The notes beneath the pieces were generated by a model, which worked only from the letters and a program-made list of their open reading frames with translations, made no database searches and was not told the DNA's origin. Below, piece after piece: positions 1-64,000 of a stretch of DNA of 64,000 nt (positions within the stretch are counted from its first letter, which is position 1; the number at the start of each line of letters is the position of its first letter). The DNA lies in assembly GCA_027532905.1 (NCBI GenBank), contig JAPZUA010000001.1, forward strand, positions 147,565-211,564. Direction: 5' to 3'. Source of the stretch: Magnetospirillum sp. (GTDB lineage: Bacteria > Pseudomonadota > Alphaproteobacteria > CACIAM-22H2). A program made the position numbers and the translations under genes.

Positions 1-2
1 CG

Positions 3-650
3 ATGGACGGCGACGTGTCGCCGATCCACGCCTTCTGCGATTTGGCCGAAAAATACGACGCGATGACGTATCTCGACGAGGTCCATGCGGTCGGCCTCTA
101 CGGTGCGCGCGGTGCGGGCATCTCCGAGCGCGACGGCGCGCAACATCGCCTCGACATCGTGCAAGGCACGCTCGCCAAAGGCTTCGGCGTTGTCGGCGGC
201 TATGTCGCCGCGTCGGCGGCGCTGTGCGACGCGGTGCGCAGCACGGCCCCCGGCTTCATCTTCTCGAGCTCGATGCCGCCCGTCGTGGCCGCAGGCGCGC
301 GCGCGTCGATCCGCCATCTCAAGCAGAACAACGCCGCGCGCGAAAAGCTCGCCGAGCGAGCCGCACGCCTCAAGCGCCTGCTTGCGGCCGCCGGCATGCC
401 GGTGATGCCGTCGGTCACGCATATCGTGCCGCTAATGGTGGGCGACGCGCGGCTGGCAAAACAGGCCAGCGACGAATTGCTTCTGCGCCACGGCATTTAC
501 GTGCAGCCGATCAATTTCCCGACGGTACCGCGCGGCACCGAGCGGCTGCGCATCACGGCAACCCCATTCCACGACGACGCGCTCATGGACCGGCTCGTCG
601 AAGCTGTCGTCGATGTGTGGAGCCGTTTGGATTTGAGACGTGCGGCATAG
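3..650 (+). CDS. hemA: 5-aminolevulinate synthase, C-terminal part (5' end outside window)
   Basis: Translation reads [25 protein letters not shown]...[16 protein letters not shown]...[18 protein letters not shown]. This is a near-textbook match to the ALAS pyridoxal-phosphate region. Stop codon TAG at 648-650. Confidence 0.85.
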
Positions 651-1194
651 ATCCGCGACCGTTTTGCTCGCCTGTTTGGCGCTCGCTGGCTGCGCGAACC
701 CGACCGGGCGCTTCAACTACGTCCACACCGAAGGCTATACGGCCAGTACCGCCGCGTTCGCGGCCGCCGACGGTCCCACGTCGGTCGTCGTGCGCAACAA
801 TCCCTTTCCCGGCGACACGGACGGCGCCAGATTAGCGGCCGCGATGCCCACAGACACGATTTGGCGCTTTAAATTCGTCAATTCGCGGCCCGCTCGGAGC
901 TACGGCTACCTGTTCGTTATCGAATTCGGGCAAAACGCCAAGCTGGGCACATATTCTGTTTGCGCGACCGATCTGCCGGTCCAAACACCGCTGCCGCCGG
1001 ACAGCGCCACGGACGGCATCCCTTTTCGCGCCGGATTCTGCCGCAATGGCAGCGGCATCAGCGAGGTCGCGGGCATAGCACCTCACGCGCCGTCGCCCGA
1101 CGCCCCCGAATTCCGGAATTTTCTGGCGAATTTGGTTTCGTCGCTGACGCCGCCGAACGACTCGCCCAGCATACGCGACTACGAGGGCGGCTGA
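640..1194 (+). CDS. lipoprotein of unknown function
   Basis: GTG start overlaps the hemA end. N-terminus [18 protein letters not shown] is a signal peptide with a lipobox (LAGC). Confidence 0.5.
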
Positions 1195-1270
1195 TTCGCG
1201 AACGCGACCATCGACCGCCGGGCGCTTCTGCGGCATTCTCGCCGAGTCCGCACCAAGGAGCGCGCCGTAA

Positions 1271-2638
1271 ATGAATCCCCGCAGCGTCAAGACGGCCGAA
1301 CAGGCGGCCGCCCTTCTCGAACAGCGCAGCATCGACAACGTCAAAATCGGGCTGTTCGACATCGACGGCGTGATGCGCGGCAAATATCTCTCGCGCGAGA
1401 AGTTCGCGAGCGTGCTCAAAACCGGCTTCGGCTTCTGCGACGTGGTCCTCGGCTGGGATTCGAACGACCAGCTCTACGACAACAGCACCTACACGGGCTG
1501 GCACACGGCCTATCCGGATGCGCCTGTGCGCGTGCTGCCCGAGACGTGCCGCGCCCTGCCGTTCGAGCCGACGACGCTGCTGTTCCTCGCCGAGTTCGCG
1601 GGCAAGGCCGAGGCTTTGTGCCCGCGCGGGCTGTTGCGCCGCATCGTGCGCCGCGCCGCCGACATGGGCTTTGCCGCCAAGGCAGCGGCCGAGTTCGAAT
1701 TCTTCGTGTTCGAGGAAAACCCGGTCTCGGTGCGCGAAAAAAACTATCGCGGCCTCAAGACGCTTACGCCCGGCTTCTTCGGCTATTCGATGCTGCGCAG
1801 CTCCGTGCACGCCGAGTTCTACCACGGCCTGCTCGAGACGATGCGCGCCATGGACGTGCCGATCGAGGGTTTGCACACCGAAACGGGTGCAGGCGTGCTC
1901 GAAGCGGCCCTGCTCTACGACGACGTGCTCGCGGCGGCCGACAAGGCGAGCCTGTTCAAGACCTTCACGAAGGTCTTCGCGCAGCGCCAGAACCGCATGG
2001 CGACCTTCATGGCCAAATGGTCGCACGACTGGCCGGGCCAGTCGGGCCATCTGCATCTGTCGCTGCAGGACAAGGCCGGCACCCCTGTATTCCACGACGC
2101 GAATGCGCCCAACGGCATTTCCCAGACGATGCGCCATTTCATCGGCGGCCAGCAGCGTCTGATGCCGGAATTGCTGGCCATGGTCGCGTGCACGGTCAAT
2201 TCCTATACGCGCCTCGTGCCCGGCTTCTGGGCGCCGACGGCAAGCTATTGGGGCATCGAAAACCGCACCACGGCCTTGCGCGCGATTCCGGGCGGGCCGT
2301 CTTCGCAGCGCGTCGAGTACCGGATCGCGGCGGCCGACATCAATCCCTACATCGCCCTTGCCGCAGCGCTCGGGTCGGGCCTGTGGGGGATCGAGCATCG
2401 CATCGAGCCGACCGATCCCATCGCGGGCAATGCCTATGACGTGGCGCCGCCCGAAGCGCTCAAATTGCCGCGCACATTGGGGACGGCCGCTGCACGGCTT
2501 GCTGCGTCGGACGCCGCCAAGAGCCTGTTCGGGGAACAGTTCGTGGCGCACTACGCCGCCAGCCGCGACTGGGAGCAGCGCGAAGCCGACAAGGCCATCA
2601 CCGATTGGCAGCTGCAACGCTATTTCGAAATCATCTGA
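1271..2638 (+). CDS. glutamine synthetase family protein (gamma-glutamyl-amine ligase, PuuA/GlnA3-like)
   Basis: 455 aa with the GS catalytic-domain pattern (FEFFVFEE..., MAKW..., ENRTTALR). Strong Shine-Dalgarno AAGGAG 8 nt upstream of the ATG. Confidence 0.75.
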   Translation: MNPRSVKTAEQAAALLEQRSIDNVKIGLFDIDGVMRGKYLSREKFASVLKTGFGFCDVVLGWDSNDQLYDNSTYTGWHTAYPDAPVRVLPETCRALPFEPTTLLFLAEFAGKAEALCPRGLLRRIVRRAADMGFAAKAAAEFEFFVFEENPVSVREKNYRGLKTLTPGFFGYSMLRSSVHAEFYHGLLETMRAMDVPIEGLHTETGAGVLEAALLYDDVLAAADKASLFKTFTKVFAQRQNRMATFMAKWSHDWPGQSGHLHLSLQDKAGTPVFHDANAPNGISQTMRHFIGGQQRLMPELLAMVACTVNSYTRLVPGFWAPTASYWGIENRTTALRAIPGGPSSQRVEYRIAAADINPYIALAAALGSGLWGIEHRIEPTDPIAGNAYDVAPPEALKLPRTLGTAAARLAASDAAKSLFGEQFVAHYAASRDWEQREADKAITDWQLQRYFEII

Positions 2639-2651
2639 GGAAACGACCGCA

Positions 2652-3812
2652 ATGGCGCCCAAGGCCAATTGGAACTATCCGACGACGATCTGGGCGGGCC
2701 CCGGCCGCGTGGCCGAGCTGCCGGCCGCATGCAAACGCCTCGGCATCGCCAGGCCCTTGCTCGTGACCGACAAGGGCCTTGCCGCGACGGCGATGGTGCG
2801 CGCGGCACTCGCCGCAACGGGGGCCGCCCTGTTCGCCGACGTGCGCGGCAATCCGACAGGCAGCAATGTCGCGGCCGGCGTTGCCGCCCTCAAAGCCGGC
2901 GGCCACGACGGGGTAATCGCGTTCGGCGGCGGTTCGGGCCTCGACGCCGCCAAGGCGATAGCACTGATGGCAGGCCAGACGCAGCCTTTATGGGATTTCG
3001 AGGATGTCGGCGACAATTTCAAACGCGTCGATCCAGCCGGCATGCTGCCGGTCGTGGCCGTGCCGACCACGTCGGGGACGGGCTCGGAGACGGGTCGTGC
3101 ATCGGTCATCACCGACGAAGCCGCACATGTCAAAAAGATCATCTTTCATCCCAAAATGATGCCGGGGATCGTGATCCTCGATCCCGAACTCACGGTGGGT
3201 TTGCCGGCAAACCTCACGGCCGCCACCGGCATCGATGCGTTCGTGCATTGCTTCGAAGCCTTCTGCGCGCCCGGTTTCCATCCGATGGCCGAAGGCATTG
3301 CGCTCGAAGGCATGCGGCTGGTCAAAGACTGGCTGCCGCGCGCGTTTGCAAACGGGGCCGATATCGAAGCGCGCGCGCAGATGCAGGCGGCCGCCAGCAT
3401 GGGGGCGGTTGCGTTCCAGAAGGGGTTGGGCGGTGTGCATGCGCTTGCCCACCCGATTGGTGCCGTGTTCGACACGCATCACGGCCTCACCAACGCCGTG
3501 CTGCTGCCTTATGTGATGCAGCGCAACCGGGCGGCCATTACCGGGCGCATGGGCCGCCTCGCGCGTACGCTCGATCTTGCCGCCTCTGCCAAGCAAGCCG
3601 GCGATTTCGACGCCGTCCTTGCCTGGGTTCTCGAATTCCGCGCCAAGCTCGCCATTCCGCCCGCCCTTGCGGCCCTGGGTCTCGACGCGGCGCGCGCCGA
3701 CGAAATCGGCGCCATGGCGGCGGTCGACCCCTCGGCGGACGGCAATCCCTGCCCGCTCGACGCCACCGACTACGCGGAAATCTACCGCGCGGCGATAGCC
3801 GGAAAAATTTAA
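2652..3812 (+). CDS. iron-containing alcohol dehydrogenase
   Basis: Fe-ADH motifs GGGSGLDAAKAIAL, VPTTSGTGSE and HALAHPIG. Internal ATG at 2652 preceded by GAGG. The upstream part of ORF 2358 is Arg-rich junk. Confidence 0.8.
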   Translation: MAPKANWNYPTTIWAGPGRVAELPAACKRLGIARPLLVTDKGLAATAMVRAALAATGAALFADVRGNPTGSNVAAGVAALKAGGHDGVIAFGGGSGLDAAKAIALMAGQTQPLWDFEDVGDNFKRVDPAGMLPVVAVPTTSGTGSETGRASVITDEAAHVKKIIFHPKMMPGIVILDPELTVGLPANLTAATGIDAFVHCFEAFCAPGFHPMAEGIALEGMRLVKDWLPRAFANGADIEARAQMQAAASMGAVAFQKGLGGVHALAHPIGAVFDTHHGLTNAVLLPYVMQRNRAAITGRMGRLARTLDLAASAKQAGDFDAVLAWVLEFRAKLAIPPALAALGLDAARADEIGAMAAVDPSADGNPCPLDATDYAEIYRAAIAGKI

Positions 3813-3879
3813 CTCCGAGTTAGCGATTTCGAGGCTAGTTTCGGATCCAACCTGACCCTTTAACGCTTGCGGACCATCA

Positions 3880-4782
3880 ATGTCGAAAATCGAACTGTCG
3901 GACGACGAGTATTTCGCGATCGAAGACGCGCTGCAGAACAGCAGCCGCGGCCGCGCGTTCCTCCGTGCGCGCGACGCGCGGTCGCGCGTGGTGGCGGTCG
4001 ACGAGGCGCGGCGCATCGCCGCTTCGTTCCGCGAATGGACGATCCGGCAAATGGGGACCGTCAAGGAAACGCAGAGCGTCGAAGTGCTGCGCGCCGAGCT
4101 GCAGAGCATGGCGGCCCATATCCAAGCCGCCAAAAACGAAATCGCGTCGATCCACAACAAGGATCCCAAGGCCGCGATCTCCGACAACCGCATCAACAGC
4201 GCCACGAGCGAGCTCGACCAGATCGTCGCCTCGACCGAGCGTGCGACCTCCGACATTCTGAATGCCGCCGAACGGATCATGGAAGTGGCCGGCCATCTGC
4301 CGCCGGAACATGCCGAAGCGGCCCAGGTGCTCAACGACCAGGCGACCGAAATCTTCACCGCCTGCTCGTTCCAGGATATCACCGGCCAGCGCATCTCGAA
4401 GGTCGTCAATACGCTGCGCTACATCGACCAACGCGTGAACGCGATGGTCGAGATCTGGGGCCTCGACAATCTGCCGACCGCCACCGCCAAGTCCGACGCC
4501 AATGCCGACAAGCGGGAAAACGCGCATCTGCTGAACGGCCCCGCGATGCCGGGCCAGGGCCGCACGCAAGACGAAATCGACGCGCTTCTCGAAGGTGCGA
4601 GCTTCGACGCTCCCATCCCGCGCGCCGAGCCGCCGCCGCAGGCAGCAAAAAACCCGGCGCCCGCACCGGCCGCGGCGCCTGCACCGGCCCCCGCACCGGC
4701 CCCAAAGCCTGCGGCAGCGCCGGCGGCAGCGCCCGCCGGGGCGACCGCCTCGCAGGCCGACATCGACAAGCTCTTCGATTGA
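3880..4782 (+). CDS. cheZ: chemotaxis phosphatase CheZ homolog with C-terminal Pro/Ala-rich linker
   Basis: Active-site signature FQDITGQRISKVVNTLRYIDQRV matches E. coli CheZ D143/Q147. C-terminal ASQADIDKLFD resembles the CheZ CheY-binding tail (ASQDQVDDLLDSLGF). Long PAPAPAAAP linker. Confidence 0.75.
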   Translation: MSKIELSDDEYFAIEDALQNSSRGRAFLRARDARSRVVAVDEARRIAASFREWTIRQMGTVKETQSVEVLRAELQSMAAHIQAAKNEIASIHNKDPKAAISDNRINSATSELDQIVASTERATSDILNAAERIMEVAGHLPPEHAEAAQVLNDQATEIFTACSFQDITGQRISKVVNTLRYIDQRVNAMVEIWGLDNLPTATAKSDANADKRENAHLLNGPAMPGQGRTQDEIDALLEGASFDAPIPRAEPPPQAAKNPAPAPAAAPAPAPAPAPKPAAAPAAAPAGATASQADIDKLFD

Positions 4783-4812
4783 GCCAAGACCGGGCAGATC
4801 GGGGCTAGCAAT

Positions 4813-5913
4813 GTGCCCTCTTCCGGCGTAAAAGCCTTCACCATGGAACAAGTCAAGACACCAGAAGCGCCACCAGCGGTCGCCGGCGATATGAATGCCG
4901 GCGAGTACGACGCCGAAGGCCAGGACGCGCTCCATATTCTGCCGCTGAGCATCATCCCGCTCGAAACGCCGGGATTGCGGCGTCTGCGGCTCATCAAAAA
5001 CGTGCGGCTCGACTCAGTCGTCGAACTCTACAAAGACCAGGGTCACAAATCGGCGCAGGTGCCGCTCGACGCGCTCAACAGCGTGTTTCAGAGCTACGGC
5101 ACGCAGCTGCGCGCCGACATGCCGCTGCTGCAGAGCCTCAGCAGCATTCCCTCGTTCGACGTGTACACGCTGCGCGTGGCCTTGCGCTCCCTCAACTTGC
5201 CCATCGACGAGAAGACCGCTCTGCAGCTCTCGGACTCCAAGCGGCGCGAACTCACCGACCACATGAAGGTGTTCACGCATCCGCTGATCCAGCAGATCTA
5301 CGGCAGCGCCGAATTCGAAGTGAACGACGTATCGGATATCATGAAGTTGATTTCGTCGCCCAACCGCGACGACGCGCTCAAGAACCTGCGCATGATGTCG
5401 CAGAAGCTCAACGTACCGTTGACAGAGATCCCGCGCTTCCTCGAGGACTACGGCGACACATTCCTGTCGCTCGCCTATTTCCGCTCGTGCCTCGACAAGG
5501 TCGTCCCGCAGGTGCAGAGCTTCCTCGATTGGGTGAAGCCGCTTGACGACAACCAGATGATCAAGGGCGACCGCATGTCGAAGCAGATGCTCGACAAGAC
5601 GCGCGAGTCGATGTCGGGCGTGATCATCTCGCTGACCGGCCGCTTCGAAGCCTTCAACCGCAAAAGCTCGGATTTCTGGCGCGACATCAACGCCGACAGC
5701 TTCAGCCGCATGAAGGACATGGTGTTCTCGAACCACCGGTCGATCGGCGGCGTTTTGTGCGGCCTGTCGGTCAAGATGCAGCTGTGGCGCGACCGCTTCC
5801 CGTCGGCGAGCGGCGGCCCCAACAAGCGGCTCGAATTCGTGCGCTCGGAAGTCGTGCCGGGCATGCAGATCATCGACGAGCTCGAAGCGGCCGCGCGCAA
5901 GACCGGGCTTTAA
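4813..5913 (+). CDS. hypothetical protein, 366 aa, no recognisable domain
   Basis: Long ORF 30 nt downstream of cheZ on the same strand. GC noticeably lower than neighbours. Hydrophilic, no TM segment or signal peptide. Alternative start at M11 (4843). Confidence 0.55.
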   Translation: MPSSGVKAFTMEQVKTPEAPPAVAGDMNAGEYDAEGQDALHILPLSIIPLETPGLRRLRLIKNVRLDSVVELYKDQGHKSAQVPLDALNSVFQSYGTQLRADMPLLQSLSSIPSFDVYTLRVALRSLNLPIDEKTALQLSDSKRRELTDHMKVFTHPLIQQIYGSAEFEVNDVSDIMKLISSPNRDDALKNLRMMSQKLNVPLTEIPRFLEDYGDTFLSLAYFRSCLDKVVPQVQSFLDWVKPLDDNQMIKGDRMSKQMLDKTRESMSGVIISLTGRFEAFNRKSSDFWRDINADSFSRMKDMVFSNHRSIGGVLCGLSVKMQLWRDRFPSASGGPNKRLEFVRSEVVPGMQIIDELEAAARKTGL

Positions 5914-5930
5914 GCCCGCCTTTTCGCAAT
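5905..5930 (+). terminator. candidate intrinsic terminator
   Basis: GGGCTT-T-AAGCCC inverted repeat spanning the TAA stop, followed by GCCTTTTCG. Confidence 0.35.
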
Positions 5931-5938
5931 CGGCCCGT

Positions 5939-6002
5939 CAGAATCCGGGCCCGTCGAAATCCGGGCGACTCAAAATCCGGGCGACTCAAAATCCGTGCGA
6001 CA
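5939..6002. repeat. 4 x 16-bp tandem direct repeat (cAAAATCCGGGCGACT)
   Basis: Units are cagaatccgggcccgt / cgaaatccgggcgact / caaaatccgggcgact / caaaatccgtgcgaca. They lie between convergent genes and partly overlap the 3' end of the minus-strand ORF. Confidence 0.8.
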
Positions 6003-6660
6003 GGCAGACCATAGCGGCCTCCTGGCCGCGGAAAGGCATGCGCTTGGCCGTGGCTGCCACCGGCGTCATCACGCCCGACAGCGTTTTGAGCGGGGTGGGC
6101 ATCGGTGCGGACGCCGCGAATTTGCCGGTTGCCGCAAGCAGCGTTTTGAAATCACCCGGCAAGGCGAAATGGGCCGCGATCGACGTTCCCATCAGATCGA
6201 ACTCGCTGCCATCGAGCAATTCGCGGAACGGCGCGTTGAGCCACAGGATCGTCCCATCGGCAACGGCCACCAAAGCCGCCGCGATCGGAATTGCGTCGAG
6301 CGTTTCGGCAAGACGCGTTTCGGCCGCCTGGGCTTCGTTCTCGGCGGCGACCGCAAGGGCGAGCAGCACGCGCCCGGCCCCCAGCCCCACGACACGCAAA
6401 GTGCCTTCGTAGCGGCCGGCAAACATCGTCGCGGGGCCGCACGCCACATGCGCGACGGCCCCCTCGCTGATCGCGTCGATCGCCGCAACCAGATCAGCGG
6501 GTACATCGTCGCCGAAGGCGGGGGCCCCCGGTTCGGCGCCGGCAAATTCCTGCGCGAACAGGCTGTCGGCCCAGACCAGACGCGCCGCACGCGCGCGCCC
6601 CGGTTCTGCCGCCAATACGGCGATCCCGCCTGCAAGTTCCATTTCGCCGTCGTCCGACAT
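5986..6660 (-). CDS. standalone PAS-like domain protein
   Basis: Start MSDDGEMELAGG with GGGGGGA upstream. PAS-like segment DGTILWLNAPFRELLDGSEFDLMGTSIAAHF. No output domain. Confidence 0.45.
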   Translation of the reverse strand: MSDDGEMELAGGIAVLAAEPGRARAARLVWADSLFAQEFAGAEPGAPAFGDDVPADLVAAIDAISEGAVAHVACGPATMFAGRYEGTLRVVGLGAGRVLLALAVAAENEAQAAETRLAETLDAIPIAAALVAVADGTILWLNAPFRELLDGSEFDLMGTSIAAHFALPGDFKTLLAATGKFAASAPMPTPLKTLSGVMTPVAATAKRMPFRGQEAAMVCLSHGF

Positions 6661-6787
6661 TCCGCATCCCCCCAAGGCCCGAAACGGGCAAGTTCGCCGG
6701 ATGTTAGCCAAGAAAACGGCTCGACAGAAGCGGGCGTTACGAACATTTCCCAAGACGCGCGCGGACGGTCTAGACTTTGCGCCGCCA

Positions 6788-7566
6788 TGTTCGCAAAAGG
6801 CCCCCTGCTGATCCGCCACGCCGTCGTCACGATGCTCGATGCATTCGCGAAGACGGCGCAGGAAACGGCTGTAAAAAACGGCGGCAAGATCGATTCCGCC
6901 GACATCGCGCGCATCGGCGAAGCGATGAAGAACTCAGGCGAGATCGAGAATTTCTACCGCGCCGTTTTCGGCCAGGTCGTGGCCTCGATCGTCGAATCGC
7001 AGAACCAGCATCGGCGCATAAACGCGTTCGGCCGTCTCGTGGCGCACCCGCTCGGCGATTTTTTCCAGTCGCAGCGCCTCGACCGCGCACTTCTCCACAA
7101 TTTCTTCTTTTTCGTGCAAGCGCTGGTCGGCGAGGCCGAGAACGACTGGAACGCCACCTGCGCTGCCGTGCTCGACGAGATGCGCGACAAAGCGGGCGAA
7201 GCGTTTGCGTGGGAGACCTTCTACAACGATCCGCGCACGCAGGCGATTTTCTGGCAAGTGCTGGTGCGCATCGCCCAGTCCTTCAAGCGCTTCGACACGC
7301 GCCGCGACTGGTTCTTGCGCATCATGCAGCACAAACAGACGTCGGTGAGCCTTGCCCCCAACAAATACGTGCAGCTCGGCGACGGGCTCGACGTCGCCCA
7401 GTTCGGCAAAGACGAATTCCTCAATCTGTTCGACAGCCTGTTTGCACCGGTCAAACGCCTGACACTGCAGGAAGTCGTGCGCTTCGAGGCGGCAACGGGG
7501 CTCGCACCGCGCACGGCTTTCGACCGTTTCTTTAGCGATTTGGACCGCTACAGGCGCGAGCACTGA
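6788..7566 (+). CDS. hypothetical protein (259 aa)
   Basis: This is the 3' part of the long ORF 5995..7566 and starts at internal ATG 6788. Soluble, helical-looking, no motif recognised. Confidence 0.45.
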
Positions 7567-7618
7567 TTTTTTCGGCGGCCTTCATTGTTTGTTAAGACAT
7601 TTAGGATAAATTTTAAAT

Positions 7619-8023
7619 ATGTTGAAGATAAATCATCGCTCCCGTGTGTTTTTGGCCGCCGGCGTTGCCTGCGTGGCGCTTGCTGCCTGCACCAAAACGC
7701 CGAGTTTCCAGGGCAGCCCGCCGCTGTCGGCCGTGCCCAATAAGGTCAGCAACTTTGCGGCCCCTTATGTGAACGCTATCGTTACGCCCGGCGTGGTCGG
7801 GGCGGCGATGCTGGTCGGCCCGAACTTCCTGCCCGGGCGTTGCGACGAGATGTACCTCACCGGCGACCGCAAACTCATCTGCGACCAGATGGCGCGCTAC
7901 AACGACACGCCACTGCCGGGCAAATTGCCCGATCCCAACGCGCAGTATCGCTGCATCCGCACGCTGGGCGGCGTCACTGAATGCACCGACGCGCCGCGCG
8001 CCGCACGGATCGCGGCGCCCTAA
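7619..8023 (+). CDS. Cys-containing lipoprotein of unknown function
   Basis: Signal peptide with lipobox (VALAACT). Preceded by an AT-rich promoter-like stretch (7567-7618). Four Cys in the mature part. Confidence 0.5.
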   Translation: MLKINHRSRVFLAAGVACVALAACTKTPSFQGSPPLSAVPNKVSNFAAPYVNAIVTPGVVGAAMLVGPNFLPGRCDEMYLTGDRKLICDQMARYNDTPLPGKLPDPNAQYRCIRTLGGVTECTDAPRAARIAAP

Positions 8024-8042
8024 ACCTCAAACCTTCAAATCA

Positions 8043-8297
8043 TTACTTGGCGTCGGCAGCCGGCTTCTTCGGCACCGAGGACGGCGCTACCCACGTATTC
8101 CCGGACAAAGGCTTGCCGGGACCGGCATGGAAAACACGCGGATTGCGCGTGTTGAGTTCGTCGGCTTCTTTGTTGACCTTGGGCGGCGAATTGTTGGCGC
8201 GTGGATCGTCTGCCGCGGCGGCCGGATTGCTGCCGAACGCGGCCGAGCCTGCGATCGCCAAAGCCGTTGCCAGTGCCAAGATACCGCTGCGCGCCAT
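8043..8297 (-). CDS. small secreted protein (84 aa)
   Basis: C-terminal part of ORF 8043..9005 starting at ATG 8297 (MARSGILALATALAIAGSAAFG, signal peptide). GGGAGA RBS. Low-complexity Pro/Lys-rich mature part. Confidence 0.4.
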   Translation of the reverse strand: MARSGILALATALAIAGSAAFGSNPAAAADDPRANNSPPKVNKEADELNTRNPRVFHAGPGKPLSGNTWVAPSSVPKKPAADAK

Positions 8298-8414
8298 CGT
8301 CCATCTCCCAAATCCGGCATTCCGCCCCCTTTTCACGGGGCCGGAACGTGATAACGTCCTTGTCCTTCTTATAACATAATCGGCCTTCGACAATCTCGCT
8401 TTAAGGACAGGTAT

Positions 8415-9062
8415 TTGGAACCCACGGCCGATATCCATGCCTTGATCACCCAGTACGGGACGCTGATCTACGCGATTATCTTCGTGTGGACCTTCTTCGA
8501 GGGCGAAACCTTCGTGCTGTTTGCGGGTGCCGCTGCCCAGCAAGGCACATTGAATGTGTGGGTGCTGCTGGTTGTCGCGTGGCTCGGCAGTTTTGCCGGC
8601 GACCAGATGTGGTTTTGGATCGGCCGGCGCTACGGCAGCCAAATGCTCGAGCGGCGCCCGAAATGGCGGGCGGGCGTCGATGGCGCGCTCGAAATGCTCA
8701 AACGCTACGACACGTGGTTCATCCTGTCGTTCCGCTTCATCTACGGCGTGCGCAATTTCGCGTCGTTCGCGATGGGGGTGGCGCGCGTCGATCCGATGCG
8801 CTTTGCCGCCCTCAATTTCGTGGCGGCCTTCGTGTGGGCCGCGTCGTTCGTCGGCATCGGCTATCTGTTCGGCAGGGCACTGGAAGCGATGCTTGGCGAC
8901 GTCGTGCACTACTTCCTTTACGTGATGCTCGGCGTGTTCGTGGGCTCTTCGACGATCGTCTATCTCGTGCATCGCCACCACACGCGCAAAGCCGCGGCAC
9001 GCCAAGCGGCCAAAGACGAGGCCGCAAAAGCCGCCGCCGCCGCCGACATCGCCGCCGACTAG
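8415..9062 (+). CDS. DedA family membrane protein
   Basis: Conserved DedA/VTT core YGTLIYAIIFVWTFFEGETFVLFAG. TTG start. Confidence 0.75.
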   Translation: MEPTADIHALITQYGTLIYAIIFVWTFFEGETFVLFAGAAAQQGTLNVWVLLVVAWLGSFAGDQMWFWIGRRYGSQMLERRPKWRAGVDGALEMLKRYDTWFILSFRFIYGVRNFASFAMGVARVDPMRFAALNFVAAFVWAASFVGIGYLFGRALEAMLGDVVHYFLYVMLGVFVGSSTIVYLVHRHHTRKAAARQAAKDEAAKAAAAADIAAD

Positions 9063-9065
9063 ATT

Positions 9066-9956
9066 TCAGAACTGCAGAAGAGCGAGCGCCAAGGCCGCGA
9101 CGACGCAGGCCATGGCTGCGATCTCGGCCCAGCCCAGCGCCTCGCCCAGCAGCAGGGCCGAACTCAGCACGCCCACGACCGGAACCGCGAGCGTGCCGAT
9201 CGACGCAAGGGATGCCGGCAAGATCTCGAGCACGCGATACCACGCCCAATGGCAGAAAATCATCGGTACGGTCGCCGCATAAACAAGCCCCACGAGCGAG
9301 GGCAGCGACGGCAGGCCATGCGCAAAACCCGAGCCGCCGCCCTCGAAAACCACCATGCCGATCAGGACTGGCACGCCGCCGATCGCCAATTGCCATGCTG
9401 TGAGCGCGACGGCCGACATTTCGAAGCGCATCGCCTTGACCGCAACCGTGCCCGCCCCCCAGCCGACCGCGGCCGCCAGCATCAAAACAAGTCCCAAGGG
9501 CGACTGCGCCAGCGTATCGCCTGCGGGCAGCGCCAACAGCCCGAGACCGGCAAGCCCGCACAGGAGTGCGCCGATCTTGCGGGCACTCAGCCGCTCGCCC
9601 AGCAGCAAGGCTCCCAGCAGCGACGCCCACAGCGGCATCGTGAATGCCACCAGCACGGCACGCCCGGCCGACATCACGACAAGCCCATAGGCCGAGGTCA
9701 CGTGCCAGATCGTGATGTTGAGGAACGACGCCGCCGCCAGCGCCAAAACCCGGCCGCGCGGCAAACGCAGATCGAGCCCGCGCAGATAGCCCACCGCAAA
9801 CAGCCCGGCGGCCCCCACGTAAAGACAGATCGTGCGGAAGGTCCATGGCCCGACCTCGGCAACGGCAAGCTTCATGGCCGGCCAATTGATGCCCCACAAC
9901 AGCGCCAGGGCGACCAACAGCCACAGGCCTTCACGCCGGGCGGCAAGACTGGTCAA
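9066..9956 (-). CDS. EamA/DMT family transporter
   Basis: 296 aa with 10 predicted TM helices and the two-EamA-repeat architecture. Confidence 0.7.
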   Translation of the reverse strand: MTSLAARREGLWLLVALALLWGINWPAMKLAVAEVGPWTFRTICLYVGAAGLFAVGYLRGLDLRLPRGRVLALAAASFLNITIWHVTSAYGLVVMSAGRAVLVAFTMPLWASLLGALLLGERLSARKIGALLCGLAGLGLLALPAGDTLAQSPLGLVLMLAAAVGWGAGTVAVKAMRFEMSAVALTAWQLAIGGVPVLIGMVVFEGGGSGFAHGLPSLPSLVGLVYAATVPMIFCHWAWYRVLEILPASLASIGTLAVPVVGVLSSALLLGEALGWAEIAAMACVVAALALALLQF

Positions 9957-9962
9957 AGCGGT

Positions 9963-10205
9963 CTAGGCGCTCTTGCGGATATCGAACACGAATACGCCGT
10001 CCTGCTCGACGAGCTTTTCGAGCGTGGCCCCGGTGTTGCGGCACAAGGCTTCGAAATCGCGCACCGCCCCCGGATCCGTCGCCAGCACCTGCAAGGCGGC
10101 CCCCGCAGGCAGGCCTGCCATCGCCTTTTTGGCGCGCAGCACCGGCAGCGGGCAGTTGAGGCCTTTAAGGTCGAGGATTGTTACCGACATTTGCCCATTT
10201 CCCAT
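9963..10205 (-). CDS. tusA: TusA-like sulfurtransferase
   Basis: LDLKGLNCPLPVL CPxP motif. About 75-80 aa. Start may be M1 (10205) or M6 (10190). Confidence 0.8.
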   Translation of the reverse strand: MGNGQMSVTILDLKGLNCPLPVLRAKKAMAGLPAGAALQVLATDPGAVRDFEALCRNTGATLEKLVEQDGVFVFDIRKSA

Positions 10206-10293
10206 TCGTTTGACCGGAGCCTACGGGTTGAATATGCACGCCCGCAAGCCCTACATTCGCATCCCTGCCTTGCCCCGGAAAGACCAGCGCGCA

Positions 10294-11397
10294 ATGTCCG
10301 ACCTGCCTGTCCATCAGCTAGTTGCCCTTCTCGGTTTTGGCCTTGGGGCGGCCTTCGGCGCCGTCGTGCAGCGCACCAATTTCTGCGCGATGGGCTCGGT
10401 TTCCGACATCGTTTATCTTGAGGATTGGGGCCGCTTTCGCGCCTGGCTGCTCGCGATCGCCGTTGCGATCGCAGGAACGACAGCACTCGACGCCGCAGGC
10501 CTTGTCGATCTCAGCAAGGCCATCTACGCCACTCCCAATCTCGGCTGGCTCGGCGCGATTGTCGGCGGGCTGCTGTTCGGCATCGGCATGACGCTCGCGA
10601 GCGGCTGCGGCAGCCGCAGCCTCGCAAGGCTCGGGGCCGGCAACCTCAAAAGCCTTATCGTCGTGCTCGTGCTCGGCGTCTTCGCCTACATGACCTTGCG
10701 CGGCCTCCTCGGTGCGGCACGCGTGGCCGCGATCGAGCCCACGAATCTCGATCTGCGCGCAGCGGGCCATTCGACGCAATTGCTGCCCGGTCTGCTCGCA
10801 GCATGGACAGGTCTTGATGCCGCCAGCGTGCAGCTTGGGCTGGGGGCATCCGTCGTGCTGACGCTTGTTTGGTTCTGCCTCAAAGACCGCAGCTTCCGCA
10901 CCGATGCGCGCAATCTCGTGTCGGGCGTGCTGATCGGTCTGCTGGTCGTGGCCGGGTGGACTGCGACCGGCATCGTCGGCAACGACGATTTCGAGCCCGT
11001 CCCGCTTGCCTCCTTCACCTTCGTGGCGCCCATCGGCGATGCGCTTGTCTATCTGATGACATGGACGGGTGCGAAGATCAGCTTCGGCGTCGCCAGCGTA
11101 TTCGGCGTTGTCGCGGGGGCGTTTGTGGCCGCACGGTTGAGCGGCGAATTCCGGGTCGAAGCTTTTGCCGGTACGGCCGATCTGCTGCGCCATCTCGCCG
11201 GAGCCGCAATGATGGGAACGGGCGGCGTGCTCGCCTTGGGCTGCACGGTCGGCCAAGGCATTACGGGGCTTTCGACCTTGGCCGTGGGCTCGGTTCTGGC
11301 GTTCGCGGCCCTCGTTGCCGGTGCCGTGCTCGGGCTCAAATATCTCGAGCATGGCGGCATCGTGGCCGCCCTCAAAGCGCTGACGGCGCGCGCGTGA
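10294..11397 (+). CDS. yeeE: YeeE/YedE family thiosulfate/sulfur transporter
   Basis: Two conserved Cys loops, MTLASGCGSRSL and LALGCTVGQGITG. Divergent from tusA (TsuA-TsuB pair). Confidence 0.8.
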   Translation: MSDLPVHQLVALLGFGLGAAFGAVVQRTNFCAMGSVSDIVYLEDWGRFRAWLLAIAVAIAGTTALDAAGLVDLSKAIYATPNLGWLGAIVGGLLFGIGMTLASGCGSRSLARLGAGNLKSLIVVLVLGVFAYMTLRGLLGAARVAAIEPTNLDLRAAGHSTQLLPGLLAAWTGLDAASVQLGLGASVVLTLVWFCLKDRSFRTDARNLVSGVLIGLLVVAGWTATGIVGNDDFEPVPLASFTFVAPIGDALVYLMTWTGAKISFGVASVFGVVAGAFVAARLSGEFRVEAFAGTADLLRHLAGAAMMGTGGVLALGCTVGQGITGLSTLAVGSVLAFAALVAGAVLGLKYLEHGGIVAALKALTARA

Positions 11398-11792
11398 CGG
11401 CTTCCCTCGCCGTCTCGATCAAGGGCGTGCTCGCGATCGACGGGCGCTTTTGCCTGCTGCGCAATGCGCGCAACGAATGGGAATTGCCGGGCGGCCGTCC
11501 GGAGCCGGACGAAGAACCGCAAGCCGCGTGCGTGCGCGAGATTGCCGAAGAGCTCGGCCTCGATGCCGAAATTTCGCACATCCTCGACAGCTGGCGCTAT
11601 CGCGTGCTGCCCGACCGCAACGTGCTGATCGTGACCTATGCCTGCCGTCCGCTCGCAGGCGTGCGCCCACGCACCAGCGACGAGCATGTCGAATACGGTC
11701 TGTTCGCCGCCGCCGAGATCGACGCGCTTGTCATGCCCGCAGGCTACAAGGCCTCGATCCGGCGCTATCTCGAATCGCCGCCGCGCGGTTAG
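11394..11792 (+). CDS. NUDIX hydrolase
   Basis: Nudix box GGRPEPDEEPQAACVREIAEELGL. GTG start overlaps the yeeE stop (GTGA). Confidence 0.65.
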   Translation: MTASLAVSIKGVLAIDGRFCLLRNARNEWELPGGRPEPDEEPQAACVREIAEELGLDAEISHILDSWRYRVLPDRNVLIVTYACRPLAGVRPRTSDEHVEYGLFAAAEIDALVMPAGYKASIRRYLESPPRG

Positions 11793-12811
11793 GGCGAAAT
11801 GCGGCGTTCGGGTGCGGGCGGCAGGAAAGCTTCGGTATAGACTTCTTCGGGCTTCACGCGGCCGGCCACGTTGTAGGCCTCGGCAACGGTCGCAACCGAT
11901 GCGGCCAACCGTGCGGCCGGAACCGCCGACAGGCCGTTGCGCTTGACGTTGTCGGTCAGCATCGTGAGGTCGCGCACCATCTCGAAACGCTCGAGTTCGA
12001 TCGCTTCGTTGAACAAAGGATCGCGCTGCTTGAGCTGCGCCATGCCGCCCTTGGGATCGGCAAGCGCGTCGCGCACGCCCGCGATCGATGCGCGCACGAA
12101 GCGGCGAACCGTCTCGGGATTGCGCGCGGCAAACGACTGGCTCACGATCAAGGCCGAGCCCAGCAAATCCACGCCGTAGTCGTTGTAGCGATAGACCATC
12201 AATTCGGAAGGCTGCACGCCCGCCATTTTGATGTTGAACACGCTCGTCGAGATGAACCCGGTGACACCGTCGACCTGGCGCTGGACGAGCAAGGTTTCGC
12301 GCAGCTGCGGCGTCACGGTCTGCCAATTGATGCGCGCAAGATCGATGCCTTGGGCGCGCGCGAAAGCCGGGAACAGCATGCGGCCCGCATCGGCCTCGGG
12401 CGCTGCGAGCTTCAGCCCTTCGAGCCCCTTGGGGTTTGCGACCGCGCCTTTGCGCAGGATCACGGCGGCAAGCGACTGGTCCATGACCAGCAGCACGCCT
12501 GTGATCTTGTCCGTGTTGGCGGGGTTGGCGTTGAACGGGATCACCGTGTTGAGATCGGCATAGCCGATATCGTACGCCCCCGACGCGACCTTGGTGACCG
12601 TATCGCCCGAGCCGAAGCCGCGATCCATCGACACGGCGAGGCCTTCGCGCGCGTAATGGCCCTTGTCGAGCGCCATCGTGAAAACGGCATGGTTGCCCTG
12701 CAGCGCCCAATCGAGCGCGAATTTGACGGGCGTTTGCGCTTGCGCGGAGGCGGCCGTTGCGGCGGCGGCGACGCAGAAGGCGGCGGCAAGCTTAGCGGTA
12801 CGTTTCAGCAT
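11789..12811 (-). CDS. ABC-type substrate-binding protein, NMT1/SsuA/TauA-like (aliphatic sulfonate/nitrate family)
   Basis: Signal peptide MLKRTAKLAAAFCVAAAATAASAQA. NMT1-like fold residues. No cognate permease or ATPase adjacent. Confidence 0.6.
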   Translation of the reverse strand: MLKRTAKLAAAFCVAAAATAASAQAQTPVKFALDWALQGNHAVFTMALDKGHYAREGLAVSMDRGFGSGDTVTKVASGAYDIGYADLNTVIPFNANPANTDKITGVLLVMDQSLAAVILRKGAVANPKGLEGLKLAAPEADAGRMLFPAFARAQGIDLARINWQTVTPQLRETLLVQRQVDGVTGFISTSVFNIKMAGVQPSELMVYRYNDYGVDLLGSALIVSQSFAARNPETVRRFVRASIAGVRDALADPKGGMAQLKQRDPLFNEAIELERFEMVRDLTMLTDNVKRNGLSAVPAARLAASVATVAEAYNVAGRVKPEEVYTEAFLPPAPERRISP

Positions 12812-12910
12812 CGAAAATCCCCCCGGATCGTGATGGCACTTGTGCGACACTGCCAGCCGCCTGCAGGAAGGTCAATCTGCGGTGCAGGGCTAGGGGAGCT
12901 CCATTCGCGC

Positions 12911-13492
12911 ATGGGTTTTGTCGAAGCATTTTGGGGTGGTTTTGCAAGCCTCGGCGGCCCGTCGCGACTGCCGCTGCTGCTGCCCTTTGCGGCGCTGCTG
13001 CGGCTGGCTGGCCCCCTGTCGCTGCGCGCAACTTCTGTGTGGGTCGTCGCCTTTTGCATCGGCTTTGCCGCCAGCCTTGGCGGGCTCGAATTTGCCGGCA
13101 TCGAAACCGCCCGCTTCTGGGGCTGGATCGTGCTGGCTGCAGGGCTCGGGCTTGCCGGCTTCGGCCTCGCCGCAACCGGGGCCTTCGGACAACCGCACCC
13201 GCCGGGACCAGCGATGGCAGCCCTCCTTGGCGCGTGCATGGCCTTCGGTGCCACGCCGTTTCGCGGGCCGGTCCTGCAGGCGACGGAAGCACTTGGTTTC
13301 TATGCGCTCGGCGCTTGCGTCGGCGCCTTAGCCGTGGCGGCGGCGTTGCGCCCGCTGTTGCACCGGGCCCCCTCGCCCGCATTCTGCGGCGTGGCGCTTA
13401 TGGCTGCGGGCGGGCTGATCGCGATGGGGGCCTATGCCGGGCTCGGCTTCTGGCTGATCGAGTGGATGCCGGCGCTTGCGCAACTCGGCTAA
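12911..13492 (+). CDS. Gly/Ala/Leu-rich integral membrane protein (possible CcdA/TauE-like)
   Basis: At least 5 hydrophobic helices. Lies between the binding-protein gene and fccAB. Caution: the frame is also open far upstream as an antisense artefact. Confidence 0.4.
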   Translation: MGFVEAFWGGFASLGGPSRLPLLLPFAALLRLAGPLSLRATSVWVVAFCIGFAASLGGLEFAGIETARFWGWIVLAAGLGLAGFGLAATGAFGQPHPPGPAMAALLGACMAFGATPFRGPVLQATEALGFYALGACVGALAVAAALRPLLHRAPSPAFCGVALMAAGGLIAMGAYAGLGFWLIEWMPALAQLG

Positions 13493-13623
13493 TGTCGGTG
13501 TTTAGTTCCTTTGCGTTGCGCGCGGCGGGCTGGTTGCGTCAAGAAAATCCGCAGCTTGCCCCTCGCGCAAGAGCGCCCTAGTTTGCCTCGCAAGAACACT
13601 TCCAAGCTGGAGAAATCGTCCGC

Positions 13624-13959
13624 ATGAAACCGCTTCTTTCCGCGCTGTTCGGTCTGGCTCTCGGTGCGGCAAGCCTGCCCGCCGCGGTTGCCGCCCAAAC
13701 GCCGCCCGCCCCCGCTGCTGCCGCCCCCGCTGCAGGCCGCGTGCTCGTCGCCACCTGCACCGGCTGTCACGGCCAGAACGGCAAGAGTGCGGGGGCAATT
13801 CCGACCCTCGCCGGACAGAGCGAAGCGCAGATCCGCCAGGCGATGCTCGACTACAAAAACGACCGCCGCGCGGGCACGATGATGAACCGCCACGCCAAAG
13901 GCTTCAGCGACGATGAGATCGGCGCCATCGCGCGCGAAATCGCGACGAATTGGCGCTAA
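13624..13959 (+). CDS. fccA: c-type cytochrome, flavocytochrome c cytochrome subunit (FccA/SoxE-like)
   Basis: Signal peptide, CTGCHG heme-binding site, about 110 aa. Confidence 0.8.
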   Translation: MKPLLSALFGLALGAASLPAAVAAQTPPAPAAAAPAAGRVLVATCTGCHGQNGKSAGAIPTLAGQSEAQIRQAMLDYKNDRRAGTMMNRHAKGFSDDEIGAIAREIATNWR

Positions 13960-13973
13960 GGGAGATCGCACAC

Positions 13974-15278
13974 ATGGCTCAATTCAAACTCTCGCGGCGC
14001 GCGTTCGGCGCCTCGCTCCTCGCATCGAGTGCCTTGTCGGCCTGCGCCATCCGCACCGAGCCTGCACCCAAGGCCCGCGTGGTGGTCGTGGGCGGCGGCT
14101 TCGGCGGGGCAACCGCCGCCAAGTTCCTGCGCCTGGAGGATCCGGGCATTGCGGTCACACTCGTCGAACCCAAATCCGAATTCCAGACCTGCCCGTTTTC
14201 GAACTACGTGCTGTCCGGCTTCAAGACGATGGCCGATATCACGCACAATTATTCGGCCCTCACAGGTACGCATGGCGTGCGCCATATCCGCGAGACGGCC
14301 GTGGCGATCGATGCGGCTGCCAAAACCGTGCGCACAAGCGGCGGCCAGACGCTTGCCTACGACAAGCTCGTGCTGTCGCCCGGCATCGAGATCCGCTACG
14401 GCGCCCTCGAGGGCTACGATGCAGCCGCTGCCGAGCGCATGCCGCACGCGTGGGCCGCAGGGGCACAGACGGTGCTGCTGCGCCGCCAACTCGAAGCCAT
14501 GCCGGATGGCGGGACGGTCGTGCTGTCGATCCCGGCCAACCCGTTCCGCTGCCCGCCGGGCCCGTACGAACGCATCGCGATGATCGCGCACTATCTCAAA
14601 ACGACGAAACCGCGCTCGAAGATTCTCGCCCTCGACGCCAAGGACGCGTTCTCCAAGCAGGGGCTGTTCCAGGACGGCTGGCAGAGCCAATACGGCGCTA
14701 TGATCGAGTGGGTGCCGCTCGGCAAAGATGGTAAAGTCGTGCGCGTCGATCCGGCAGCGCTCACGCTGACGTCCGAGTTCGGCGAAGTGCACAAAGCCTC
14801 GGTCGCCAACGTGATCCCGCCGCAATCGGCGGGCCGCATTGCGGTCGCAAGCGGCCTTGCAGCGACCGAGGGTGCGCTTGCCGGCTGGTGCCCGGTCGAT
14901 CCGTTCACGTTCGAATCGACGCGCGCCAAAGACATCCACGTGATCGGCGACGCGGCGATCGCGGGGGCTATGCCAAAATCGGGTTTCGCAGCCTCGAGCC
15001 AGGCAAAGTTCGTCGCACAAGCCATCGGCGCGCAGGTGAACGGCCGCCCGGTGCCGACGGCCGTGTTCGCGAATACGTGCTACTCGCTGATCACGCCCGA
15101 TTATGGCATCTCGGTCGCAGACGTGTATCGCCCGACCGCCCAAGGCATTGTAGCCGTCCAAGGTGCGGGCGGCGTGAGCCCGCGCACGCCGGCAGACGCA
15201 GCCAATTTCCGCGCTCAGGAAGCGCACTATGCGGAAGGCTGGTACGCCTCGACGACGAAGGAAACCTGGGGCAGCTGA
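13974..15278 (+). CDS. fccB: flavocytochrome c sulfide dehydrogenase flavoprotein subunit (FccB/SoxF-like)
   Basis: Tat signal SRRAFGASLLASSALSA, FAD-binding VVVVGGGFGG, and full-length similarity to FCSD flavoproteins. Confidence 0.8.
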   Translation: MAQFKLSRRAFGASLLASSALSACAIRTEPAPKARVVVVGGGFGGATAAKFLRLEDPGIAVTLVEPKSEFQTCPFSNYVLSGFKTMADITHNYSALTGTHGVRHIRETAVAIDAAAKTVRTSGGQTLAYDKLVLSPGIEIRYGALEGYDAAAAERMPHAWAAGAQTVLLRRQLEAMPDGGTVVLSIPANPFRCPPGPYERIAMIAHYLKTTKPRSKILALDAKDAFSKQGLFQDGWQSQYGAMIEWVPLGKDGKVVRVDPAALTLTSEFGEVHKASVANVIPPQSAGRIAVASGLAATEGALAGWCPVDPFTFESTRAKDIHVIGDAAIAGAMPKSGFAASSQAKFVAQAIGAQVNGRPVPTAVFANTCYSLITPDYGISVADVYRPTAQGIVAVQGAGGVSPRTPADAANFRAQEAHYAEGWYASTTKETWGS

Positions 15279-15344
15279 CAGCGCCCCCGATCCCGAAAAG
15301 CATGCAGCCATAGGCCGAGCATCTTTGGACTTGGCGCAAGCCTT

Positions 15345-15377
15345 CCCGCCTGCTTGGATGGTGTCCAAACAGGCGGG
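15345..15377. promoter_or_regulatory. nested inverted repeat between fccB and the SDR gene
   Basis: CCCGCCTG-cTTGGAtggtgTCCAAa-CAGGCGGG, 11 nt upstream of the SDR start codon. Confidence 0.4.
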
Positions 15378-15388
15378 GAGAAACGGCC

Positions 15389-16141
15389 ATGAACAAGATC
15401 GATCTCGGCGGCAAGCGGGCCGTCGTCACGGGCGGTGCGCGCGGCATCGGACTCGCCATCGCCGAGCGGTTTCTGGCTTCGGGTGCCGACGTCGCTCTCT
15501 GGGACCGCGATCCGGCCGCCATCGACGCGGCCGCCAAGCGCCTTGCCGCCGGCAAACGCGTGACGGGGGTGGCGGTCGATGTCGCCGACGAAGCCACCAT
15601 CGCTGCCGCAATCGCCGCCACGGTGGGCGCACTGGGCGGCATCGACATCCTCGTCAACAATGCCGGCATCACCGGCCCCAACGCGCCGACTTGGGAATAT
15701 CCGGTTGCGGACTGGAAGCGCGTGATCGACGTCGATCTCACGGGACCGTTTTTGTGCAGCCGTGCGGCCATCCCCGTCATGCTCGAAGGCGGCTGGGGGC
15801 GCATCGTCAACATCGCCTCGGTCGCGGGCAAAGAGGGCAATCCGAACGCGCCCGCCTATTCGGCCGCCAAGGCCGGCCTCATCGCGCTCACGAAGTCGAT
15901 GGGCAAGGAGCTTGCGAAGTCGAACGTGCTCGTGAACTGCATCACGCCGGCCGTGGCCGACACCGACATCCTCAAGCAGATGAGCGAAGCGCACGTCGCC
16001 TACATGCTCGGCAAAATCCCGATGGGGCGCTTCGTTCAGATCGGCGAGATCGCGGCGATGGCGGCTTGGCTCGCCTCGCCCGAATGCTCCTTCACCACCG
16101 GCGGCGTGTTCGACATCACCGGCGGGCGCAGCACCTATTGA
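15389..16141 (+). CDS. SDR family oxidoreductase (FabG-like)
   Basis: TGGARGIGLAIA Rossmann motif, NNAG, and YSAAK catalytic Tyr-Lys. Confidence 0.85.
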   Translation: MNKIDLGGKRAVVTGGARGIGLAIAERFLASGADVALWDRDPAAIDAAAKRLAAGKRVTGVAVDVADEATIAAAIAATVGALGGIDILVNNAGITGPNAPTWEYPVADWKRVIDVDLTGPFLCSRAAIPVMLEGGWGRIVNIASVAGKEGNPNAPAYSAAKAGLIALTKSMGKELAKSNVLVNCITPAVADTDILKQMSEAHVAYMLGKIPMGRFVQIGEIAAMAAWLASPECSFTTGGVFDITGGRSTY

Positions 16142-17010
16142 GACTTGAGCTTGGCGGCGAGAAATTCGAGCACGTCCGGAAAGGCGGCCGCCCACGTGCC
16201 CCAATCGTGGTCGCCTTCGGTGACGGCACTCGTCACCGCAAGTCCGGCGGCCTTGAGGCGCAATTCGATCACGTCCTGCTCTTCAGCAAGGCGAAACCGG
16301 TCGCCGCGGCTTGCGGTCAGATAGAGTGCCGGGCGCGGCGCATCGGCCGCAAGACGGCGAGCAGTCTGCTCGGGATCGCGCGCGACGAAAAATTTGGGAT
16401 CGAAGGGTTCGCCGAAAGCACCCGAGAACACGCGCGCGAGGCGCGCTGACATCGTTTCGTCGATCGTGGTGTCGGGCTTGATGCGGGTCCAGAACGCCCC
16501 GCTCATCGAGGCGGCGGCAATGTAGCGCTCGGGATAGGCAAGGGCGATGCGCACCGCGCCGAAACCGCCCATCGAATTACCGGCGATGGCACGGCCCTCG
16601 CGATCGCGGCGCACGTCGAAATTCCGTTCCACGTCGGCCGCAAGATCGCGCACGATCGCCGTTTCGGCCGCCATTGCGGGTCCGTCCACGTACCAGCCAT
16701 TGCCGGTATCGGGCAGCACGATCATCAGGGGCGGAATGCGCCGCTCGGCCACGAGCCGGTCGAGCGTTTCGGCGACTTGGCCCAGCCGCAGCCATTCGGC
16801 GGCCGAACTGTCGCGCCCGTGCAAAAGATAGACGACCGGAAGCGTTCCTTGGGCCTTGTCGGGCCGCACGATCGAATAGTTCGCCTGCCGCCCGAGCGCC
16901 GCACTGTTGTAGTGCCGATCGACCGCGACCTCGCTTGCGCTCGCGGCGTGTGCAAACGCAAACAAAACGGCCAGCGCAAAAGCGCTAATCTTCGAACGGC
17001 AAGCCAACAT
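16135..17010 (-). CDS. putative esterase (esterase D / enterochelin-esterase-like alpha/beta hydrolase) with signal peptide
   Basis: GNSMGG nucleophile elbow, LHGRDSS. Start at M21 (MLACRSKISAFALAVLFAFAHAASA). Last gene of the pcaB-pcaL-pobA operon. Confidence 0.6.
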   Translation of the reverse strand: MLACRSKISAFALAVLFAFAHAASASEVAVDRHYNSAALGRQANYSIVRPDKAQGTLPVVYLLHGRDSSAAEWLRLGQVAETLDRLVAERRIPPLMIVLPDTGNGWYVDGPAMAAETAIVRDLAADVERNFDVRRDREGRAIAGNSMGGFGAVRIALAYPERYIAAASMSGAFWTRIKPDTTIDETMSARLARVFSGAFGEPFDPKFFVARDPEQTARRLAADAPRPALYLTASRGDRFRLAEEQDVIELRLKAAGLAVTSAVTEGDHDWGTWAAAFPDVLEFLAAKLKSQ

Positions 17011-18163
17011 AGTTCTCCGCCAAACTCGCCAGTGCGGCACGCGAAGATACCAGATATTCGAGATCCGCAAACTGCCGACGCTCGTCGAACGGCGTTTCGT
17101 CGCCGAATTTGTGCAGGAGCGACGTCATCCACCACGAAAAACGCTGCGCCTTCCAAATGCGGCGCAGCGCCGTGGTCGAATAGGCGTCGAGCTTCGTGCC
17201 GTCGCCGCGTTTGATCTGGGCTTCGAGGGCGCGGGCGAGCAGCCGCACGTCGCCGATCGCGAGGTTCATGCCCTTGGCACCCGTCGGCGGCACGATGTGC
17301 GCGGCATCGCCCGCCAGAAACAGCCGCCCGCTCTGCATCGGCTCGGTCACGAAGCTGCGCATCGCCGTGATGCCCTTCTGCAGCATCGGTCCCTCGGTCG
17401 CAAGCCCGCCCAGGCGGCGCTTGAGCTCGGCCCAGATGCGCGCGTCGGGCCAGTTGGCGATGGCGTCGTCCGGCTCGCACTGAAGATAGAGGCGGCTGAT
17501 TTCGGGCGAGCGCATCGAGAGCAGCGCAAACCCGTCGGCATGGCGGGCATAGACGAGCTCTTCGCACGCCGGTGGCGCCTTGGCGAGAATGCCGAGCCAG
17601 CCGAACGGATATTGACGGTCAAAAAAACGCAACTCGCCTGCAGGCACCGTCGGGCGCGCAATGCCGTGGAACCCGTCGCAGCCAGCAACAAAATCGCACA
17701 CGAGTTTTTTGCTCTGCCCCTGCTCGACGAAATGCAGTTCGGGTGCAGTAGCCTTGAAATCGTGGATGGCGACATCCTTGACGTCGAAGCGCACATCGCC
17801 GCCCGCCGCAAGGCGCGCCGCAATCAGATCCTTCACAACCTCATGCTGGCCGTAGACAGTGACGGCCTTGCCGTCGGTAAGATCGGCCAAATCGATGCGA
17901 TGGTTCACCCCGTGGAAATGCAGATTGACGCCCGTATGGCGCAGACCCTCGCGGCGCAGGCGCGCGCCCACACCCGCATCTTCGAGCAAGGCGGCAGCCC
18001 CGTGTTCGATGACGCCCGCACGGATGCGCTCTTCGACATAGCTGCGCGTGCGGTCTTCGAGCACGACCGACTCGATCCCTGAAAGATGCAGCAGATGCGA
18101 CAGCAGAAGCCCCGAGGGCCCCGCCCCCACGATGCCGACCTGCGTGCGCAACGTCGCGGTCAT
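16985..18163 (-). CDS. pobA: 4-hydroxybenzoate 3-monooxygenase
   Basis: Aligns end to end with Pseudomonas PobA (VGIVGAGPSGLLL..., AGCDGFHGI, GRLFLAGDAAHIVPPTGAKG, ENYVGLP). ATGA overlap with the pcaL stop. Confidence 0.9.
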   Translation of the reverse strand: MTATLRTQVGIVGAGPSGLLLSHLLHLSGIESVVLEDRTRSYVEERIRAGVIEHGAAALLEDAGVGARLRREGLRHTGVNLHFHGVNHRIDLADLTDGKAVTVYGQHEVVKDLIAARLAAGGDVRFDVKDVAIHDFKATAPELHFVEQGQSKKLVCDFVAGCDGFHGIARPTVPAGELRFFDRQYPFGWLGILAKAPPACEELVYARHADGFALLSMRSPEISRLYLQCEPDDAIANWPDARIWAELKRRLGGLATEGPMLQKGITAMRSFVTEPMQSGRLFLAGDAAHIVPPTGAKGMNLAIGDVRLLARALEAQIKRGDGTKLDAYSTTALRRIWKAQRFSWWMTSLLHKFGDETPFDERRQFADLEYLVSSRAALASLAENYVGLPFED

Positions 18164-19314
18164 TCGAGATCGCCTAATTCTTCGCGCACGGCCGCGAATG
18201 CGCCGTTGACCGCCGGCACGCCCGCATAGACAGAAGCATGCATCAAGAGTGCGCGCAACTCGGCGGGTGTGACGCCGTTCTTGAGGGCCGGGCGCAGATG
18301 AAGCTTGAATTCGGCCTCGCGGCCGAGTGCGATCATCATCGCAAGCGTGACGAGCGAGCGCGTTTTCAACGGCAGCGTCGCATCGCCCCACATCTCGCCC
18401 CACGCGATACGCGTGATGAAATCCTGCCACGGCTGACCGAAGGATCCAGCCTTGTCGAGCGAGCGCTGCACGTGGTCGACGCCGAGCACGGCTTTGCGGT
18501 TGGCAAGGCCGGCGGCGAAGGCCGCATCGGCGTGCACCTGCGACGGCGGCAGAAAATCGAGCAGCAAGGCGGCGGTCGCGTCGGCACGTTCGATCGCAAA
18601 CAGATGGGCGGCATCAGCGACGGCCGCAAAATTGGCACCCGCAATCCCACCGGCAAGGGTCTGGCCCATCTCGACGGTGGTGACGGGATCGAGCGTTGCC
18701 GCCACTACCAAGGTCGGTGCTTTGATGCGGGCCAATTGCGCGCCGAGATCGGCGTGTGCGATCGCCTCGCACGCGGCCGCATAGCCGTGCGCGTCGATGG
18801 CAAGGATACGATTGCGGTTGAGGACGACCATCGCCGGGTCGGCGGCAGGGCTGAACCAGCGCTGAAGCACGGCATCGACGATGGCGCCGAGCCCTTTCTC
18901 GCGCACGATCTTGGCGCGCGCAAGCCACGCGTCGGCTGGCGGCAACGCCGAGGCGGTGGCAAGGAGTGCAAGATGGCCGGTGCGCGCGGGAAAGCGGCTC
19001 GCAAAATCCTGCGCGACGATGCCGCCCATCGACAGACCGACGATATGCGCCTGTCCGATATCGAGCCGGTCCAGAAGCTGAACAAGATCGTCGGTATAGT
19101 CGCGCAAAGCGGCAGGGCCCGCTTGGTGCGCCGAGCGCCCGTGGCCGCGCGCATCGTAGCGCAGGCAGCGATAATGGGGGGCGAGGGCGCGCACCACGCC
19201 GTCCCACATCTCGACGGTCGCTCCAAGCGAGTTCGAAAACGCGACGACCGGGGCCGTGTGCGGGCCCGTGATATCGTAGAAGATCTTCTGACCGTTCAGT
19301 TCCGCAATCGGCAT
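18160..19314 (-). CDS. pcaL: bifunctional 3-oxoadipate enol-lactonase / 4-carboxymuconolactone decarboxylase (PcaL-type fusion)
   Basis: N-terminal alpha/beta hydrolase (GLSMGG) of about 260 aa plus a C-terminal carboxymuconolactone decarboxylase domain (AhpD-like). Start at the internal ATG at 19314. Confidence 0.8.
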   Translation of the reverse strand: MPIAELNGQKIFYDITGPHTAPVVAFSNSLGATVEMWDGVVRALAPHYRCLRYDARGHGRSAHQAGPAALRDYTDDLVQLLDRLDIGQAHIVGLSMGGIVAQDFASRFPARTGHLALLATASALPPADAWLARAKIVREKGLGAIVDAVLQRWFSPAADPAMVVLNRNRILAIDAHGYAAACEAIAHADLGAQLARIKAPTLVVAATLDPVTTVEMGQTLAGGIAGANFAAVADAAHLFAIERADATAALLLDFLPPSQVHADAAFAAGLANRKAVLGVDHVQRSLDKAGSFGQPWQDFITRIAWGEMWGDATLPLKTRSLVTLAMMIALGREAEFKLHLRPALKNGVTPAELRALLMHASVYAGVPAVNGAFAAVREELGDLE

Positions 19315-19322
19315 GTTTGCCA

Positions 19323-20687
19323 CTATGCGCGGGCGACGAGGCGCGCTGCAAGCGCATCCGCACGTGCCGCCACCGGCTCGACCCAAGCGGCGGCGGCCGT
19401 CACAGCCGCAGCAGGGTCGAACGCAACGCCAAGCGCTTTCGCGTCGAGGCCCGTGTCGGCCCCGGCAAGCACCGAATGCAGATCGCGCCCGCTGTCGCGC
19501 ACCGTATCGGCGGCACGTTCGACCAGCGCATGCGCCGCAGCGCGGCCGAGCTTGGGGGCGAGCAGCGAAGCCGCAGCATCCGCAAACACAAGGCCGCGCG
19601 TGGCGCCGAGATTGCGCAGCATCGCCGCTGCATCGACATGCAGCCCTTCGGCCAGAAAACGTGCATGTGCGACCGCACCACCCGCACAGCCGAACAGCGA
19701 CGCGACTGCATGCCATTCGGCGTGCCACGCCCCAGCCGGGCGCTCGTGGGCCGCAACGAGACTGCCGCTCAAACCTGCCGCAAGCCCGCCTGCCGCTTGC
19801 GCGTTGGCGAGGATCGCCGTAGCCGCGATCGGATTGCGCTTGTGCGGCATGGCGGTGGAACCGCCGCGCCCTTCGACATGCGGCTCGCTCACCTCGCCGA
19901 TTTCGGTCGAAGACAGCGCCACGATATCGCCCGCCATCTTGGCAAGCGTGCCGGCAAGTGTCGCAAGCCATTGCCCGGCCGCGACGATGCCCGCACGGCG
20001 CGTGTGCCAAGCGATGGGCGGCGCACCAAGACCGAGCTCGCGCGCATAGTCGGCCAGCACGGCGGGGCCTTTCACGCCAAGCGAGGCGAGCGTGCCGACC
20101 GGTCCGCCCAGTTGCGCCAGGCACGCAGCGTCGCGCCTTGCCGCGAGCGCGCTTGCCGCATCGGCGATGCCGGCAAGCCACACGGCCGCCTTGAAGCCGA
20201 ACGAAACGGGTGCGGCGTGTTGGCCGTAGCTGCGCGCAATACACGGCGTGTGCGCGTGGCGCCGCGCGAGGCTTGCAAGGGCGCGCAGCATGTCGGCAAG
20301 GTCGGCCGCCAAGAGATCGAACGCGACGGCCATCTGCAGCGCCAGTGCGGTGTCGAGAATGTCCTGCGACGTCGCCCCTTTGTGCAGATCGGCGCCGAAT
20401 TCGGCCGGCAGCAGCTTCTGCAGCGCCTTCACGAACGCGATCGTCGGCACGCCGGCAAGCACCGTTCCGGCCGCCAGCGCCTGCTTGTCGAACGAAGCGG
20501 GCGAGACGGCCTCGATCGAGTCGGCAAGGCCTGCAGGTGCGAGGCCCGCGCGCGCCTGAACGCGTGCGAGTGCTGCCTCGCTGCGCAGCATTGCGGCGAT
20601 CAACGCCTCGTCGGCGAACACCGCCGCCAAGCCGGGAGGGGCGAACAAAGGGCCAAAGATTTCGGAATCGAGAGGCGAAAAACTCAT
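19323..20687 (-). CDS. pcaB: 3-carboxy-cis,cis-muconate cycloisomerase
   Basis: Class II lyase signature GSTAMPHKRNP. Start MSFSPLDSEIFG. Confidence 0.85.
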   Translation of the reverse strand: MSFSPLDSEIFGPLFAPPGLAAVFADEALIAAMLRSEAALARVQARAGLAPAGLADSIEAVSPASFDKQALAAGTVLAGVPTIAFVKALQKLLPAEFGADLHKGATSQDILDTALALQMAVAFDLLAADLADMLRALASLARRHAHTPCIARSYGQHAAPVSFGFKAAVWLAGIADAASALAARRDAACLAQLGGPVGTLASLGVKGPAVLADYARELGLGAPPIAWHTRRAGIVAAGQWLATLAGTLAKMAGDIVALSSTEIGEVSEPHVEGRGGSTAMPHKRNPIAATAILANAQAAGGLAAGLSGSLVAAHERPAGAWHAEWHAVASLFGCAGGAVAHARFLAEGLHVDAAAMLRNLGATRGLVFADAAASLLAPKLGRAAAHALVERAADTVRDSGRDLHSVLAGADTGLDAKALGVAFDPAAAVTAAAAWVEPVAARADALAARLVARA

Positions 20688-20788
20688 CGTATTTTCGATT
20701 CTAACCGGTTCTGGGCGCCGCGCAATCGTTGCCCGCAAAGCATCGGCGTGCGATGCTCGTTTCCAACGACAAAAGAGGGGGAACACGC

Positions 20789-21964
20789 ATGCGAATTCGC
20801 CAGCTGCGGGCATTCATGACGCGCGACAAAGACCGTCCGCGCGTGCTCGTCGCCATCGACACCGACGAGGGAATTACGGGCTGGGGCGAGTGCTACAATC
20901 ACGGGCCCGACCGCGCCCTGATCCCGCTGCTCGACTATCTGGCGATCTTTCTGGCGGGCCAGGATCCGCGCCGCATCGAATATCTGATCCTTTATCTGCT
21001 GCAGCAGAGCCGCTTCCCGCCCGGCGCTTTGGGCCTCGCCGCGATCTCGGCGATCGACCATTGCCTGTGGGACATTTCGGCAAAAGCGCTCGGCGTGCCT
21101 GTCTATCGGCTGCTCGGCGGCGAGGTACGCAACCGCGTCCAGGTTTATGCCGGCGTCTACACCGCCCCCGATCCGCTGATCGCGCGCGATACGTTCGACG
21201 CGCTTTCGGGCGAGTGGGGCATCACGGCTTTCAAACTCAGCCCCTATCGCGGCGACCTCCATCGCCGGCGCTGGGGTGACGTGGTCCGCGAGAGCGCCGC
21301 CTATTTCGCGGCCCTGCGCGAAACCGTGCGCGCCGACTACGAAATCGCGTTCGACGCGCACGCCAAACTCTTCGAGCCCGTGCAGGCCATGCAGCTCGGC
21401 AACGCGCTTGCCCCTTACGATCCGCTGTTCTTCGAAGAGCCGATCCGGCCCGAAAACTTCGAAGCCTGGGGAGCGCTCAAAGCGCGGCTCGACTGCCCGC
21501 TTGCGACCGGCGAATGCCTCTATAGCCGCTTCGAATTCCTGCGCTTGCTGCAGGTGCGCGGTGCAGACATCATCCAGCCCGACATTTGCGTGGTTGGCGG
21601 CCTGCTCGAAATGCGCAAGATCGCCGCAATCGCCGAAGCGCACTACGTGACCGTGGCGCCGCACAACCCGATGGGTCCACTTGCCACGGCCGTGAACGTG
21701 CATTTCAGCGCTGCCCAGCCCAACTTCAAGATCCTCGAATATCGCCTGCCGCACGGTGCCAATTACGACGACAAAAACCCCGACCAGCTCGGCGCACCCT
21801 ACGTGCGCGATCCGTATTTGCCCAAGGACGGGCATCTCGAATTGCGGCCCGACCGGCCGGGCTGGGGTGTCGAGATCGACGAAGAGGTGCTGAAGCGCGA
21901 CGGCTACATACACTGGCAGCGCAAAGTCCCGACCAAGCCCGACGGCAGCAGCGGCTACGTATAG
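20789..21964 (+). CDS. enolase-superfamily (MR/MLE) sugar-acid dehydratase, galactonate/mannonate-dehydratase-like
   Basis: MRIRQLRAFMTRD...TGWGEC...DCPLATGE core. RBS AGAGGGGGAA. Confidence 0.7.
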   Translation: MRIRQLRAFMTRDKDRPRVLVAIDTDEGITGWGECYNHGPDRALIPLLDYLAIFLAGQDPRRIEYLILYLLQQSRFPPGALGLAAISAIDHCLWDISAKALGVPVYRLLGGEVRNRVQVYAGVYTAPDPLIARDTFDALSGEWGITAFKLSPYRGDLHRRRWGDVVRESAAYFAALRETVRADYEIAFDAHAKLFEPVQAMQLGNALAPYDPLFFEEPIRPENFEAWGALKARLDCPLATGECLYSRFEFLRLLQVRGADIIQPDICVVGGLLEMRKIAAIAEAHYVTVAPHNPMGPLATAVNVHFSAAQPNFKILEYRLPHGANYDDKNPDQLGAPYVRDPYLPKDGHLELRPDRPGWGVEIDEEVLKRDGYIHWQRKVPTKPDGSSGYV

Positions 21965-21965
21965 G

Positions 21966-22688
21966 CTAGCGGCCCTTGGCTTTGCGCCATGCCTCGAAAT
22001 CGATTTTCGATTTTTCGTCGGTCGGCGGATAGAGGCCCGCGATCGAGCGACCCTCCTGCACTTTCTCGACGACGAAGTCCTCGAACGCCGTCATCTCGAC
22101 GGCTTCGGTCGCGACTTCATCGGCAATCTCCGCCGGGATCACAACCACGCCCTCGCGGTCGCCGACCAGGACGTCACCGGGCCAAACCGGCACGTCGCCG
22201 CAGCCGATCGGAACGTTGCTTTCGACCGCCTGGTGGAGCGTGAGATTGGCGGGTGCCGACGGGCGATGGTGGTAGGCCGGAAACGGCAGAGCCGCAATCT
22301 CGGGCGAATCGCGAAAGCCGCCGTCGGTCACGATGCCCGCTACGCCGCGCACCATAAGGCGCGTGACGAGGATGCCGCCGGCGGACGCAGCGCGCGCATC
22401 CTTGCGGCTGTCCATCACCAACACGGCCCCCTTCGGGCATTCTTCGATCGCAACGCGCTGCGGATGCTTGCGGTCGAGAAACACCGTGATCGGGTTTAGA
22501 TCTTCGCGCGCCGGGATGTAGCGCAGCGTATAGGCCTCGCCGACCATGTTCGGCAGGTTCCCGTTCAAGGGCCGCACGTCCTGGATGAACTGGTTGCGCA
22601 AGCCCCGCTTGAACAACGCCGTGCACAAGGTGGCGACGCTGACCTGCATCAGCTTTGCCCGCGTCGCATCCGATAGTTTCGGCGCCAT
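21966..22688 (-). CDS. RraA family protein (class II aldolase/4-hydroxy-2-oxo-acid aldolase-like)
   Basis: RraA/MenG-like fold residues (GGILVTRLMVRGVAGIVTDGGFRD). Confidence 0.65.
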   Translation of the reverse strand: MAPKLSDATRAKLMQVSVATLCTALFKRGLRNQFIQDVRPLNGNLPNMVGEAYTLRYIPAREDLNPITVFLDRKHPQRVAIEECPKGAVLVMDSRKDARAASAGGILVTRLMVRGVAGIVTDGGFRDSPEIAALPFPAYHHRPSAPANLTLHQAVESNVPIGCGDVPVWPGDVLVGDREGVVVIPAEIADEVATEAVEMTAFEDFVVEKVQEGRSIAGLYPPTDEKSKIDFEAWRKAKGR

Positions 22689-22691
22689 CGC

Positions 22692-23915
22692 TCAGCCCTT
22701 CGGGAAATAGACGCCGCGCTTGAGGCGCGTCTGCACATAGACCTGCTCGTCGTACGTACCCTCGGCATAGGCGCCGCTTTTGGCGGCACCCGGGATCGAG
22801 ACGTTGCATTCGCTCGGGTGCTGCTTGACGAAAGCCTCGTCGATGTCGACGCCGAGCCCGGGCCCGTCAGGCACTTTGAGGAAGCCGTTTTCCTGCAGGG
22901 GATGCGGCACTACGGTCTGCGCGCGCCCCACCCAATCGTCTTCGATGCGTTCGAGGATGAGGCCGTTCGGGATCGCCGCCAGCACATGCAGGGCAGCGTA
23001 TTCGGCGACGGGCCCGAGCGAGCCCGAATGCGGCGCCATCATGATGTGGTGCGCTTCGGCCTGGGCCGCGATCTTCTTCATCTGCGTAATGCCGCCCGCA
23101 CGGCCCGTGTCGGGCTGCACGATATCGACAAGATCTTTTTCGATGAGTTCGCGCAAGCCGTAGACCGTTGCCATGCGCTCGCCCGCTGCGAGCGTCACGT
23201 TTGCCGAATCGCGGATGCGCCGGAAGCCGTCGAGATTTTCGGGTGCGATCGGATCTTCGACGAACATCAGTCGATAGGGCTCGAGGGCGCGTGCCACTTG
23301 CGCTGCGTCGGCTGGCGTCAGCCACGGCGGCCCGTGCAGATCGATCATCAGATCCATCTCGTCGCCGATCGCGTCGCGCAGCATCGCCACTTTGCGCACG
23401 GGATCCGAGACGCCGCCGCACTTGATCGCCGTGATGCCGCGCTTCTTGAGCGACAGCGCGACCTCGGCCGTGTTGGCATGCGCGTAGATGCGAATGCGGT
23501 CGCGGATTTTGCCGCCGAGCAAATTCCAGACCGGCGTATTGAGCGCCTTGCCCTTGATGTCCCACAGCGCCATGTCGATGCCGGTCATCGCCCCGCCGCC
23601 GACCGTGCCGACCATGCCGTGGCCCATGATGGCGCACATCATCTTCTGCCACAGCCGCTCGATATGCATGGGGTCTTCGCCGATCAGGATCGATTTGAGA
23701 TCCTGCACGGCCGTCTGGATCACGCGCGGCCAGCCGCTGCATTCGCCGATGCCGACGATCCCTTCGTCGGTATGCACCTTCACGAACAGCCAGTTGCGCG
23801 TGCCCGTGAGCCCCTGGCGCGTCGCTTTTGTTCCGAACGAACCGTCGGACGCCCACCCGCGTAGATTGGGCGCATCGACCTGCATCAAAAACGTCTCAAT
23901 ATCGACGATACGCAA
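22692..23915 (-). CDS. enolase-superfamily (MR/MLE) dehydratase
   Basis: GIGECSGWPRV..., KIAAQAEAHHIMMAPH. Same operon as the RraA-like gene and the ABC transporter. Confidence 0.7.
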   Translation of the reverse strand: MRIVDIETFLMQVDAPNLRGWASDGSFGTKATRQGLTGTRNWLFVKVHTDEGIVGIGECSGWPRVIQTAVQDLKSILIGEDPMHIERLWQKMMCAIMGHGMVGTVGGGAMTGIDMALWDIKGKALNTPVWNLLGGKIRDRIRIYAHANTAEVALSLKKRGITAIKCGGVSDPVRKVAMLRDAIGDEMDLMIDLHGPPWLTPADAAQVARALEPYRLMFVEDPIAPENLDGFRRIRDSANVTLAAGERMATVYGLRELIEKDLVDIVQPDTGRAGGITQMKKIAAQAEAHHIMMAPHSGSLGPVAEYAALHVLAAIPNGLILERIEDDWVGRAQTVVPHPLQENGFLKVPDGPGLGVDIDEAFVKQHPSECNVSIPGAAKSGAYAEGTYDEQVYVQTRLKRGVYFPKG

Positions 23916-23936
23916 AAGAACTCTCCCCCGATAGCC

Positions 23937-25630
<1,694 letters not shown>

Positions 25631-25634
<4 letters not shown>

Positions 25635-26752
25635 TTGTTGTAGGGGTCGGCTGCATCGCGCAGGCCGTCGCCGAGGAAGTTGAGCGCCATCACCGCGACC
25701 ACGACGGCCGCACCGGGGGCAAACAGCCACGGGGCCGTGGCGATCGAGCGAATATTCTGCGCCTCGCGCAGCAGCACGCCCCACGAGATCGTCGGCGGCT
25801 GCAGCCCGAGCCCCAGGAAGGACAGCGAGGTTTCAGCCAAGATCATCGCCGGGATCGCGAGCGTAATGCTTGCGATGATGTGGCTCATGAAGCTCGGCAG
25901 CATGTGGCGGAAAATCACGCGCCCTTCCGAGGCACCGTCGAGCCGTGCGGCCACGACGAACTCCTCGGTGCGCAGGCTCAGGAAGCGGCCGCGCACCACG
26001 CGCGCCAACTGCGCCCAGCCGGTCAGCGAGAGAATGACCGTGATCATGAAATACTGCGTGGTGGCGGGCCAGTCCTGCGGCATGGCAGCGGCCAATGCGA
26101 GCCAGATCGGGATCGACGGCAGCGACAGAATGAATTCGATCACGCGCTGGATCCCGAAATCGAGCTTGCCGCCGAAATAGCCCGATATGCCGCCGAGCAC
26201 CACGCCGATCGTCAGCGAAAGGAACACGCCGACCAATCCCAGTGACAGCGATATCTGCGCACCCTGCATGATGCGGCTGTAGACGCAGCGCCCGAGACGG
26301 TCCGCACCGAGCAGGAACAGCGGTTGGCGCGCATCGCTCGAGGCGAACATGTGCCGGTCGGTCGGGAACAGGCCGAACAAATTGTATTCGTAGCCCCTGC
26401 CGAATATTTCGAGCGGAATCTTGCGGCTCGTATCTTCGACATACACGGCCGCCAGCGACACGGGATCGCGACGCAGCGCGTAGGGATGGAAATAGGGACG
26501 GAACGCGAAGCCGTCGTCGGTGTCGAAAAAATGGATGGTCTGCGGCGGGTGGAAGGCGGCCCGCGCATTCTGGCGGGCAGGATCGTTCACGGCGAAAAAG
26601 CCCGGGATCGCCGCAACGAGATAGAGGAAGGCCACCACCACGAGCCCCACCATCGCGAGATGATGGCGCTTGAAAGCCCACCACAGCAATTGCCATTGCG
26701 AGGCAACCGCCATCTGCTTGGCATCGACCGCCCCTTCTGCAAGCGCCGCCAT
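25631..26752 (-). CDS. ABC transporter permease (DppC/OppC-like)
   Basis: BPD transport-system inner-membrane component; 6 TM helices. Confidence 0.75.
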
Positions 26753-26755
26753 CGT

Positions 26756-27742
26756 CTACTCCAACCGGATACGCGGGTCGACGAGAGCGAGCAGAATGTC
26801 GCTGACGAGTGAGCCCAGCAAAGTCAAAGCGCAGATCAGCAGCACGAAGGCGCCGGCCAGATACATGTCCTGGCTCATTAGCGACTGCAGCAGCATGGGC
26901 CCCGCGGTCGGCAGGCTCAGCACGATCGCAACGATAACAGAGCCCGACACGAGATTGGGCAGAAGCCACGCGATCGTCGAGATGAACGGATTGAGGGCCA
27001 CGCGCAGCGGGTATTTGACGAGCAAGGCGAACTCCGAAAGCCCTTTGGCGCGCGCCGTAGTGACGTAGGGCTTGTTGAGTTCGTCGAGCATGTTGGCGCG
27101 CATCACGCGGATGAGGCTCGCCGTACCGGACACCGCGAGGATCACGACCGGCACCCACAGATGCGACAAGAGATCGAGCACCTTGCCGAAGCTCCAAGGT
27201 GCGGCGACGTAAGGCTCGGAGAACAGCCCGCCGACATCCTGGCCGAACTTAACGGCCGCCACATACATGAGCACGAGGGCGAGCAGGAAGCTCGGGATCG
27301 CAAGCCCCAGAAAACTGAAGAAGGTCGCGATATAGTCGCCGACCGAGTATTTTTTGACCGCTGAAAAAACGCCGATCGGGAGCGCCAGCCCCCAGGTCAG
27401 CAGCAACGTCGAGACCGTCAGCAGCAAGGTCAGCGACATGCGCTCCCAGATGAGTTCGGAAACCGGCTGCTGCCACTCGAAGCTCAGGCCGAAATTGCCT
27501 TCGGTCACGATGCCGAAGATCCATTTTCCGTACTGCACGATCATCGGCTGATCGAGGCCGAAGCGCGCGCGCAGATCGGCGGCCGTGTTCTGGTCCACGA
27601 TTTCGTTCGAAGCGGCGAGCGTCGCGATATAGGTCGTAACGTAGTCGCCCGGCGGCAGTTCGATCAGCACGAACGACAGGAAGCTCAACGCCACCAGCGA
27701 CGGGATCATCCACAACAGACGCGAAACGATGAAGCGCAGCAT
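26756..27742 (-). CDS. ABC transporter permease (DppB/OppB-like)
   Basis: MLRFIVSRLLWMIPSLVALSFLSF start typical of DppB/OppB. Confidence 0.75.
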   Translation of the reverse strand: MLRFIVSRLLWMIPSLVALSFLSFVLIELPPGDYVTTYIATLAASNEIVDQNTAADLRARFGLDQPMIVQYGKWIFGIVTEGNFGLSFEWQQPVSELIWERMSLTLLLTVSTLLLTWGLALPIGVFSAVKKYSVGDYIATFFSFLGLAIPSFLLALVLMYVAAVKFGQDVGGLFSEPYVAAPWSFGKVLDLLSHLWVPVVILAVSGTASLIRVMRANMLDELNKPYVTTARAKGLSEFALLVKYPLRVALNPFISTIAWLLPNLVSGSVIVAIVLSLPTAGPMLLQSLMSQDMYLAGAFVLLICALTLLGSLVSDILLALVDPRIRLE

Positions 27743-27828
27743 TCGTGTTCGGGTTTCCGCTTGGGGGAAGAAGGCGGCGGCCGGCCCCGCCCTTTTCGAA
27801 GGGCAGGACCGGCCGCGCGAACCGTTCG

Positions 27829-29784
27829 TTACGTCGTGAAGAAGAACTGCTGCGGCAGGGACGGGCCCGGGTTGGGCCAGCTCCAGGCCTGCGGCATCTT
27901 CAGCGGCACGTTGCGCAGGTTGTTCTTCGCGATGCCGAACGAGTTGACCGCAAGGCAGACGCCGATCGTCTCGAAAGCGTCGGCCGTGAGGTCGAGCATT
28001 TCCTTGACGATCTGGCCGCGCTTGGCGATGTCGGGCGTGGCGCGCGCATCGTCGAACAGCTTCATGCGGCGCTTTTGGCTTTCCGGCGGCTCCTGGCCTT
28101 CCTTGCCGCCCGACACGTACCATTGCGTCCACGGGATCGCGTAACGCGAGCCTTGCGGATGCTGGGCGAGATAGTCGCGCGGATCGAGGATCGGATCGAG
28201 ACCACCGGGGCCGGGCCACGTCGCCGCGTCGTGGTCGTTATTGTCGCCGCGCGTGTAGTAGAGGGCGCGCTCGATCGTGTTGACTTTGATGTCGACGCCC
28301 AGTGCCGCCCAGTGGCGCTTGACGAGTTCGAGCGTGTCGACCGCGTCCGGGTAGAGGGTCGGGATCACGTCGATCGCGAAGAACACTTTTTGCCCATCGG
28401 GGCGCAGGCGCATGCGGTCGGGCCCACGCCGGTAGCCGAGGCGGTCGAGGATCGCGTTGGCTTGGGCCGGATCGTGGCTCGTGAACTGGCGCGCGAGCTT
28501 TTCGTGGTACCAGGGATGGCCCGGGCGCGGCCCGGTCTGGTAGGGCTCCGACTGGCCGAGATAGACGAGATCGATGATCTCTTTGCGGTCGATGCCGAGC
28601 GACAGCGCCTGGCGGAACTCCTTGTTGGCGAACATGGCGCGCATCGCGGGATCTTTGTGCGTCATGTTCAGATAGATCATGCATTGCTGCGCGCCGGAGG
28701 CGACCAGCTCGACGAGGCGGTAGGCGCCGCGCTGCATGTTCTGCGACAGGGTCGGCTTGTTCTGCAGCGAGTCGATGTGGCGGTCCTGGATGTCGATACG
28801 GCCCGAGATCGTGTCGAGCATCAGCGATTCGACGTCCTGCGAGATGTTCATCGTCAGCTGGTCGATATAGGGCAGCTGTGCGCCGTTGGTGTCGACCTGC
28901 CAGAAATACGGATTGCGGCGCATCGTCACGCGCGTCGCACCGCCCGTGTAGGCTTCCGCGACGACCCAGGGATCGAGCGTGGGCTTCTCGGCGTTGCCCC
29001 AGCGCGACGGAATTTCAATGTCGCCACAGCGCGCGCGGAACAAAGTCGGCCAATCCGAAAGGTTGGCCGCGCGCACCTGGGCGTCGAGGCCAGTGTTATA
29101 TTTCGGATGGAACTGGCTGCAATAATGCTTCGGGAACAGCGTGGGATGCTGACCGAGCGGCGTGGCCAGATTCTCGAGGAACATCGCATAGGGTGCTTCG
29201 AACGCGAACTTCACGGCCGTGTCGCTGACCTTGGTTACGACGGCCGGCTTACCGCCGATCGTGAGCACCGAGGGGACCGAGCGGTAGAGTTCGGAATTCT
29301 TCGTGCAGTCCTCGATCGCGAACACGACGTCGTCGGCGGTGAAGGGTTTGCCGTCCGACCATTTCATGCCCTGGCGCAGATGGAACACGAACTCGGTCGC
29401 GGTGGCGTTCACGTCCCAGCGTTCGGCGACGTTCGGCAGCACTTGCGTGAATTCGAGGTTCCAGCGCACGAGGCCTTGGTTGCCGACCATGCGCAGAATT
29501 CCGTTGTGGTCGCTCGAGCCGCGCAGGCCCCGGCGCAGCGTGCCGCCGTAGCGGCCCACGGTTTCGTGCGGCGTGACTACCATCGGATTGCGCGGCAGGC
29601 GCTGGTCGAGCGGCGGCAGGCGGTTTTCGGCGACCATGCGCGCGAGTTCGGGCGCTTCTTTGGGTGCGGCTTGGGCCAACGCCAAAGGCGGGCTTGCGGC
29701 GAGGGCAGCCACCCCGGCCACACCCTGCAGCAGAACGCGCCGCGATACGGCGCTCTCGGTCTTCGAATCCTGACGGTCCGACAT
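27829..29784 (-). CDS. ABC transporter substrate-binding protein, family 5 (peptide/opine/nickel-type), Tat-exported
   Basis: SRRVLLQGVAGVAALAASPPLALA Tat signal. 651 aa, SBP_bac_5 size. Confidence 0.75.
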   Translation of the reverse strand: MSDRQDSKTESAVSRRVLLQGVAGVAALAASPPLALAQAAPKEAPELARMVAENRLPPLDQRLPRNPMVVTPHETVGRYGGTLRRGLRGSSDHNGILRMVGNQGLVRWNLEFTQVLPNVAERWDVNATATEFVFHLRQGMKWSDGKPFTADDVVFAIEDCTKNSELYRSVPSVLTIGGKPAVVTKVSDTAVKFAFEAPYAMFLENLATPLGQHPTLFPKHYCSQFHPKYNTGLDAQVRAANLSDWPTLFRARCGDIEIPSRWGNAEKPTLDPWVVAEAYTGGATRVTMRRNPYFWQVDTNGAQLPYIDQLTMNISQDVESLMLDTISGRIDIQDRHIDSLQNKPTLSQNMQRGAYRLVELVASGAQQCMIYLNMTHKDPAMRAMFANKEFRQALSLGIDRKEIIDLVYLGQSEPYQTGPRPGHPWYHEKLARQFTSHDPAQANAILDRLGYRRGPDRMRLRPDGQKVFFAIDVIPTLYPDAVDTLELVKRHWAALGVDIKVNTIERALYYTRGDNNDHDAATWPGPGGLDPILDPRDYLAQHPQGSRYAIPWTQWYVSGGKEGQEPPESQKRRMKLFDDARATPDIAKRGQIVKEMLDLTADAFETIGVCLAVNSFGIAKNNLRNVPLKMPQAWSWPNPGPSLPQQFFFTT

Positions 29785-29837
29785 CGGTTCCCTCCCGTTA
29801 TGATGCGCCTTGGGGCGCGTTTGTTGGTTTCATTAGG

Positions 29838-29858
29838 GCACTAATATATCAGAGTGTC
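29838..29858. promoter_or_regulatory. GntR operator-like half-palindrome upstream of the ABC transporter operon
   Basis: GCACTAATATATcagaGTG shares 12 nt with the perfect palindrome at 30677-30696. Confidence 0.5.
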
Positions 29859-30642
29859 AACCTTGCTCCTCTTCGGCCGCATTGGGTGCGGTGGCAGCGG
29901 GTGCGGCGCGCACATATTCGGGAAAGCGCGCGCAGAGATTTTCGATGTTCGCCAGCGTGCCGGACAGATGCTTGCGCAGAAAAGCTTGCGCCACTTCCGG
30001 CTGGCGGTCGGCGATGGCTTCGACGATCGCCTGATGGTCATCGAGAACGATCTGGATCTTGCCGCGGGCGGGCAAATGCAGGCGCCGCAGCCGGTCGATC
30101 TGGCCGCTGTGGCGGCGGGCGAGATGCCACAGATCCTGCACGCGCGCCGCCTCGTACATCAGGCGGTGGAAATGCTGGTCCTCGGCCGAGAAGGCGCCAA
30201 TATCGCTGTCCTTGGCGATCAGGCGCTGGCGCGCAAGCGAGGCGCGCAAGGAAGCGATCAGCTCAGCCGAAGGCGCCATCGCAAGCTCGCGCACGATTTC
30301 GAGCTCGATCGAACGGCGCAGAAAATGCGCCGCGCGCGCGGCCGTAAGGTCGATGAGACTCACGACCGTGGCATGCTGCGGAAAAACTTCGACGAGCCCT
30401 TCGGCCGCCAGCCGCATCAGCGCATCGCGCACCGGCGTTTGGCTCACGCCCAATTGGCGCGCAAGTGCGGCACGCGACAAGACCGTGCCCGGTGCCAGTT
30501 GCAGCGACACGATTGCCTCGCGCAGCCGCTCGAAGGCGTGGGGTGCAGCCCGGCCGCGGCGCACGGGCACCGGCTTGGGTGCCGCAGCCGCCAATCGGCG
30601 GACGGGTTTGCGCGAGCGCAGCGGGGCAGCAGGCGTTGCCAT
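29857..30642 (-). CDS. GntR family transcriptional regulator (FadR/FCD subfamily)
   Basis: N-terminal wHTH (LARQLGVSQTPVRDALMRLAAEGLV) plus a C-terminal FCD domain. Confidence 0.8.
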   Translation of the reverse strand: MATPAAPLRSRKPVRRLAAAAPKPVPVRRGRAAPHAFERLREAIVSLQLAPGTVLSRAALARQLGVSQTPVRDALMRLAAEGLVEVFPQHATVVSLIDLTAARAAHFLRRSIELEIVRELAMAPSAELIASLRASLARQRLIAKDSDIGAFSAEDQHFHRLMYEAARVQDLWHLARRHSGQIDRLRRLHLPARGKIQIVLDDHQAIVEAIADRQPEVAQAFLRKHLSGTLANIENLCARFPEYVRAAPAATAPNAAEEEQG

Positions 30643-30676
30643 GAAACGCAGTGTATCAGAACGCGCGCTAGCGTCG

Positions 30677-30696
30677 AGCACTAATATATTAGTGCT
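30677..30696. promoter_or_regulatory. perfect 18-20 bp palindrome aGCACTAATATATTAGTGCt in the gntR-udh divergent promoter
   Basis: Exact reverse-complement symmetry verified base by base. Centred in an 80-bp divergent intergenic region. Confidence 0.7.
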
Positions 30697-30722
30697 TTGA
30701 AGCGAACCGCTTCCCCGCTAAA

Positions 30723-31559
30723 GTGGCCTTTATAAACGAACGGGAGGGACCCTTGAACATTCTTCTGACCGGTGCCGCCGGGCATATCGGCGGCAAACTG
30801 CGCCGCCTGTTCGCCGGGCGATTCTCGAAACTGCGCGTGAGCGATATCGCCCCCATCGCGGATCTCGCCCCCGGAGAAGAGAATTTCACCTGCGATCTTG
30901 CCGACCGCGACGCGGTCGAACGTGCCATGGTCGGAATCGACGGTGTCATCCATCTCGGCGCCTTGTCGGTCGAGTACGATTTCGACCGCATTCTGCAGGC
31001 CAACATCGTCGGCACCTACAATGTCTACGAGGCCGCACGCAAAGCCGGCACCAAGCGCATCGTGTTCGGCAGTTCGAACCATGCGGTGGGCTTCCATCCG
31101 CGCACGACCACGATCGACCACCGCGTCGATATCCGCCCCGATACGCGCTACGGCCTCAGCAAATGCTGGGGCGAAGCGGTGTCGGCCCTTTATGCCGACA
31201 AATACGGCGTCGAGACGCTCAACATCCGCATAGGCAATGCGGCCGACGTGCCGCAGACCTTGCGCGCCCTCGCCCTTTGGACGAGTGCACGCGATCTCGC
31301 CCAGCTCATCGCGATCGGCCTTGAGCATCCGGATATTCGCTGCGAGATCGTGTACGGCATCTCGCGCAACAGCCGCGCCTGGTACGACAATTCGAACGCC
31401 TATCGCCTCGGCTACAAGCCGCAGGACAGTGCCGACGACCATGTCGCGGCCGCCGAAGCCGGCGAAAGGAGTGCCGTGCAGGACGAGATCTCGCTGCACT
31501 TCCAGGGCGGGCCGTTCTGCTCGGCCGAATACGCAAAACCGCTGCGCGCGGCCCGTTAG
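30723..31559 (+). CDS. udh: uronate dehydrogenase (NAD-dependent epimerase/dehydratase fold)
   Basis: Strong similarity to Agrobacterium/Pseudomonas Udh (GAAGHIGG, YGLSKCWGE, LHFQGG near the C-terminus). Confidence 0.8.
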   Translation: MAFINEREGPLNILLTGAAGHIGGKLRRLFAGRFSKLRVSDIAPIADLAPGEENFTCDLADRDAVERAMVGIDGVIHLGALSVEYDFDRILQANIVGTYNVYEAARKAGTKRIVFGSSNHAVGFHPRTTTIDHRVDIRPDTRYGLSKCWGEAVSALYADKYGVETLNIRIGNAADVPQTLRALALWTSARDLAQLIAIGLEHPDIRCEIVYGISRNSRAWYDNSNAYRLGYKPQDSADDHVAAAEAGERSAVQDEISLHFQGGPFCSAEYAKPLRAAR

Positions 31560-31563
31560 CGCC

Positions 31564-32835
31564 ATGAATCGCTCCAATCCGCGCATCGCCGCCGTCCGCA
31601 CCACGCCGATCGCCTTTCGCGATCCCCCGCTCCTCAACGTGGCCGGCGTGCACGAGGCTTTTGCCTTGCGCAGCATCATCGAGGTCGAAACCGAAGACGG
31701 CCGCATCGGCCTCGGCGAGAGCTACGGCGATCTCGAAACGCTCGCCAACCTCGCCAAGATCGGCCCAATGCTCGTGGGCCTCGATCCCTACGACCTCAAC
31801 GGGCTTGCGAGCCGCAGCTACCAAGCGGTGACGGGCCAGGAATTCGCGGGCCAGACCTATCCGGCCGCCGGCGACAAAGCGCTGGCGAGTGCGACCGCCG
31901 CCTTCGAAGTGGCGTTCCTCGATCTGCAGGGCCAGATCGCGGGCTTGCCGCTCTATGCGATCCTCGGCGGCAAGGTGCGCAGCCACGTGCCCTTCAGCGC
32001 CTATCTCTTCTACAAATTCAAGCAGCACAAGGACAATCCCGGCTACCCCGCCGACGATTGGGGCGAGGCGATCGACCATGCCCAGATCGTGGCGCAGGCC
32101 AAGCGCATGGTGCTTGAATGCGGCTTCGGTTCGATCAAGCTCAAAGCCGGCGTGTTCGAACCCGATTTCGAAATCGAATCCCTGCGTGCATTGCGCAAGG
32201 CCTTCCCCGACCATCCGCTGCGCATCGATCCCAATGGCGGCTGGTCGGTCGCGACGACCAAGCGCGTGATGCCGCAGCTCGACGGTTTGCTCGAATATCT
32301 CGAGGACCCGACCGGTACGCTCGAAGAAATGGGCGAGGTCGCGACCTTCGCCAAAATGCCGCTTGCGACGAACATGGTCACGATCGCCTTCGGCCATATC
32401 CCGAAATCGGTGCGACTCAATTCCGTGCAGATCGTGCTGAGCGACCACCATTACTGGGGCGGCCTGCGCGCGACCCAGAATCTGGCGCAGATCGGCCGCG
32501 TGTTCGGGCTTGGCATCTCGATGCATTCGAACTCGCATCTCGGAATCAGCTTGGCGGCGATGACGCATGTGGGAGCGACGATCCCGAACCTCGCCTATGC
32601 CTGCGACACGCACTATCCCTGGCAGGTCGAAGAGGTGATCGACGGCGGCAAGCTGAAGTTCGAGGGCGGCAGCCTGGCGCCGCCGCAGGGCCACGGCCTC
32701 GGCGTGCGCCTCGACCGCACCGCCCTTGCCACGCTGCATCGCCAGTACCAGACCTGCGGCATTCGCAAGCGCGACGACGCCAAAGAGATGCGCAAATACC
32801 GGCCGGACTGGAGCTCGGCGCGGCCGCGCTTCTAG
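31564..32835 (+). CDS. gudD: glucarate dehydratase (enolase superfamily)
   Basis: GudD-like features (KLKAGVFEPDFEIESLRAL, DPNGGW, 423 aa). Confidence 0.75.
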   Translation: MNRSNPRIAAVRTTPIAFRDPPLLNVAGVHEAFALRSIIEVETEDGRIGLGESYGDLETLANLAKIGPMLVGLDPYDLNGLASRSYQAVTGQEFAGQTYPAAGDKALASATAAFEVAFLDLQGQIAGLPLYAILGGKVRSHVPFSAYLFYKFKQHKDNPGYPADDWGEAIDHAQIVAQAKRMVLECGFGSIKLKAGVFEPDFEIESLRALRKAFPDHPLRIDPNGGWSVATTKRVMPQLDGLLEYLEDPTGTLEEMGEVATFAKMPLATNMVTIAFGHIPKSVRLNSVQIVLSDHHYWGGLRATQNLAQIGRVFGLGISMHSNSHLGISLAAMTHVGATIPNLAYACDTHYPWQVEEVIDGGKLKFEGGSLAPPQGHGLGVRLDRTALATLHRQYQTCGIRKRDDAKEMRKYRPDWSSARPRF

Positions 32836-32837
32836 GC

Positions 32838-33404
32838 TTAGACCGCGAAGAAGACCGTTTCGCCTTCGCCTTGCAGGCGGATATCGAACCGCCACTGGCC
32901 GGACGCTTCTTGCGTTGCGATCAATGTCGAGCGCCGCTCGGCCGGCACTAACGCGAGCACCGGGTCGGTTGCGTTGGCGGCTTCGCCTGCAAAATAGACG
33001 CGTGTATAAAGCCGGTTCAGCAATCCGCGCCCGAGGACGGAAACGGCGATGTGCGGGGCGCTTGCACCTGCCGCACCCGGCCTTACGGTCTGCAACCGGA
33101 AGACGCCGCCCGCATCCGTGGCCACGCGTGCGAACCCTCGGAACGGCGCATTGGCGGGCAGCCCCGCATCCGCCCCCGCATAGCGCCCGGCCGCATCGGC
33201 CTGCCAGAATTCGAGCATTGCATCGCCGACGGGCGCGCCATCGCCGTCCAACACCGCGCCGACGATTTCGATCGCGGCTCCTGCCCCTGCTATCGCCGCA
33301 TCGACGGCGGCTTGGTAGGGATAGCCCGCCGGCGTCAGGCAATAATGGAAAAACGGTCCCACCGTCTGCGACGGCGTGATGCCCAACGTTTTGCGCTCAA
33401 CCAT
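32838..33404 (-). CDS. pcaG: protocatechuate 3,4-dioxygenase alpha subunit
   Basis: ITPSQTVGPFF... and RFDIRLQGEGETVFFAV C-terminus, as in Pseudomonas putida PcaG. Confidence 0.9.
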   Translation of the reverse strand: MVERKTLGITPSQTVGPFFHYCLTPAGYPYQAAVDAAIAGAGAAIEIVGAVLDGDGAPVGDAMLEFWQADAAGRYAGADAGLPANAPFRGFARVATDAGGVFRLQTVRPGAAGASAPHIAVSVLGRGLLNRLYTRVYFAGEAANATDPVLALVPAERRSTLIATQEASGQWRFDIRLQGEGETVFFAV

Positions 33405-34110
33405 GCGAACCACTTTCCATCGGCGTGGCCGCACGGCCGCGCAGCACGATGTCCCACACATAGCCGAGCGCCCATTCGGGCATCGTCGTGTCGATGTCGA
33501 AGCGCGCCACCATGCGGGCGCGCGCGGCGGCATCGGGCACCGAACCCATGATCGGATCGAGTGCGTGCAGCGGATCGCCGGGGAAATACATCTGCGTCAC
33601 CAGCCGCTGCAGAAACGAGCGCCCGAACAGCGAAAAATGGATGTGCGCGGGCCGCCAAGCATTGGCGTGGTTGCGCCACGGATAGGCCCCCGGGCGGATC
33701 GTGGTGAAGCGATAGCGCCCTTGCGCATCGGTCGCCACGCGCCCCGCCCCGTAGAAATGCGGATCGAGCGGGGCCGGATGCTGGTCGACCGCATGGATGT
33801 AGCGGCCCGCCGCATTGGCCTGCCAGATCTCGACGAGCGTGTCGGGCACAGGCCTGCCGTCTTCGTCGAGCACGCGGCCCGACACGACGATGCGCTCGCC
33901 TTGCGCCTCTTTGCCGTCGTCGGTCTTCGTAAGATCGTCGTCGCCGGGGCGGCTCGCATCGTGCCCGAGCATGGGCCCCGACAATTCGGAAGCCCCCGCC
34001 TGGATCGCGATCGGCGGCAGCAAGGGTGCGCGCTTCTGCGTGCTGCGATAGCCCGGCGACAGCGACGGCGCATGCGCTGCCAAACTCGCCACGGGATAGA
34101 TGTCGGTCAT
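33397..34110 (-). CDS. pcaH: protocatechuate 3,4-dioxygenase beta subunit
   Basis: TLVEIWQANAAGRYIH...TIRPGAYPWRNHANAWRPAHIHFSLFG. Confidence 0.9.
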   Translation of the reverse strand: MTDIYPVASLAAHAPSLSPGYRSTQKRAPLLPPIAIQAGASELSGPMLGHDASRPGDDDLTKTDDGKEAQGERIVVSGRVLDEDGRPVPDTLVEIWQANAAGRYIHAVDQHPAPLDPHFYGAGRVATDAQGRYRFTTIRPGAYPWRNHANAWRPAHIHFSLFGRSFLQRLVTQMYFPGDPLHALDPIMGSVPDAAARARMVARFDIDTTMPEWALGYVWDIVLRGRAATPMESGSHG

Positions 34111-34156
34111 GTCGTCTCCCCCCACTCTGTCCCAGCACTTGGCGTGCCGCTTCAGA

Positions 34157-34209
34157 TACGCGACAACAGGCTACAATCGGCGACAGGCGTTGACTATAGG
34201 CGACATCGG
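34157..34209. promoter_or_regulatory. three direct repeats (G)GCGACA spaced 20 bp apart upstream of pcaHG
   Basis: acGCGACAacagg / tcGGCGACAggcg / taGGCGACAtcgg at 34157, 34177 and 34197, i.e. a two-helical-turn periodicity. Confidence 0.45.
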
Positions 34210-34415
34210 TAACCTATTTCCAACGCGCTGAAAACAAACACGAAGCACGCGATTTTGGGCCAATTGGGAGACGGATTCGGATTTTTCGAAATGTCGCCAA
34301 TAGCCTTATTTCACCATGTCAAACAGCACAACGCCGCTGCCCCTCTTTTGCCGAAAGAGGAGCAGCGGCGCATTGTTCGAGAATACGCAGAACACAACCT
34401 AAATATCAATGATTT

Positions 34416-34832
34416 TCAGGCTGCGGCTTCGAACAGAATGTCCTGGGCACCCTGCCACAGCACGGTCTTGCCGAAGCTCGCGAGATTTTCGAGCCCGTCG
34501 GTCAGCGTGATGAAATGGTTGCCGGCCAACTGCCCGACCTTGCTCGCAAAGCGCACGCCACCATAGGCCAAGATGAGCTCGGTTTCGCTGATGCCGCCGG
34601 GATAAAGCAGGATATGGCCGGGGGCGGGATAGCTCGTGTGGTTCTCGAGCCCGAGGCCCAAATCGAGCGAGCCGAGCGGAATCCAGCAGCCCTCCCCACT
34701 CCAGCGCACATGGATGATCTTGCTGCGCCAGGGCAGCAGGCTGCGGAATTTCGCCACCGTCGCCGGGGCCGCTTCCGTCTCGAACCGACCGCCGAACACA
34801 TAGCTACCTGCCGTCACGCGCACGCGATCCAT
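34416..34832 (-). CDS. small conserved hypothetical protein (DUF3830/cyclophilin-like fold?)
   Basis: 138-aa ORF upstream of pcaHG on the same strand. Sequence looks non-random, but the family assignment is from memory only. Confidence 0.4.
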   Translation of the reverse strand: MDRVRVTAGSYVFGGRFETEAAPATVAKFRSLLPWRSKIIHVRWSGEGCWIPLGSLDLGLGLENHTSYPAPGHILLYPGGISETELILAYGGVRFASKVGQLAGNHFITLTDGLENLASFGKTVLWQGAQDILFEAAA

Positions 34833-34968
34833 TTTTTACCCTCTTGTTCGCCGATGATGCCGTTGTCGATCGACGGAATCTAGACGGCTCAGGTGCGGAC
34901 GTCCAACCCGCGACGTTGGCGGTCAACTCTCCGATTGTATGGCCGAAAAAAAAGCACGGATACTCGCA

Positions 34969-34997
34969 TTGACTTTCGATGATATTCGTATTATGTT
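34969..34997 (+). promoter_or_regulatory. candidate sigma70 promoter TTGACT-N17-TATGTT
   Basis: Found in an AT-rich stretch 40 nt upstream of the 35036 ATG. Confidence 0.35.
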
Positions 34998-35035
34998 CTT
35001 ATAAGACTATATAACCCTTTAGAGGTATTTAGCCT

Positions 35036-35512
35036 ATGCCGCTTATCGACAAGAAAATCCCCGGCTGGCTGAAAGGTGCGGTCGCCGGGATGCTGCTGCT
35101 GACGGTCGGGCATTTCATCTACCAGACCTTTTTCGTCGGCTGGCGGGAGTATCAAGTACTTGTCTTTGCGGATCAGCCTTTCGGGACTACCGACATCCGC
35201 TACGACATCTTCCTCGACGGCAACTACCGAGAAAAAACATTTTTCGTCAAACCGGCGCCGGACAGCACTTTCAGTCTCTTCGGCGCTGAACCGTTTCGCT
35301 CGACGGAGCGTCGCGTAAGCCTAGCGCTCGTTCCGCATTCGACCAACACAGCGCATCCGACCTACCGGTTCGTCGTCGAAGGCGATCCTGAAGGACATCG
35401 GTATTGCGAGATCGTGGTCTATCTGCACAACGGGACGCCCACAGTCGAAGCATGCAAGTTCAGAGAGTACGACGCTACGCTGTTTGGATTCTTCTTGAAC
35501 GTCGTCAACTGA
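35036..35512 (+). CDS. membrane-anchored protein of unknown function (158 aa)
   Basis: N-terminal TM helix (GAVAGMLLLTVGHFIY). Low-GC codon usage. RBS AGAGGTAT. Confidence 0.5.
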   Translation: MPLIDKKIPGWLKGAVAGMLLLTVGHFIYQTFFVGWREYQVLVFADQPFGTTDIRYDIFLDGNYREKTFFVKPAPDSTFSLFGAEPFRSTERRVSLALVPHSTNTAHPTYRFVVEGDPEGHRYCEIVVYLHNGTPTVEACKFREYDATLFGFFLNVVN

Positions 35513-35533
35513 CGGAAGGAGGAGGCAAACACC

Positions 35534-36295
35534 ATGAGCGAGAAAACACAAAGGCCGGTACCGCCCGTCGATCGGGCATACCCAAACGAACTGGAGGAAG
35601 CGGTTGCCCAAAACGCGCGACAGACCTCATACCCTGGCGCCAACAACGGTCCAGCCGATGCCTACCGACACATGTTCGGTATCGCCGAAGTGCAGCGACG
35701 TAGCTCTCAGACTGTCGCGCGCACTGTCGGAACCGCGAATGAAATCGACCGCAAGACCTGGCGCCTCAAGACGGACGCCGGTTCGCAAATGGATCTTCAC
35801 AACAATCGCATTGGCGAACGAATTGGCCGCGCCGCGCGCAACACCGCCGAGGTCGAAGCGTTGGTGCATGCCGAGGTGCGCGCCGCTGCCATCGAGGGCG
35901 GAACGGGGAAGAACGGCGCCGCCATATATCTGGCGCCCGAGAACTGGACCGGCGACGGCAATCGAACAACACCGATCGTCTGGCCACCGCACGATCTTGC
36001 GGGATCGAGCGAGGTCGAGCGGATTCTGGGCAAACCGACGCGGCTTTGGACCTCCGACGACGCGCGCAAAGTGATGCAAGACCGCATCTACAGGCAATGC
36101 ACGCATCCGCGCCAAGCCGAAGCGTTCGAAAAAGTGCGCAAGCATTTCGAACATCGCTACCCGGCACCGACGCGCGGCAGGGCGGCCACGCAAAGCAGAG
36201 AAGGCAGCAGCGGGCCTGTCCATGTCGATGCCTATACGCGCGGGGACGGCACGCAAGTGACCACCCATTCGCGCAGCGCACCTGGACCGCGCTAG
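35534..36295 (+). CDS. hydrophilic protein of unknown function (253 aa)
   Basis: Starts 22 nt downstream of the previous ORF with RBS GGAGGAGG. No signal peptide and no known motif. Confidence 0.5.
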   Translation: MSEKTQRPVPPVDRAYPNELEEAVAQNARQTSYPGANNGPADAYRHMFGIAEVQRRSSQTVARTVGTANEIDRKTWRLKTDAGSQMDLHNNRIGERIGRAARNTAEVEALVHAEVRAAAIEGGTGKNGAAIYLAPENWTGDGNRTTPIVWPPHDLAGSSEVERILGKPTRLWTSDDARKVMQDRIYRQCTHPRQAEAFEKVRKHFEHRYPAPTRGRAATQSREGSSGPVHVDAYTRGDGTQVTTHSRSAPGPR

Positions 36296-36390
36296 CGACG
36301 CCAGGGCGCGATCCAAGCGGCGGTTGGCGGCGATGCTGTCTTTGCTCTAACCTAGCTTCCGTCGCGAACAAGAAGACGGAAGAACGCCTA

Positions 36391-37533
36391 ATGCCCCTCA
36401 TCAAATACATCACCGACATCCAGATCGATTTTGGCGCGTCGAAGCTGCTGCACGAGGCTTGCGCTTCCGCGGGCATCAAACGCCCACTGGTCGTGACCGA
36501 TAAGGGCGTGGTCGCGGCTGGTGTGGCCGCCCAAGCGCTTGCCGCGATCGAAGGGAAGCTGCCGTACGCGATTTTCGACGGCACCCCCGGCAACCCGACC
36601 GAGTCTGCCGTCGAGGCCGCCCTCGAGGCCTATCGCGCGCACGGCGCGGACGGGCTTATCGCGGTCGGCGGCGGCTCGTCGATCGATCTTGCCAAGGGCT
36701 TGGCGATCCTGGCCACGCACCCTGCCCCACTGTCGCAATACGCCACGATCAACGGCGGTGCGCCGAAGATCAGCTCGGCGTGCGCGCCCTTGATCGCGAT
36801 GCCGACCACGGCGGGGACGGGCAGCGAAGTGGCGCGCGGCGCCATCGTGATCCTCAAAGACGGGCGCAAGGTCGGGTTCCATTCCTGGCACATCGTGCCG
36901 CGCACGGCCATTCTCGATCCCGACTTGACGCTGAGCCTGCCGCCGGGCCTTACGGCCGCGACGGGCATGGATGCGATGGCGCATTGCATCGAAACCTTCC
37001 TTGCGCCCGCTTTCAACCCGCCCGCCGACGGCATTGCGCTCGACGGGCTGGCACGGGCCGCCAAATGGCTGCGCCGAGCGGTCGAAAACGGCAGCGACCG
37101 CGAAGCGCGCCGCCAGATGATGAGTGCGTCGGCGCAAGGTGCACTCGCCTTCCAGAAGGGTCTGGGCGCCGTGCATTCGCTGTCGCACGCACTTGGCAGC
37201 TACAAAGTAAAATCGCTGCATCACGGCACGCTCAATGCCGTGGTGCTGCCCGCCGTGTTGCGCTTCAACGAAACCGCCGCAAGTGCGGTCGCCGAAGATA
37301 AATACGCGCGGCTGCGCCAGGCGATGGGCCTCGCCGCAGGTGCGGCCGTCGATGCGGCAGTGGCCAAACTCAACCGCGATCTTGGCCTTGCCTCGGGGCT
37401 TGGCGCCATGGGCGTGGAAAAAGACTTCATCGACGAGGCGATCGGCAAGGCGATGAAAGACCATTGCCATGCGACCAATCCGCGCATCGCGACACCCGAA
37501 GAATATCGCGCGATGCTGGCCGAAAGCTGGTAA
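36391..37533 (+). CDS. iron-containing alcohol dehydrogenase (second copy)
   Basis: GGGSSIDLAKGLAIL, MPTTAGTGSEV, HSLSHALG. Confidence 0.8.
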   Translation: MPLIKYITDIQIDFGASKLLHEACASAGIKRPLVVTDKGVVAAGVAAQALAAIEGKLPYAIFDGTPGNPTESAVEAALEAYRAHGADGLIAVGGGSSIDLAKGLAILATHPAPLSQYATINGGAPKISSACAPLIAMPTTAGTGSEVARGAIVILKDGRKVGFHSWHIVPRTAILDPDLTLSLPPGLTAATGMDAMAHCIETFLAPAFNPPADGIALDGLARAAKWLRRAVENGSDREARRQMMSASAQGALAFQKGLGAVHSLSHALGSYKVKSLHHGTLNAVVLPAVLRFNETAASAVAEDKYARLRQAMGLAAGAAVDAAVAKLNRDLGLASGLGAMGVEKDFIDEAIGKAMKDHCHATNPRIATPEEYRAMLAESW

Positions 37534-37570
37534 GGCCGTCGCCCGCGCGTCCGCATTTTTGGAAAAAACC

Positions 37571-39105
<1,535 letters not shown>

Positions 39106-39109
<4 letters not shown>

Positions 39110-39810
39110 AGCTCGAGATAGGTTTTTCGCACGGCCGAGTCTGCCATAAGTGCGGCCATCGTGCCCGTATAGCGCACCTGACCCTTCTCGAGGATCACGG
39201 TGCGGTCGGCGAGCCGCCGTGCGAAATGCAGATTCTGCTCGCACAGCAGCACGGCGAGGCCTTCTTGTTTGAGCGCGGCGATGGCCGCCTCCATCTGCTC
39301 GACGATGAGTGGGGCCAAGCCTTCCGACGGTTCGTCGAGCAGCAGCATTTTGGGATTGCCCATCAGCGTGCGCGCGACCGCGAGCATCTGCTGCTCGCCG
39401 CCCGACATGCGCCCGCCCGGCCGGTCGATCAGCGTTTCGAGATTGGGGAAGAGCTTGAACAGGCGCGCATGCGTCCAAGGCGCGAACCCGTCGCGCGGGG
39501 GGCGGCGCGCCACTTCGAGATTCTCGCGAACCGTAAGGTCCGTGAAAATCCGCCGTTCCTCGGGCACATAGCCGAGCCCGAGCCGCGCGATGCGATAGGG
39601 CGCCAAGCCCGCAATGTCGGCGCCGTCGAAAACGATGCGCCCGCGCGTGGGCGGTACGATCCCCAAGATCGCTTTGAGCGTGGTCGATTTGCCGGCCCCG
39701 TTGCGGCCCAGAAGCGCGACCACTTCGCCGGCCGCGACGTCGAGCGACACACCCGAGAGAATCTGCGCGCGGCCGTAGCTTGCGTCGAGATCGCGAAGTT
39801 CGAGCATCAT
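39106..39810 (-). CDS. livF: branched-chain amino acid ABC transporter ATP-binding protein
   Basis: LivF-type ABC domain. Confidence 0.8.
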
Positions 39811-40568
39811 GTCGCGTCGCCGTACATGGTGCCCGCACCGAGATAGACGCGGCGCACGGTGGGATCGTTGCGCACGGTCTCGGGGCTACCCTCGGCGATC
39901 AGGCGGCCGCGATCGAGCACGAGGATGCGGTCGGCGTGGGCGAACACCGTGTCCATGTCGTGCTCGGTGAAGAGCACGCCGATCTTATCGCGGCGCGCGA
40001 GGTTTGCCGTAAGCGCCATCAGCGCAAGCCGCTCGGCCGGCGCCATCCCGGCCGTGGGCTCATCCATCAGCAAGAGCCGCGGTTTGCCCGCCAGGGCCAC
40101 CGCAAGTTCGACGCGCTTCAAATCGCCGTAGGCGAGCGTGCCGCATTGCCGTTCGGCTTGGTCTGCCATACCCACGCGTGCCAGCAATGCAAACGCTTCG
40201 TCGCGAAAGAGCGCATCGGCCGAGCGCCACAGGCCAAAGCTTTTGCCCGCGAACGACTGCAACGCAGTCTGCACGTTCTCGCGCACACGCATCGAGGCGA
40301 AGGTCGCCGTGATCTGGAAGGTGCGGCCCACGCCCAAGCGCGCGATCGCGCGCGGCGGCAGCCTCGCGATGTTTTCACCCGCCAGCAGGATCGTGCCGCG
40401 ATCAGGCGCAAGCTGGCCGTTCAGCATGTTGAAGCACGTACTCTTGCCGGCCCCGTTGGGGCCGATCAACGCAACGACCTCGCCGGGGTCAACCGCGAAG
40501 CCGACATCGACGACAGCTTCGACGCCGCCGAAGGCTTTGCGCAAGTCCGTTGCGACGAGAAGCGTCAT
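39807..40568 (-). CDS. livG: branched-chain amino acid ABC transporter ATP-binding protein
   Basis: LivG-type ABC domain. ATGA overlaps on both sides. Confidence 0.8.
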   Translation of the reverse strand: MTLLVATDLRKAFGGVEAVVDVGFAVDPGEVVALIGPNGAGKSTCFNMLNGQLAPDRGTILLAGENIARLPPRAIARLGVGRTFQITATFASMRVRENVQTALQSFAGKSFGLWRSADALFRDEAFALLARVGMADQAERQCGTLAYGDLKRVELAVALAGKPRLLLMDEPTAGMAPAERLALMALTANLARRDKIGVLFTEHDMDTVFAHADRILVLDRGRLIAEGSPETVRNDPTVRRVYLGAGTMYGDAT

Positions 40569-42445
40569 GCAGCACCTCGCAGTCGCTTGAGCGCCCCGCC
40601 GAGCCCGTGCGGGAAGGCAAGTACGAGCGCCAGAATCGCGAGACCGAGGATCGCGCGCCAATACTGCGTGTTGCGCGCGATCTCGTCCTGCAGCCACGTG
40701 AAGACGGCCGCCCCCAAGACGGGGCCGGTCAAAGTCTGCACCCCGCCCAGCAGCACCATCGCCAACCCATCGACAGAGCGCGCCACACCGAGCGTTTCCG
40801 GCGAGATGCTGCCTTTGGCAAACGCGAACAGCCCGCCCGCAAGCCCTGCGAAAGCACCGGAAAGCGCAAAGGCGAGCCACTGCACGCGACGCGTGTCGAT
40901 GCCGATCGCCTCGGCGCGCATCGGCTGGTCGCGCGCGGCGCGCAAGGCAAGGCCGAAGGGGGCATGCACCGTGCGCCACAAAAAGAAGATGCCGGCCGCA
41001 CACAGCGTCAACGTAGCCCAGAAATAGAGCGTGCGATCTTTGAGCGCACCTGCGGGCCACAGGCCGATGAGGCCGTTCGACCCGCCGGTCGCATCGTTCC
41101 ATTGGAACACGACCGACCAGGCGATCTGCGCAAACGCGAGCGTGAGCATCGCCAAATAAACCCCGCTAAGGCGCACGCAAAACCAGCCAAACAGTAGGGC
41201 GGCAACCCCGCCCGCAAGCGGGGCTGCGAACAACGCCGCTTCGGCTGGCAGATCGAAGCGCAGGAAAACGAGGGCTGCCGCGTAGCTGCCGAGCCCGAAA
41301 TAGGCGGCATGGCCGAACGACACGAGCCCGCCCGGCCCCATCAGGAAATGCAAGGAAACGGCGAACAGGGCGAAGACCGCGATGTCGCCCATCAGCACCA
41401 GCAAATAGCGGTCGCCGCCGAGCGGGGCCAAGGCCAGGAGCACCAGAACGACCAGCGACGACGGCCAAAAGAGCGGCCCTGGCGGGTCGAGCGGGGCCGC
41501 ATGCGCCCCCGCCCCGCGTGCCAAGGCCAGCGGCTTGCCAAGCAGACCCCAGGGGCGCAAGACGAGGACCGCCGCCATGATCGCGAATTCGACAACGAGC
41601 GTGAGTTTGCTGAACGACACGACCGTGCCGAACATCGATACGTCGCCAAGGGCGATGCACAAGGCTTTGGCTTGCGCAATCAGCAGCGCCGCCAGAAAAG
41701 CACCGCCGATCGAGCCCATGCCGCCGACCACGACGACGACGAACGCATCCGAGATTACGGCGATGTCGAGCGACAATTGGGCGGGTTCGCGCGGGATCTG
41801 CAACGCCCCGCCGAGCCCGGCCAGAAACGCGCCCAAGAAAAACACCGAGGTGAACAGGCGCCGCTCGTCGGTGCCGAGGGCCGCCAGCATCTCGCGGTCT
41901 TGCGTGGCCGCGCGCACGAACATGCCGTAGCGCGTGCGGTGCAGGAGCAGCCACAGCAAACCAAAGACAAGCGGGCCGGCCGCGATCATCAGGAGTTCGT
42001 ATTCGGGAAAACGGCGGCCGAAGATTTCGACCGCACCGCGCAAGCCCGGAGCGCGCGGCCCCAGCAGTTCCTCGGCCCCCCAGAAATACAGCACGGCGTC
42101 TTTGATGATCAGGACCAGCGCAAACGTTGCGAGCAGCTGGAACAGTTCGGGCGCTTTGTAGATGCGCCGCAGAACGACAATCTCGATGGCGGCCCCGATG
42201 GCGCCGACGCACAAGGCGGCCGCCAGCACCCCGCCCCAGAATCCGAGCAGCGTGCTGCGCCCGAAAAGATCGATCAGGCTCCAGGCGAGATAGAGCCCGA
42301 GCATGAACAAGGCGCCGTGCGCGAAATTGACAATGCGCGTGACGCCGAAGATCAGCGACAGCCCCGCCGCCACCAGAAACAGCGACGAAGCGCCCGCCAA
42401 CCCGTTCAGAAACTGGATCAGGATGTCGGCGAAAATATCCGACAC
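40565..42445 (-). CDS. fused LivH-LivM branched-chain amino acid ABC permease (626 aa)
   Basis: Two consecutive BPD-type permease modules in a single ORF. Confidence 0.75.
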   Translation of the reverse strand: MSDIFADILIQFLNGLAGASSLFLVAAGLSLIFGVTRIVNFAHGALFMLGLYLAWSLIDLFGRSTLLGFWGGVLAAALCVGAIGAAIEIVVLRRIYKAPELFQLLATFALVLIIKDAVLYFWGAEELLGPRAPGLRGAVEIFGRRFPEYELLMIAAGPLVFGLLWLLLHRTRYGMFVRAATQDREMLAALGTDERRLFTSVFFLGAFLAGLGGALQIPREPAQLSLDIAVISDAFVVVVVGGMGSIGGAFLAALLIAQAKALCIALGDVSMFGTVVSFSKLTLVVEFAIMAAVLVLRPWGLLGKPLALARGAGAHAAPLDPPGPLFWPSSLVVLVLLALAPLGGDRYLLVLMGDIAVFALFAVSLHFLMGPGGLVSFGHAAYFGLGSYAAALVFLRFDLPAEAALFAAPLAGGVAALLFGWFCVRLSGVYLAMLTLAFAQIAWSVVFQWNDATGGSNGLIGLWPAGALKDRTLYFWATLTLCAAGIFFLWRTVHAPFGLALRAARDQPMRAEAIGIDTRRVQWLAFALSGAFAGLAGGLFAFAKGSISPETLGVARSVDGLAMVLLGGVQTLTGPVLGAAVFTWLQDEIARNTQYWRAILGLAILALVLAFPHGLGGALKRLRGAA

Positions 42446-42457
42446 GAAGCGATGGTC

Positions 42458-43666
42458 CTATTCGGGCGGGCGCAGGCTGCGGACCTCGGCGTCCGGCGGC
42501 AAATAATCGGCCCCGTCCGCGTAGCGCCAATCGGTCATGACGCCCTTGCCGTTGCGAAGGCCGATGCGGCCCACATAGGCACCCATCGTCGATTGATGGT
42601 CGAGCGGCCGGTAGACGATGCGCCCGAACGGCGTGCTGTGCGACAAACCCTTCATCGCGTCGACGATTTTTTCGGGCTCGAGCGAGCCCGCTTTGCGGAT
42701 CGCCTCGGCCGCACCGATCACGGCCGCATAACCAACGACCGAACCGAGGCGCGGATAGTCGCGGAACTTCGCCTGATAGGCCGCCAAAAACCGGTCGTGC
42801 TCGGGCGTTTTGATGTCCTGCCACGGATAGCCGGTCACGTACCAACCGACGGGCGCTTCGTCGAGCAGCGGGTCGAGATATTCGGGCTCGCCCGCCAGCA
42901 GGTTGAAGACCTCGACATTGCGGAACAAGCCGCGCGTGGTGCCCTCGCGCACGAAGCGCGACAAATCGGGCCCGAACAGCGACGAGAAAATCGCCTCTGG
43001 CCGGGCAGCCTGCAAGGCGGCCGCGACCGGACCCGCTTCGATGCGGCCCAGCGGCGTTGCCTGTTCGGCAACGAACTCGATATTCGGCTGGCGCGCCTGC
43101 ATGAGCTTCTTGAACGCAGCCGTCGCCGACTGGCCGTATTCGTAGTTCGGATAGACGATGGCCCAGCGGCGCTTGGCCACGCGCACGGCATCGGGGACAA
43201 GCATCGCGGTCTGCATGTAGGTCGAAGCGCGCAGACGGAACGTGTAGCGGTTGCCCTGCTCCCACACAATCTTGTCGGAAAGCGGCTCGGACGCCAAGAA
43301 CGGCACTTTGCGTTCCTTGGCAAAACTCGACACGGCAAGTCCCACGTTCGACGCGAACGTGCCCATCAGCATCGACACGCGCTCGCGCGCCAAAAGCTCT
43401 TCGGCCACGCGCACCGCGTCGCCGGGCTGGCCGTTGTCGTCGCGCACCACGATCTCGATCGGCCGGCCCAGAGCGCCGCCGCTTGCGTTGATCTCGTCGA
43501 CCGCGAGATCCATGCCCTTTTTGTAGGGCTCGAGGAAGGCCGCGAAGACTTTGTACGAGTTGAGCTCGCCGATGCGAATCGGCTCGCGCGCTTGTGCCAT
43601 CGCACGGGGCGCGGCCAGGGCTGCAGCGGCAGCTCCACCGATTTTCAGCACATGCCTGCGATCCAT
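42458..43666 (-). CDS. Leu/Ile/Val-binding protein family SBP (Tat/Sec signal)
   Basis: MDRRHVLKIGGAAAAALAAPRAMA signal and a periplasmic-binding-protein type I fold. AAGGAG RBS. Confidence 0.75.
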   Translation of the reverse strand: MDRRHVLKIGGAAAAALAAPRAMAQAREPIRIGELNSYKVFAAFLEPYKKGMDLAVDEINASGGALGRPIEIVVRDDNGQPGDAVRVAEELLARERVSMLMGTFASNVGLAVSSFAKERKVPFLASEPLSDKIVWEQGNRYTFRLRASTYMQTAMLVPDAVRVAKRRWAIVYPNYEYGQSATAAFKKLMQARQPNIEFVAEQATPLGRIEAGPVAAALQAARPEAIFSSLFGPDLSRFVREGTTRGLFRNVEVFNLLAGEPEYLDPLLDEAPVGWYVTGYPWQDIKTPEHDRFLAAYQAKFRDYPRLGSVVGYAAVIGAAEAIRKAGSLEPEKIVDAMKGLSHSTPFGRIVYRPLDHQSTMGAYVGRIGLRNGKGVMTDWRYADGADYLPPDAEVRSLRPPE

Positions 43667-43733
43667 CGCGTCGTCTCCTTCGGCGGAAATCATTGCGGCC
43701 GATTATGGCCCGATTATGGCTCAGATCGCCGCG

Positions 43734-45191
43734 CTATTCGACGACTGCTTCGGCTTCCATTTCAACCGCATAAGGGCCGACCAAGCGCCCGATCTCGAGC
43801 AGCGTGTTGGCCGGGCGGACGGCACCGAACACGCGCCCGTGCACGCGCGACACTGCCTCCCAGTCGTCGGCATCGGCCAGATACACGCGCGTGCGCACCA
43901 CGTCGTCGATCGAAGCCCCAAGCGCTTCGAGCGACGCTGCGATCTTGTCGAGAATATAGACGGCCTGGCCTTCGGCATCGCCGGGGCACACGGCCATGCC
44001 CGTTCCGTGCGTGGCGGTCGTCCCGCTCACGAACACACGCTGGCCCTCGCGCACCGCGCGCGAATAGCCCGCAATGGGTTCCCACTGGCTGCCGCTGTCC
44101 ACGCGCCAGCGCGCGGTGCGCCCCGGAACGGGCTGGGCTTCGTAGATTTTCGGCAACGAGTCGAGATGGTGGCTCAAATCGCCCGAGGCGGTCAGGAACG
44201 GCGGCTTGCGATATTCGTCGCCGCAATCGCCCGGAATGGGCGACGCGGTCGCCAACGCCGCATCGAGCCTCGCGCGGTCTTCTGCGTCGAACGAAAACGC
44301 AAACGTGCCGAGATTGGCCGTGCGATGCTCGCGCTCGCCGGGCCGCGACCCAACGATGGCAGCCGCCACGGCTTCATGGTCGAGCACCCAGCGCGTGGCC
44401 ACATTGGCGACCGACACGCTGTGGCGCTTGGCGATTGCGGATGCGGCGCCAAGGATTGTCTGCAGCACCGCCCAGCCGCCCGCCGCATCGATAAAGCGTT
44501 TGTATTTGGACTTGCTCCAGTCCGGAATGTCGACGGGCTCGGGCTGGCCGACCCAACGGTCGGTCAAGAAGCCGCCCGCAAGCGTGCCGTAAGCGAGCAG
44601 CTTGACGCCGTGCGCGTTGCAGAACGCGCTCATGCGGCCCGCCGCACGCCGGTCGAGCAGCGAGAACGACACTTGGTTCGTCGCGATCGGAATGCCGTGC
44701 TTGACCAAGAGCCGCAGATGGTCGGTATCGAAATTGGTGAGGCCGAGGGCGCCGATGCGCCCCTCGCCTACCATCTTCGCCATCTCTGCAAGCGCATCGA
44801 GATAGGCTGGATGGCGATACTGCCACCAATGGAACTGCATGAGATCGATGCGCGCGAGCCCCAGACGCTCGAAGCTGCGCCCCACGCCTTCGCGCACGAT
44901 CTCAGCATTCATCGGCCCCGGCGGCGGGCACCATTTGGTGAAAGCGCGCGCTTTGCCGCGCCACGGCCCTGCGAGCAGCCGACCGACGATGATCTCCGCA
45001 CTGCCGTAATGGTCGGCCATGTCGAACGCATCGAACCCGGCCGCCGCGTACTCTGCAAGAGATGCGGCGGCCACATCGGGATCGAGCGCCCCGCGATCGC
45101 GCTCCATGTCGGCGACCTGCCACAGGCCGGTCAGCAGGCGCGGGATCGCGAGCCCGGGTGCGAGTTCGATGCGCGGCGGAACAGCCGCCAT
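43734..45191 (-). CDS. aldo/keto reductase fused to C-terminal RidA (YjgF/endoribonuclease L-PSP) domain
   Basis: AKR core (paralogous to 46997-48046) continues without a stop into a RidA-like domain of about 130 aa. Confidence 0.65.
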   Translation of the reverse strand: MAAVPPRIELAPGLAIPRLLTGLWQVADMERDRGALDPDVAAASLAEYAAAGFDAFDMADHYGSAEIIVGRLLAGPWRGKARAFTKWCPPPGPMNAEIVREGVGRSFERLGLARIDLMQFHWWQYRHPAYLDALAEMAKMVGEGRIGALGLTNFDTDHLRLLVKHGIPIATNQVSFSLLDRRAAGRMSAFCNAHGVKLLAYGTLAGGFLTDRWVGQPEPVDIPDWSKSKYKRFIDAAGGWAVLQTILGAASAIAKRHSVSVANVATRWVLDHEAVAAAIVGSRPGEREHRTANLGTFAFSFDAEDRARLDAALATASPIPGDCGDEYRKPPFLTASGDLSHHLDSLPKIYEAQPVPGRTARWRVDSGSQWEPIAGYSRAVREGQRVFVSGTTATHGTGMAVCPGDAEGQAVYILDKIAASLEALGASIDDVVRTRVYLADADDWEAVSRVHGRVFGAVRPANTLLEIGRLVGPYAVEMEAEAVVE

Positions 45192-45216
45192 TGCGAAGAC
45201 CCTTGTGCGGCCCGCG

Positions 45217-46491
45217 TCAGCGCGGCGGCAGACGGCGCTGCACGTCCTGCACTTCGTTCGTCGACATTTCGCCGACCGTGACGATGTTGCCGTCCGTGAT
45301 GCGCCACTTGCGGAACGGACCCGTGATGTCGCCGTTCGCATCGAACGTGACCGGGCCGATCACGCCGACATACGAGATGCGCTTGCCTTCGCGCAGCAGC
45401 TGCAGGCCGCGGCGGAACTCGGCCGCACCGGCATGGATCGGCTCGCCGCCCGGGCCCGTCACTTCGCGGATCGCGTCGCGGATGGCGGCGGATTCCGCAC
45501 GGCCGGCTTTGGCGATGGCAAGGCCCAGAATGGCGGCGGCATCGTAAGCGCGGTCGGCGGCCGGCGCGTTCGCGTCGAACCCGCCCGACATGGCAGGGTA
45601 CGCGGTCGCGAAATACTCGGTCGACGGCGTGCGCACCGTGCCCGACGAGGTGCCGAACGCGTTGTTGAGGAAGCGCGGGCCAACGTCGCGGATGAAATCG
45701 GCACTGTTCATGCCGTCGTTGAGCAGGAAGGTCTGCGCCCCGCCCTGCTGCAGCCACGTGCGCGCGATCGTCGTGCCGTCGCCGGGATACGAGACGAGAT
45801 AGAGGGCGGGCGGATTGCCGCGCATCGCAGCCGTCACTTCGGGCGCGTAGGAGGGCTGGCTCGGATTGTAGGGCACGGTGTTCGTGATCTTGCCGCCGAG
45901 GGCTTCGAAGGCGCGGCGGAATTCGTTCACCATGTTGACGCCGAAATCGTTGTTCACATGGATGATGGCGAGTTCCTTGAGGCCCTGGTCCATCGCGTAT
46001 TTCGCGGCGGCCGTTCCCTGCAGCGCGTCCGACGTGATCGTTCGGAAAAACACGCCCTTGGACGTGCCCTCGGCCGACAGGCGCGTGAGCGTGGGCGAGG
46101 ACGATGCGGGCGAAATCTGCACGATGCCGGCAGGTGCGGTCACCGACGTCAGCACCGGGATCGACACTGACGAGATGATGCCGCCGAGGATTGCGGGCAC
46201 GCGGCGAAGATCGACCAACTGGCGCGCCTGGTCGACTGCGACCGAACCCTGGCTCTGCGCATCGCGCAGATCGATCGCCAGACGGCAGCCGGCAACGCCG
46301 CCTGCCGTGTTGAGATCGTTGAACGCAAGTTCAGCCGATTTGGATGCCGCCTGGCCGAAACGCCCGGCCGGCCCCGTCAGCGACACGACCATGCCGATCG
46401 TGTGGGTGCAGCCCTGCGCCAGAACGGGTGCGGGCTGGAATTGAGCAGCAGCGGCAACGGCAGCAACGGCGATCAGCGAAGCAAAGCGCAC
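45217..46491 (-). CDS. ABC substrate-binding protein, branched-chain amino acid/amide (LivK) family
   Basis: Signal peptide RFASLIAVAAVAAAAQ. The GTG start at 46491 is inferred; the ORF is open up to 46569. Confidence 0.6.
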   Translation of the reverse strand: MRFASLIAVAAVAAAAQFQPAPVLAQGCTHTIGMVVSLTGPAGRFGQAASKSAELAFNDLNTAGGVAGCRLAIDLRDAQSQGSVAVDQARQLVDLRRVPAILGGIISSVSIPVLTSVTAPAGIVQISPASSSPTLTRLSAEGTSKGVFFRTITSDALQGTAAAKYAMDQGLKELAIIHVNNDFGVNMVNEFRRAFEALGGKITNTVPYNPSQPSYAPEVTAAMRGNPPALYLVSYPGDGTTIARTWLQQGGAQTFLLNDGMNSADFIRDVGPRFLNNAFGTSSGTVRTPSTEYFATAYPAMSGGFDANAPAADRAYDAAAILGLAIAKAGRAESAAIRDAIREVTGPGGEPIHAGAAEFRRGLQLLREGKRISYVGVIGPVTFDANGDITGPFRKWRITDGNIVTVGEMSTNEVQDVQRRLPPR

Positions 46492-46583
46492 GGCTTGGAT
46501 CCTTTCGGAGGGGGGCGGTCGGGAGACATTAATTGCGCACAGTTTGGTAGGGGAATTCCGATTTGGCAAGCGGGTTCAGGCGC

Positions 46584-47000
46584 TCAACCCGCAATCCATG
46601 TCTCGTGCACGGCGAGCCAGCGCAGGCCATTGGGCGCAGCTTGGACCGGGCGGAACACGGCACTCGCGCGGCGCTGCAACGGACCGGGGCGGCCGGTCTG
46701 GATTTCGTCGTAGCCGACGCAGATGAAATCCGCCCCGTGCGCCAATGGTACAGCGGCTTCGATCGCGATGCCAAAACCGGCGCCGAAGGCGGCACGGTTT
46801 GCGTTCAGCATTGCGAGCACACCCGCGCGGTCGAGGCGTTTGCCGGCGGGGCCGACCATCGTGAATTCAGGCGCGAACGCCGATTCGAAACGCGCGAAGA
46901 GTTCGGGGCCGCCACCCAGCCCCATCCACGCCGCAAAAGCCGCGTGCAGTTCTTCGATCTCGCGCAAAGCGGCGGCGAAAGAAGGAACCGCGTCGGTCAT
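46584..47000 (-). CDS. SnoaL/NTF2-like small protein (DUF4440-like)
   Basis: 138 aa. ATGA overlap with the upstream AKR stop. Confidence 0.45.
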   Translation of the reverse strand: MTDAVPSFAAALREIEELHAAFAAWMGLGGGPELFARFESAFAPEFTMVGPAGKRLDRAGVLAMLNANRAAFGAGFGIAIEAAVPLAHGADFICVGYDEIQTGRPGPLQRRASAVFRPVQAAPNGLRWLAVHETWIAG

Positions 47001-48046
47001 GGCTTGTTCAGATTGTATTTCATGATGCGGCCGTGGCGGCCCTCCTTGTCGCGCTCGAGCGTGTAGGTGTCGCCGAGCGGCCCTCGACGGCGGGCGAGCA
47101 CCGCGTCGATCCGGGCACGGTCTTGCGCGTCGAGCGCAAAGGCGAACATACCCAGATTGTCGGCCAGGTGCGCTGCATAGCGGGCACCGACGATGATGCC
47201 GGCCACGTGCGGGCGGTCGAGCGTCCAGCGACCGGCCACGCACGAGAGCGACACGCCGTGCTTGTCGCCGATCGCCTGGCAGACCGCGAGCAGTTCCTGG
47301 AACAGATCCCAGCCGCCGAAATCGTCGATCACGAGCTTGTATTTGACGAGGCTGCGATTGTGCGAAAGATCGCTCGGCTCCGGTTTGCCGAGCCAAGCTT
47401 TCGAGAGAAAACCGCCCGCAAGCGTGCCGTAGCACAGGAGCTTCATGCCCGTGCGGGCGCACAGGCCCGCAAGGGCGGTCTCGGGGCGCGCGTCGAGAAG
47501 CGAATACTGCACTTGCATCGAGGCGAGCTTCACGCCCGCATCGAACATCGCTTGCGTGTGCGGCGTGTCGAAATTGGTCGCCCCGACCTGGTCGATCTTG
47601 CCTTCGCGCGCGAGATCGGCCAGCACGCAGGCGATCTCGGCATGGCGCGGTACTGCGTAGTTCCACCAATGGAACTGCACGAGATCGAGCCGCGCGGCAC
47701 CCAAGCGCTTGAGCGACCGCTCCACGATCGCGCGCGCATAAGCGGCGTCGCAGGTCGCAAGATCGTCCCAATCGGGCACAAATTTTGTGTGGACTTTGAG
47801 GCCTGCGAGGGCGGCGGCCCCTCGGGCTTGCAGCAGGCGGCGGCGGAATTCGCCGATGAGTTCTTCCACGCCCGTATAGATGTCCGCACAGTCGAAGACC
47901 GTTACGCCCGCATCGACGAACGCGAACATGTCGTCGACCGCGCGCGCCGCATCGACCGGGCCGTGGCCGCCCGCAAGCTGCCAGCCGCCGCGCAGCAGGC
48001 GCGAAATTTCGTAGCCTGGGGCGAGGCTGAAGCGTTCGACCGTCAT
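46997..48046 (-). CDS. aldo/keto reductase (paralog of the AKR-RidA gene)
   Basis: MTVERFSLAPGYEISRLLRGGWQLAGGHG..., ATNFDTPH, YGTLAGGFL. Confidence 0.75.
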   Translation of the reverse strand: MTVERFSLAPGYEISRLLRGGWQLAGGHGPVDAARAVDDMFAFVDAGVTVFDCADIYTGVEELIGEFRRRLLQARGAAALAGLKVHTKFVPDWDDLATCDAAYARAIVERSLKRLGAARLDLVQFHWWNYAVPRHAEIACVLADLAREGKIDQVGATNFDTPHTQAMFDAGVKLASMQVQYSLLDARPETALAGLCARTGMKLLCYGTLAGGFLSKAWLGKPEPSDLSHNRSLVKYKLVIDDFGGWDLFQELLAVCQAIGDKHGVSLSCVAGRWTLDRPHVAGIIVGARYAAHLADNLGMFAFALDAQDRARIDAVLARRRGPLGDTYTLERDKEGRHGRIMKYNLNKP

Positions 48047-48378
48047 GGCCGTTTCACGGCCGTCGTTGCGGCATGGCTGAAGCGGCGCTTCTCGCCCCGC
48101 TTGATGCGAAAACGCGTCGTGCAGTTGGGATCGGGGCAGGCGACTTCCGCGTCGGTCGTCATCCAATCGTTGGGATGCGTGGGGCGTTGTTTGGCCGCCA
48201 GCAGCGGCAGCAAGGCGCCCAGCGAATAGATCGAAAAACCCTGGCCCGGCGGCAGATGCAGCATCTCGCCGCGCAGCTCGAAATGATCGCCCGGTTTGGC
48301 GCCGCAATAGACGGCCCCGCCCTCGGGCGCCACGACCTCGACGCGCAGATCGTAAAGCTCGAAATTGTCGTCGCTCAA
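48043..48378 (-). CDS. small conserved Cys-containing protein (TIGR04076-like?)
   Basis: DDNFELYDLRVEV...CGAKPGDHFEL...THPNDWMTTDAEVACPDPNC. TTG start at 48378 with GGGGA RBS. An alternative ATG at 48441 would leave only 41 bp to the divergent livG. Confidence 0.4.
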   Translation of the reverse strand: MSDDNFELYDLRVEVVAPEGGAVYCGAKPGDHFELRGEMLHLPPGQGFSIYSLGALLPLLAAKQRPTHPNDWMTTDAEVACPDPNCTTRFRIKRGEKRRFSHAATTAVKRP

Positions 48379-48482
48379 ACGCCGATCCCCATGTTGCGAT
48401 GGCTTGCGGATGCGCGTTCCTTCATGCTCTATTTTCGCCATGCGCGCAACGCCCCCACATAAGCGCGCACATCTCGGGATCC

Positions 48483-49241
48483 ATGCTGCAAATACGCGAC
48501 CTTGCCAAACGCTTCGGCGGCAACCGCGCCGTCGACGGCGTCTCGTTCGACGTGCCCAAGGGTGCCATCGCCGGCCTCATCGGCCCGAACGGGGCCGGCA
48601 AAACCACGTTGTTCAACTGCGTGGCCGGGCTCTATCGGCCCGATGCCGGCGCGATAACGCTCGACGGCAACCGCATCGACGGCAAGCGGCCGTCGCTTGT
48701 GCATGCGGCAGGGCTAGGGCGCACCTTCCAGATCCCGCGCCCGTTTCCGGCCATGAGCGTGCTCGAAAACGTGCTGGTGGGGGTACCCGGCCAGAGCGGC
48801 GAGCGTTTCTGGGCCAACTGGTTTGCACCCGCACGCGTCGCTTCCGACGAAGCCAAGGCCCGCGAGACCGCGCGCGCCTGGATCGATTTCGTGGGCCTGA
48901 GCGCCCTCGAACAGGCCCCTGCCCGCGTGCTCTCGGGCGGGCAGCGCAAATTGCTGGAACTGGCGCGTGCGATGGTCGCCGACCCGCGCTTGGTGCTGCT
49001 CGACGAGCCGGCCGCCGGCGTCAATCCCGCCTTGCTCGAGAAGATCATCGACCGCATCGCCGAGATCAACCGGCGCGGGACGAGCTTCCTGATCGTCGAA
49101 CACAATATGGATATGGTCATGCGCCTGTGCCATCCGATCGCGGTGATGGCGCAGGGCAAGCTCATCGCGTTCGGCGACGCGGATTCCGTGCGCCGCAATC
49201 CGACCGTGGTCGAAGCCTATCTCGGCGGTGCCGTCGCATGA
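48483..49241 (+). CDS. livG: branched-chain amino acid ABC transporter ATP-binding protein
   Basis: Second Liv system, translationally coupled through ATGA overlaps. Confidence 0.8.
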   Translation: MLQIRDLAKRFGGNRAVDGVSFDVPKGAIAGLIGPNGAGKTTLFNCVAGLYRPDAGAITLDGNRIDGKRPSLVHAAGLGRTFQIPRPFPAMSVLENVLVGVPGQSGERFWANWFAPARVASDEAKARETARAWIDFVGLSALEQAPARVLSGGQRKLLELARAMVADPRLVLLDEPAAGVNPALLEKIIDRIAEINRRGTSFLIVEHNMDMVMRLCHPIAVMAQGKLIAFGDADSVRRNPTVVEAYLGGAVA

Positions 49242-49966
49242 GCGTCGCCCTCGAAATCTCCGACCTCGAAGCGGGCTACGAGCCGGGCCTTGCGATCGTG
49301 CGGGGTGCTTCGCTTGGCGTTGCGGCGGGCGAGATCGTGGCGTTGCTCGGACCCAATGGGGCGGGCAAATCCACGCTCGCCAAAGCGGTCGCGGGCCTCG
49401 TACCGATTTTTTCGGGCAGCGTGAGGCTTGGCGGTGCGGAGATCGCGGGCACGGCGGCGCATTTGTTGGCGCGTGCGGGCTTGGGCTTCGTGCCGCAGAC
49501 GGAAAACGTGTTCGCACCGCTCACGGTCGCCGAAAATCTCGAACTTGCAGCGGCCGTGGCGCACGTGAAAGCCAAGCAGCGCTTGCCCGAGCTTTACGCG
49601 CTGTTTCCGGATCTCGCCAAAGCGCGCCGCATCGATGCCGGGCGGCTCTCGGGCGGCCAGCGTCAGATGCTGGCGATGGCGCGCGCCCTCGTGCCCAACC
49701 CGCGCGTGCTGATCCTCGACGAGCCGTCGGCGGGCCTGTCGCCGAAGCTCGTCGATCACGCCTTTGCCAAACTCGTCGAAATCGCGGCATCGGGTGTGGC
49801 CGTGCTGCTCGTCGAGCAGAACGTCAAAGCCGCACTTGCGATCGCAGCACGCGGCGCGGTGCTGGTCGAAGGCCGCGTGCATGTCGATGCCCCCGCGCGC
49901 GACCTGCAAGTGCCGGGCGTGCTCGAGCGTTTGTTCTTCCCGCATGCCGAGGTGGGCGCACCATGA
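49238..49966 (+). CDS. livF: branched-chain amino acid ABC transporter ATP-binding protein
   Basis: Second Liv system, translationally coupled through ATGA overlaps. Confidence 0.8.
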   Translation: MSVALEISDLEAGYEPGLAIVRGASLGVAAGEIVALLGPNGAGKSTLAKAVAGLVPIFSGSVRLGGAEIAGTAAHLLARAGLGFVPQTENVFAPLTVAENLELAAAVAHVKAKQRLPELYALFPDLAKARRIDAGRLSGGQRQMLAMARALVPNPRVLILDEPSAGLSPKLVDHAFAKLVEIAASGVAVLLVEQNVKAALAIAARGAVLVEGRVHVDAPARDLQVPGVLERLFFPHAEVGAP

Positions 49967-50892
49967 TCCTGCAGATCCTCGCAGACGGCCTCATCGTCGG
50001 CTCGACGATTGCGCTCGGCGCCATCGGTCTCACCATGACCTATTCGCTGCTGCGCTTCGCCAACTTCGCGCATGGCGAATTCATCGCGTGGGGGGCGTAT
50101 CTGGTTTTGACGTTCCTCGGCTTTTTCCTCGCACTCGGCGGCGGCGGGGCGATGGCGCCATTGGGGCCGTTCTCGTTCGGCTGGCAATTGCTGGCGGCAC
50201 TCGTTGCGGGGGCGATCGCGACGGCACTCCTCGCCCTCCTGCTCGACTGGCTGCTGTTCGACCGGTTGTCGACGCAGGGCAGCGCCATCGTGCTAACGAT
50301 CGCGAGCTTCGGTGCCGCGCTGGCGCTGCGGAACTTTCTGCAGTTCGTCTACGGCTCGCTGCCCGCCTATTACACGCGCGAACTGCAGATCGCGATCCAT
50401 ATCGTGCCGCGCGATGTGGGCGGCGGCTTGCGCGCGACGCCCGACCAACTCTTCGTGCTGGGACTTGCCCTCGTGCTGGTCGTGGCCTTGCACCTGTTCT
50501 TGCAGCGCACGACGGCCGGGCGCGCGATGCGCGCGGTTGCGCACAATCCCGCTTTGGCGCGCGTGACCGGCATAGACGTTGCGAGCGTGGTGCGCTGGAC
50601 CTGGATTCTGGGTGCGATCCTTGCGGCGGTGGCCGGCACGTTTGCGGGCCTTGTAGGCCAGCTACGCCCGCAGATCGGTTTCGATCTGCTGCTGCCTTTG
50701 TTCGCGGCCGCCATTCTGGGCGGGATCGGCAGCGTGCCGGGTGCCGTGATCGGCGGGCTCATTGTGGGTCTCGCCGAAAGTGCCGCCGTTCCGCTGATCG
50801 GGGCCGAATACCGAGCAGCGGCCGCGTTCGGCGTGCTGATCGCGATTTTGCTCGTACGCCCGCAAGGTCTGTTTGCGGAGCGTGCGAAATGA
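49963..50892 (+). CDS. livH: branched-chain amino acid ABC permease
   Basis: Second Liv system, translationally coupled through ATGA overlaps. Confidence 0.8.
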   Translation: MILQILADGLIVGSTIALGAIGLTMTYSLLRFANFAHGEFIAWGAYLVLTFLGFFLALGGGGAMAPLGPFSFGWQLLAALVAGAIATALLALLLDWLLFDRLSTQGSAIVLTIASFGAALALRNFLQFVYGSLPAYYTRELQIAIHIVPRDVGGGLRATPDQLFVLGLALVLVVALHLFLQRTTAGRAMRAVAHNPALARVTGIDVASVVRWTWILGAILAAVAGTFAGLVGQLRPQIGFDLLLPLFAAAILGGIGSVPGAVIGGLIVGLAESAAVPLIGAEYRAAAAFGVLIAILLVRPQGLFAERAK

Positions 50893-51839
50893 GCGAGCTA
50901 CTGCCGGTCCTGTCCTACGCGACGTTCTTTTTCGTCTTCGCGTCGATCTTCGCGACGATGGCGCTCGGGCTCAATCTGCAATGGGGCTATACGGGGCTGT
51001 TCAATGTCGGCGTGGCGGGCTTCGTGGCGGTCGGTGCCTATGCCTCGGCCCTGCTGACCACGCCGCCCGACGCGGCACCGGGTGCCGTGCGCGTCGTCGG
51101 CCTCGGCCTGCCGATCGTGGTGGGCTGGATCGGCGGCACGGCCGCTGCCGGTCTCGTCGCTGCCGCCGTCGGATTTGCAGCTTTGCGACTGCGTCACGAC
51201 TATCTGGCGATCGCGACGTTCGGCATCGCCGTGGTGATCCAGCTCGTCGCCCTCAATGCGCAGAAATTGACTGGCGGGCCGTTCGGCATCCAGTTCATCC
51301 CGAAACCTTTCGACGCCGAACTCGACGGCTCGCTTGCCTTCAACGCGCTCTATCTCGTGCTGACGCTGGCGGCTCTCGGGGCCGTCTATGCGGGCCTCCA
51401 GCGTTTGGCCGCAAGCCCGTGGGGCCGCGTTTTGCGCGCAATCCGCGAGGATGAAACGGCCGCCGAAGCGCTCGGCAAACGCGCCTTCGCGTTCCGCCTG
51501 CAATCCTTCGCGATCGGCGGTGCGATCATGGGCTTCGGAGGTGCTCTCTATGCGCATTTTGTGGGCTACATCGCCCCCGAAGATTTTCTGCCGATCCTCA
51601 CCTTCCAAATCTGGACCATGCTGATCGTCGGCGGGGCCGGCAGCAATCGCGGGGCCATCGCAGGCGCCATCGTCGTGTGGGCGATCTGGACGATCGCGGG
51701 CAACGGCTTGCGCGAACTGATCCCGCCGGCCGACCAGGCGCGCGCGGCCTCGCTGCAGATCGTGCTGGTCGGCGTGCTGCTCGCGGCGATGCTGTTGTGG
51801 CGCCCGCACGGTCTCTTGGGGCCGCGCCCGTCCAAGTGA
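50889..51839 (+). CDS. livM: branched-chain amino acid ABC permease
   Basis: Second Liv system, translationally coupled through ATGA overlaps. Confidence 0.8.
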   Translation: MSELLPVLSYATFFFVFASIFATMALGLNLQWGYTGLFNVGVAGFVAVGAYASALLTTPPDAAPGAVRVVGLGLPIVVGWIGGTAAAGLVAAAVGFAALRLRHDYLAIATFGIAVVIQLVALNAQKLTGGPFGIQFIPKPFDAELDGSLAFNALYLVLTLAALGAVYAGLQRLAASPWGRVLRAIREDETAAEALGKRAFAFRLQSFAIGGAIMGFGGALYAHFVGYIAPEDFLPILTFQIWTMLIVGGAGSNRGAIAGAIVVWAIWTIAGNGLRELIPPADQARAASLQIVLVGVLLAAMLLWRPHGLLGPRPSK

Positions 51840-51915
51840 GGCGTTCCCGCTTGGCGAGCGGATGCGGGACGCGGTATCAAAAAGACTCCAAGAACCCGCG
51901 GAAAAGGGCACGGCC

Positions 51916-52926
51916 ATGATCGCAGCGCGCACGCTCGGCAAATCGGGGATTGCCGTCTCGGAGATCGGTTTCGGCGGCGCGCCGCTCGGCGATCTCTTCG
52001 CCGTGCTCGACGAAAGCGCGGCGGTCGCCACCGTCGAAGCTTCCCTCGATGCCGGCGTGACCCTGCTCGACACATCGCCCCTCTACGGCCACGGCCTGTC
52101 CGAACATCGCATCGGGGCTGCCTTGCGCCGACGGCCACACGTGCGGTCCGTGCTCTGCACGAAGGTGGGCCGTGTCGCCGATCCGTTTTTGCCGCGCGCG
52201 GGCGAGACCGATTTCGTCGGCGGATTGCCGCATCGGCTGCGCTTCGACTATTCCCACGACGGCGCGCTGCGCTCGATCGAGCAGTCGCTGCTGCGCTTAG
52301 GCACATCGCGCCTCGACGTCGTGCTGATCCACGACGTCGATGTGTGGACGCACGGGGCCGCCGCGATCGACGCGCGCTTCGAAGAAGCGGTCGCGGGCGC
52401 CTATCGCGCCTTGCGCCGCTTGCGCGACGAAAAAACCATCGGCGCGCTCGGTGTGGGCGTCAACGAAGCCGACATGTGCATGCGGTTCGCCGAGCGCTGC
52501 GACATCGACTGCGTGCTGCTGGCCGGGCGCTATTCGCTGCTCGAGCAGCCGGCCGCCGAAACGTTCCTGCCGCTTGCACAAGCGCGCAATATCGGCGTGA
52601 TGCTGGGCGGGGTATTCAATTCCGGCATCCTCGCGACAGGCGCTGTCGCAGGTGCCAAGTACAATTATAAACCCGCCCCGCCTGAGATCCGCGCGAAGGT
52701 CGAGAAGATCGAAGCGGTCTGCCGCCGCCACGGCGTCAAGCTCGCCGATGCCGCGCTGCGTTTTGCCCTCGCCCATCCGGTCGTCGCCAGCGTCGTGCTG
52801 GGGGCGGTGACGCCGACTGAAATCGCCGCCCAGCAGGCGAGCCTTGCCGCCACGATTCCGAGGGCCTTGTGGGCCGATCTCGTTGCCCAAGGCTTGCTCG
52901 ACGCAAATCTGCCGGTGCCCACATGA
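51916..52926 (+). CDS. aldo/keto reductase, D-threo-aldose/L-fucose 1-dehydrogenase-like
   Basis: AKR fold; context with the lactonase and FucU. Confidence 0.65.
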   Translation: MIAARTLGKSGIAVSEIGFGGAPLGDLFAVLDESAAVATVEASLDAGVTLLDTSPLYGHGLSEHRIGAALRRRPHVRSVLCTKVGRVADPFLPRAGETDFVGGLPHRLRFDYSHDGALRSIEQSLLRLGTSRLDVVLIHDVDVWTHGAAAIDARFEEAVAGAYRALRRLRDEKTIGALGVGVNEADMCMRFAERCDIDCVLLAGRYSLLEQPAAETFLPLAQARNIGVMLGGVFNSGILATGAVAGAKYNYKPAPPEIRAKVEKIEAVCRRHGVKLADAALRFALAHPVVASVVLGAVTPTEIAAQQASLAATIPRALWADLVAQGLLDANLPVPT

Positions 52927-53759
52927 CGCATCGGCACATCGACGCGCACCAGCATTATTGGCGCGTCGCGCGCGGCGACTATGGCTGGCTCACGCCCGCA
53001 TCGGGGCTGCTCTATCGCGACTACATGCCGCCGGATCTGGCCCCCCTGCTTGCCGCGCACGCAATCGGCGAGACCATTCTCGTGCAGGCGGCCCCCAGTG
53101 TGGCCGAAACGAATTTTCTGCTCGAAATCGCGCGCGGTACGCCGAGCGTTGCGGGCGTCGTCGGCTGGGTCGATTTCGCCGACGGCGACGCGCCTGCGAC
53201 CATCGCTTCACTCGCGCAAAATCGGCTGCTGGTCGGGCTTCGGCCGATGGTGCAGGACATCGCCGACGACGATTGGCTGCTCGACCCGCGCCTCGACGCG
53301 GCGTTTGCGGCACTCGCCGCACACGGGCTCGTGTTCGACGCGCTCGTTCTGCCGCGCCATCTGCGGCAATTGCTCGTGCGCGCCCGCCGCCATCCCAACG
53401 TAACGTTCGTGATCGACCATGCCGCCAAGCCGTTCATCCGGGCTGGCACGCTCGATCCGTGGCGCCGGGAACTCGCCGAACTCGCTTTGCTTCCGAACAC
53501 CACCTGCAAACTCTCGGGCCTCGCCACGGAAGCCGCCGAAAACTGGACCGTTGCCGACCTCGCCCCCTATGCGGCGCACGTGCTCGCCTCGTTCGGGACC
53601 GAACGCACGCTCTGGGGGAGCGATTGGCCGGTCGTCGAGAAAGCCGGCGGCTATGCGCGCTGGTTCGACACGGCTCAAACGCTTGCCGGTTTGCATCCCG
53701 GCGTGTTCGGCGACAATGCGGCACGCCTCTATCTTGCGACGCGCGGAAGGAACGCCTGA
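52923..53759 (+). CDS. amidohydrolase-2 family lactonase (L-fucono-1,5-lactonase-like)
   Basis: PF04909-type fold (HIDAHQHYW ... FVIDHAAKP). Confidence 0.65.
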   Translation: MTHRHIDAHQHYWRVARGDYGWLTPASGLLYRDYMPPDLAPLLAAHAIGETILVQAAPSVAETNFLLEIARGTPSVAGVVGWVDFADGDAPATIASLAQNRLLVGLRPMVQDIADDDWLLDPRLDAAFAALAAHGLVFDALVLPRHLRQLLVRARRHPNVTFVIDHAAKPFIRAGTLDPWRRELAELALLPNTTCKLSGLATEAAENWTVADLAPYAAHVLASFGTERTLWGSDWPVVEKAGGYARWFDTAQTLAGLHPGVFGDNAARLYLATRGRNA

Positions 53760-54214
53760 TGCTGACGAATATCGATCCGGTTCTGTCGCCCGATCTGCTG
53801 TGGGTGCTCGCCGCCATGGGGCATGGCGACGATCTTGCGCTCGTCGATGGCAACCATCCGGCCGAAACGATCGCGGCACACACGACGTCCAAGCGGCTGG
53901 TGCGCCTGCCGGGCTTGACGATGGAGCGGGCCGCGCGCGCCATCCTGTCGGTGCTGCCGCTCGACGATTTCGTCGACGATCCGGTGCGCCGCATGCAGAT
54001 GGTCGGCGATCCCGCGACCGTACCCGACGTGCAGAAGCGCGTACAGGCCGAGATCGATCGTGCCGCAGGCCGTAGCCTCGCACTCGTCGGCATCGAGCGC
54101 TTTGCGTTTTATGCGGCCGCAAAATGCGCGTTCGCCGTCGTACAGGTCGGCGATCCGCGCGCCTATGGCTGCTTCCTGCTGCGCAAGGGCGTGATCGCGA
54201 CCGAACTCCGATAG
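53759..54214 (+). CDS. fucU: L-fucose mutarotase (RbsD/FucU family)
   Basis: MLTNIDPVLSPDLLWVLAAMGHGDDLALVDGNHP closely parallels E. coli FucU. Confidence 0.8.
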   Translation: MLTNIDPVLSPDLLWVLAAMGHGDDLALVDGNHPAETIAAHTTSKRLVRLPGLTMERAARAILSVLPLDDFVDDPVRRMQMVGDPATVPDVQKRVQAEIDRAAGRSLALVGIERFAFYAAAKCAFAVVQVGDPRAYGCFLLRKGVIATELR

Positions 54215-54218
54215 GCAA

Positions 54219-55715
54219 TCAGCCGAAGACCGGCCCGTGCGGGCGCAAGCGTAAGCCTTTGCGCAAGCGCTTCCACGCGAGTGCGGCCGGATCGGCCGGA
54301 TTGGGGCCCGGTGCGGCGACAACCAGCACCTCTTCGGCGATCGGCTGGAAATCGGCGCGGAAATGCACCGAGCTCTTGACCGCGACGATCTTTTCGCGGA
54401 TCGGCTCGATGCCGACATGGCGGAACATTTCCTGGTCGGCCGTCTGCACCTTCTTGCTCGCGAGCACCACGCGAACGCCATTCGCCTCGAGTACTGCCAT
54501 CGGCCCCAGCTGCATGCGGCTGCCGCCGTAGAACGGCCCCGTGCACATGAAAGCACCGTCCCCGGTCGCCAGCACCTTGAACGGGCCGACGACCGGCTCC
54601 ACCCCCGGCCAGCCGAACAAGGCGCCCAACCGAAACTCGGCACTGTTGCCGATGCCCACTTGATGCGCCTGGCGTGCGGCGGCGGGATCGATCAGCATGC
54701 CCAACACCGCGCCTTGCGGGCGCAGGCGCAGCATGGCCGCAAGCAGCCCGGTCGTGTCGCCGTTGCCGCCCGCACCGGGATTGTCTTGCGTATCGGCGAG
54801 CACGACCGGCTTGCCGTTGCGCCCGCCACGTGCGGCCGCGCGTGCGACCGCGTCTGCAGGCGAATAGAGTTCCGCCACATAGTCGCGCTCGGCCTCGCAC
54901 ACAGCGGCCGCGAGTTCGGCAACGGCGGCCTCGATTGCGGCAGCATTGTGCGCAAAGCCGAACACGGACGGCGCGCAGTCGCGAATGTCGGCGGCCGGAA
55001 AGCCCGTGCAGTAGGACAAAACGGCACCGCTGCGCGTCTCGATCTCGGCCAAGCGCCGATAGAGTCCGGCACTTGGCTCGATCAGCGAGCATTGTGCCGT
55101 GAGCGGGATCATGAACGGGATCTGGCGGAAAGCGCCAGCAAGCCGCTCGCCCGTGGCAAGCAGGCGTGCGACGAGCGCGAAGGCGCGCGCGCCCGTCTCG
55201 GCCATATCGACATGCGGATAGGTGCGGTAGGCAACGCACGCATCCACGATATCGAACATCGCGCGCGACACGTTGGCGTGCAGATCGAGCGACACGACGA
55301 TGGGCACGTTCCGCCCGACGACCGCGCGCACGCGGCGCACGATTTCGCCCTCGCCGTCTTCGAGCGAGTCGGTGACCATCGCCCCGTGCAGATCGAGATA
55401 GACCGCATCGACCGGCAAAGCCTTGGCAAGATCGGCGCACATCGCGTCGACGACTTCCGCGAAGATGTCGTCGGCGACTTCCGCGGAGGGCGTGGCATTG
55501 GCACAGATCAGCGGGGCGAGCCTGTGGCCCGCGGCCGTGGCGGCCGCGATGAAACCCGCGATCGGCACGTTCATGCCCACAAATGCCGCCGGAATGGCAG
55601 CCCCCCGCACCATCGACGGCCAGCCGCCGCCATGCAGAAAGGCCGCGCGATCGGCTTTGGAAGGCGCAAACGTGTTGGTTTCGTGCTGGAAGGTTCCGAC
55701 CGCGATCGTCGCCAT
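54219..55715 (-). CDS. M81 family metallopeptidase (microcystinase MlrC-like)
   Basis: MATIAVGTFQHETNTF N-terminus and about 500 aa. Confidence 0.7.
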   Translation of the reverse strand: MATIAVGTFQHETNTFAPSKADRAAFLHGGGWPSMVRGAAIPAAFVGMNVPIAGFIAAATAAGHRLAPLICANATPSAEVADDIFAEVVDAMCADLAKALPVDAVYLDLHGAMVTDSLEDGEGEIVRRVRAVVGRNVPIVVSLDLHANVSRAMFDIVDACVAYRTYPHVDMAETGARAFALVARLLATGERLAGAFRQIPFMIPLTAQCSLIEPSAGLYRRLAEIETRSGAVLSYCTGFPAADIRDCAPSVFGFAHNAAAIEAAVAELAAAVCEAERDYVAELYSPADAVARAAARGGRNGKPVVLADTQDNPGAGGNGDTTGLLAAMLRLRPQGAVLGMLIDPAAARQAHQVGIGNSAEFRLGALFGWPGVEPVVGPFKVLATGDGAFMCTGPFYGGSRMQLGPMAVLEANGVRVVLASKKVQTADQEMFRHVGIEPIREKIVAVKSSVHFRADFQPIAEEVLVVAAPGPNPADPAALAWKRLRKGLRLRPHGPVFG

Positions 55716-55746
55716 TTTTTGTCCTCTGACTTTGCCGTACCCGCTT

Positions 55747-56868
55747 CTAGCCGACCACGTGCCATTGGTGGCGAAAGCCGCCCAGCGCCCGGCCGCCGTC
55801 GGTGCCGACCAGATAGTTGTTGGTGGCCGAAATCCCGAGCCCGTCGGCCGTGAGAATGCCGGGATGAATGTTGATCATCGTGTTTTCGCGGATCGGATCG
55901 GCCGATCCCGGCAGCCCGAATGGGCGCAGCAGCGAGTGCATGCCCTGGCCGTGGAAATCCCACAAACGGCGGCCGACGATCTCGACGCCGGCTTTTTCAT
56001 AGGTTCGGCGGATGACGCCCACGACGTCGTCCGCGACGATGCCAGGCCGCGTCGAGGCGATCGCGTTTTCGATCGCCTCGGCCACGAGGGAATGTTTGCA
56101 AAGCCACGCCGCTCCGGGCGGCCGAAACGAAAAACAAGCGCCAAGCTCGACGAGATAGCCGTCGTCGGTCAGGAACTCCATGAACATTTTGTAGACATCG
56201 TCGGCGTCGATGCGCCGATCCGTCGCCGGGCGCGTGCCGGCCTTAAAATCGTGGTTGAGATGGATGACGCCCTCGAGCGCACCCCGACCGATCGCCGTTT
56301 GGAACGCGTCGGCCACAACCTCGCGCTCGCTGCGGCCCGGGCGCAGCGCGGCTTTGAATGCGTCGAACACGCGCGCGACGTCGTCGTGCGCGCGCGCAAC
56401 GGCGCCGAGATCCTCGGGCGACAAAACGCACCACAGATCCTCGACGAGGTCGGTCGCATCGGCGAGCGGATTCGCCGGCAGGGCCGCCGCCAGCTGCTGC
56501 GCGTCACCATGCCCCAATATCGTCTTCATGCCGACGATGCCGATCGTCGCCTTGGCGCCGACGGTTTCCTTGAGAAGGGCGGCTGCGGCTGCGATCTTGT
56601 CGGGAACCGCGCGCGTGTCGGCGATGGCGCTAAGCTCCTTTGCCCATTCGGCCTGGGCACCCATCCCGAGCAGCAGTACTGGATCGCGTGCCAGCGAAAC
56701 CACTAGAAAAGCCGTGCCGCCATAGAGGCGCCAATTCGCGTAGTAGCGAATATAGCCCTTTTGCTGGAATTCGGTGTTGCCGACGATCACGAGGGCCTCG
56801 AAGCCCGCTTCGCGCATGCCTGCACGCAGGCGCTGCTGGCGACGGTCGATCTCGGTCGGCGATGCCAT
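55747..56868 (-). CDS. M24 family metallopeptidase (creatinase/Xaa-Pro peptidase-like)
   Basis: Creatinase N-terminal-like domain plus a pita-bread C-terminal domain. Confidence 0.65.
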   Translation of the reverse strand: MASPTEIDRRQQRLRAGMREAGFEALVIVGNTEFQQKGYIRYYANWRLYGGTAFLVVSLARDPVLLLGMGAQAEWAKELSAIADTRAVPDKIAAAAALLKETVGAKATIGIVGMKTILGHGDAQQLAAALPANPLADATDLVEDLWCVLSPEDLGAVARAHDDVARVFDAFKAALRPGRSEREVVADAFQTAIGRGALEGVIHLNHDFKAGTRPATDRRIDADDVYKMFMEFLTDDGYLVELGACFSFRPPGAAWLCKHSLVAEAIENAIASTRPGIVADDVVGVIRRTYEKAGVEIVGRRLWDFHGQGMHSLLRPFGLPGSADPIRENTMINIHPGILTADGLGISATNNYLVGTDGGRALGGFRHQWHVVG

Positions 56869-56982
56869 GCGGGCGTGTCCCTTCTGCGCGACCACGCGCG
56901 CAATTCGTTAGGCTAGCCGCATCCGCCCTTCGGAATCCACCGCCTTGCCGGTTCAGGGGTTCTGTTCAAATCTCGGAGCAAT

Positions 56983-58440
56983 ATGGGATACTCCCCGCCC
57001 CATGAACGCGCGATCCGAATCGGCGGCACGCATTTGACGCAAGCGGAAACAGACGACCGCCTCTACGACGTGCTCGTGGCGGGCGGCGGCAATGCGGCCT
57101 TGTGTGCGGCGATCGCGGCGCGCCGCGGCGGCGCAAGCGTACTGGTGCTCGAAGCCGCACCCAAATTCTACCGCGGCGGCAATACGCGCCACACGCGCAA
57201 CATGCGCTGCGCCCACGACACGGCGACCGAGACGCTGACGGGTCCCTACACGGAAGACGAATTCTGGACCGACCTCCTTCAGGTGACGGGCGGCCAGACC
57301 GACGAAGAACTTGCCCGGCACATGATCGCGGAATCCAAAGAAATGCTCGACTGGATCGCCGAACAAGGCGTGCGCTTCCAGCCGTCGCTGGGCGGCACGC
57401 TGAGCCTCGGGCGCACCAATTCGTTTTTTCTGGGCGGCGGGCGCGCGATGTTGAATGCGCTCTACCGCACCGGCGAAAAGCTCGGCGTCGAAGTGCGCTA
57501 CGATGCCGAACTCGTCGGCCTCGATATTCGCGACGGCATGTTTCTGGCAGCCCACGTGAAAAGCGGCGACCGCACGGCGAAGATCCGAGCGAAAGCCTTC
57601 GTTGCGGCAGCGGGCGGGTTCGAAGCCAATATCGAATGGCTCAAGCAATATTGGGGCGACAAGGCCGACAATTTCCTGATCCGCGGTACGCCCTACAATC
57701 GCGGCAAGGTTCTGAAGATGCTACTCGACGCAGGGGCCCATCCAGTCGGCGATCCCACGCAGTGCCATGCGGTTGCGATCGACGCGCGCGCGCCCAAATT
57801 CGACGGCGGTATCATCACGCGGCTCGATTGCGTCGTCTTCGGCATCGTGGTGAACAAACATGCCCAGCGCTTCTACGACGAGGGCGAAGATTTCTGGCCC
57901 AAGCGCTATGCGGTATGGGGCAGGCTCGTAGCCGCCCAGCCCGACCAGATCGCTTACATCCTGTTCGACAAAAGCACATCGACGCTGTTCATGCCGTCGC
58001 TGTTCCCGGCCATCGAAGCGCCGACAGTCGGTGCGCTTGCGACAAAGCTCGGCCTCGATCCGGCTGCCCTCGAAAAGACCGTGCGCGACTTCAACGCGGC
58101 CGTCCAACCCGGCAGTTTCGATGCGACGGTGCTCGACGATTGCCGCACGCATGCGCTGGAGCCGCCGAAAAGCCATTGGGCGCGGGCACTTGAAACGCCA
58201 CCCTACTTCGCCTATCCGGTGCGGCCGGGCATCACCTTCACGTATCTCGGCACAAAGATCGACAAGGGCGCGCGCATCCTGATGCAAGACGGCAAACCCT
58301 CTTCCAATATGTTTGCAGCCGGCGAGATCATGGCCGGCAACGTGCTCGGCAAAGGCTATGCGGCCGGGATCGGCATGACGATCGGTGCTGTGTTCGGCCG
58401 CATCGCGGGTCGGGAGGCCGCCAAACGTGCGAACAACTGA
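56983..58440 (+). CDS. tcuA: FAD-dependent tricarballylate dehydrogenase
   Basis: DVLVAGGGNAALCAAIAA FAD site. Immediately followed by tcuB. Confidence 0.8.
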   Translation: MGYSPPHERAIRIGGTHLTQAETDDRLYDVLVAGGGNAALCAAIAARRGGASVLVLEAAPKFYRGGNTRHTRNMRCAHDTATETLTGPYTEDEFWTDLLQVTGGQTDEELARHMIAESKEMLDWIAEQGVRFQPSLGGTLSLGRTNSFFLGGGRAMLNALYRTGEKLGVEVRYDAELVGLDIRDGMFLAAHVKSGDRTAKIRAKAFVAAAGGFEANIEWLKQYWGDKADNFLIRGTPYNRGKVLKMLLDAGAHPVGDPTQCHAVAIDARAPKFDGGIITRLDCVVFGIVVNKHAQRFYDEGEDFWPKRYAVWGRLVAAQPDQIAYILFDKSTSTLFMPSLFPAIEAPTVGALATKLGLDPAALEKTVRDFNAAVQPGSFDATVLDDCRTHALEPPKSHWARALETPPYFAYPVRPGITFTYLGTKIDKGARILMQDGKPSSNMFAAGEIMAGNVLGKGYAAGIGMTIGAVFGRIAGREAAKRANN

Positions 58441-59536
58441 GCCCGCAACGCCCGCCCTTGCCGAAGCCGACCGTTTGATGACGGTCTGCAACTCGTGCCG
58501 CTATTGCGAAGGCCTGTGCGCGGTGTTTCCGGCGATGGAGATGCGCCGTAGCTTCACCGACGGCGATCTGCGCTACTTCGCCAATCTCTGCCACGGTTGC
58601 GGCGCCTGCTACGACGATTGCCAGTTCGCCCCGCCGCACGAATTCGACGTCAACGTGCCCAAAGCGCTCGCCGAGCTGCGCGCCGAATCCTACGCGCTTT
58701 ATGCGTGGCCGCGCGGTGCGGGCCGTCTCTTCGAGCGCAACGGGCTTGCGGTCGCCCTTGCCGCGTCGCTGAGCGTGGCCGCTTTCGTCGCAGGCTTCGC
58801 GGCATGGACGGACCCAAGCGTGCTGTTCGGCGCGCATGCAGGACCGGGGGCGTTCTATCGCGTGATGCCGCACAACACGATGGTGCTGATTTTCGGCGGC
58901 GTTTTTCTCTACGCGCTCTTGGCCCTTGCGATGGGCCTGCGCGCGTTTTGGGCCGAGGGCAAGGGCGCTGATGCCGGCGCGCATGCGGCGGCAGCGCACG
59001 ATGCGGCACGGTTGCGCTATCTCGACGGCGGCGGTGCGGGCTGCAGCGACAGCGACGATCCCACGCCGGACCGTCGGCGCCTGTTCCACCATCTCACCTT
59101 CTACGGCTTCCTCTTGTGCCTCGCTTCGACCTCGGTCGCCACGCTCTACCATTATCTGCTCGGCCGCGAGGCCCCGTACCCTTGGTACGATCTGCCCGTG
59201 CTACTCGGCACGCTGGGCGGCATCGGCTTGCTTGTGGGCCCGATCGGCTTGCTGCGCGAGAAAGCCAAACGCGCGCGCGCCACGCGCGTGCCGCAGCTCG
59301 GCGGCATGGAAACGGCGTTCGTTGCGATGCTGTTCTTGACGAGCCTTACGGGCCTCGCCCTGCTGGCGCTGCGCGAAACGGCGGCGATGGGCCTGCTGCT
59401 CGCAGCCCATCTCGGCGTCGTGTTCGGACTTTTCCTGACGCTGCCCTACGGCAAGTTCGTGCACGGGCTTTATCGTTACGCCGCCCTTGCGCGCTACGCC
59501 AACGAGCGAAAATCGCGCCTGCACGCGGGCGAATAA
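58427..59536 (+). CDS. tcuB: tricarballylate utilization protein B (membrane Fe-S electron transfer protein)
   Basis: CNSCRYCEGLC and CHGCGACYDDC clusters followed by TM helices. GTG start with GGGAGG RBS, 14-nt overlap with tcuA. Confidence 0.8.
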   Translation: MRTTEPATPALAEADRLMTVCNSCRYCEGLCAVFPAMEMRRSFTDGDLRYFANLCHGCGACYDDCQFAPPHEFDVNVPKALAELRAESYALYAWPRGAGRLFERNGLAVALAASLSVAAFVAGFAAWTDPSVLFGAHAGPGAFYRVMPHNTMVLIFGGVFLYALLALAMGLRAFWAEGKGADAGAHAAAAHDAARLRYLDGGGAGCSDSDDPTPDRRRLFHHLTFYGFLLCLASTSVATLYHYLLGREAPYPWYDLPVLLGTLGGIGLLVGPIGLLREKAKRARATRVPQLGGMETAFVAMLFLTSLTGLALLALRETAAMGLLLAAHLGVVFGLFLTLPYGKFVHGLYRYAALARYANERKSRLHAGE

Positions 59537-59716
59537 CCAACGACTGCATCGCGCGAACCCGCGAACGCAGGTACGTAGAATCCGAGCCTATCGTCTTTCG
59601 GCGGCAAATTTGATGGTCGCGGCCGATGATCGGGTTCCCTTTCGCCGACGAACCGCTCATCGCGCCTGAAATGCCGTGGATATCGCTCCGCGAGCTCTCA
59701 ACATTTGGAGAAACTT

Positions 59717-60166
59717 ATGACAACGACTCTTCTGCACGACGACATCGTCGCGACCGCCGTCAAGGCCGGCTCGTTCAAGACTCTGGTCGCGGCCGTCAAA
59801 GCGGCGGGCCTCGTGGCGACGCTCGAAGGGACGGGCCCGTTCACGGTGTTCGCGCCCAACGACGACGCTTTCGCCAAGCTGCCGAAGGCGACGCTCGACG
59901 ATCTCCTGAAGCCGGAAAACAAGGCCAAGTTGACCGCGATCCTCACCTATCACGTGGTCAGCGGCAAGATGATGTCGAAGTCGCTTGCTGGCAAGGCGAC
60001 GAAGGCGAAGTCCGTTCAAGGCGCGGAGCTCTCGATCGATGCGACCAAGGATGTGATGGTCGAAAACGCCAAGGTCGTGAAGGCGGACATCGAGACGTCG
60101 AACGGCGTCATCCATGTCATCGATACCGTTCTCATGCCGCCCGCCAGCGCCAACACCCATCGCTGA
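59717..60166 (+). CDS. fasciclin (FAS1) domain protein without recognisable signal peptide
   Basis: FAS1 motifs [10 protein letters not shown] and ILTYHVV. RBS GGAG. Confidence 0.75.
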
Positions 60167-60199
60167 CGAACCCGAACCAGCAGCCATTGGGCTGCTGGT

Positions 60200-60583
60200 T
60201 CGCCCCTCGCCCGCGCTCCGAAAAGACCAGAAACAAGCGCTTCACGCGGCTTTCGACGCATGCGCAGCGATGCGTGCGGCGAGTTGTGGCATCCAAGCGC
60301 TGCAATTTCACTCAAGCCTTTGCTCTCCATGAGGATGCCCTTGGCGCGATCGACGATCTTGCGCGCTTCGAGCGATTCTTGCGCATCCACCAAGGCGCGT
60401 TTGAGGCGCTGATGCTCGCAAAGAACGCGCGATGGCCACGTCGAGAAAGGGCTTCACGCGCTTGGCGGCGAGGTCGTCGACAATGCGACTGCCCGAGCCG
60501 TCGAGCGCCTCGTCCACGAGGCGCGCGCGGGCCGGGTCGGCAACGACCAGCCGAATGTCGATCGGTTCGACGGTTTCGTCCAT
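60200..60583 (-). pseudogene. remnant of ANTAR-type response regulator (NasT/AmiR-like), N-terminally truncated and frameshifted
   Basis: Frame A (60583-60308) reads ...RVKPFLDVAIARSL. Frame B (from 60393) reads SLEARKIVDRAKGILMESKGLSE. Together they reconstitute the REC-end and ANTAR junction of NasT. There is no room for a full REC domain upstream, and the 3' part overlaps the fasciclin gene. Confidence 0.45.
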
Positions 60584-60756
60584 TGGCGCTTGGCGATGCA
60601 GGGTCTATGCCGAGGCCGCATGCGAACTCTTGCCCCGCCTCGTTGGGAAGATGCCAAGACCCAGTCTCGATGCCCAGCTATCCTACGCCGCAGGACGACA
60701 GAATGCCTTAGGCCGCGCGGCGAACGCCGATGCGGCGAGCGCAGCAGCGCCGAGAT

Positions 60757-61680
60757 CTATGCCGATTCCAACACGCGGGCGAACTTCGCGACTTGGCCGC
60801 TCGCGACCTCGGCGACATAGATGCTTCCCGAACCATCGACAGCGAGTGCGTGCCCGCCGAGCATCAAATCGCAAGCCGCTGAGTCGGTTCCGCACCATTG
60901 TGCCAGAAGGTGTCCATCCAATGTCCACAGACTGATGCGGCACCTGCCGGGACCGCGCTGCGCGTGGCGGAAGGGCTGAAGTTCGCTCACGTAAACAACG
61001 TCGTCGCGGATGCAGATCCCGCTCGGGTTCGCGAAAGGCCATTCATCGAGAAATGCACCTTCGCGATCGAATATCTGGACACGGTCGTTCTCGTCGTCGC
61101 ACACGAAAACACGCCCGCGACTGTCGAGTGCGATGTCGTGCACCAAAGCAAATTCGCCCGGCCCCGCCCCCTGTCGTCCCCACGAGGCGATCAGCCTTCC
61201 GTCGGCAGAAAAGCGATGGACCTTGTGATTGCCGTAGCCGTCCGCCGCATAGATTTCGCCGTCCGGGGCGATTGCCAGATTGGTCGGCATATTGAACGGG
61301 CGTGCACGCACAACACGTCCGTCGCAGGTCGGGGACGGTGCCAACTTGCGCCCCAGTGTCTGGAGGGGGCGCCCGTCGGGGCTGAACCGGGTCGCCACAT
61401 GCCAGTCGCGATCGACTATCCAGATCGTCCCGTCGGCAGCGGCAGAGATGCCGTGCGGCTGGTCCGAGACCAGACCGGCACCCCAGGCAGTCACGAACGT
61501 CCCGTCCGCACGCCACGCCGATACCGGATGGTGCGAATTCCGGCACAGGACCCAAACGAGCCCGTTCGGATCGACCGCGACGCCGCTGGTGCATTCGAGC
61601 GACCAACTGTCGGGCAAGAGCGGCCAGATTTCGGTCCGACGAAAGCGGTAAGCACCGCTGCCGACGATGGGATAGTTCAC
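60757..61680 (-). CDS. NHL-repeat beta-propeller protein
   Basis: Repeated NHL-like units (YAADGYGNHKVHRFS, VFVCDDENDRVQIFD, IYVAEVASGQVAKF). GTG start in GTGA overlap with the upstream ABC ATPase. Confidence 0.65.
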   Translation of the reverse strand: MNYPIVGSGAYRFRRTEIWPLLPDSWSLECTSGVAVDPNGLVWVLCRNSHHPVSAWRADGTFVTAWGAGLVSDQPHGISAAADGTIWIVDRDWHVATRFSPDGRPLQTLGRKLAPSPTCDGRVVRARPFNMPTNLAIAPDGEIYAADGYGNHKVHRFSADGRLIASWGRQGAGPGEFALVHDIALDSRGRVFVCDDENDRVQIFDREGAFLDEWPFANPSGICIRDDVVYVSELQPFRHAQRGPGRCRISLWTLDGHLLAQWCGTDSAACDLMLGGHALAVDGSGSIYVAEVASGQVAKFARVLESA

Positions 61681-62774
61681 GACACCTGTTTCGGGAAAAT
61701 GCGGCAGTCCGCCACGCCGAAACACGCCTGCACGGCCGCACCGTTTGCCGCAAGGCGGATGCTGCGCGCGTTCGGCAATTTCACGACCAGTTCGGCGCCG
61801 GACGCCAAACGCAAGACAACGCGCATTGAGTCGCCGTGGAAGATCGCCCGATCGACGACCGCCGGCAATCGGTTCGGCGCATCGACGCCGTCGATCTCGA
61901 TCCGCTCGGGCCGGATGCTGACAACGACCGGCGTGCCGACGGCAAGGCTGCGACGGTCGCCCGACAAAAGTATCGTTCCGTCGGCAAGCCGGATGCGCAC
62001 GCCGCTCGGATCTTCGCCCGCAATGGTTCCTTCCAGCCTGTTGTTCTCGCCGACGAACTCCGCGACGAAGAGCGACTCTGGCGCCTCGTAGAGCAATCCC
62101 GGTGGCGCCAACTGCTGAATGCGGCCTTCGTTGAAGACGGCGATGCGGTCGGACATCGTCAACGCTTCCGACTGGTCGTGCGTGACATAGACCATCGTCA
62201 CGCCGATGCGACGATGGAGTTGCTTGAGCTCGTCCTGCATCCGCTCCCGCAGTTGCTTGTCGAGAGCGCCAAGCGGCTCGTCGAGCAGCACCAGTTCGGG
62301 TTCGAAAACCAGCGCGCGCGCGAACGCGACACGCTGCTGCTGCCCGCCGGAAAGTTGCGCAGGCCTTCGCGCGCCGAAACCGCCGAGCTTCACCATATCG
62401 AGTGCGGCGTCGACCTTCTTCTTTATGTCGGCGGCAGCGACGCCGCGGACTTTCAGCGGATAGGCGACGTTGTCGGCGACCGACATGTGCGGGAAAAGTG
62501 CATAGTTTTGGAACACCACGCCGATGCCCCTTTTGTGCGGGGGCAGATGCGTGATGTCGTTGCCGGCGAGAAGTATCGTGCCGACGGTCGGCGCCTCGAA
62601 CCCGGCAAGCATCATCAGAGTCGTCGTCTTGCCGGAACCCGACGGGCCGAGCAGCGTCAAAAACTCGCCGCGCGCGATATCGAGATCAAGATCGCAGACG
62701 ACGCGCGTTCGCCCGTCGTAGCTTTTGCTGACGTTAGAAAACCGCACGAGCGGCGACGGGGCGGATCCATTCAT
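61677..62774 (-). CDS. ABC transporter ATP-binding protein, PotA/ModC-type with C-terminal TOBE domain
   Basis: LLGPSGSGKTT, LSGGQQQRVAFARAL. ATGA overlap with the upstream amidohydrolase. Confidence 0.8.
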   Translation of the reverse strand: MNGSAPSPLVRFSNVSKSYDGRTRVVCDLDLDIARGEFLTLLGPSGSGKTTTLMMLAGFEAPTVGTILLAGNDITHLPPHKRGIGVVFQNYALFPHMSVADNVAYPLKVRGVAAADIKKKVDAALDMVKLGGFGARRPAQLSGGQQQRVAFARALVFEPELVLLDEPLGALDKQLRERMQDELKQLHRRIGVTMVYVTHDQSEALTMSDRIAVFNEGRIQQLAPPGLLYEAPESLFVAEFVGENNRLEGTIAGEDPSGVRIRLADGTILLSGDRRSLAVGTPVVVSIRPERIEIDGVDAPNRLPAVVDRAIFHGDSMRVVLRLASGAELVVKLPNARSIRLAANGAAVQACFGVADCRIFPKQVS

Positions 62775-64000
62775 CGGGTGCGCTCGGCCCAGTCCGTGTA
62801 GGCCGGCGGAAACGCGGCGCCAAGCGAGCGGCCCTGCAGGTCGCTCTCCGGAAAGCGCTTCCAGACGCGCTCGCTGGAGGCGCGCGCCGACGCGACGATC
62901 TCCGCCTCGTCGGCAACCGTAATCTTTCCGTTTTCGACAAGGACCCGGCCGCCGACGACGACAGCCGAGATCATGCCCGGGGTTGCGACATGGACCAGCG
63001 CCCGCACGGGGTCCGGATTGGGTCCGAAGGAGAGGCTTTGCGCATCGACGACGACGATGTCCGCGGCAGCACCCGGCGCTATCCGTCCGATATCGGGGCG
63101 GCCGAGGGCGGCCGCACCGGCGAGATTGCTCGCCTCGAACACGGCATTGGCCGGGGCGGCCTCGAAGTTCTTTTCGACGGTCTTGCACATGATTGCGGCC
63201 AACCGCATCTCGCCGAACATGTCGAGCGGATACGTGTCCGTTGCGAGCGCCACATTCACGCCGGCGCGACGGAAACGATCGAAACTCTCGAACGCGACGC
63301 CGCGACGCGAAAACGCGACGGGCGAATGCGCGACAGTCGCACCGCTCTGCCCGAGCAGCGCCACGTCGTCGACCATCGGATAGCCGACCAGGCTGTGGCC
63401 CGCATGGTAGATGCAATGCGCGAGGATCGTACCGGAATCCAGAATGCCTTCGTCGGCGAGGATCTGAATCGGCGTTTTGCCGGTCGACTGCATCGTGTCG
63501 AAGAACTCGCGGTGCTGCTCGATGAAATGCAGCGTGAACGGAACGCCCAACGCGCGCGCCGCTTCCTTGCAGGCCTTGCGTAGGGCCGGCGTCGAAACAA
63601 GGTACTCGTCGAGCGCGATCATCCCGCACACGGCACCCCGCGGATTGCGTTTGAGCTTCTCGACAAAGGCGACGGTTTGCGCGAGAGCGGCCAATCCCGC
63701 CTTTTCGTCGATCTCGCGCTCGACGCGTCCGTCGTCCCCCAGCCAGTATCGCCCGCCCGAAACCAGCGGCGACCAGTAAAGCCGAATCCCGAATTCCTCG
63801 GCAGCGGCAAGCATCGTTTCGCCGCCGTCCGGACCCGCCGGTCCGAACGCGACAACTGTCGTCACGCCGTGCCGCAGCAGCGTTGCAAAGCCGTAGCGCA
63901 GCGAGGCGCGGCTGTCCTGCGGCGCCAGGAAACCCGGCCCGCCCGAGCGCCGCGCCGGGAGGAAATGCAGAAATCCGGAGCGCACGAAATCGCGCCGTCC
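62771..64000 (-). CDS. amidohydrolase family protein (cytosine/guanine-deaminase or chlorohydrolase-like), N-terminus beyond window
   Basis: TIM-barrel metal-dependent hydrolase C-terminal part. The reading frame is open to the window edge. Confidence 0.6.
   Translation of the reverse strand, partial: GRRDFVRSGFLHFLPARRSGGPGFLAPQDSRASLRYGFATLLRHGVTTVVAFGPAGPDGGETMLAAAEEFGIRLYWSPLVSGGRYWLGDDGRVEREIDEKAGLAALAQTVAFVEKLKRNPRGAVCGMIALDEYLVSTPALRKACKEAARALGVPFTLHFIEQHREFFDTMQSTGKTPIQILADEGILDSGTILAHCIYHAGHSLVGYPMVDDVALLGQSGATVAHSPVAFSRRGVAFESFDRFRRAGVNVALATDTYPLDMFGEMRLAAIMCKTVEKNFEAAPANAVFEASNLAGAAALGRPDIGRIAPGAAADIVVVDAQSLSFGPNPDPVRALVHVATPGMISAVVVGGRVLVENGKITVADEAEIVASARASSERVWKRFPESDLQGRSLGAAFPPAYTDWAERTR

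Follow-up and report, generated by a model that had tools for sequence, protein, structure and literature searches.

Genes and features of the locus

The window analysed in this work is a 64-kb stretch of DNA from a Tagaea-like alphaproteobacterium. It contains a cheZ gene (ORF1) followed on the same strand by ORF2, which encodes a protein of a large uncharacterised family, and then by a convergent gene with weak similarity to PAS proteins. The features of the locus are as follows (evidence in parentheses):

3809..3824, + strand: TTAA-N7-TTAGC motif, 56 nt upstream of the cheZ ATG (sole match in the window, conservation in the clade)
3880..4782, + strand: cheZ, predicted CheY~P phosphatase, 300 aa (Pfam match, alignment with E. 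coli CheZ, homologues, dN/dS)
4360..4389, + strand: ACSFQ (AXXFQ motif) followed directly by DITGQ (predicted catalytic D166-x3-Q170) (alignment with FQDLTGQ of E. coli)
4564..4605, + strand: first CheY-binding-like peptide TQDEIDALLEGASF, residues 229-242 (alignment with the C-terminal peptide of E. coli CheZ)
4606..4746, + strand: hypervariable Pro/Ala-rich linker with imperfect 12-30-nt tandem repeats (composition, repeats, clade alignment)
4747..4779, + strand: second, terminal CheY-binding-like peptide ASQADIDKLFD (near-invariant in the clade)
4783..4842, + strand: cheZ-ORF2 intergenic gap, with CGTAAA at 4827-4832 (conservation, terminator scan)
4843..5913, + strand: ORF2, 356-aa soluble protein; the mechanical ORF runs from GTG 4813 (homologues, AlphaFold2, dN/dS)
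5938..6001, no strand: four-copy tandem repeat with a 16-nt unit (TCAAAATCCGGGCGAC), lying between ORF2 and the convergent PAS-like gene (Tandem Repeats Finder)
5986..6660, - strand: 224-aa PAS-like protein (weak similarity), its gene convergent with ORF2 (conservation, weak PAS matches)
6787..7566, + strand: 259-aa protein without a Pfam family (sits where sister lineages have cheW and cheA-REC)

The remaining large ORFs of the window are transport or metabolic genes, and no CheA, CheW, MCP or CheY-like genes were found when looked for across the 64 kb.

ORF1 is a divergent CheZ with two CheY-binding-like peptides

The original prediction had read the 300-aa ORF at 3880-4782 as a CheZ carrying the D-x3-Q helix, and both the coordinates and the assignment were borne out. 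In the HMM search that had been suggested as a check, residues 145-238 matched the Pfam model CheZ (PF04344) with 53.6 bits (cut-off 30.7), and phmmer aligned residues 80-241 with E. coli CheZ (1KMI_Z; E = 1.7e-6). With the NCBIfam CheZ equivalog models the match was weak (43.5 bits, cut-off 257), which indicates that ORF1 belongs to a divergent CheZ subfamily. Homologues numbered 575, many of them named CheZ in their source records. The sequence FQDITGQ is present, ACSFQ occupying residues 161-165 and D166-ITG-Q170 adjoining it; the corresponding catalytic Asp-x3-Gln of E. coli CheZ is D143/Q147. Judged by these motifs and by the CheY-docking motifs described below, ORF1 is a genuine CheZ, for which phosphatase activity is predicted.

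A CheY-binding-like C-terminus had also been proposed, and two peptides of this kind were found, at residues 229-242 and 290-300. The first, TQDEIDALLEGASF, aligns to ASQDQVDDLLDSLG, the C-terminal peptide of E. coli CheZ (1KMI_Z), and is kept in every CheZ protein of the Tagaea clade; the second is almost invariant across the same clade. Between them lies the Pro/Ala stretch, which had been noticed as a (PA)n linker of 30 residues; the stretch is real and covers 47 residues (242-288) with 79% P+A. The tandem repeats in the DNA that codes for it extend over 4654-4749. Among close relatives the linker varies in both length and sequence, whereas the two flanking motifs are constant. Since the stretch is C-terminal to the segment matching the E. 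coli CheY-binding peptide and is followed by a second copy of the motif, it does not correspond to the linker in E. coli CheZ. The pattern Q-x-[DE]-[IV]-D-x-L-[FL] was found two to four times in most proteins of this CheZ subfamily.

With E. coli CheZ (1KMI chain Z) the protein shares, in alignment, the order of hairpin, catalytic FQD-x-TGQ and C-terminal CheY-docking peptide. It differs by about 60 extra C-terminal residues (linker and second peptide), by a divergent N-terminal half lying outside the Pfam match, and by the lack of a cheA-short partner context. The orthologues of Azospirillum and Niveispirillum are closer (45-50% identity), belong to the same subfamily and have repeated docking motifs and P/A-rich linkers, but their cheZ comes after a single-domain cheY, with ORF2 at another location, whereas in the window cheZ is placed after an alcohol dehydrogenase gene and before ORF2. 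In Azorhizobium caulinodans ORS571, CheZ is encoded outside the che cluster, is polar independently of CheA, and has been described to contain AXXFQ and DXXXQ motifs (PMC7750401). The window protein resembles it in the adjoining AXXFQ and DXXXQ, in the C-terminal CheY-binding region and in the location of the gene away from cheA/cheW, and differs from it in having the second CheY-binding-like peptide past the 47-residue P/A linker.

ORF2 belongs to a large family without a recognised domain

The mechanical ORF at 4813-5913 (+) has a GTG start, encodes 366 aa and begins 30 nt past cheZ, as originally described. Close homologues are 356 aa long and begin at the position of ATG 4843, which is therefore the likely start, and the gap to cheZ is probably 60 nt. 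The description of ORF2 as an orphan did not hold: 1013 homologues were found in one database at E<=1e-3, a second database gave 465 clusters at 50% identity, and the family is one of Rhodospirillales-type alphaproteobacteria. It was right in that no motif can be recognised, Pfam, NCBIfam, PHROG and PADLOC giving zero matches with the window protein and up to 33 homologues. Neither REC nor any other Pfam domain was detected at E<=1 among 33 family members; these included homologue P0096, named DUF3150 in its NCBI record, and the DUF3150 assignment was rejected.

Remote-homology search and structure prediction, also among the suggested checks, pointed to no well-characterised family and no convincing fold. 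When an ORF2 profile was compared with all PDB sequences the best match was an unrelated enzyme (E = 0.012). The AlphaFold2 model (pLDDT 80.9, pTM 0.75) predicts a small beta unit at the N terminus and, after it, helices that include four long ones at 193-353; Foldseek found no specific fold match for the model in the PDB, nothing scoring under E = 0.3. Likeness to a chemotaxis protein, in sequence or in structure, was seen in neither of these PDB searches. A PilZ-like reading of the beta unit was discarded because RxxxR and D-x-S-x-x-G are not conserved in the homologue alignment, as judged by eye, and kinship with the DUF2336 protein encoded near ORF2 in lineage L170 or with the 259-aa protein of the window was rejected by hhalign (probability <1% each). 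No transmembrane segments were found in ORF2, and its GRAVY is -0.30. We found no paper on this family or on such a CheZ neighbour.

The pair is conserved in the Tagaea clade

The arrangement cheZ, ORF2 and convergent PAS-like gene was kept in all 29 Tagaea-clade loci recovered, with ORF2 identities of 77-96%. Within the sub-lineage that lacks cheA/W, dN/dS was 0.06-0.11 for ORF2 and, in comparisons with close relatives, 0.10-0.16 for cheZ; both genes are under purifying selection. The PAS-like gene, present at every locus of the clade with 45-86% identity and weak PAS matches, gave values of 0.14-0.21 in the sub-lineage. Its 3' end is overlapped by the TCAAAATCCGGGCGAC repeat (Tandem Repeats Finder score 86, 85% matches).

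In most Tagaea-clade relatives cheW and cheA-REC also adjoin, lying just beyond ORF2 in the sister lineages, where the PAS-like gene closes the string cheA-REC / cheW / PAS-like gene. The 259-aa gene is confined to sub-lineage L011-L017 and the window and is missing wherever cheW and cheA occur. Comparison of the loci indicates that the sub-lineage of the window has secondarily lost the adjacent cheW and cheA-REC and kept cheZ, ORF2 and the PAS-like gene. With these neighbours lost, the cheZ-ORF2 pair would have to use chemotaxis proteins encoded elsewhere in the genome. The earlier view that this cheZ lies far from other che genes, in a non-standard arrangement, is thus correct for the window and does not extend to the sister lineages.

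Two conserved elements flank cheZ. The pattern TTAA-N7-TTARC has a single match in the 64 kb, both strands included (expected 0.08), and 19 of 25 Tagaea-clade loci carry a TTAA-N7-TTAGC-type motif, placed 63-104 nt upstream of cheZ, with constant half-sites and a variable spacer. A dimeric regulator may bind the motif at 3809..3824. The motif is one base off the CtrA-box consensus TTAA-N7-TTAAC, and by this likeness CtrA is a possible binder.

In relatives the cheZ-ORF2 gap is 42-97 nt long, and in every one of them CGT(A/T)AA precedes the ATG by 10-13 nt (in the window by about 10 nt). The promoter and terminator scan of 3600-7000 detected neither a sigma-70-like site nor, in the gap, a terminator-like hairpin on the + strand. 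The conserved gap motif could be a promoter of ORF2's own; ECF-type and sigma-28-type readings were considered, but spacing and matches were too weak to adopt either. CGTWAA was not found upstream of ORF2 in 25 non-Tagaea loci, which rules it out as an element travelling with ORF2.

ORF2 recurs beside cheZ in divergent lineages

The sequence retrieved was 17-21 kb around each ORF2 hit, and the CheZ, REC, CheB and CheA calls in linked loci were confirmed by Pfam. Outside the Tagaea clade, 7 of 40 informative lineages had a cheZ no more than 5 kb from ORF2 (338 kb of flank surveyed), in differing orders and orientations (> and < give gene direction):

L166: cheY > cheZ > ORF2
L170: ORF2 > cheZ (8-nt gap) > DUF2336 > MCP
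L161: ORF2 > cheZ
L122: < cheB < cheY, ORF2 >, < cheZ < cheY < RR, cheA-REC > cheW >
L131: variant of the L122 arrangement
L109: cheZ > ORF2
L092 (Aerophototrophica): cheZ 1.3 kb from ORF2, convergent

Across the linked lineages, ORF2 identities span 39-64%. By our rough estimate, which assumes one or two gene copies in a genome of about 4 Mb and is not a computed null, about 0.1-0.2 lineages would be expected by chance. Some of the seven may share one ancestral adjacency and so represent fewer than seven independent events. In L122 ORF2 sits midway in a full che cluster (cheB, cheY, cheZ, RR, cheA-REC, cheW). By context, then, the ORF2 family is a component of chemotaxis gene clusters, recurrently adjacent to che genes in divergent lineages, though not universally so. 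The idea, already voiced in the original prediction, that ORF2 is a novel CheZ-associated factor gains from the pairing in 29/29 Tagaea-clade loci and from the seven linked lineages, and is weakened by the other 33, which have no nearby cheZ.

Alternative explanations

The proposal that ORF2 arrived by horizontal transfer, as cargo within a low-GC islet, is highly improbable. The segment is indeed lower in GC, as had been noted: 0.58-0.62 across 4750-5750 against 0.65 for the window, and 0.613 for ORF2 against 0.651 (long-ORF mean 0.650 +/- 0.021). The codon usage, however, is not AT-rich as was claimed, since GC3 of ORF2 is 0.87, the highest among the 46 long ORFs of the window (mean 0.79, sd 0.04). 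The lowered GC sits at codon positions 1 and 2 (0.59 and 0.38) and therefore reflects amino-acid composition. Acquisition is further opposed by the presence of ORF2 at the same place in every clade locus and by its strong purifying selection; in addition, the Rfam scan of the whole window returned zero families, tRNA included, and no phage (PHROG) or defence (PADLOC) match was obtained. GC3 and the conserved synteny refute the cargo explanation.

It is rather unlikely, in our judgement, that ORF2 is a conserved housekeeping or stress protein outside chemotaxis whose proximity to cheZ is inherited or accidental synteny, even though its commonest context is housekeeping: many lineages place it between dapE/dapD and truA/fmt/def (dapD-dapE-ORF2-truA-fmt-def). 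In Azospirillum it follows hsp20-DUF1150 (the A. brasilense orthologue has about 48% identity), and the cheZ orthologues of Azospirillum and Niveispirillum follow their own cheY, away from ORF2; distant members have unrelated neighbours, and ORF2, with 88% identity to L009, is better conserved than CheZ with 69%. Against this explanation, cheZ occurs near ORF2 far more often than the rough chance estimate allows, the varied order and orientation argue for maintained proximity and not for a single frozen accident, and cheZ is the che gene specifically linked, cheA/W being near ORF2 in only two lineages. A role of ORF2 as a target or effector of CheY~P, at the motor or another output, would link it to cheZ because both handle CheY~P. 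In favour of this reading, which we consider improbable, are the company of cheY with cheZ beside ORF2 in L166, L122 and L131, the REC proteins (single-domain or hybrid) that adjoin ORF2 in L101, L114 and L116, and the MCP gene found immediately downstream in L091 and the A. lipoferum/oryzae group; it is countered by the absence of cheY beside the pair in Tagaea loci and by the lack of a recognised CheY-binding motif in ORF2. Gene context alone fits binding to CheZ and binding to CheY~P alike.

A proposed role for ORF2

On gene context, the reading that we moderately favour is that ORF2 is a Rhodospirillales-specific accessory protein of the CheY~P/CheZ signal-termination step. A more specific version is put forward tentatively, as one that may well prove wrong: ORF2 would found a new chemotaxis family, with a fold that has no solved relative, and would bind CheZ and/or CheY~P to set where or when CheY~P is dephosphorylated. 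In the favoured reading cheZ and ORF2 would probably be co-expressed, from a single transcript or through the conserved element in the 60-nt gap; the lack of a detected terminator in the gap is compatible with co-expression. CheY~P would be brought to the catalytic Gln170 through capture by the two CheY-docking peptides that the P/A linker tethers. ORF2, which is soluble, mainly helical in the model and devoid of any obvious catalytic signature, would work through binding to CheZ and/or CheY~P; it might for example position or gate CheZ at the receptor array, at the motor or at the pole. In the sub-lineage of the window the pair would serve chemotaxis proteins whose genes are in another part of the genome.

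How CheZ ends the signal is well understood for E. coli, where CheA-short positions or gates the phosphatase; for alphaproteobacteria we know of no established mechanism of CheZ positioning or regulation. ChePep has a receiver domain at its N terminus and is restricted to Campylobacterota; ORF2 was rejected as a ChePep-like protein, because no REC was found in 33 members and the family is of Rhodospirillales type. ChePep of Helicobacter is a lineage-restricted protein that works with CheZ (PMC3143842), and CheO of Campylobacter is a lineage-restricted CheZ partner (PMC9665402). In Campylobacterota these two position or gate CheZ. A clade-specific accessory acting with CheZ at the pole or motor is the role that we propose, by analogy, for ORF2; the likeness is functional only, as there is no kinship in sequence or domains.

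If the proposal is true, ORF2 would be for alphaproteobacteria what ChePep, CheO or CheA-short is for other bacteria, and it might be the missing anchor that holds CheZ at the pole independently of CheA. The multiple CheY-docking peptides on P/A tethers may bear on avidity or capture radius for CheY~P. A large, strongly conserved family that recurs beside cheZ offers a concrete gene for study in tractable relatives, Azospirillum brasilense among them. Should the link fail, the family would still be a conserved Rhodospirillales unknown worth characterising; should it hold, a textbook pathway would gain a new component and a large group of 'hypothetical proteins' a function.

Identification of a divergent CheZ

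The two open reading frames of the original prediction were found as described, both on the forward strand:

3880-4782, + strand: ORF1, cheZ, 300 aa
4564-4779: docking-like peptides of CheZ and the intervening linker
4813-5913, + strand: ORF2 as mechanical reading frame, 366 aa from GTG

ORF1 had been proposed to encode CheZ, and the Pfam search supports this: PF04344 matched with 53.6 bits (curated cut-off 30.7), the match being confined to the C-terminal half (residues 145-238). Among PDB sequences, the only real match was E. coli CheZ (1KMI chain Z, E = 1.7e-6). In this alignment, which also confirms the assignment, the segment ACSFQ-DITGQ (residues 161-170, with the catalytic D166 and Q170) was placed onto FQDLTGQ of the E. 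coli protein. An AXXFQ and DXXXQ pair, as in ORF1, has been described for Azorhizobium caulinodans CheZ (PMC7750401). The scores against the NCBIfam CheZ equivalogs were far below their cut-offs, thus ORF1 belongs to a divergent CheZ subfamily. Comparison with close relatives yielded dN/dS values of 0.10-0.16.

The 1KMI alignment also showed that the counterpart of the E. coli C-terminal CheY-docking peptide is not the protein end but residues 229-242 (TQDEIDALLEGASF). These are followed by 47 residues, 79% of them Pro or Ala, encoded by imperfect tandem DNA repeats, and the terminus of the protein is a second copy of the docking motif, ASQADIDKLFD. Both motifs are kept in every relative, and the linker between them varies in length and sequence. 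Hypervariable Pro/Ala-rich linkers separate docking-like peptides in this Rhodospirillales CheZ subfamily (homologues P0337-P0395), in which the motif Q-x-[DE]-[IV]-D-x-L-[FL] occurs in two copies in most proteins and in three or four in those of Azospirillum; short forms with a single motif, some of them metagenomic, exist as well. Because the motifs are duplicated and conserved around a variable linker, and because this pattern recurs across the subfamily, the Pro/Ala stretch can be read as a tether joining duplicated docking peptides. The linker noted in the original prediction is thus real, but it is typical of the clade and not unusual. A description of multi-copy CheY-docking-like peptides on Pro/Ala linkers in this CheZ subfamily was not found in a literature search.

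ORF2 represents a large uncharacterised family

Close homologues of ORF2 are 356 aa long and place the start at ATG 4843, consequently the gap to cheZ is probably 60 nt and not 30 nt as initially proposed. ORF2 had been regarded as an orphan with AT-rich codon usage, possibly a horizontally acquired cargo gene. None of this was borne out. The search returned 1013 homologues at E<=1e-3, and in the library clustered at 50% identity there were 465 clusters, 156 of these at E<=1e-30. Where the source names an organism, it is Azospirillum, Niveispirillum, Nitrospirillum, Aerophototrophica, Tagaea or an unclassified Rhodospirillales or Alphaproteobacteria MAG. An alignment of 33 sequences (A1), mostly 45-50% identical to the query, had about 90 invariant columns, and dN/dS against close relatives was 0.06-0.11. 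The overall GC content of ORF2 is low (0.613 vs 0.651), whereas its GC3, 0.87, exceeds that of every other long ORF (46 in all; mean 0.79, sd 0.04). Since GC is low at codon positions 1 and 2 (0.59 and 0.38), the dip is an effect of amino acid composition and is uninformative on codon usage or origin; horizontal acquisition is effectively excluded.

The protein is soluble by prediction (GRAVY -0.30, no hydrophobic segment). In the AlphaFold2 model (pLDDT 80.9, pTM 0.75) the N-terminus is disordered; a small unit of four strands (32-74) precedes the helices, which include four long ones at 193-353. No family match was found in Pfam, NCBIfam, PHROGs or PADLOC, the profile had no meaningful match among PDB sequences, and Foldseek returned no fold below E = 0.3.

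Some metagenomic lineages carry two tandem ORF2 paralogues (loci L136, L141, L145, L146 and L160, at about 8000-10200; L103 and L104), and on the 4.8-Mb contig Ga0315336_1000001 ORF2 is present twice, in separate places (L115, L143).

Gene order in the Tagaea clade

The closest genomic matches were MAGs labelled Tagaea, Telmatospirillum or Rhodospirillaceae (ORF2 identity 96%). In all 29 recovered loci of this clade (ORF2 identity 77-96%) cheZ is followed by ORF2 and a convergent 224-aa PAS-like gene. Most of these loci have, ahead of the PAS-like gene and on its strand, cheW and a gene for a CheA of 894-907 aa fused to a receiver domain (cheA-REC). The window and its nearest relatives (L011-L017) lack both and have genes for uncharacterised 259-aa and 134-aa proteins instead:

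6661-8023: site without cheW and cheA-REC (compare 11882-15096 in clade locus L009)

A tblastn search gave no trace of cheW or cheA here. As cheA-REC and cheW are present at the equivalent place in the two deeper branches of Tagaea and in the distant lineage L122, the simplest reading is that the two genes were lost in the window sub-lineage. No CheA, CheW, MCP or CheY-like genes were found in the 64-kb window, whose remaining large ORFs have roles in metabolism or transport (for example at 13950-15278 and 9963-11397). They code for a flavocytochrome c sulfide dehydrogenase flavoprotein, TusA-like and sulfur-transport proteins, three members of the enolase superfamily (MR_MLE) and several aldo/keto reductases, among others. 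Four tandem copies of a 16-nt unit, TCAAAATCCGGGCGAC, lie at 5938-6001, where ORF2 and the PAS-like gene converge, and extend into the 3' end of the latter.

Sequence elements around cheZ and ORF2

3809-3824, + strand: TTAACTCCGAGTTAGC, TTAA-N7-TTAGC motif, 56 nt upstream of cheZ, overlapping the stop codon of an alcohol dehydrogenase gene

This is the single match to TTAA-N7-TTARC in 64 kb (0.08 expected). Of 25 clade loci, 19 also have the motif ahead of cheZ, at a distance of 63-104 nt; the half-sites are conserved and the spacer varies. It is one base off the CtrA-box consensus, TTAA-N7-TTAAC, and may be a site of CtrA binding. A forward-strand terminator was not found in the cheZ-ORF2 gap (4783-4842). 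All clade members, with gaps of 42-97 nt, have CGT(A/T)AA about 10-13 nt before the ORF2 ATG (10 nt in the window), and a loosely conserved CAAT-like box lies upstream of it. Other genera lack this element ahead of ORF2. It may serve in translation or as an internal promoter, and ORF2 may be co-transcribed with cheZ or have a promoter of its own.

Linkage of ORF2 and cheZ outside the clade

A profile built from distant members of the ORF2 family (alignment A2) was run against metagenome contigs. All flanks were then searched with CheZ and ORF2 HMMs and with CheY, CheW, CheA and MCP queries, and additional cheZ-ORF2 neighbourhoods were confirmed with Pfam.

Arrangements of cheZ and ORF2 outside the Tagaea clade (arrowheads, direction)
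L166: cheY > cheZ > ORF2
L170, 4699-9130: ORF2 > cheZ (8-nt gap) > DUF2336 > MCP
L161: ORF2 > cheZ
L109: cheZ > ORF2
L122: < cheB < cheY, ORF2 >, < cheZ < cheY < OmpR-type regulator, cheA-REC > cheW >
L131: variant of the L122 arrangement
L092 (Aerophototrophica): cheZ convergent, 1.3 kb from ORF2

The DUF2336 protein of L170 (Pfam E = 6e-64) may represent another uncharacterised family linked to chemotaxis.

Clustering of ORF2 at 70% identity gave 47 lineages, 40 of them with at least 2 kb of flank. cheZ was located within 5 kb of ORF2 in 7 of these 40 (338 kb of flank surveyed); 0.1-0.2 would be expected by chance according to our own estimate, which assumes a gene occurring once or twice per ~4 Mb genome and is not a computed null. 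Pairwise ORF2 identity among the cheZ-linked lineages is only 39-64%.

In Azospirillum ORF2 lies downstream of hsp20 and a DUF1150 gene. The A. lipoferum/oryzae group has, beyond a 67-aa ORF and about 370 nt past ORF2, a convergent gene for an MCP that carries a PilZ domain at its C-terminus (L006, 9440-11467; equivalents in L066-L086). The neighbours are unrelated in Nitrospirillum, Niveispirillum and some distant members. The CheZ orthologues of Azospirillum and Niveispirillum (45-50% identity) are encoded away from ORF2, directly behind a single-domain cheY. One Azospirillum oryzae locus (L098, 7521-10046) has cheY followed by tandem cheZ paralogues (369 aa and 241 aa), with no cheA or cheW in the 17 kb of sequence covered.

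Possible role of ORF2

The linkage of ORF2 to cheZ recurs across deeply diverged lineages and persists through rearrangement, yet it is by no means general. Such a pattern is consistent with an accessory protein acting in the CheY~P/CheZ step, which would be encoded by a single-copy core gene occasionally found in che clusters. The main rival explanation makes ORF2 a housekeeping protein with no tie to chemotaxis, whose synteny with cheZ was simply inherited. In an unbiased neighbour tally the commonest context was indeed a housekeeping block (dapD, dapE, truA, fmt, def; about 10 lineages, flanks L126-L179); CheZ was the second commonest neighbour family, and the sole chemotaxis family among the recurring ones. 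We consider inherited synteny the less likely reading, and judge from the gene neighbourhoods that a functional tie of ORF2 to CheY/CheZ signalling is somewhat favoured. The suggestion of a CheZ-associated factor in the original prediction is therefore plausible, with comparative support from the 29/29 clade loci and the 7/40 lineages. More tentatively, ORF2 might bind CheZ or CheY~P and position or gate dephosphorylation.

Lineage-restricted proteins working with CheZ have precedents in ChePep of Helicobacter (PMC3143842) and CheO of Campylobacter (PMC9665402). In A. caulinodans the polar localisation of CheZ is independent of CheA (PMC7750401), which implies that alphaproteobacterial CheZ has partners yet to be identified. 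What is new here is the uncharacterised ORF2 family and its linkage to cheZ, not cheZ itself, and ORF2 may be an accessory protein of this kind.

Follow-up and report, generated by a model that had tools for sequence, protein, structure and literature searches.

A putative GntR-controlled hexuronate catabolic cluster combining an SPH1118-type ABC importer with a FlDet-type RraA-like enzyme in Magnetospirillum sp.

The cluster described here lies in a 64-kb window (the whole stretch of 64,000 nucleotides that was analyzed) at positions 20789-32835 and, exactly as the initial annotation had delimited it, extends from the ATG of the first enolase-superfamily gene to the stop codon of the last. 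Its genes are arranged as two divergent operons and one convergent gene, not as a single unit. Domain assignments based on Pfam and NCBIfam profiles recovered the genes listed previously (three enolases, an RraA-like protein, a family-5 binding protein, DppB, DppC, a fused ATPase and a Udh-like protein) and added a GntR/FCD regulator that had been missed. The following features were found:

20789..21964, plus strand: Enol1, galactonate-dehydratase-like, MR subgroup (MR_MLE_N and MR_MLE_C), convergent with the transporter operon
21966..22688, minus strand: FlDet-type RraA-like enzyme (PF03737; NCBIfam PRK08245, 348.7 bits)
22692..23915, minus strand: Enol2, the second galactonate-dehydratase-like enzyme (MR_MLE_N and MR_MLE_C), in the transporter operon
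23937..25634, minus strand: fused DppD-DppF ATPase of 565 aa (two ABC_tran and two oligo_HPY stretches)
25631..26752, minus strand: DppC/OppC-type permease (OppC_N and BPD_transp_1)
26756..27742, minus strand: DppB/OppB-type permease (BPD_transp_1_N and BPD_transp_1)
27743..27828, minus strand: GC-rich stem-loop in the gap separating the binding-protein gene from that of the first permease (RNA folding)
27829..29784, minus strand: periplasmic family-5 solute-binding protein of the SPH1118 type (SBP_bac_5)
29838..29855, no strand assigned: operator-like site 2, GCACTAATATATCAGAGT, with 3 mismatches to the palindrome at 30678
29857..30642, minus strand: GntR-family regulator of the FadR/FCD type (GntR and FCD domains)
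30678..30695, no strand assigned: operator-like site 1, the perfect 18-bp palindrome GCACTAATATATTAGTGC (palindrome search of the window)
30753..31559, plus strand: Udh-family NAD-dependent extended SDR (44% identity to PDB 3AY3, 42% to 3RFT)
31564..32835, plus strand: enolase-superfamily enzyme of the glucarate-dehydratase (GlucD) subgroup, uncharacterised family (MR_MLE_N and MR_MLE_C; PDB matches)

The genes of the transporter operon overlap or are spaced by 3-86 nt: the start codon (ATG) of the fused ATPase and the stop codon of DppC share the tetranucleotide ATGA (25631-25634), and the start codon of the RraA-like gene follows the Enol2 stop by 3 nt. The DppB start, an ATG at 27742, was read straight from the sequence. 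Directly upstream of it, the stem-loop at 27743..27828 (-48.6 kcal/mol, z = -4.0) was matched in folding by 0 of 200 shuffles and has no T-run after the stem; it may serve to keep the binding-protein mRNA in excess. The composition of the operon was followed in 53 loci with an orthologous transporter and full 10-kb flanks. The DppC orthologue adjoins the binding-protein gene in 52 of these (identity 69-84%; 57% in locus L082), and orthologues of the fused ATPase are 561-576 aa long. An orthologue of Enol1 or Enol2 occurs within 10 kb in 49/53 loci (Enol1 in 48, Enol2 in 34), a Udh-like or GlucD-like protein in 34, a FlDet-like or KdgD-like DHDPS-family protein in 40, and an SGL-type lactonase in 34. 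That the family-5 importer belongs functionally with the enolase-superfamily enzymes, as had been proposed for this locus, is thus supported. The alternative view of the Dpp-type system, as a common peptide importer that just happens to neighbour sugar-acid genes, is extremely improbable. Although models of peptide, nickel and glutathione transporters give good scores with its permease and ATPase components and public annotations name the binding protein 'peptide/nickel', the latter fails every peptide equivalog in NCBIfam (78 bits for DppA vs a cut-off of 1005). Moreover, in alpha- and betaproteobacteria alike the operon continues from the ATPase gene into enolase genes (49/53 loci), and the palindrome is common to the transporter and udh operons.

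The binding protein carries a twin-arginine signal (SRRVLL) and matches PDB 7VER (607 bits, 46% identity), which is SPH1118, the pectin/galacturonate-binding protein of Sphingomonas A1, whose ligands are galacturonate (GalUA), unsaturated triGalUA, polygalacturonate and pectin. The ligands already established for this closest solved relative leave the suggestion of a new transport specificity unsupported. The GalUA1-subsite residues of SPH1118, the carboxylate-binding arginines among them, are kept in the window protein and nearly without exception across 84 orthologues: R47, N53, E216, R294, R466 and R496 never vary, position 57 holds Arg in 82 sequences and Lys in the other 2, and W594 is found in 83, with a gap in the remaining one. 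In contrast to the retained monomer subsite, all residues of SPH1118 subsites 2 and 3 (R438, D483, V484, N324, E505, F592) are replaced. The orthologue group has invariant pocket residues of its own (H295, W483 and G505 in 84/84; Y438 and P484 in 77/84), so that the true ligand may differ; this was counted against a uronate substrate. Family-5 binding proteins usually bind oligomers, and for SPH1118 itself the GalUA monomer, bound only at millimolar levels, is a less preferred ligand than polygalacturonate or unsaturated trigalacturonate; the millimolar binding is a further point counted against monomeric uronate. Import of oligogalacturonides, the pectin fragments suggested as cargo for SPH1118, is nevertheless doubtful here, given the replaced oligomer subsites, the bulky invariant Trp at position 483 and the lack of any conserved glycoside hydrolase or polysaccharide lyase across 80 loci. 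Likewise, the cluster lacks a conserved hydrolase, lyase or amidase, so that the 'aldarate-conjugate' pathway envisaged initially finds no counterpart in its gene content.

The regulator gene is flanked by udh and the gene for the binding protein. Its preferred start is the ATG at 30642, since the alternative GTG at 30681 falls inside the palindrome. The 18-bp palindrome has just two matches in the 64 kb (0 expected from shuffles), one upstream of each operon. Site 1 lies within the 110 bp that separate the divergent gntR and udh genes and is conserved with 0-2 mismatches in loci L006, L007 and L008, while site 2 begins right after the gntR stop codon, leaves 53 nt to the start codon (ATG) of the downstream binding-protein gene and is equally placed in these three loci and in L090. 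The transporter and udh operons are therefore likely under shared regulation, and the GntR protein is probably the repressor of both. A shared operator had been set beforehand as the point on which the link between the two operons would stand or fall, and the paired and conserved palindromes upstream of each speak for it.

The Udh-like protein shares 44% and 42% identity (222-230 bits) with 3AY3 and 3RFT, both of them uronate dehydrogenases (Udh); characterised Udh enzymes are as low as 41% identical to the Agrobacterium enzyme. Ser75, Ser110-Ser111-Asn112-His113, Tyr136, Lys140, Gly164, Arg174 and Phe258 (3RFT chain numbering) are kept, the sole change among the compared residues being Ser165 to Asn. 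Its longest open reading frame begins at 30723, and translation likely starts at the TTG at 30753, preceded by a Shine-Dalgarno-like GGGAGGG. The GlucD-subgroup gene begins 4 nt past the udh stop; the two are translationally adjacent in the window, in Bosea and in L092, where a PF10282 lactonase gene follows. The best-matching structures of the GlucD-subgroup protein (PDB 4IT1, 3VDG, 3VA8 and 3VC5; 433-499 bits) bear only putative or generic names from their depositors. It is 31% identical to E. coli GudD and shares with GudD and GudX the invariant residues N27, H32, Y150, F152, K205, K207, D235, N237, E260, N289, D313, H339, N341, D366, H368 and R422, whereas the loop around T103 differs. With 229.5 bits on TIGR03247 (cut-off 828.7), it is, judged by these comparisons, an uncharacterised GlucD-subgroup member with catalytic and metal residues and not a GudD equivalog; the earlier name gudD can be retained only as subgroup membership. 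The uronate/aldarate theme of the initial annotation is upheld by the Udh motifs and GlucD catalytic residues.

Mapping of active-site residues, which had been proposed as a means of assigning subgroups, placed one of the three enolases in the GlucD subgroup and showed that Enol1 and Enol2 keep the residues of galactonate dehydratase (DgoD). Enol1 retains D183, H185, E209, E235, D258, H285 and E310 and is 73% identical to PDB 4JN7/4JN8, deposited merely as 'enolase'; Enol2 retains the full catalytic set, shares 39% identity with E. coli DgoD and 35% with Enol1, and has 3SJN, of unknown function, as its top PDB match. On PRK14017 (cut-off 311) they score 263.7 and 277 bits, respectively, and all three enolase-superfamily proteins thus lie under the NCBIfam equivalog cut-offs, which, together with the lack of a demonstrated substrate in all three families, was counted against the uronate reading.

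The RraA-like protein aligns gaplessly over its full length with FlDet of Flavobacterium sp. UMI-01 (BLASTP, 162/234 identical, 69%, E 3e-115; FlDet sequence taken from Supplementary Fig. 8 of PMC8563752). FlDet, described in 2021, is a 2-keto-3-deoxyglucarate dehydratase/decarboxylase that was purified and converts KDGR to alpha-ketoglutarate semialdehyde (alpha-KGSA); it is inactive on DEHU, KDG (a monoacid), KDPG and 4-hydroxy-2-oxoglutarate, and catalyses the same reaction as KdgD without being homologous to it (PMC8563752). Initially the protein had been taken for an aldolase standing in for KdgD in a non-canonical aldarate pathway. In such a model it would be a class II pyruvate aldolase cleaving 2-keto-3-deoxy-hexarate to pyruvate and tartronate semialdehyde. 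Its membership in the Pfam family 'Aldolase/RraA', weak matches to HMG/CHA aldolase models and the absence of an alpha-KGSA dehydrogenase from the window would suit such a route, but the similarity to FlDet, with its different product and its inactivity on 4-hydroxy-2-oxoglutarate, scores far under the aldolase equivalog cut-offs (TIGR02798 72.5 vs 304.5; NF006731 90.1 vs 179) and the absence of tartronate-semialdehyde reductase and glycerate kinase from the window make it very doubtful. The protein is probably not an aldolase and is predicted to dehydrate and decarboxylate 2-keto-3-deoxy-hexarate to alpha-ketoglutarate semialdehyde, which would be the usual KdgD chemistry carried out by a non-homologous enzyme. 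Across the whole 64 kb no KdgD/DHDPS protein, alpha-KGSA dehydrogenase, sugar lactonase, garR, garK or mutarotase was found, the sole nearby aldehyde dehydrogenase being an L-piperidine-6-carboxylate dehydrogenase; the missing alpha-KGSA dehydrogenase, lactonase and mutarotase were counted against a uronate pathway. A FlDet-like protein without a DHDPS protein occurs in the window, L006 and L032, consistent with displacement. At 120.7 bits (cut-off 374), the DHDPS protein of the relatives fails as a KdgD equivalog, which was again counted against uronate.

A Weimberg-type route for a neutral sugar or aldonate, for example L-arabinose, D-galactose or D-fucose, has to be weighed as well. Here the Udh-like protein would act as aldose 1-dehydrogenase, Enol1 and Enol2 as L-arabinonate/D-galactonate-type dehydratases, and the FlDet-like enzyme would dehydrate 2-keto-3-deoxy-pentonate to alpha-ketoglutarate semialdehyde. 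The kinship of Enol1 and Enol2 with galactonate dehydratase fits such a route, as do the aldose-1-epimerase, DHDPS protein and SGL lactonase of the relatives and, in one case, a Gfo/Idh/MocA dehydrogenase encoded in the L090 operon. The nearest matches of the lactonase are Caulobacter xylonolactonase and regucalcin. In Variovorax, a FlDet-like protein 80% identical to that of the window adjoins an L-arabinonate-dehydratase equivalog, beside a GntR protein 58% identical to ours and the same palindrome; by this neighbourhood, the family may also use 2-keto-3-deoxy-pentonates, which lie outside the substrate panel of FlDet. The relatives' epimerase, lactonase and dehydrogenase, like the Variovorax neighbourhood, were entered against the uronate reading. 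However, the uronate-carboxylate arginines of SPH1118 and the Arg174 and SSNH motif of uronate dehydrogenases are kept, the known family of the co-transcribed GlucD-subgroup enzyme acts on a diacid sugar, and FlDet does not accept the monoacid KDG, which together render the neutral-sugar route unlikely.

What is directly shown, from the gene complement and its homologies to conserved residues, synteny and the paired palindromes, rather favours a GntR-controlled cluster for catabolism of a hexuronic acid by an oxidative route with several non-orthologous parts, for which we infer D-galacturonate and/or D-glucuronate, or a close relative, as the most likely substrate. The Tat-exported binding protein would capture the acid sugar and deliver it to the DppB/DppC-type permeases, powered by the fused double ATPase. 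The Udh-family dehydrogenase would oxidize C1 to an aldaro-lactone that opens to the aldarate, and dehydration of aldarates or their lactones to 2-keto-3-deoxy-hexarate would be divided among the GlucD-subgroup enzyme co-transcribed with udh and the two galactonate-dehydratase-like enzymes. The FlDet-type enzyme, replacing KdgD, would yield alpha-ketoglutarate semialdehyde, and as the last step we infer its oxidation to 2-oxoglutarate by a semialdehyde dehydrogenase encoded outside the window. GntR would act on the 18-bp palindromes before both operons and be released by a pathway intermediate. The cluster is thus a new combination of known parts and not a new pathway, and even its oddest parts have characterised relatives.

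The gene cluster at 20789-32835 is probably, though by no means certainly, a variant of the oxidative hexuronate pathway with non-orthologous parts. In Agrobacterium tumefaciens and Pseudomonas this pathway employs uronate dehydrogenase (Udh), Gli/Gci or the UxuL/UxuF lactonases together with GudD/GarD, KdgD, and a dehydrogenase for alpha-ketoglutarate semialdehyde (alpha-KGSA) (PMC6353982). The cluster resembles it in its Udh-family start, its enolase-superfamily step to 2-keto-3-deoxy-hexarate and its predicted end product alpha-KGSA, but differs in having an RraA-like enzyme of the FlDet type in place of KdgD, three uncharacterised enolase-superfamily families instead of a true GudD, GarD, Gci or Gli, uptake by a family-5 ABC system rather than a TRAP or MFS transporter, its own GntR regulator with an operator-like site, and no semialdehyde dehydrogenase or lactonase in the locus. 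With a G+C content of about 65%, the window is rich in long spurious open reading frames; third-position G+C served to select genes, which were then compared with profile libraries. The coordinates and gene list of the initial annotation proved right, except that it had omitted the GntR regulator and had given the name gudD to a gene whose product scores 229.5 bits against the GudD equivalog TIGR03247 (cut-off 828.7, the curated NCBIfam score for calling the same function).

Features of the sugar-acid cluster and its flanks (window coordinates; minus-strand genes in order of transcription)
29857-30642, minus strand: GntR/FCD regulator, first
27829-29784, minus strand: family-5 solute-binding protein, second
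26756-27742, minus strand: DppB-type permease, third
25631-26752, minus strand: DppC-type permease, fourth
23937-25634, minus strand: single protein with two ABC domains, fifth
22692-23915, minus strand: Enol2, enolase-superfamily gene, sixth
21966-22688, minus strand: RraA-like gene, last
30753-31559, plus strand: Udh-like SDR, divergent from the GntR regulator
31564-32835, plus strand: GlucD-like enolase-superfamily gene, 4 nt after the Udh-like gene
20789-21964, plus strand: Enol1, enolase-superfamily gene, its stop and that of the RraA-like gene 1 nt apart
19323-20687: pcaB, flank of the cluster
32838-34125: pcaG and pcaH, other flank
18160-19330: pcaD/pcaC-like
16985-18430: pobA-like

The junctions on the minus strand are tight, as the DppC stop and the ATPase start overlap (ATGA), 3 nt separate the Enol2 stop from the start of the RraA-like gene, and the widest intergenic gap in the operon measures 86 nt. 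At both convergent edges of the cluster (21964/21966, Enol1 against the RraA-like gene; 32835/32838, the GlucD-like gene against pcaG) only 1-2 nt lie between the stops, which leaves no space for a terminator. A generic promoter scan of 20300-33200 returned no promoter-like site and gave no aid in placing operon boundaries, and the 13 terminator-like sites in the same stretch did not exceed the level given by shuffling (mean 10.6). The intergenic stretch that separates the binding-protein gene from the first permease gene (27743-27828) holds a very stable GC-rich hairpin (-48.6 kcal/mol, z = -4.0) with no T-run after it. The 12-kb cluster as a whole sits between pcaG and pcaB, within a protocatechuate (beta-ketoadipate) gene set. 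The same arrangement occurs in L006, a locus of a Rhodospirillaceae MAG whose binding protein is 98% identical to that of the window and which evidently represents a close relative of the source organism. In L073, from another Rhodospirillaceae MAG, the pcaG-like and pcaB-like reading frames are adjacent, overlapping in stop-to-stop calls, whereas the window and L006 hold the cluster between them, which suggests that the sugar-acid cluster is an insertion into a pca operon. Beyond pcaG, the local G+C content dips to 0.58 at 34001-36300 (about 0.65 elsewhere) over a DUF3830 gene adjoining pcaH, also found in L006, a DUF6973 protein and reading frames without a family match. Farther on, at 39106-46569 and 48399-49241, aldo/keto reductases, one of which also carries a C-terminal Ribonuc_L-PSP domain, are mixed in among Liv-like ABC components of the branched-chain-amino-acid type, namely two Peripla_BP_6 binding proteins, a fused double BPD_transp_2 permease, and ATPases.

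The initial annotation had contrasted the RraA-like protein, as an aldolase, with KdgD. This assignment could not be upheld, as the protein missed the equivalogs for HMG/CHA aldolase (LigK/ProA) by a wide distance (TIGR02798, 72.5 against a cut-off of 304.5; NF006731, 90.1 against 179) and was instead 69% identical, over 234 residues without gaps (E 3e-115), to FlDet of Flavobacterium sp. UMI-01, the query sequence of which was taken from Supplementary Fig. 8 of PMC8563752. FlDet, a purified RraA-family protein with 237 residues, turns 2-keto-3-deoxy-glucarate into alpha-KGSA, an activity known for FlDet itself alone, and is inactive on DEHU, the monoacid KDG, KDPG and 4-hydroxy-2-oxoglutarate (Nishiyama et al. 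2021, PMC8563752). At 240 residues, the window protein shares with it the long form of the RraA fold, a size unusual in this family. The most economical reading of this similarity is that the RraA-like protein would perform the KdgD reaction, from 2-keto-3-deoxy-glucarate to alpha-KGSA and CO2, in which case the pathway would be chemically the usual one and not an aldolase branch. The genetic settings differ, since FlDet serves alginate (DEHU) oxidation in Bacteroidota with the alpha-KGSA dehydrogenase FlDeg adjoining, whereas the window gene belongs to a proteobacterial Udh/enolase/ABC cluster without such a neighbour, and glucarate or galactarate may give rise to another stereoisomer than the 2-keto-3-deoxy-glucarate formed from DEHU, on which FlDet acts. 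Because the protein reached only 41.6 bits against the equivalog of the RNase E regulator RraA (NF006875, cut-off 136), the public name 'ribonuclease activity regulator RraA' is unsupported. Among the matches listed from a search in which 8000 proteins passed E <= 1e-20, the orthologues at least 80% identical to it (P0121-P0240) were either unnamed or carried exactly this name, which on FlDet-like orthologues is probably a widespread mis-annotation. Another old mis-annotation of RraA-like proteins is 'methyltransferase'. In a proteomics table for Rhizobium leguminosarum pRlvA, the neighbouring genes RLV_95-98 appear as 5-dehydro-4-deoxyglucarate dehydratase, aldehyde dehydrogenase, 'putative methyltransferase' and 'putative mandelate racemase' (PMC7950203); judged from these names, they may form another aldarate-type cluster that pairs RraA-like and enolase-superfamily proteins.

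The substrate range of the FlDet-like family may be wider than hexarates. Proteins 80-82% identical to the RraA-like protein are encoded directly 3' of an IlvD/Edd-family dehydratase in Variovorax and one other genome, and since the Variovorax dehydratase passes the L-arabinonate-dehydratase equivalog, the family may also act on 2-keto-3-deoxy-pentonates, which are absent from the substrate panel of FlDet. Such compounds would fit the main rival explanation, a neutral-sugar or aldonate route using the same enzyme types, which we consider unlikely; on the other side stand the Udh-like dehydrogenase and the uronate-type subsite of the binding protein.

The preferred reading, a variant hexuronate pathway, begins with the Udh-like protein, an SDR of 268 residues (from TTG at 30753) within the size range of about 265-275 residues typical of Udh. 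It has the Rossmann motif LLTGAAGHIG (consensus TGAAGxxG) and the catalytic YxxxK in the form of the aligned Tyr136 and Lys140. In addition, the substrate-recognition residues (UdhAt Ser74, Ser110-Asn111-His112, Gly163 and Phe257, and Arg174 in chain numbering, which we take to be one of them) are conserved, the sole differing position among those checked being chain residue Ser165, replaced by Asn. Its identity to solved Udh enzymes is 42-44%, and the range of characterised Udh reaches down to 41%. The protein is thus predicted from its hallmarks to carry out NAD-dependent oxidation of D-galacturonate or D-glucuronate (EC 1.1.1.203), for which the beta5/beta6 substrate motifs have been described (PMC4476818).

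Active-site mapping of the three enolase-superfamily proteins, the check proposed in the initial annotation, recovered residues of the glucarate-dehydratase (GlucD) subgroup and of the DgoD type, although no substrate has been proven for any of the three families. In an alignment with E. coli GudD and GudX, the GlucD-like protein shows the invariant features of the GlucD subgroup, with the KxK motif (K205, K207), the metal ligands D235, E260 and N289 and the dyad D313-H339, and also retains N27, H32, Y150, F152, N237, N341, D366, H368 and R422. It can nevertheless be ruled out as a true GudD, given its score below the cut-off, its identity of only 31% to the E. coli enzyme and a different capping loop around T103 (GLQTFDLR in GudD, GQTYPAAG here), a loop that in E. 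coli GudD presumably contacts the substrate. Enol1 and Enol2, which are 35% identical to each other, both keep the DgoD constellation of the galactonate-dehydratase-like group (MR subgroup), D183, H185, E209, E235, D258, H285 and E310 (alignment with E. coli DgoD) but remain below the DgoD equivalog PRK14017 (263.7 and 277 bits, respectively; cut-off 311), and PDB 4GGB, which we take to be Gci, matches them with only 148-158 bits. Close relatives among solved structures are orphans from the same families under generic or putative names. Enol1 is 73% identical to 4JN7, which with 4JN8 was deposited simply as "enolase" (4JN7 being presumably labelled 'putative galactarate dehydratase'), and a literature search on 4JN7 found no paper; the GlucD-like protein matches the 4IT1 group (4IT1, 3VDG, 3VA8, 3VC5) with 433-499 bits. 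From these residue patterns, the three proteins are predicted to be acid-sugar dehydratases or lactone cycloisomerases.

Within the 64-kb window we found no alpha-KGSA dehydrogenase, either next to the FlDet-type gene (as fldeg is to fldet) or elsewhere, and no lactonase, mutarotase, tartronate-semialdehyde reductase or glycerate kinase, so the last pathway step would have to be encoded elsewhere. The aldehyde dehydrogenase at 37469-39109 was rejected for this role, as it passes the L-piperidine-6-carboxylate dehydrogenase equivalog (802 bits, cut-off 730) and aligns to an FlDeg fragment with 29% identity over 167 residues only. It follows a 4-hydroxybutyrate-dehydrogenase-like Fe-ADH (592 bits, cut-off 500), and the pair (36046-39109) looks like lysine/pipecolate-type catabolism unrelated to the sugar-acid cluster. 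The E. coli gud/gar system (GudD or GarD, the aldolase GarL, GarR, GarK) likewise dehydrates aldarates by an enolase-superfamily enzyme, but the window lacks an HpcH/DapA-type aldolase, garR and garK, and its predicted product is alpha-KGSA instead of pyruvate and tartronate semialdehyde. The GudL/GarABC variant of Enterocloster, whose enzyme is a DapA-like aldolase rather than an RraA-like protein, provides a precedent both for an aldarate ABC importer and for non-homologous replacement of the enzyme that processes 2-keto-3-deoxy-hexarate (PMC11775122).

The binding protein of the family-5 transporter, which carries an N-terminal twin-arginine motif (SRRVLL), failed every peptide, nickel and opine equivalog (DppA, 78.3 against a cut-off of 1005; OppA, 37.1 against 947). 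The solved protein closest to it is SPH1118 of Sphingomonas sp. A1 (PDB 7VEQ-7VEW; 607 bits, 46% identity), a protein that binds pectin, polygalacturonate and unsaturated trigalacturonate, and galacturonate weakly (PMC7055323, PMC9314435). When the residue roles from the crystal-structure paper (PMC9314435) were mapped onto the window protein and 84 orthologues, all six residues around the reducing-end galacturonate (Asn53, Arg57, Glu216, Arg466, Arg496, Trp594) were found in the window protein. R47, N53, E216, R294, R466 and R496 are invariant in 84/84 orthologues, 82 have Arg and 2 have Lys at position 57, and 83 keep W594, the remaining one having a gap there. All six subsite 2/3 residues of SPH1118 (Asn324, Arg438, Asp483, Val484, Glu505, Phe592) are replaced in the window protein, and several of the replacements are themselves invariant or almost so within the group (H295, W483 and G505 in 84/84; Y438 and P484 in 77/84). 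Together, the essentially invariant galacturonate subsite and the group's own residues at subsites 2/3 speak for a single conserved acidic ligand that contains a pyranose bearing a carboxylate; it is probably monomeric, or else an oligomer other than that of SPH1118. The two systems share the family-5 fold class, a neighbouring Opp/Dpp-type permease and ATPase set and the galacturonate monomer subsite. SPH1118, however, has been studied for pectin chemotaxis and assimilation, and the two papers cited for it describe no catabolic genes beside it (PMC7055323, PMC9314435), whereas the window orthologue group shares an operon with sugar-acid enzymes. The public names seen among its matches are "peptide/nickel" or the generic "ABC transporter substrate-binding protein", under which a sugar-acid importer is probably mis-annotated.

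The 110-bp region separating gntR from udh contains a perfect 18-bp palindrome, GCACTAATATATTAGTGC (30678-30695), and a second copy, which has 3 mismatches, stands shortly upstream of the binding-protein gene, at 29838-29855. No other match occurs in the 64 kb, where none would be expected by chance; both copies recur at the same positions in L006 and two further relatives' loci (L007, L008), and one of them in L090. We infer that the GntR protein binds them. The initial annotation had counted a transporter operon regulated independently, with no shared operator, as evidence against its reading; with palindromes upstream of both operons, the outcome favours coupling. In Variovorax sp. HW608 (L088), a further copy of the palindrome, GTACTAATATATTAGTGT, sits between a GntR protein 58% identical to that of the window and the IlvD-FlDet-like operon. 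The cluster there (5445-12702) is a different one, comprising the L-arabinonate-dehydratase equivalog, the FlDet-like protein, three TctC-type binding proteins and a 2-hydroxyacid dehydrogenase, and the FlDet family and its regulator thus travel together across dehydratase and transporter types.

A one-genome-per-species scan yielded 561 related stretches, of which the best 80 were fetched, and gene associations were counted by BLAST of the window proteins against all reading frames in the 53 loci with full 10-kb flanks. Several of the carrier genera are plant-associated; the best 80 of the 561 are mostly alpha- and betaproteobacteria and include Rhizobium, Agrobacterium, Neorhizobium, Bosea, Alsobacter, Tagaea, Roseomonas, Inquilinus, Rhodoferax and other Comamonadaceae. 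Within 10 kb of the transporter, Enol1 or Enol2 occurs in 49 of the 53 loci, a FlDet-like or DHDPS-family protein in 40, a Udh-like or GlucD-like protein in 34, an SGL-type lactonase in 34 and an aldose-epimerase-family protein in 20. Where a locus has the enolase genes, they mostly come after the ATPase gene and share its strand. Nine loci encode FlDet-like proteins, seven with a DHDPS protein and two without, as in the window, which also has no homologue of the relatives' DHDPS/KdgD, SGL lactonase or aldose epimerase. All-against-all clustering of the remaining reading frames in the 80 loci gave no conserved partners beyond a second GntR subtype, a Rhizobium-specific Dpp system nearby and antisense artefacts. 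The divergent operon of one relative (L092) consists of GntR, Udh-like, GlucD-like and a PF10282 lactonase, in the order expected for conversion of a uronate via its lactone and the aldarate to 2-keto-3-deoxy-hexarate; the lactonase, presumably of the UxuF family, has a 6-phosphogluconolactonase-like NCBIfam match below cut-off. The DHDPS protein of the relatives is KdgD-like but below the KdgD cut-off and hence no proof of a glucarate route, and the SGL lactonase is closest in the PDB to 7PLB, an Smp-30/Cgr1 family protein that we take to be the Caulobacter xylonolactonase, and to regucalcin, which is uninformative on substrate. With such a DHDPS score and a generic lactonase, the relatives give no proof of the substrate.

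The conserved module, consisting of the family-5 ABC importer, two galactonate-dehydratase-like enolases, the Udh-like dehydrogenase and a FlDet-like or DHDPS-like enzyme, might also represent a route, so far undescribed, that handles some acid sugar distinct from plain galacturonate or glucuronate, a reading to which we give limited credence. Its ligand could then be mannuronate, guluronate, iduronate, 4-O-methyl-glucuronate, an unsaturated 4-deoxy-uronate or an acidic disaccharide. Such a route, if real, would provide the first physiological functions for three orphan enolase-superfamily families, two of them with deposited structures (4JN7 and the 4IT1 group). For the favoured variant of the hexuronate pathway, each unusual part has a published relative, namely SPH1118 (2020, 2022), FlDet (2021) and the Udh structures, and no description of the assembled cluster was found in the literature searched (4JN7; mandelate racemase and galacturonate in rhizobia; oligopeptide ABC and uronate dehydrogenase), a search outside of which Bouvier et al. 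2019 lies. As the known chemistry of uronate oxidation is unchanged, the gain lies in annotation and pathway variants rather than in a new principle. The conserved context makes aldarates or their lactones concrete candidate substrates for three function-less enolase-superfamily families, solved orphan structures included, and it would widen the role of FlDet from a KdgD replacement in a marine alginate degrader to one found across Proteobacteria under the name of an RNase regulator.

Follow-up and report, generated by a model that had tools for sequence, protein, structure and literature searches.

FadR-subfamily regulators of sugar-acid metabolism are described as typically being repressors that are relieved by sugar acids or by pathway intermediates (PMC11705089). 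The FadR-type family typically has its operators in divergons to which the regulator gene itself belongs, and the subfamily consensus operator, TKGT-N2/3-ACMA, applies to most members but not to all, with BioR and NanR as recognized exceptions (PMC4494728). GguR is a GntR-family regulator of glucarate, galactarate and hexuronate utilization in Halomonas and Polaromonas. Among the genes that can fall within its regulon are those for Udh (in some genomes), for glucarate-dehydratase-like proteins and for sugar-acid transporters (PMC5507952), and its effector is given as the pathway intermediate 5-keto-4-deoxy-glucarate/galactarate (PMC11705089).

The locus described here lies in a 64,000-nucleotide stretch of DNA from Magnetospirillum sp. 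(64 kb; hereafter, the window) and resembles these systems in several respects. Its regulator combines a GntR winged helix-turn-helix with an FCD domain, as do DgoR, UxuR/ExuR, B. subtilis GntR, LldR and PdhR. As with FadR-subfamily repressors such as DgoR and UxuR/ExuR, the divergon to which the regulator gene belongs harbors an A/T-rich palindrome, the putative operator. The predicted targets are sugar-acid transport and dehydratase genes, like those of the sugar-acid repressors in the subfamily, and by analogy derepression by a sugar acid would be expected. We consider it probable (roughly 0.8) that two related sites on either side of the regulator gene are both operators of that regulator, which would repress three transcription units and be released by a sugar acid. 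Binding itself, repression and the class of effector are predictions from sequence, and it is from the position of the sites that we infer both autoregulation and a repressor mode.

A GntR/FCD regulator gene and two palindromic sites

The initial annotation had pointed to a perfect 20-bp palindrome between the regulator gene and udh, and this was borne out by direct reading of the sequence and by a pattern search (site 1; Table 1). Site 1 is the longest perfect palindrome of the window; its 18-bp core, GCACTAATATATTAGTGC, spans positions 30678-30695, and the flanking a/t pair extends it to 20 bp. The intergenic gap that holds it had been given as 80 bp but measures 110 bp, from the regulator ATG at 30642 to the udh TTG at 30753. 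A second, half-conserved copy had been placed by the regulator stop codon. This copy is real (site 2), but "half-conserved" understates it: the 18-mer GCACTAATATATCAGAGT (29838-29855) matches site 1 at 15 of 18 positions, with three mismatches, and the 12-bp cores (CTGATATATTAG at site 2 and CTAATATATTAG at site 1) are a single base apart. In its extended form, site 2 takes in the TGA stop codon of the regulator gene (29857-29859). The core of the box can be written CTAAT-N2-ATTAG, with AT at the center of site 1 and with GCA/TGC flanks.

Table 1. Genes, predicted operators and candidate promoter elements of the locus (window coordinates)
Feature	Position	Strand	Basis or details
RraA-like protein (class II aldolase/decarboxylase fold), last gene of ABC operon	21966-22688	-	PF03737, 112.7 bits; NF006093, 348.7 bits
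Enolase-superfamily acid-sugar dehydratase, galactonate/mannonate-dehydratase-like	22692-23915	-	PF13378, PF02746; PDB 3SJN, 3RR1
ABC fused double ATPase	23937-25634	-	Pfam ABC_tran x2, oligo_HPY
ABC permeases	26756-27742, 25631-26752	-	Pfam BPD_transp_1, OppC_N
Family-5 (Dpp/Opp-type) ABC substrate-binding protein, Tat-like signal peptide, first gene of ABC operon	27829-29784	-	PF00496, 210.6 bits
Candidate ABC-operon promoter, sigma-70 type	29832-29860	-	-35 TTGACA 29860..29855; 17-nt spacer 29854..29838; -10-like CCTAAT 29837..29832
Site 2, predicted weaker operator	29834-29859	-	Minus strand reads TGACACTCTGATATATTAGTGCCCTA; ABC operon downstream
GntR-family, FCD (FadR-type) subfamily transcription regulator, 261 aa	29857-30642	-	Pfam PF00392 and PF07729
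Candidate regulator promoter	30651-30678	-	-35 CTCGAC 30678..30673; 16-nt spacer; -10 ATACAC 30656..30651
Site 1, predicted main operator	30677-30696	n/a	aGCACTAATATATTAGTGCt; perfect 20-bp palindrome in regulator/udh divergent region
Candidate udh promoter	30695-30723	+	-35-like CTTTGA 30695-30700; 17-nt spacer; -10-like CTAAAG 30718-30723
udh ribosome-binding site	30742-30749	+	GGGAGGGA
Uronate dehydrogenase homolog (udh), TTG start	30753-31559	+	PDB 3AY3, 3RFT; Pfam Epimerase
Glucarate-dehydratase-like (GlucD-like) enolase-superfamily enzyme	31564-32835	+	TIGR03247, PDB comparison

The length of the palindrome is by itself weak evidence because DNA of 65% G+C yields such palindromes: the analytic expectation for a perfect 20-bp palindrome of any composition in the window was 0.15, and 66/200 Markov simulations yielded a perfect one of 20 bp or longer. 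For a perfect 20-bp palindrome with at least six A/T per half, the expectation was 0.0016. Searching the 64 kb for the 18-mer with up to three mismatches returned sites 1 and 2 only, a result seen in 0/100 shuffles. A symmetrized 26-bp weight matrix was built from 54 distinct orthologous sites and gave 40.7 bits at site 1 and 25.7 bits at site 2. No further match of at least 8 bits was present in the window (the best of 20 shuffles reached 3.6 bits), and no extra regulon member above 8 bits was found there, including upstream of a third enolase gene at 20729. That the only two matrix matches in 64 kb both flank the regulator gene supports the prediction that they are operators.

The regulator scored 61.7 bits against PF00392, the N-terminal GntR winged helix-turn-helix (cut-off 27; residues 35-94), and 74.8 bits against PF07729, the all-helical C-terminal FCD effector/oligomerization domain (cut-off 24.3; residues 108-227). 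By both defining domains, the predicted protein is a member of the FadR/FCD subfamily of GntR. Its closest PDB entry was 7U5Q (119 bits), and homology extended to the FCD structures 7XP0, 3C7J and 3FMS. The gene starts at the ATG at 30642, which is conserved in three orthologous loci. A longer open reading frame, whose GTG start (30681) falls within the palindrome, was rejected; the upstream frame is closed by stop codons in three orthologous loci.

On the divergent side, the predicted Udh has full-length similarity to biochemically and structurally characterized Udh, with 229.5 bits against 3AY3 and 222.4 bits against 3RFT (A. tumefaciens Udh) over residues 3-260 of 268, and its start position is kept in four of the orthologous loci. 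The next gene begins 4 nt past the udh stop codon and thus shares an operon with udh. It had been called gudD, a label that is unsafe because its product scored 229.5 bits against the GudD equivalog model TIGR03247, below the cut-off of 828.7, and is nearer to structures with generic or "putative/probable" PDB names (4IT1, 3VDG, 3VA8 and 3VC5; 433-500 bits) than to true GlucD from E. coli and Pseudomonas (~190 bits). The product is better described as a glucarate-dehydratase-like paralog. A literature search by PDB and locus names for the function of this GlucD-like clade returned nothing relevant.

In the other direction, a tightly packed six-gene operon follows the regulator on the minus strand after a 72-bp gap. 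Its substrate-binding protein is 83-98% identical in 13 orthologous loci. The enolase-superfamily dehydratase of the operon fell below the NF010624 cut-off (277 bits; cut-off 311). Copies of the RraA-like gene product that are 72-80% identical are encoded in the regulator divergon of Cupriavidus, Bradyrhizobium, Microvirga and related genera, and Rhizobium etli has an RraA gene at the same position in its regulator divergon. None of the scanned operon genes was named KdgD, Gli, Gci or KGSADH by Pfam or NCBIfam, and the sole aldehyde dehydrogenase near the locus is ~4.6 kb off, across unrelated genes. The family identities proposed earlier (GntR with FCD, SBP_bac_5/OppC-type ABC, enolase superfamily, RraA-like and Udh) all hold in the Pfam, NCBIfam and PDB matches.

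Distribution of the box across orthologous loci

Orthologous loci were collected in a scan with one genome per species, which gave 80 loci with regulator relatives 55-93% identical. The sample covers Rhodospirillales, Hyphomicrobiales and Burkholderiales and includes Telmatospirillum/Tagaea (Rhodospirillales), Microvirga, Bradyrhizobium, Cupriavidus, Paraburkholderia, Caballeronia and Acidovorax. The initial annotation had made its case depend on the motif being present at such loci, and the 18-mer was found with 0-5 mismatches, 40-200 bp upstream of the regulator gene, in 77 of the 80, from both alpha- and betaproteobacteria. Two of the three box-less loci are on contigs that end before the upstream DNA, and the third has the intergenic region deleted. 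When 932 kb of orthologous loci were scanned with the matrix, every match of at least 10 bits was either in the divergent region or by the stop codon of the regulator gene. Site 2 was kept in all 12 Rhodospirillales loci (12/12) that have the transporter operon downstream. Conservation reached 0.89 in the site 1 footprint compared with 0.57-0.59 in its flanks, and 0.89 in the site 2 block compared with 0.53 in the C-terminal coding sequence upstream and 0.57 in the 5'UTR downstream.

The target genes vary across these loci, and the constant partner of the box is the regulator alone. In Rhodospirillales the divergent neighbor is the GlucD-like gene, with or without udh; in Paraburkholderia and Caballeronia it is a GlucD-like gene with MFS transporters; and in Cupriavidus, Bradyrhizobium, Microvirga and others an IlvD/Edd-type dehydratase gene is paired with an RraA-like gene, a pairing also present in Rhizobium etli. 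Overall, ~45 of the 80 loci have a GlucD-like gene divergent to that of the regulator. Related boxes accompany more distant relatives, namely a regulator on S. meliloti pSymB (50% identical) and one in R. leguminosarum (43% identical), and the divergon of the latter further encodes KdgD, a Dpp-type ABC transporter and an aldehyde dehydrogenase. The two sites are 840 bp apart, center to center, in the window. DNA looping between them was considered and rejected; the start-to-start distance in orthologs is 768-846 bp, without a conserved helical phase.

The association was also examined from the opposite direction, by querying metagenome contigs with the bare 16-mer CACTAATATATTAGTG. Among high-GC contigs in which the 16-mer was R..Y-flanked and lay no less than 800 bp from either end, a regulator ortholog was located within 450 bp in 16/17 cases, and the remaining contig carried an RraA-like gene nearby. 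With truncated contigs included, the regulator was within 450 bp on 29 of 35 high-GC contigs. On low-G+C contigs with the 16-mer, the regulator was not found save on one cut contig, and these 16-mers were read as chance occurrences. The co-occurrence of box and regulator in both search directions supports the operator prediction. A look-alike box, TCACTAATATATTAGTGA, has the same 16-bp core and adjoins an HpaR-like MarR gene and FAH-family genes in nine metagenome contigs. The flanks of these MarR-associated sites are T..A, whereas those of the window sites and of all orthologous loci are G/A..C/T. Because the core is not exclusive to the GntR regulator but occurs with the MarR class as well, genome scans should include the flanks.

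The recognition helix of the window regulator reads GVSQTPVRDALM. Across 83 regulators, the corresponding motif is SQTP in 79 and SSTP in four, whereas canonical members and 7U5Q both have SRTP, and the operator center is GC for three of the four Ser variants. An Arg-to-Gln change might underlie the different base preference. Two observations run counter to a simple switch of that kind: the Rhizobium etli regulator has Gln yet a GC operator center, and the same 16-mer is found beside two distant regulators that have Arg or Lys instead.

Promoter context and competing explanations

The candidate promoters of the three transcription units are listed in Table 1. An alignment of 13 loci at site 2 showed an invariant TTGACA, then a 17-nt spacer formed by the predicted operator (C-n-CTGATATATTAGTGC), and finally a CCTAAT or sTAAAT hexamer; the TGA inside the invariant TTGACA is the regulator stop codon. 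Betaproteobacterial sites have the same layout before the divergent catabolic gene (yTGACr-CACTAATATATTAGTGC-TTTAAT). Such a predicted layout, with the operator between -35 and -10, is that of a repressor. At site 1 of Rhodospirillales, the box lies between outward-facing -10-like boxes, of the CCGCTA type on the udh/GlucD-like side and CTAnnC on the regulator side, and each edge of the palindrome meets a -35-like hexamer (CTTTGA at one, CTCGAC or GTGACA at the other), so that a single dimer could shut both promoters. In the window, the CTTTGA of the candidate udh promoter abuts the palindrome, and an equally spaced gCTAnAg / CCGCTAT box occurs in 13 orthologous loci; the candidate regulator -35 overlaps the palindrome by 1-2 bp, and its -10 sits 8 nt before the ATG. 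Fourteen Rhodospirillales sequences have conserved CkyGAC and CTAnnC boxes upstream of the regulator gene, the -10-like box ending 8-12 nt before the ATG, and no Shine-Dalgarno sequence was present before the regulator in any of the 14. The proximity of the -10-like box to the ATG and the lack of a Shine-Dalgarno sequence suggest a leaderless or near-leaderless regulator mRNA. A strict consensus promoter scan of the region called no promoter at these sites; conservation and a relaxed match to the consensus are therefore the basis of the assignments, and all three promoter positions, including the overlap of the sites with them, should be read as predictions. No Rfam RNA was matched in the region. 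A terminator at site 2 was rejected, as the sole terminator-like hairpin nearby is on the non-coding strand and no U-tract follows on the sense strand.

These features would fit a simple repressor mechanism. A dimer of the regulator would bind CTAAT-N2-ATTAG and its GCA/TGC flanks through the winged helix-turn-helix domain. One dimer at site 1 would repress udh and the GlucD-like gene together with the regulator's own gene, and occupation of site 2 would block RNA polymerase at the promoter of the six-gene operon and could also stop read-through from the regulator gene. Binding of a sugar acid, or of a keto-deoxy intermediate of the pathway, to the FCD domain would then release the repressor.

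E. coli FadR is a dual regulator and activates at fabA. An unlikely alternative for the present locus is that the regulator does bind but acts as an activator or dual regulator at site 1, recruiting RNA polymerase to udh, to its own promoter or to both. The center of the palindrome (30686.5) would be at about -41 to -45 relative to each presumed start, as for a class II activator, but this figure is itself a guess from the candidate -10 boxes; at site 2 and in betaproteobacteria the box falls between the predicted -35 and -10, a position incompatible with activation, and the characterized FadR-type sugar-acid regulators are repressors. It is highly improbable that the palindrome is bound by some other factor encoded elsewhere, with the adjacency of the GntR gene being incidental. 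An HpaR-like MarR protein is one candidate, given the look-alike box beside its gene on nine contigs, and a near-identical core next to such a regulator means that the box sequence by itself cannot name its binder. Against this, the flanks of the MarR-associated sites differ, the MarR gene is absent beside the window sites, and the box stays with the GntR gene in 77/80 loci despite changing neighbors, with 16/17 in the reciprocal search.

We give scarcely any credence to the idea that the conserved blocks are mere promoter elements (a -35, an A/T-rich spacer and a -10) that lack a dedicated regulator. TTGACA and A/T-rich hexamers do flank or overlap the block at site 2 and in betaproteobacteria. 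Spacers are normally unconserved, however, yet the dyad-symmetric 18-mer is near-invariant from Rhodospirillales to Burkholderiales; the site 1 box of Rhodospirillales lies outside the spacer, between two -35 boxes; and in the window and the 932 kb of loci the box was found only beside the regulator. A chance palindrome with a chance partial repeat has a negligible probability. Long perfect palindromes were frequent in simulations of the G+C-rich window (66/200), but the simulated ones were G+C-rich, the A/T-rich expectation was 0.0016, and two matches to the 18-mer arose in 0/100 shuffles; the conservation data are overwhelming and refute this explanation. The 77/80 and 12/12 loci and the 16/17 reciprocal contigs thus support the claim of an operator that belongs to the neighboring GntR/FCD regulator and recurs before the Dpp-type ABC operon, and the proposal of a regulon of three transcription units has strong comparative evidence in its favor. 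A counterpoint is that the box is without the TKGT/ACMA core typical of most FadR-type operators.

Relation to described regulators

Taken as a whole, the locus is very probably a standard local bacterial repressor-operator circuit of a known type. What sets it apart is a near-invariant box across two proteobacterial classes, a non-canonical core and a link to enzymes without a curated function. Tentatively, the box and regulator could mark a widespread, unnamed sugar-acid regulon of alpha- and betaproteobacteria without biochemically assigned steps, and the regulator could stand for a branch of the FadR subfamily that switched its DNA specificity from TGGT to TAAT; we regard this as possible but rather doubtful. 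The recurring enzymes of such a regulon would be a GlucD-like enolase scoring below the GudD cut-off, an IlvD/Edd-type or enolase-type dehydratase and a highly conserved RraA-like protein, the last of these being a candidate for the missing aldolase or decarboxylase. The motif strings were not found in searchable full-text literature or in the accessible part of the Suvorova 2015 data set and supplements, and the supplements of Leyn 2017 do not hold the GguR motif; the regulog may already be cataloged in RegPrecise.

The box and its matrix provide a precise, conserved DNA handle on a local sugar-acid regulon in many soil- and plant-associated Proteobacteria. The box ties uncurated enzymes (GlucD-like enolases and RraA-like proteins) to uronate dehydrogenase and transporters, which can be used for guesses at substrates and for the design of an induction experiment or a biosensor. 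For FCD-type GntR regulators, the locus adds a well-sampled example with a non-canonical operator and leaves the general view of the class unchanged.

The HpaR-like MarR system shares with the present one a near-identical 16-bp core beside the regulator gene, but its regulator has an unrelated fold, its flanks are T..A and not G..C, and its targets belong to FAH-family/aromatic catabolism. BioR is a precedent among FCD-type GntR proteins for a palindromic box of A/T only, TTATMKATAA, that has no GT/AC core (PMC4494728); the sequence of the box, the regulon (biotin) and the protein clade all differ from those described here. Compared with the canonical TKGT-N2/3-ACMA, the present operator has TAAT-N2-ATTA with conserved GCA/TGC further out and does not match the consensus, and in the recognition helix Gln or Ser takes the place of the Arg (SRTP) of most FadR-subfamily members. 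By regulon description, GguR is the functionally closest described system. The locus differs from the GguR regulon in its Dpp-type ABC transporter, its RraA-like enzyme and its second enolase-family dehydratase, with no KdgD, Gli or Gci named among the scanned operon genes, and the GguR effector is, by analogy, a plausible model for the ligand of the regulator described here.

Candidate promoter elements at the two ends of the regulator gene

A -10-like box, CTAnnC, is conserved upstream of the regulator ATG in the window (30640-30660, minus strand) and in 13 orthologous loci. Because this box ends only 8-12 nt before the ATG and no Shine-Dalgarno sequence precedes the start codon in any of these sequences, the regulator mRNA is probably leaderless. 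At the other end of the gene, the TGA stop codon sits within a perfectly conserved TTGACA hexamer (29855-29860) that looks like the -35 element of a candidate promoter for the downstream transporter operon; the end of the regulator gene and this next, candidate transporter promoter overlap.

At 29803-29816, within what is presumed to be the 5'UTR of the first transporter-operon gene, which encodes the substrate-binding protein, is a small hairpin of G+C pairs that reads GCGCC-CCAA-GGCGC on the sense strand. It could stabilise the mRNA or weakly attenuate read-through coming from the regulator gene. Tagaea loci carry hairpins at the equivalent position that are not homologous to it.

Variation of the probable operator among orthologous loci

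The palindromic box is missing from a single full-length orthologous locus, that of Acidovorax sp. SUPP3334 (L037, 5600-6020), where the regulator gene and an IlvD-like gene directly adjoin, as would follow from a deletion of the control region between them. Paraburkholderia and Caballeronia loci (L036, L038, L048, L069, L031 and L043) have, in addition to the main site, a weak half-site, TATAGTACTAATnTTTCA, lying some 80-100 bp away on the regulator side. It overlaps a -10-like box, TATAGT, that closely precedes the regulator gene. The placement of this half-site suggests a separate autoregulatory site in these loci.

Genes around the operons

Three different enolase-superfamily genes occur in the window within 12 kb of one another. 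The leftmost is convergent with the RraA-like gene, the last of the ABC operon, and no operator site was found upstream of it. Immediately beyond the glucarate-dehydratase-like (GlucD-like) gene are protocatechuate-dioxygenase-like and DUF3830 genes, followed further on by an aldehyde dehydrogenase gene; all three lack an operator site.

Genes around the operons and boxes beside distant regulators
Feature	Sequence	Position	Strand
Enolase-superfamily gene	window	20729-21964	+
Enolase-superfamily gene	window	22692-23915	-
Enolase-superfamily gene (GlucD-like)	window	31564-32835	+
Protocatechuate-dioxygenase-like gene	window	33397-34125	-
DUF3830 gene	window	34416-34832	-
Aldehyde dehydrogenase gene	window	37469-39109	+
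Related boxes	R. leguminosarum TA1 pRltTA1D (L205)	380-430 and 6800-6850	
Related box	S. meliloti pSymB (L204)	6021	

Related boxes beside other regulators

In metagenome loci L086, L091, L112, L119, L127, L136 and L147, TCACTAATATATTAGTGA, which shares the 16-bp core of the window's box but is flanked by T..A, adjoins HpaR-like MarR regulators, and in some metagenome contigs it also adjoins FAH-family genes. A near-identical box appears to be used by this unrelated regulator family. Related boxes are also kept beside regulators of only 43-50% identity (L204 and L205). Their regulons additionally include KdgD, an aldehyde dehydrogenase, a 2-hydroxyacid dehydrogenase and ABC transporters of the Dpp type, a gene set indicative of an oxidative pathway for sugar acids.
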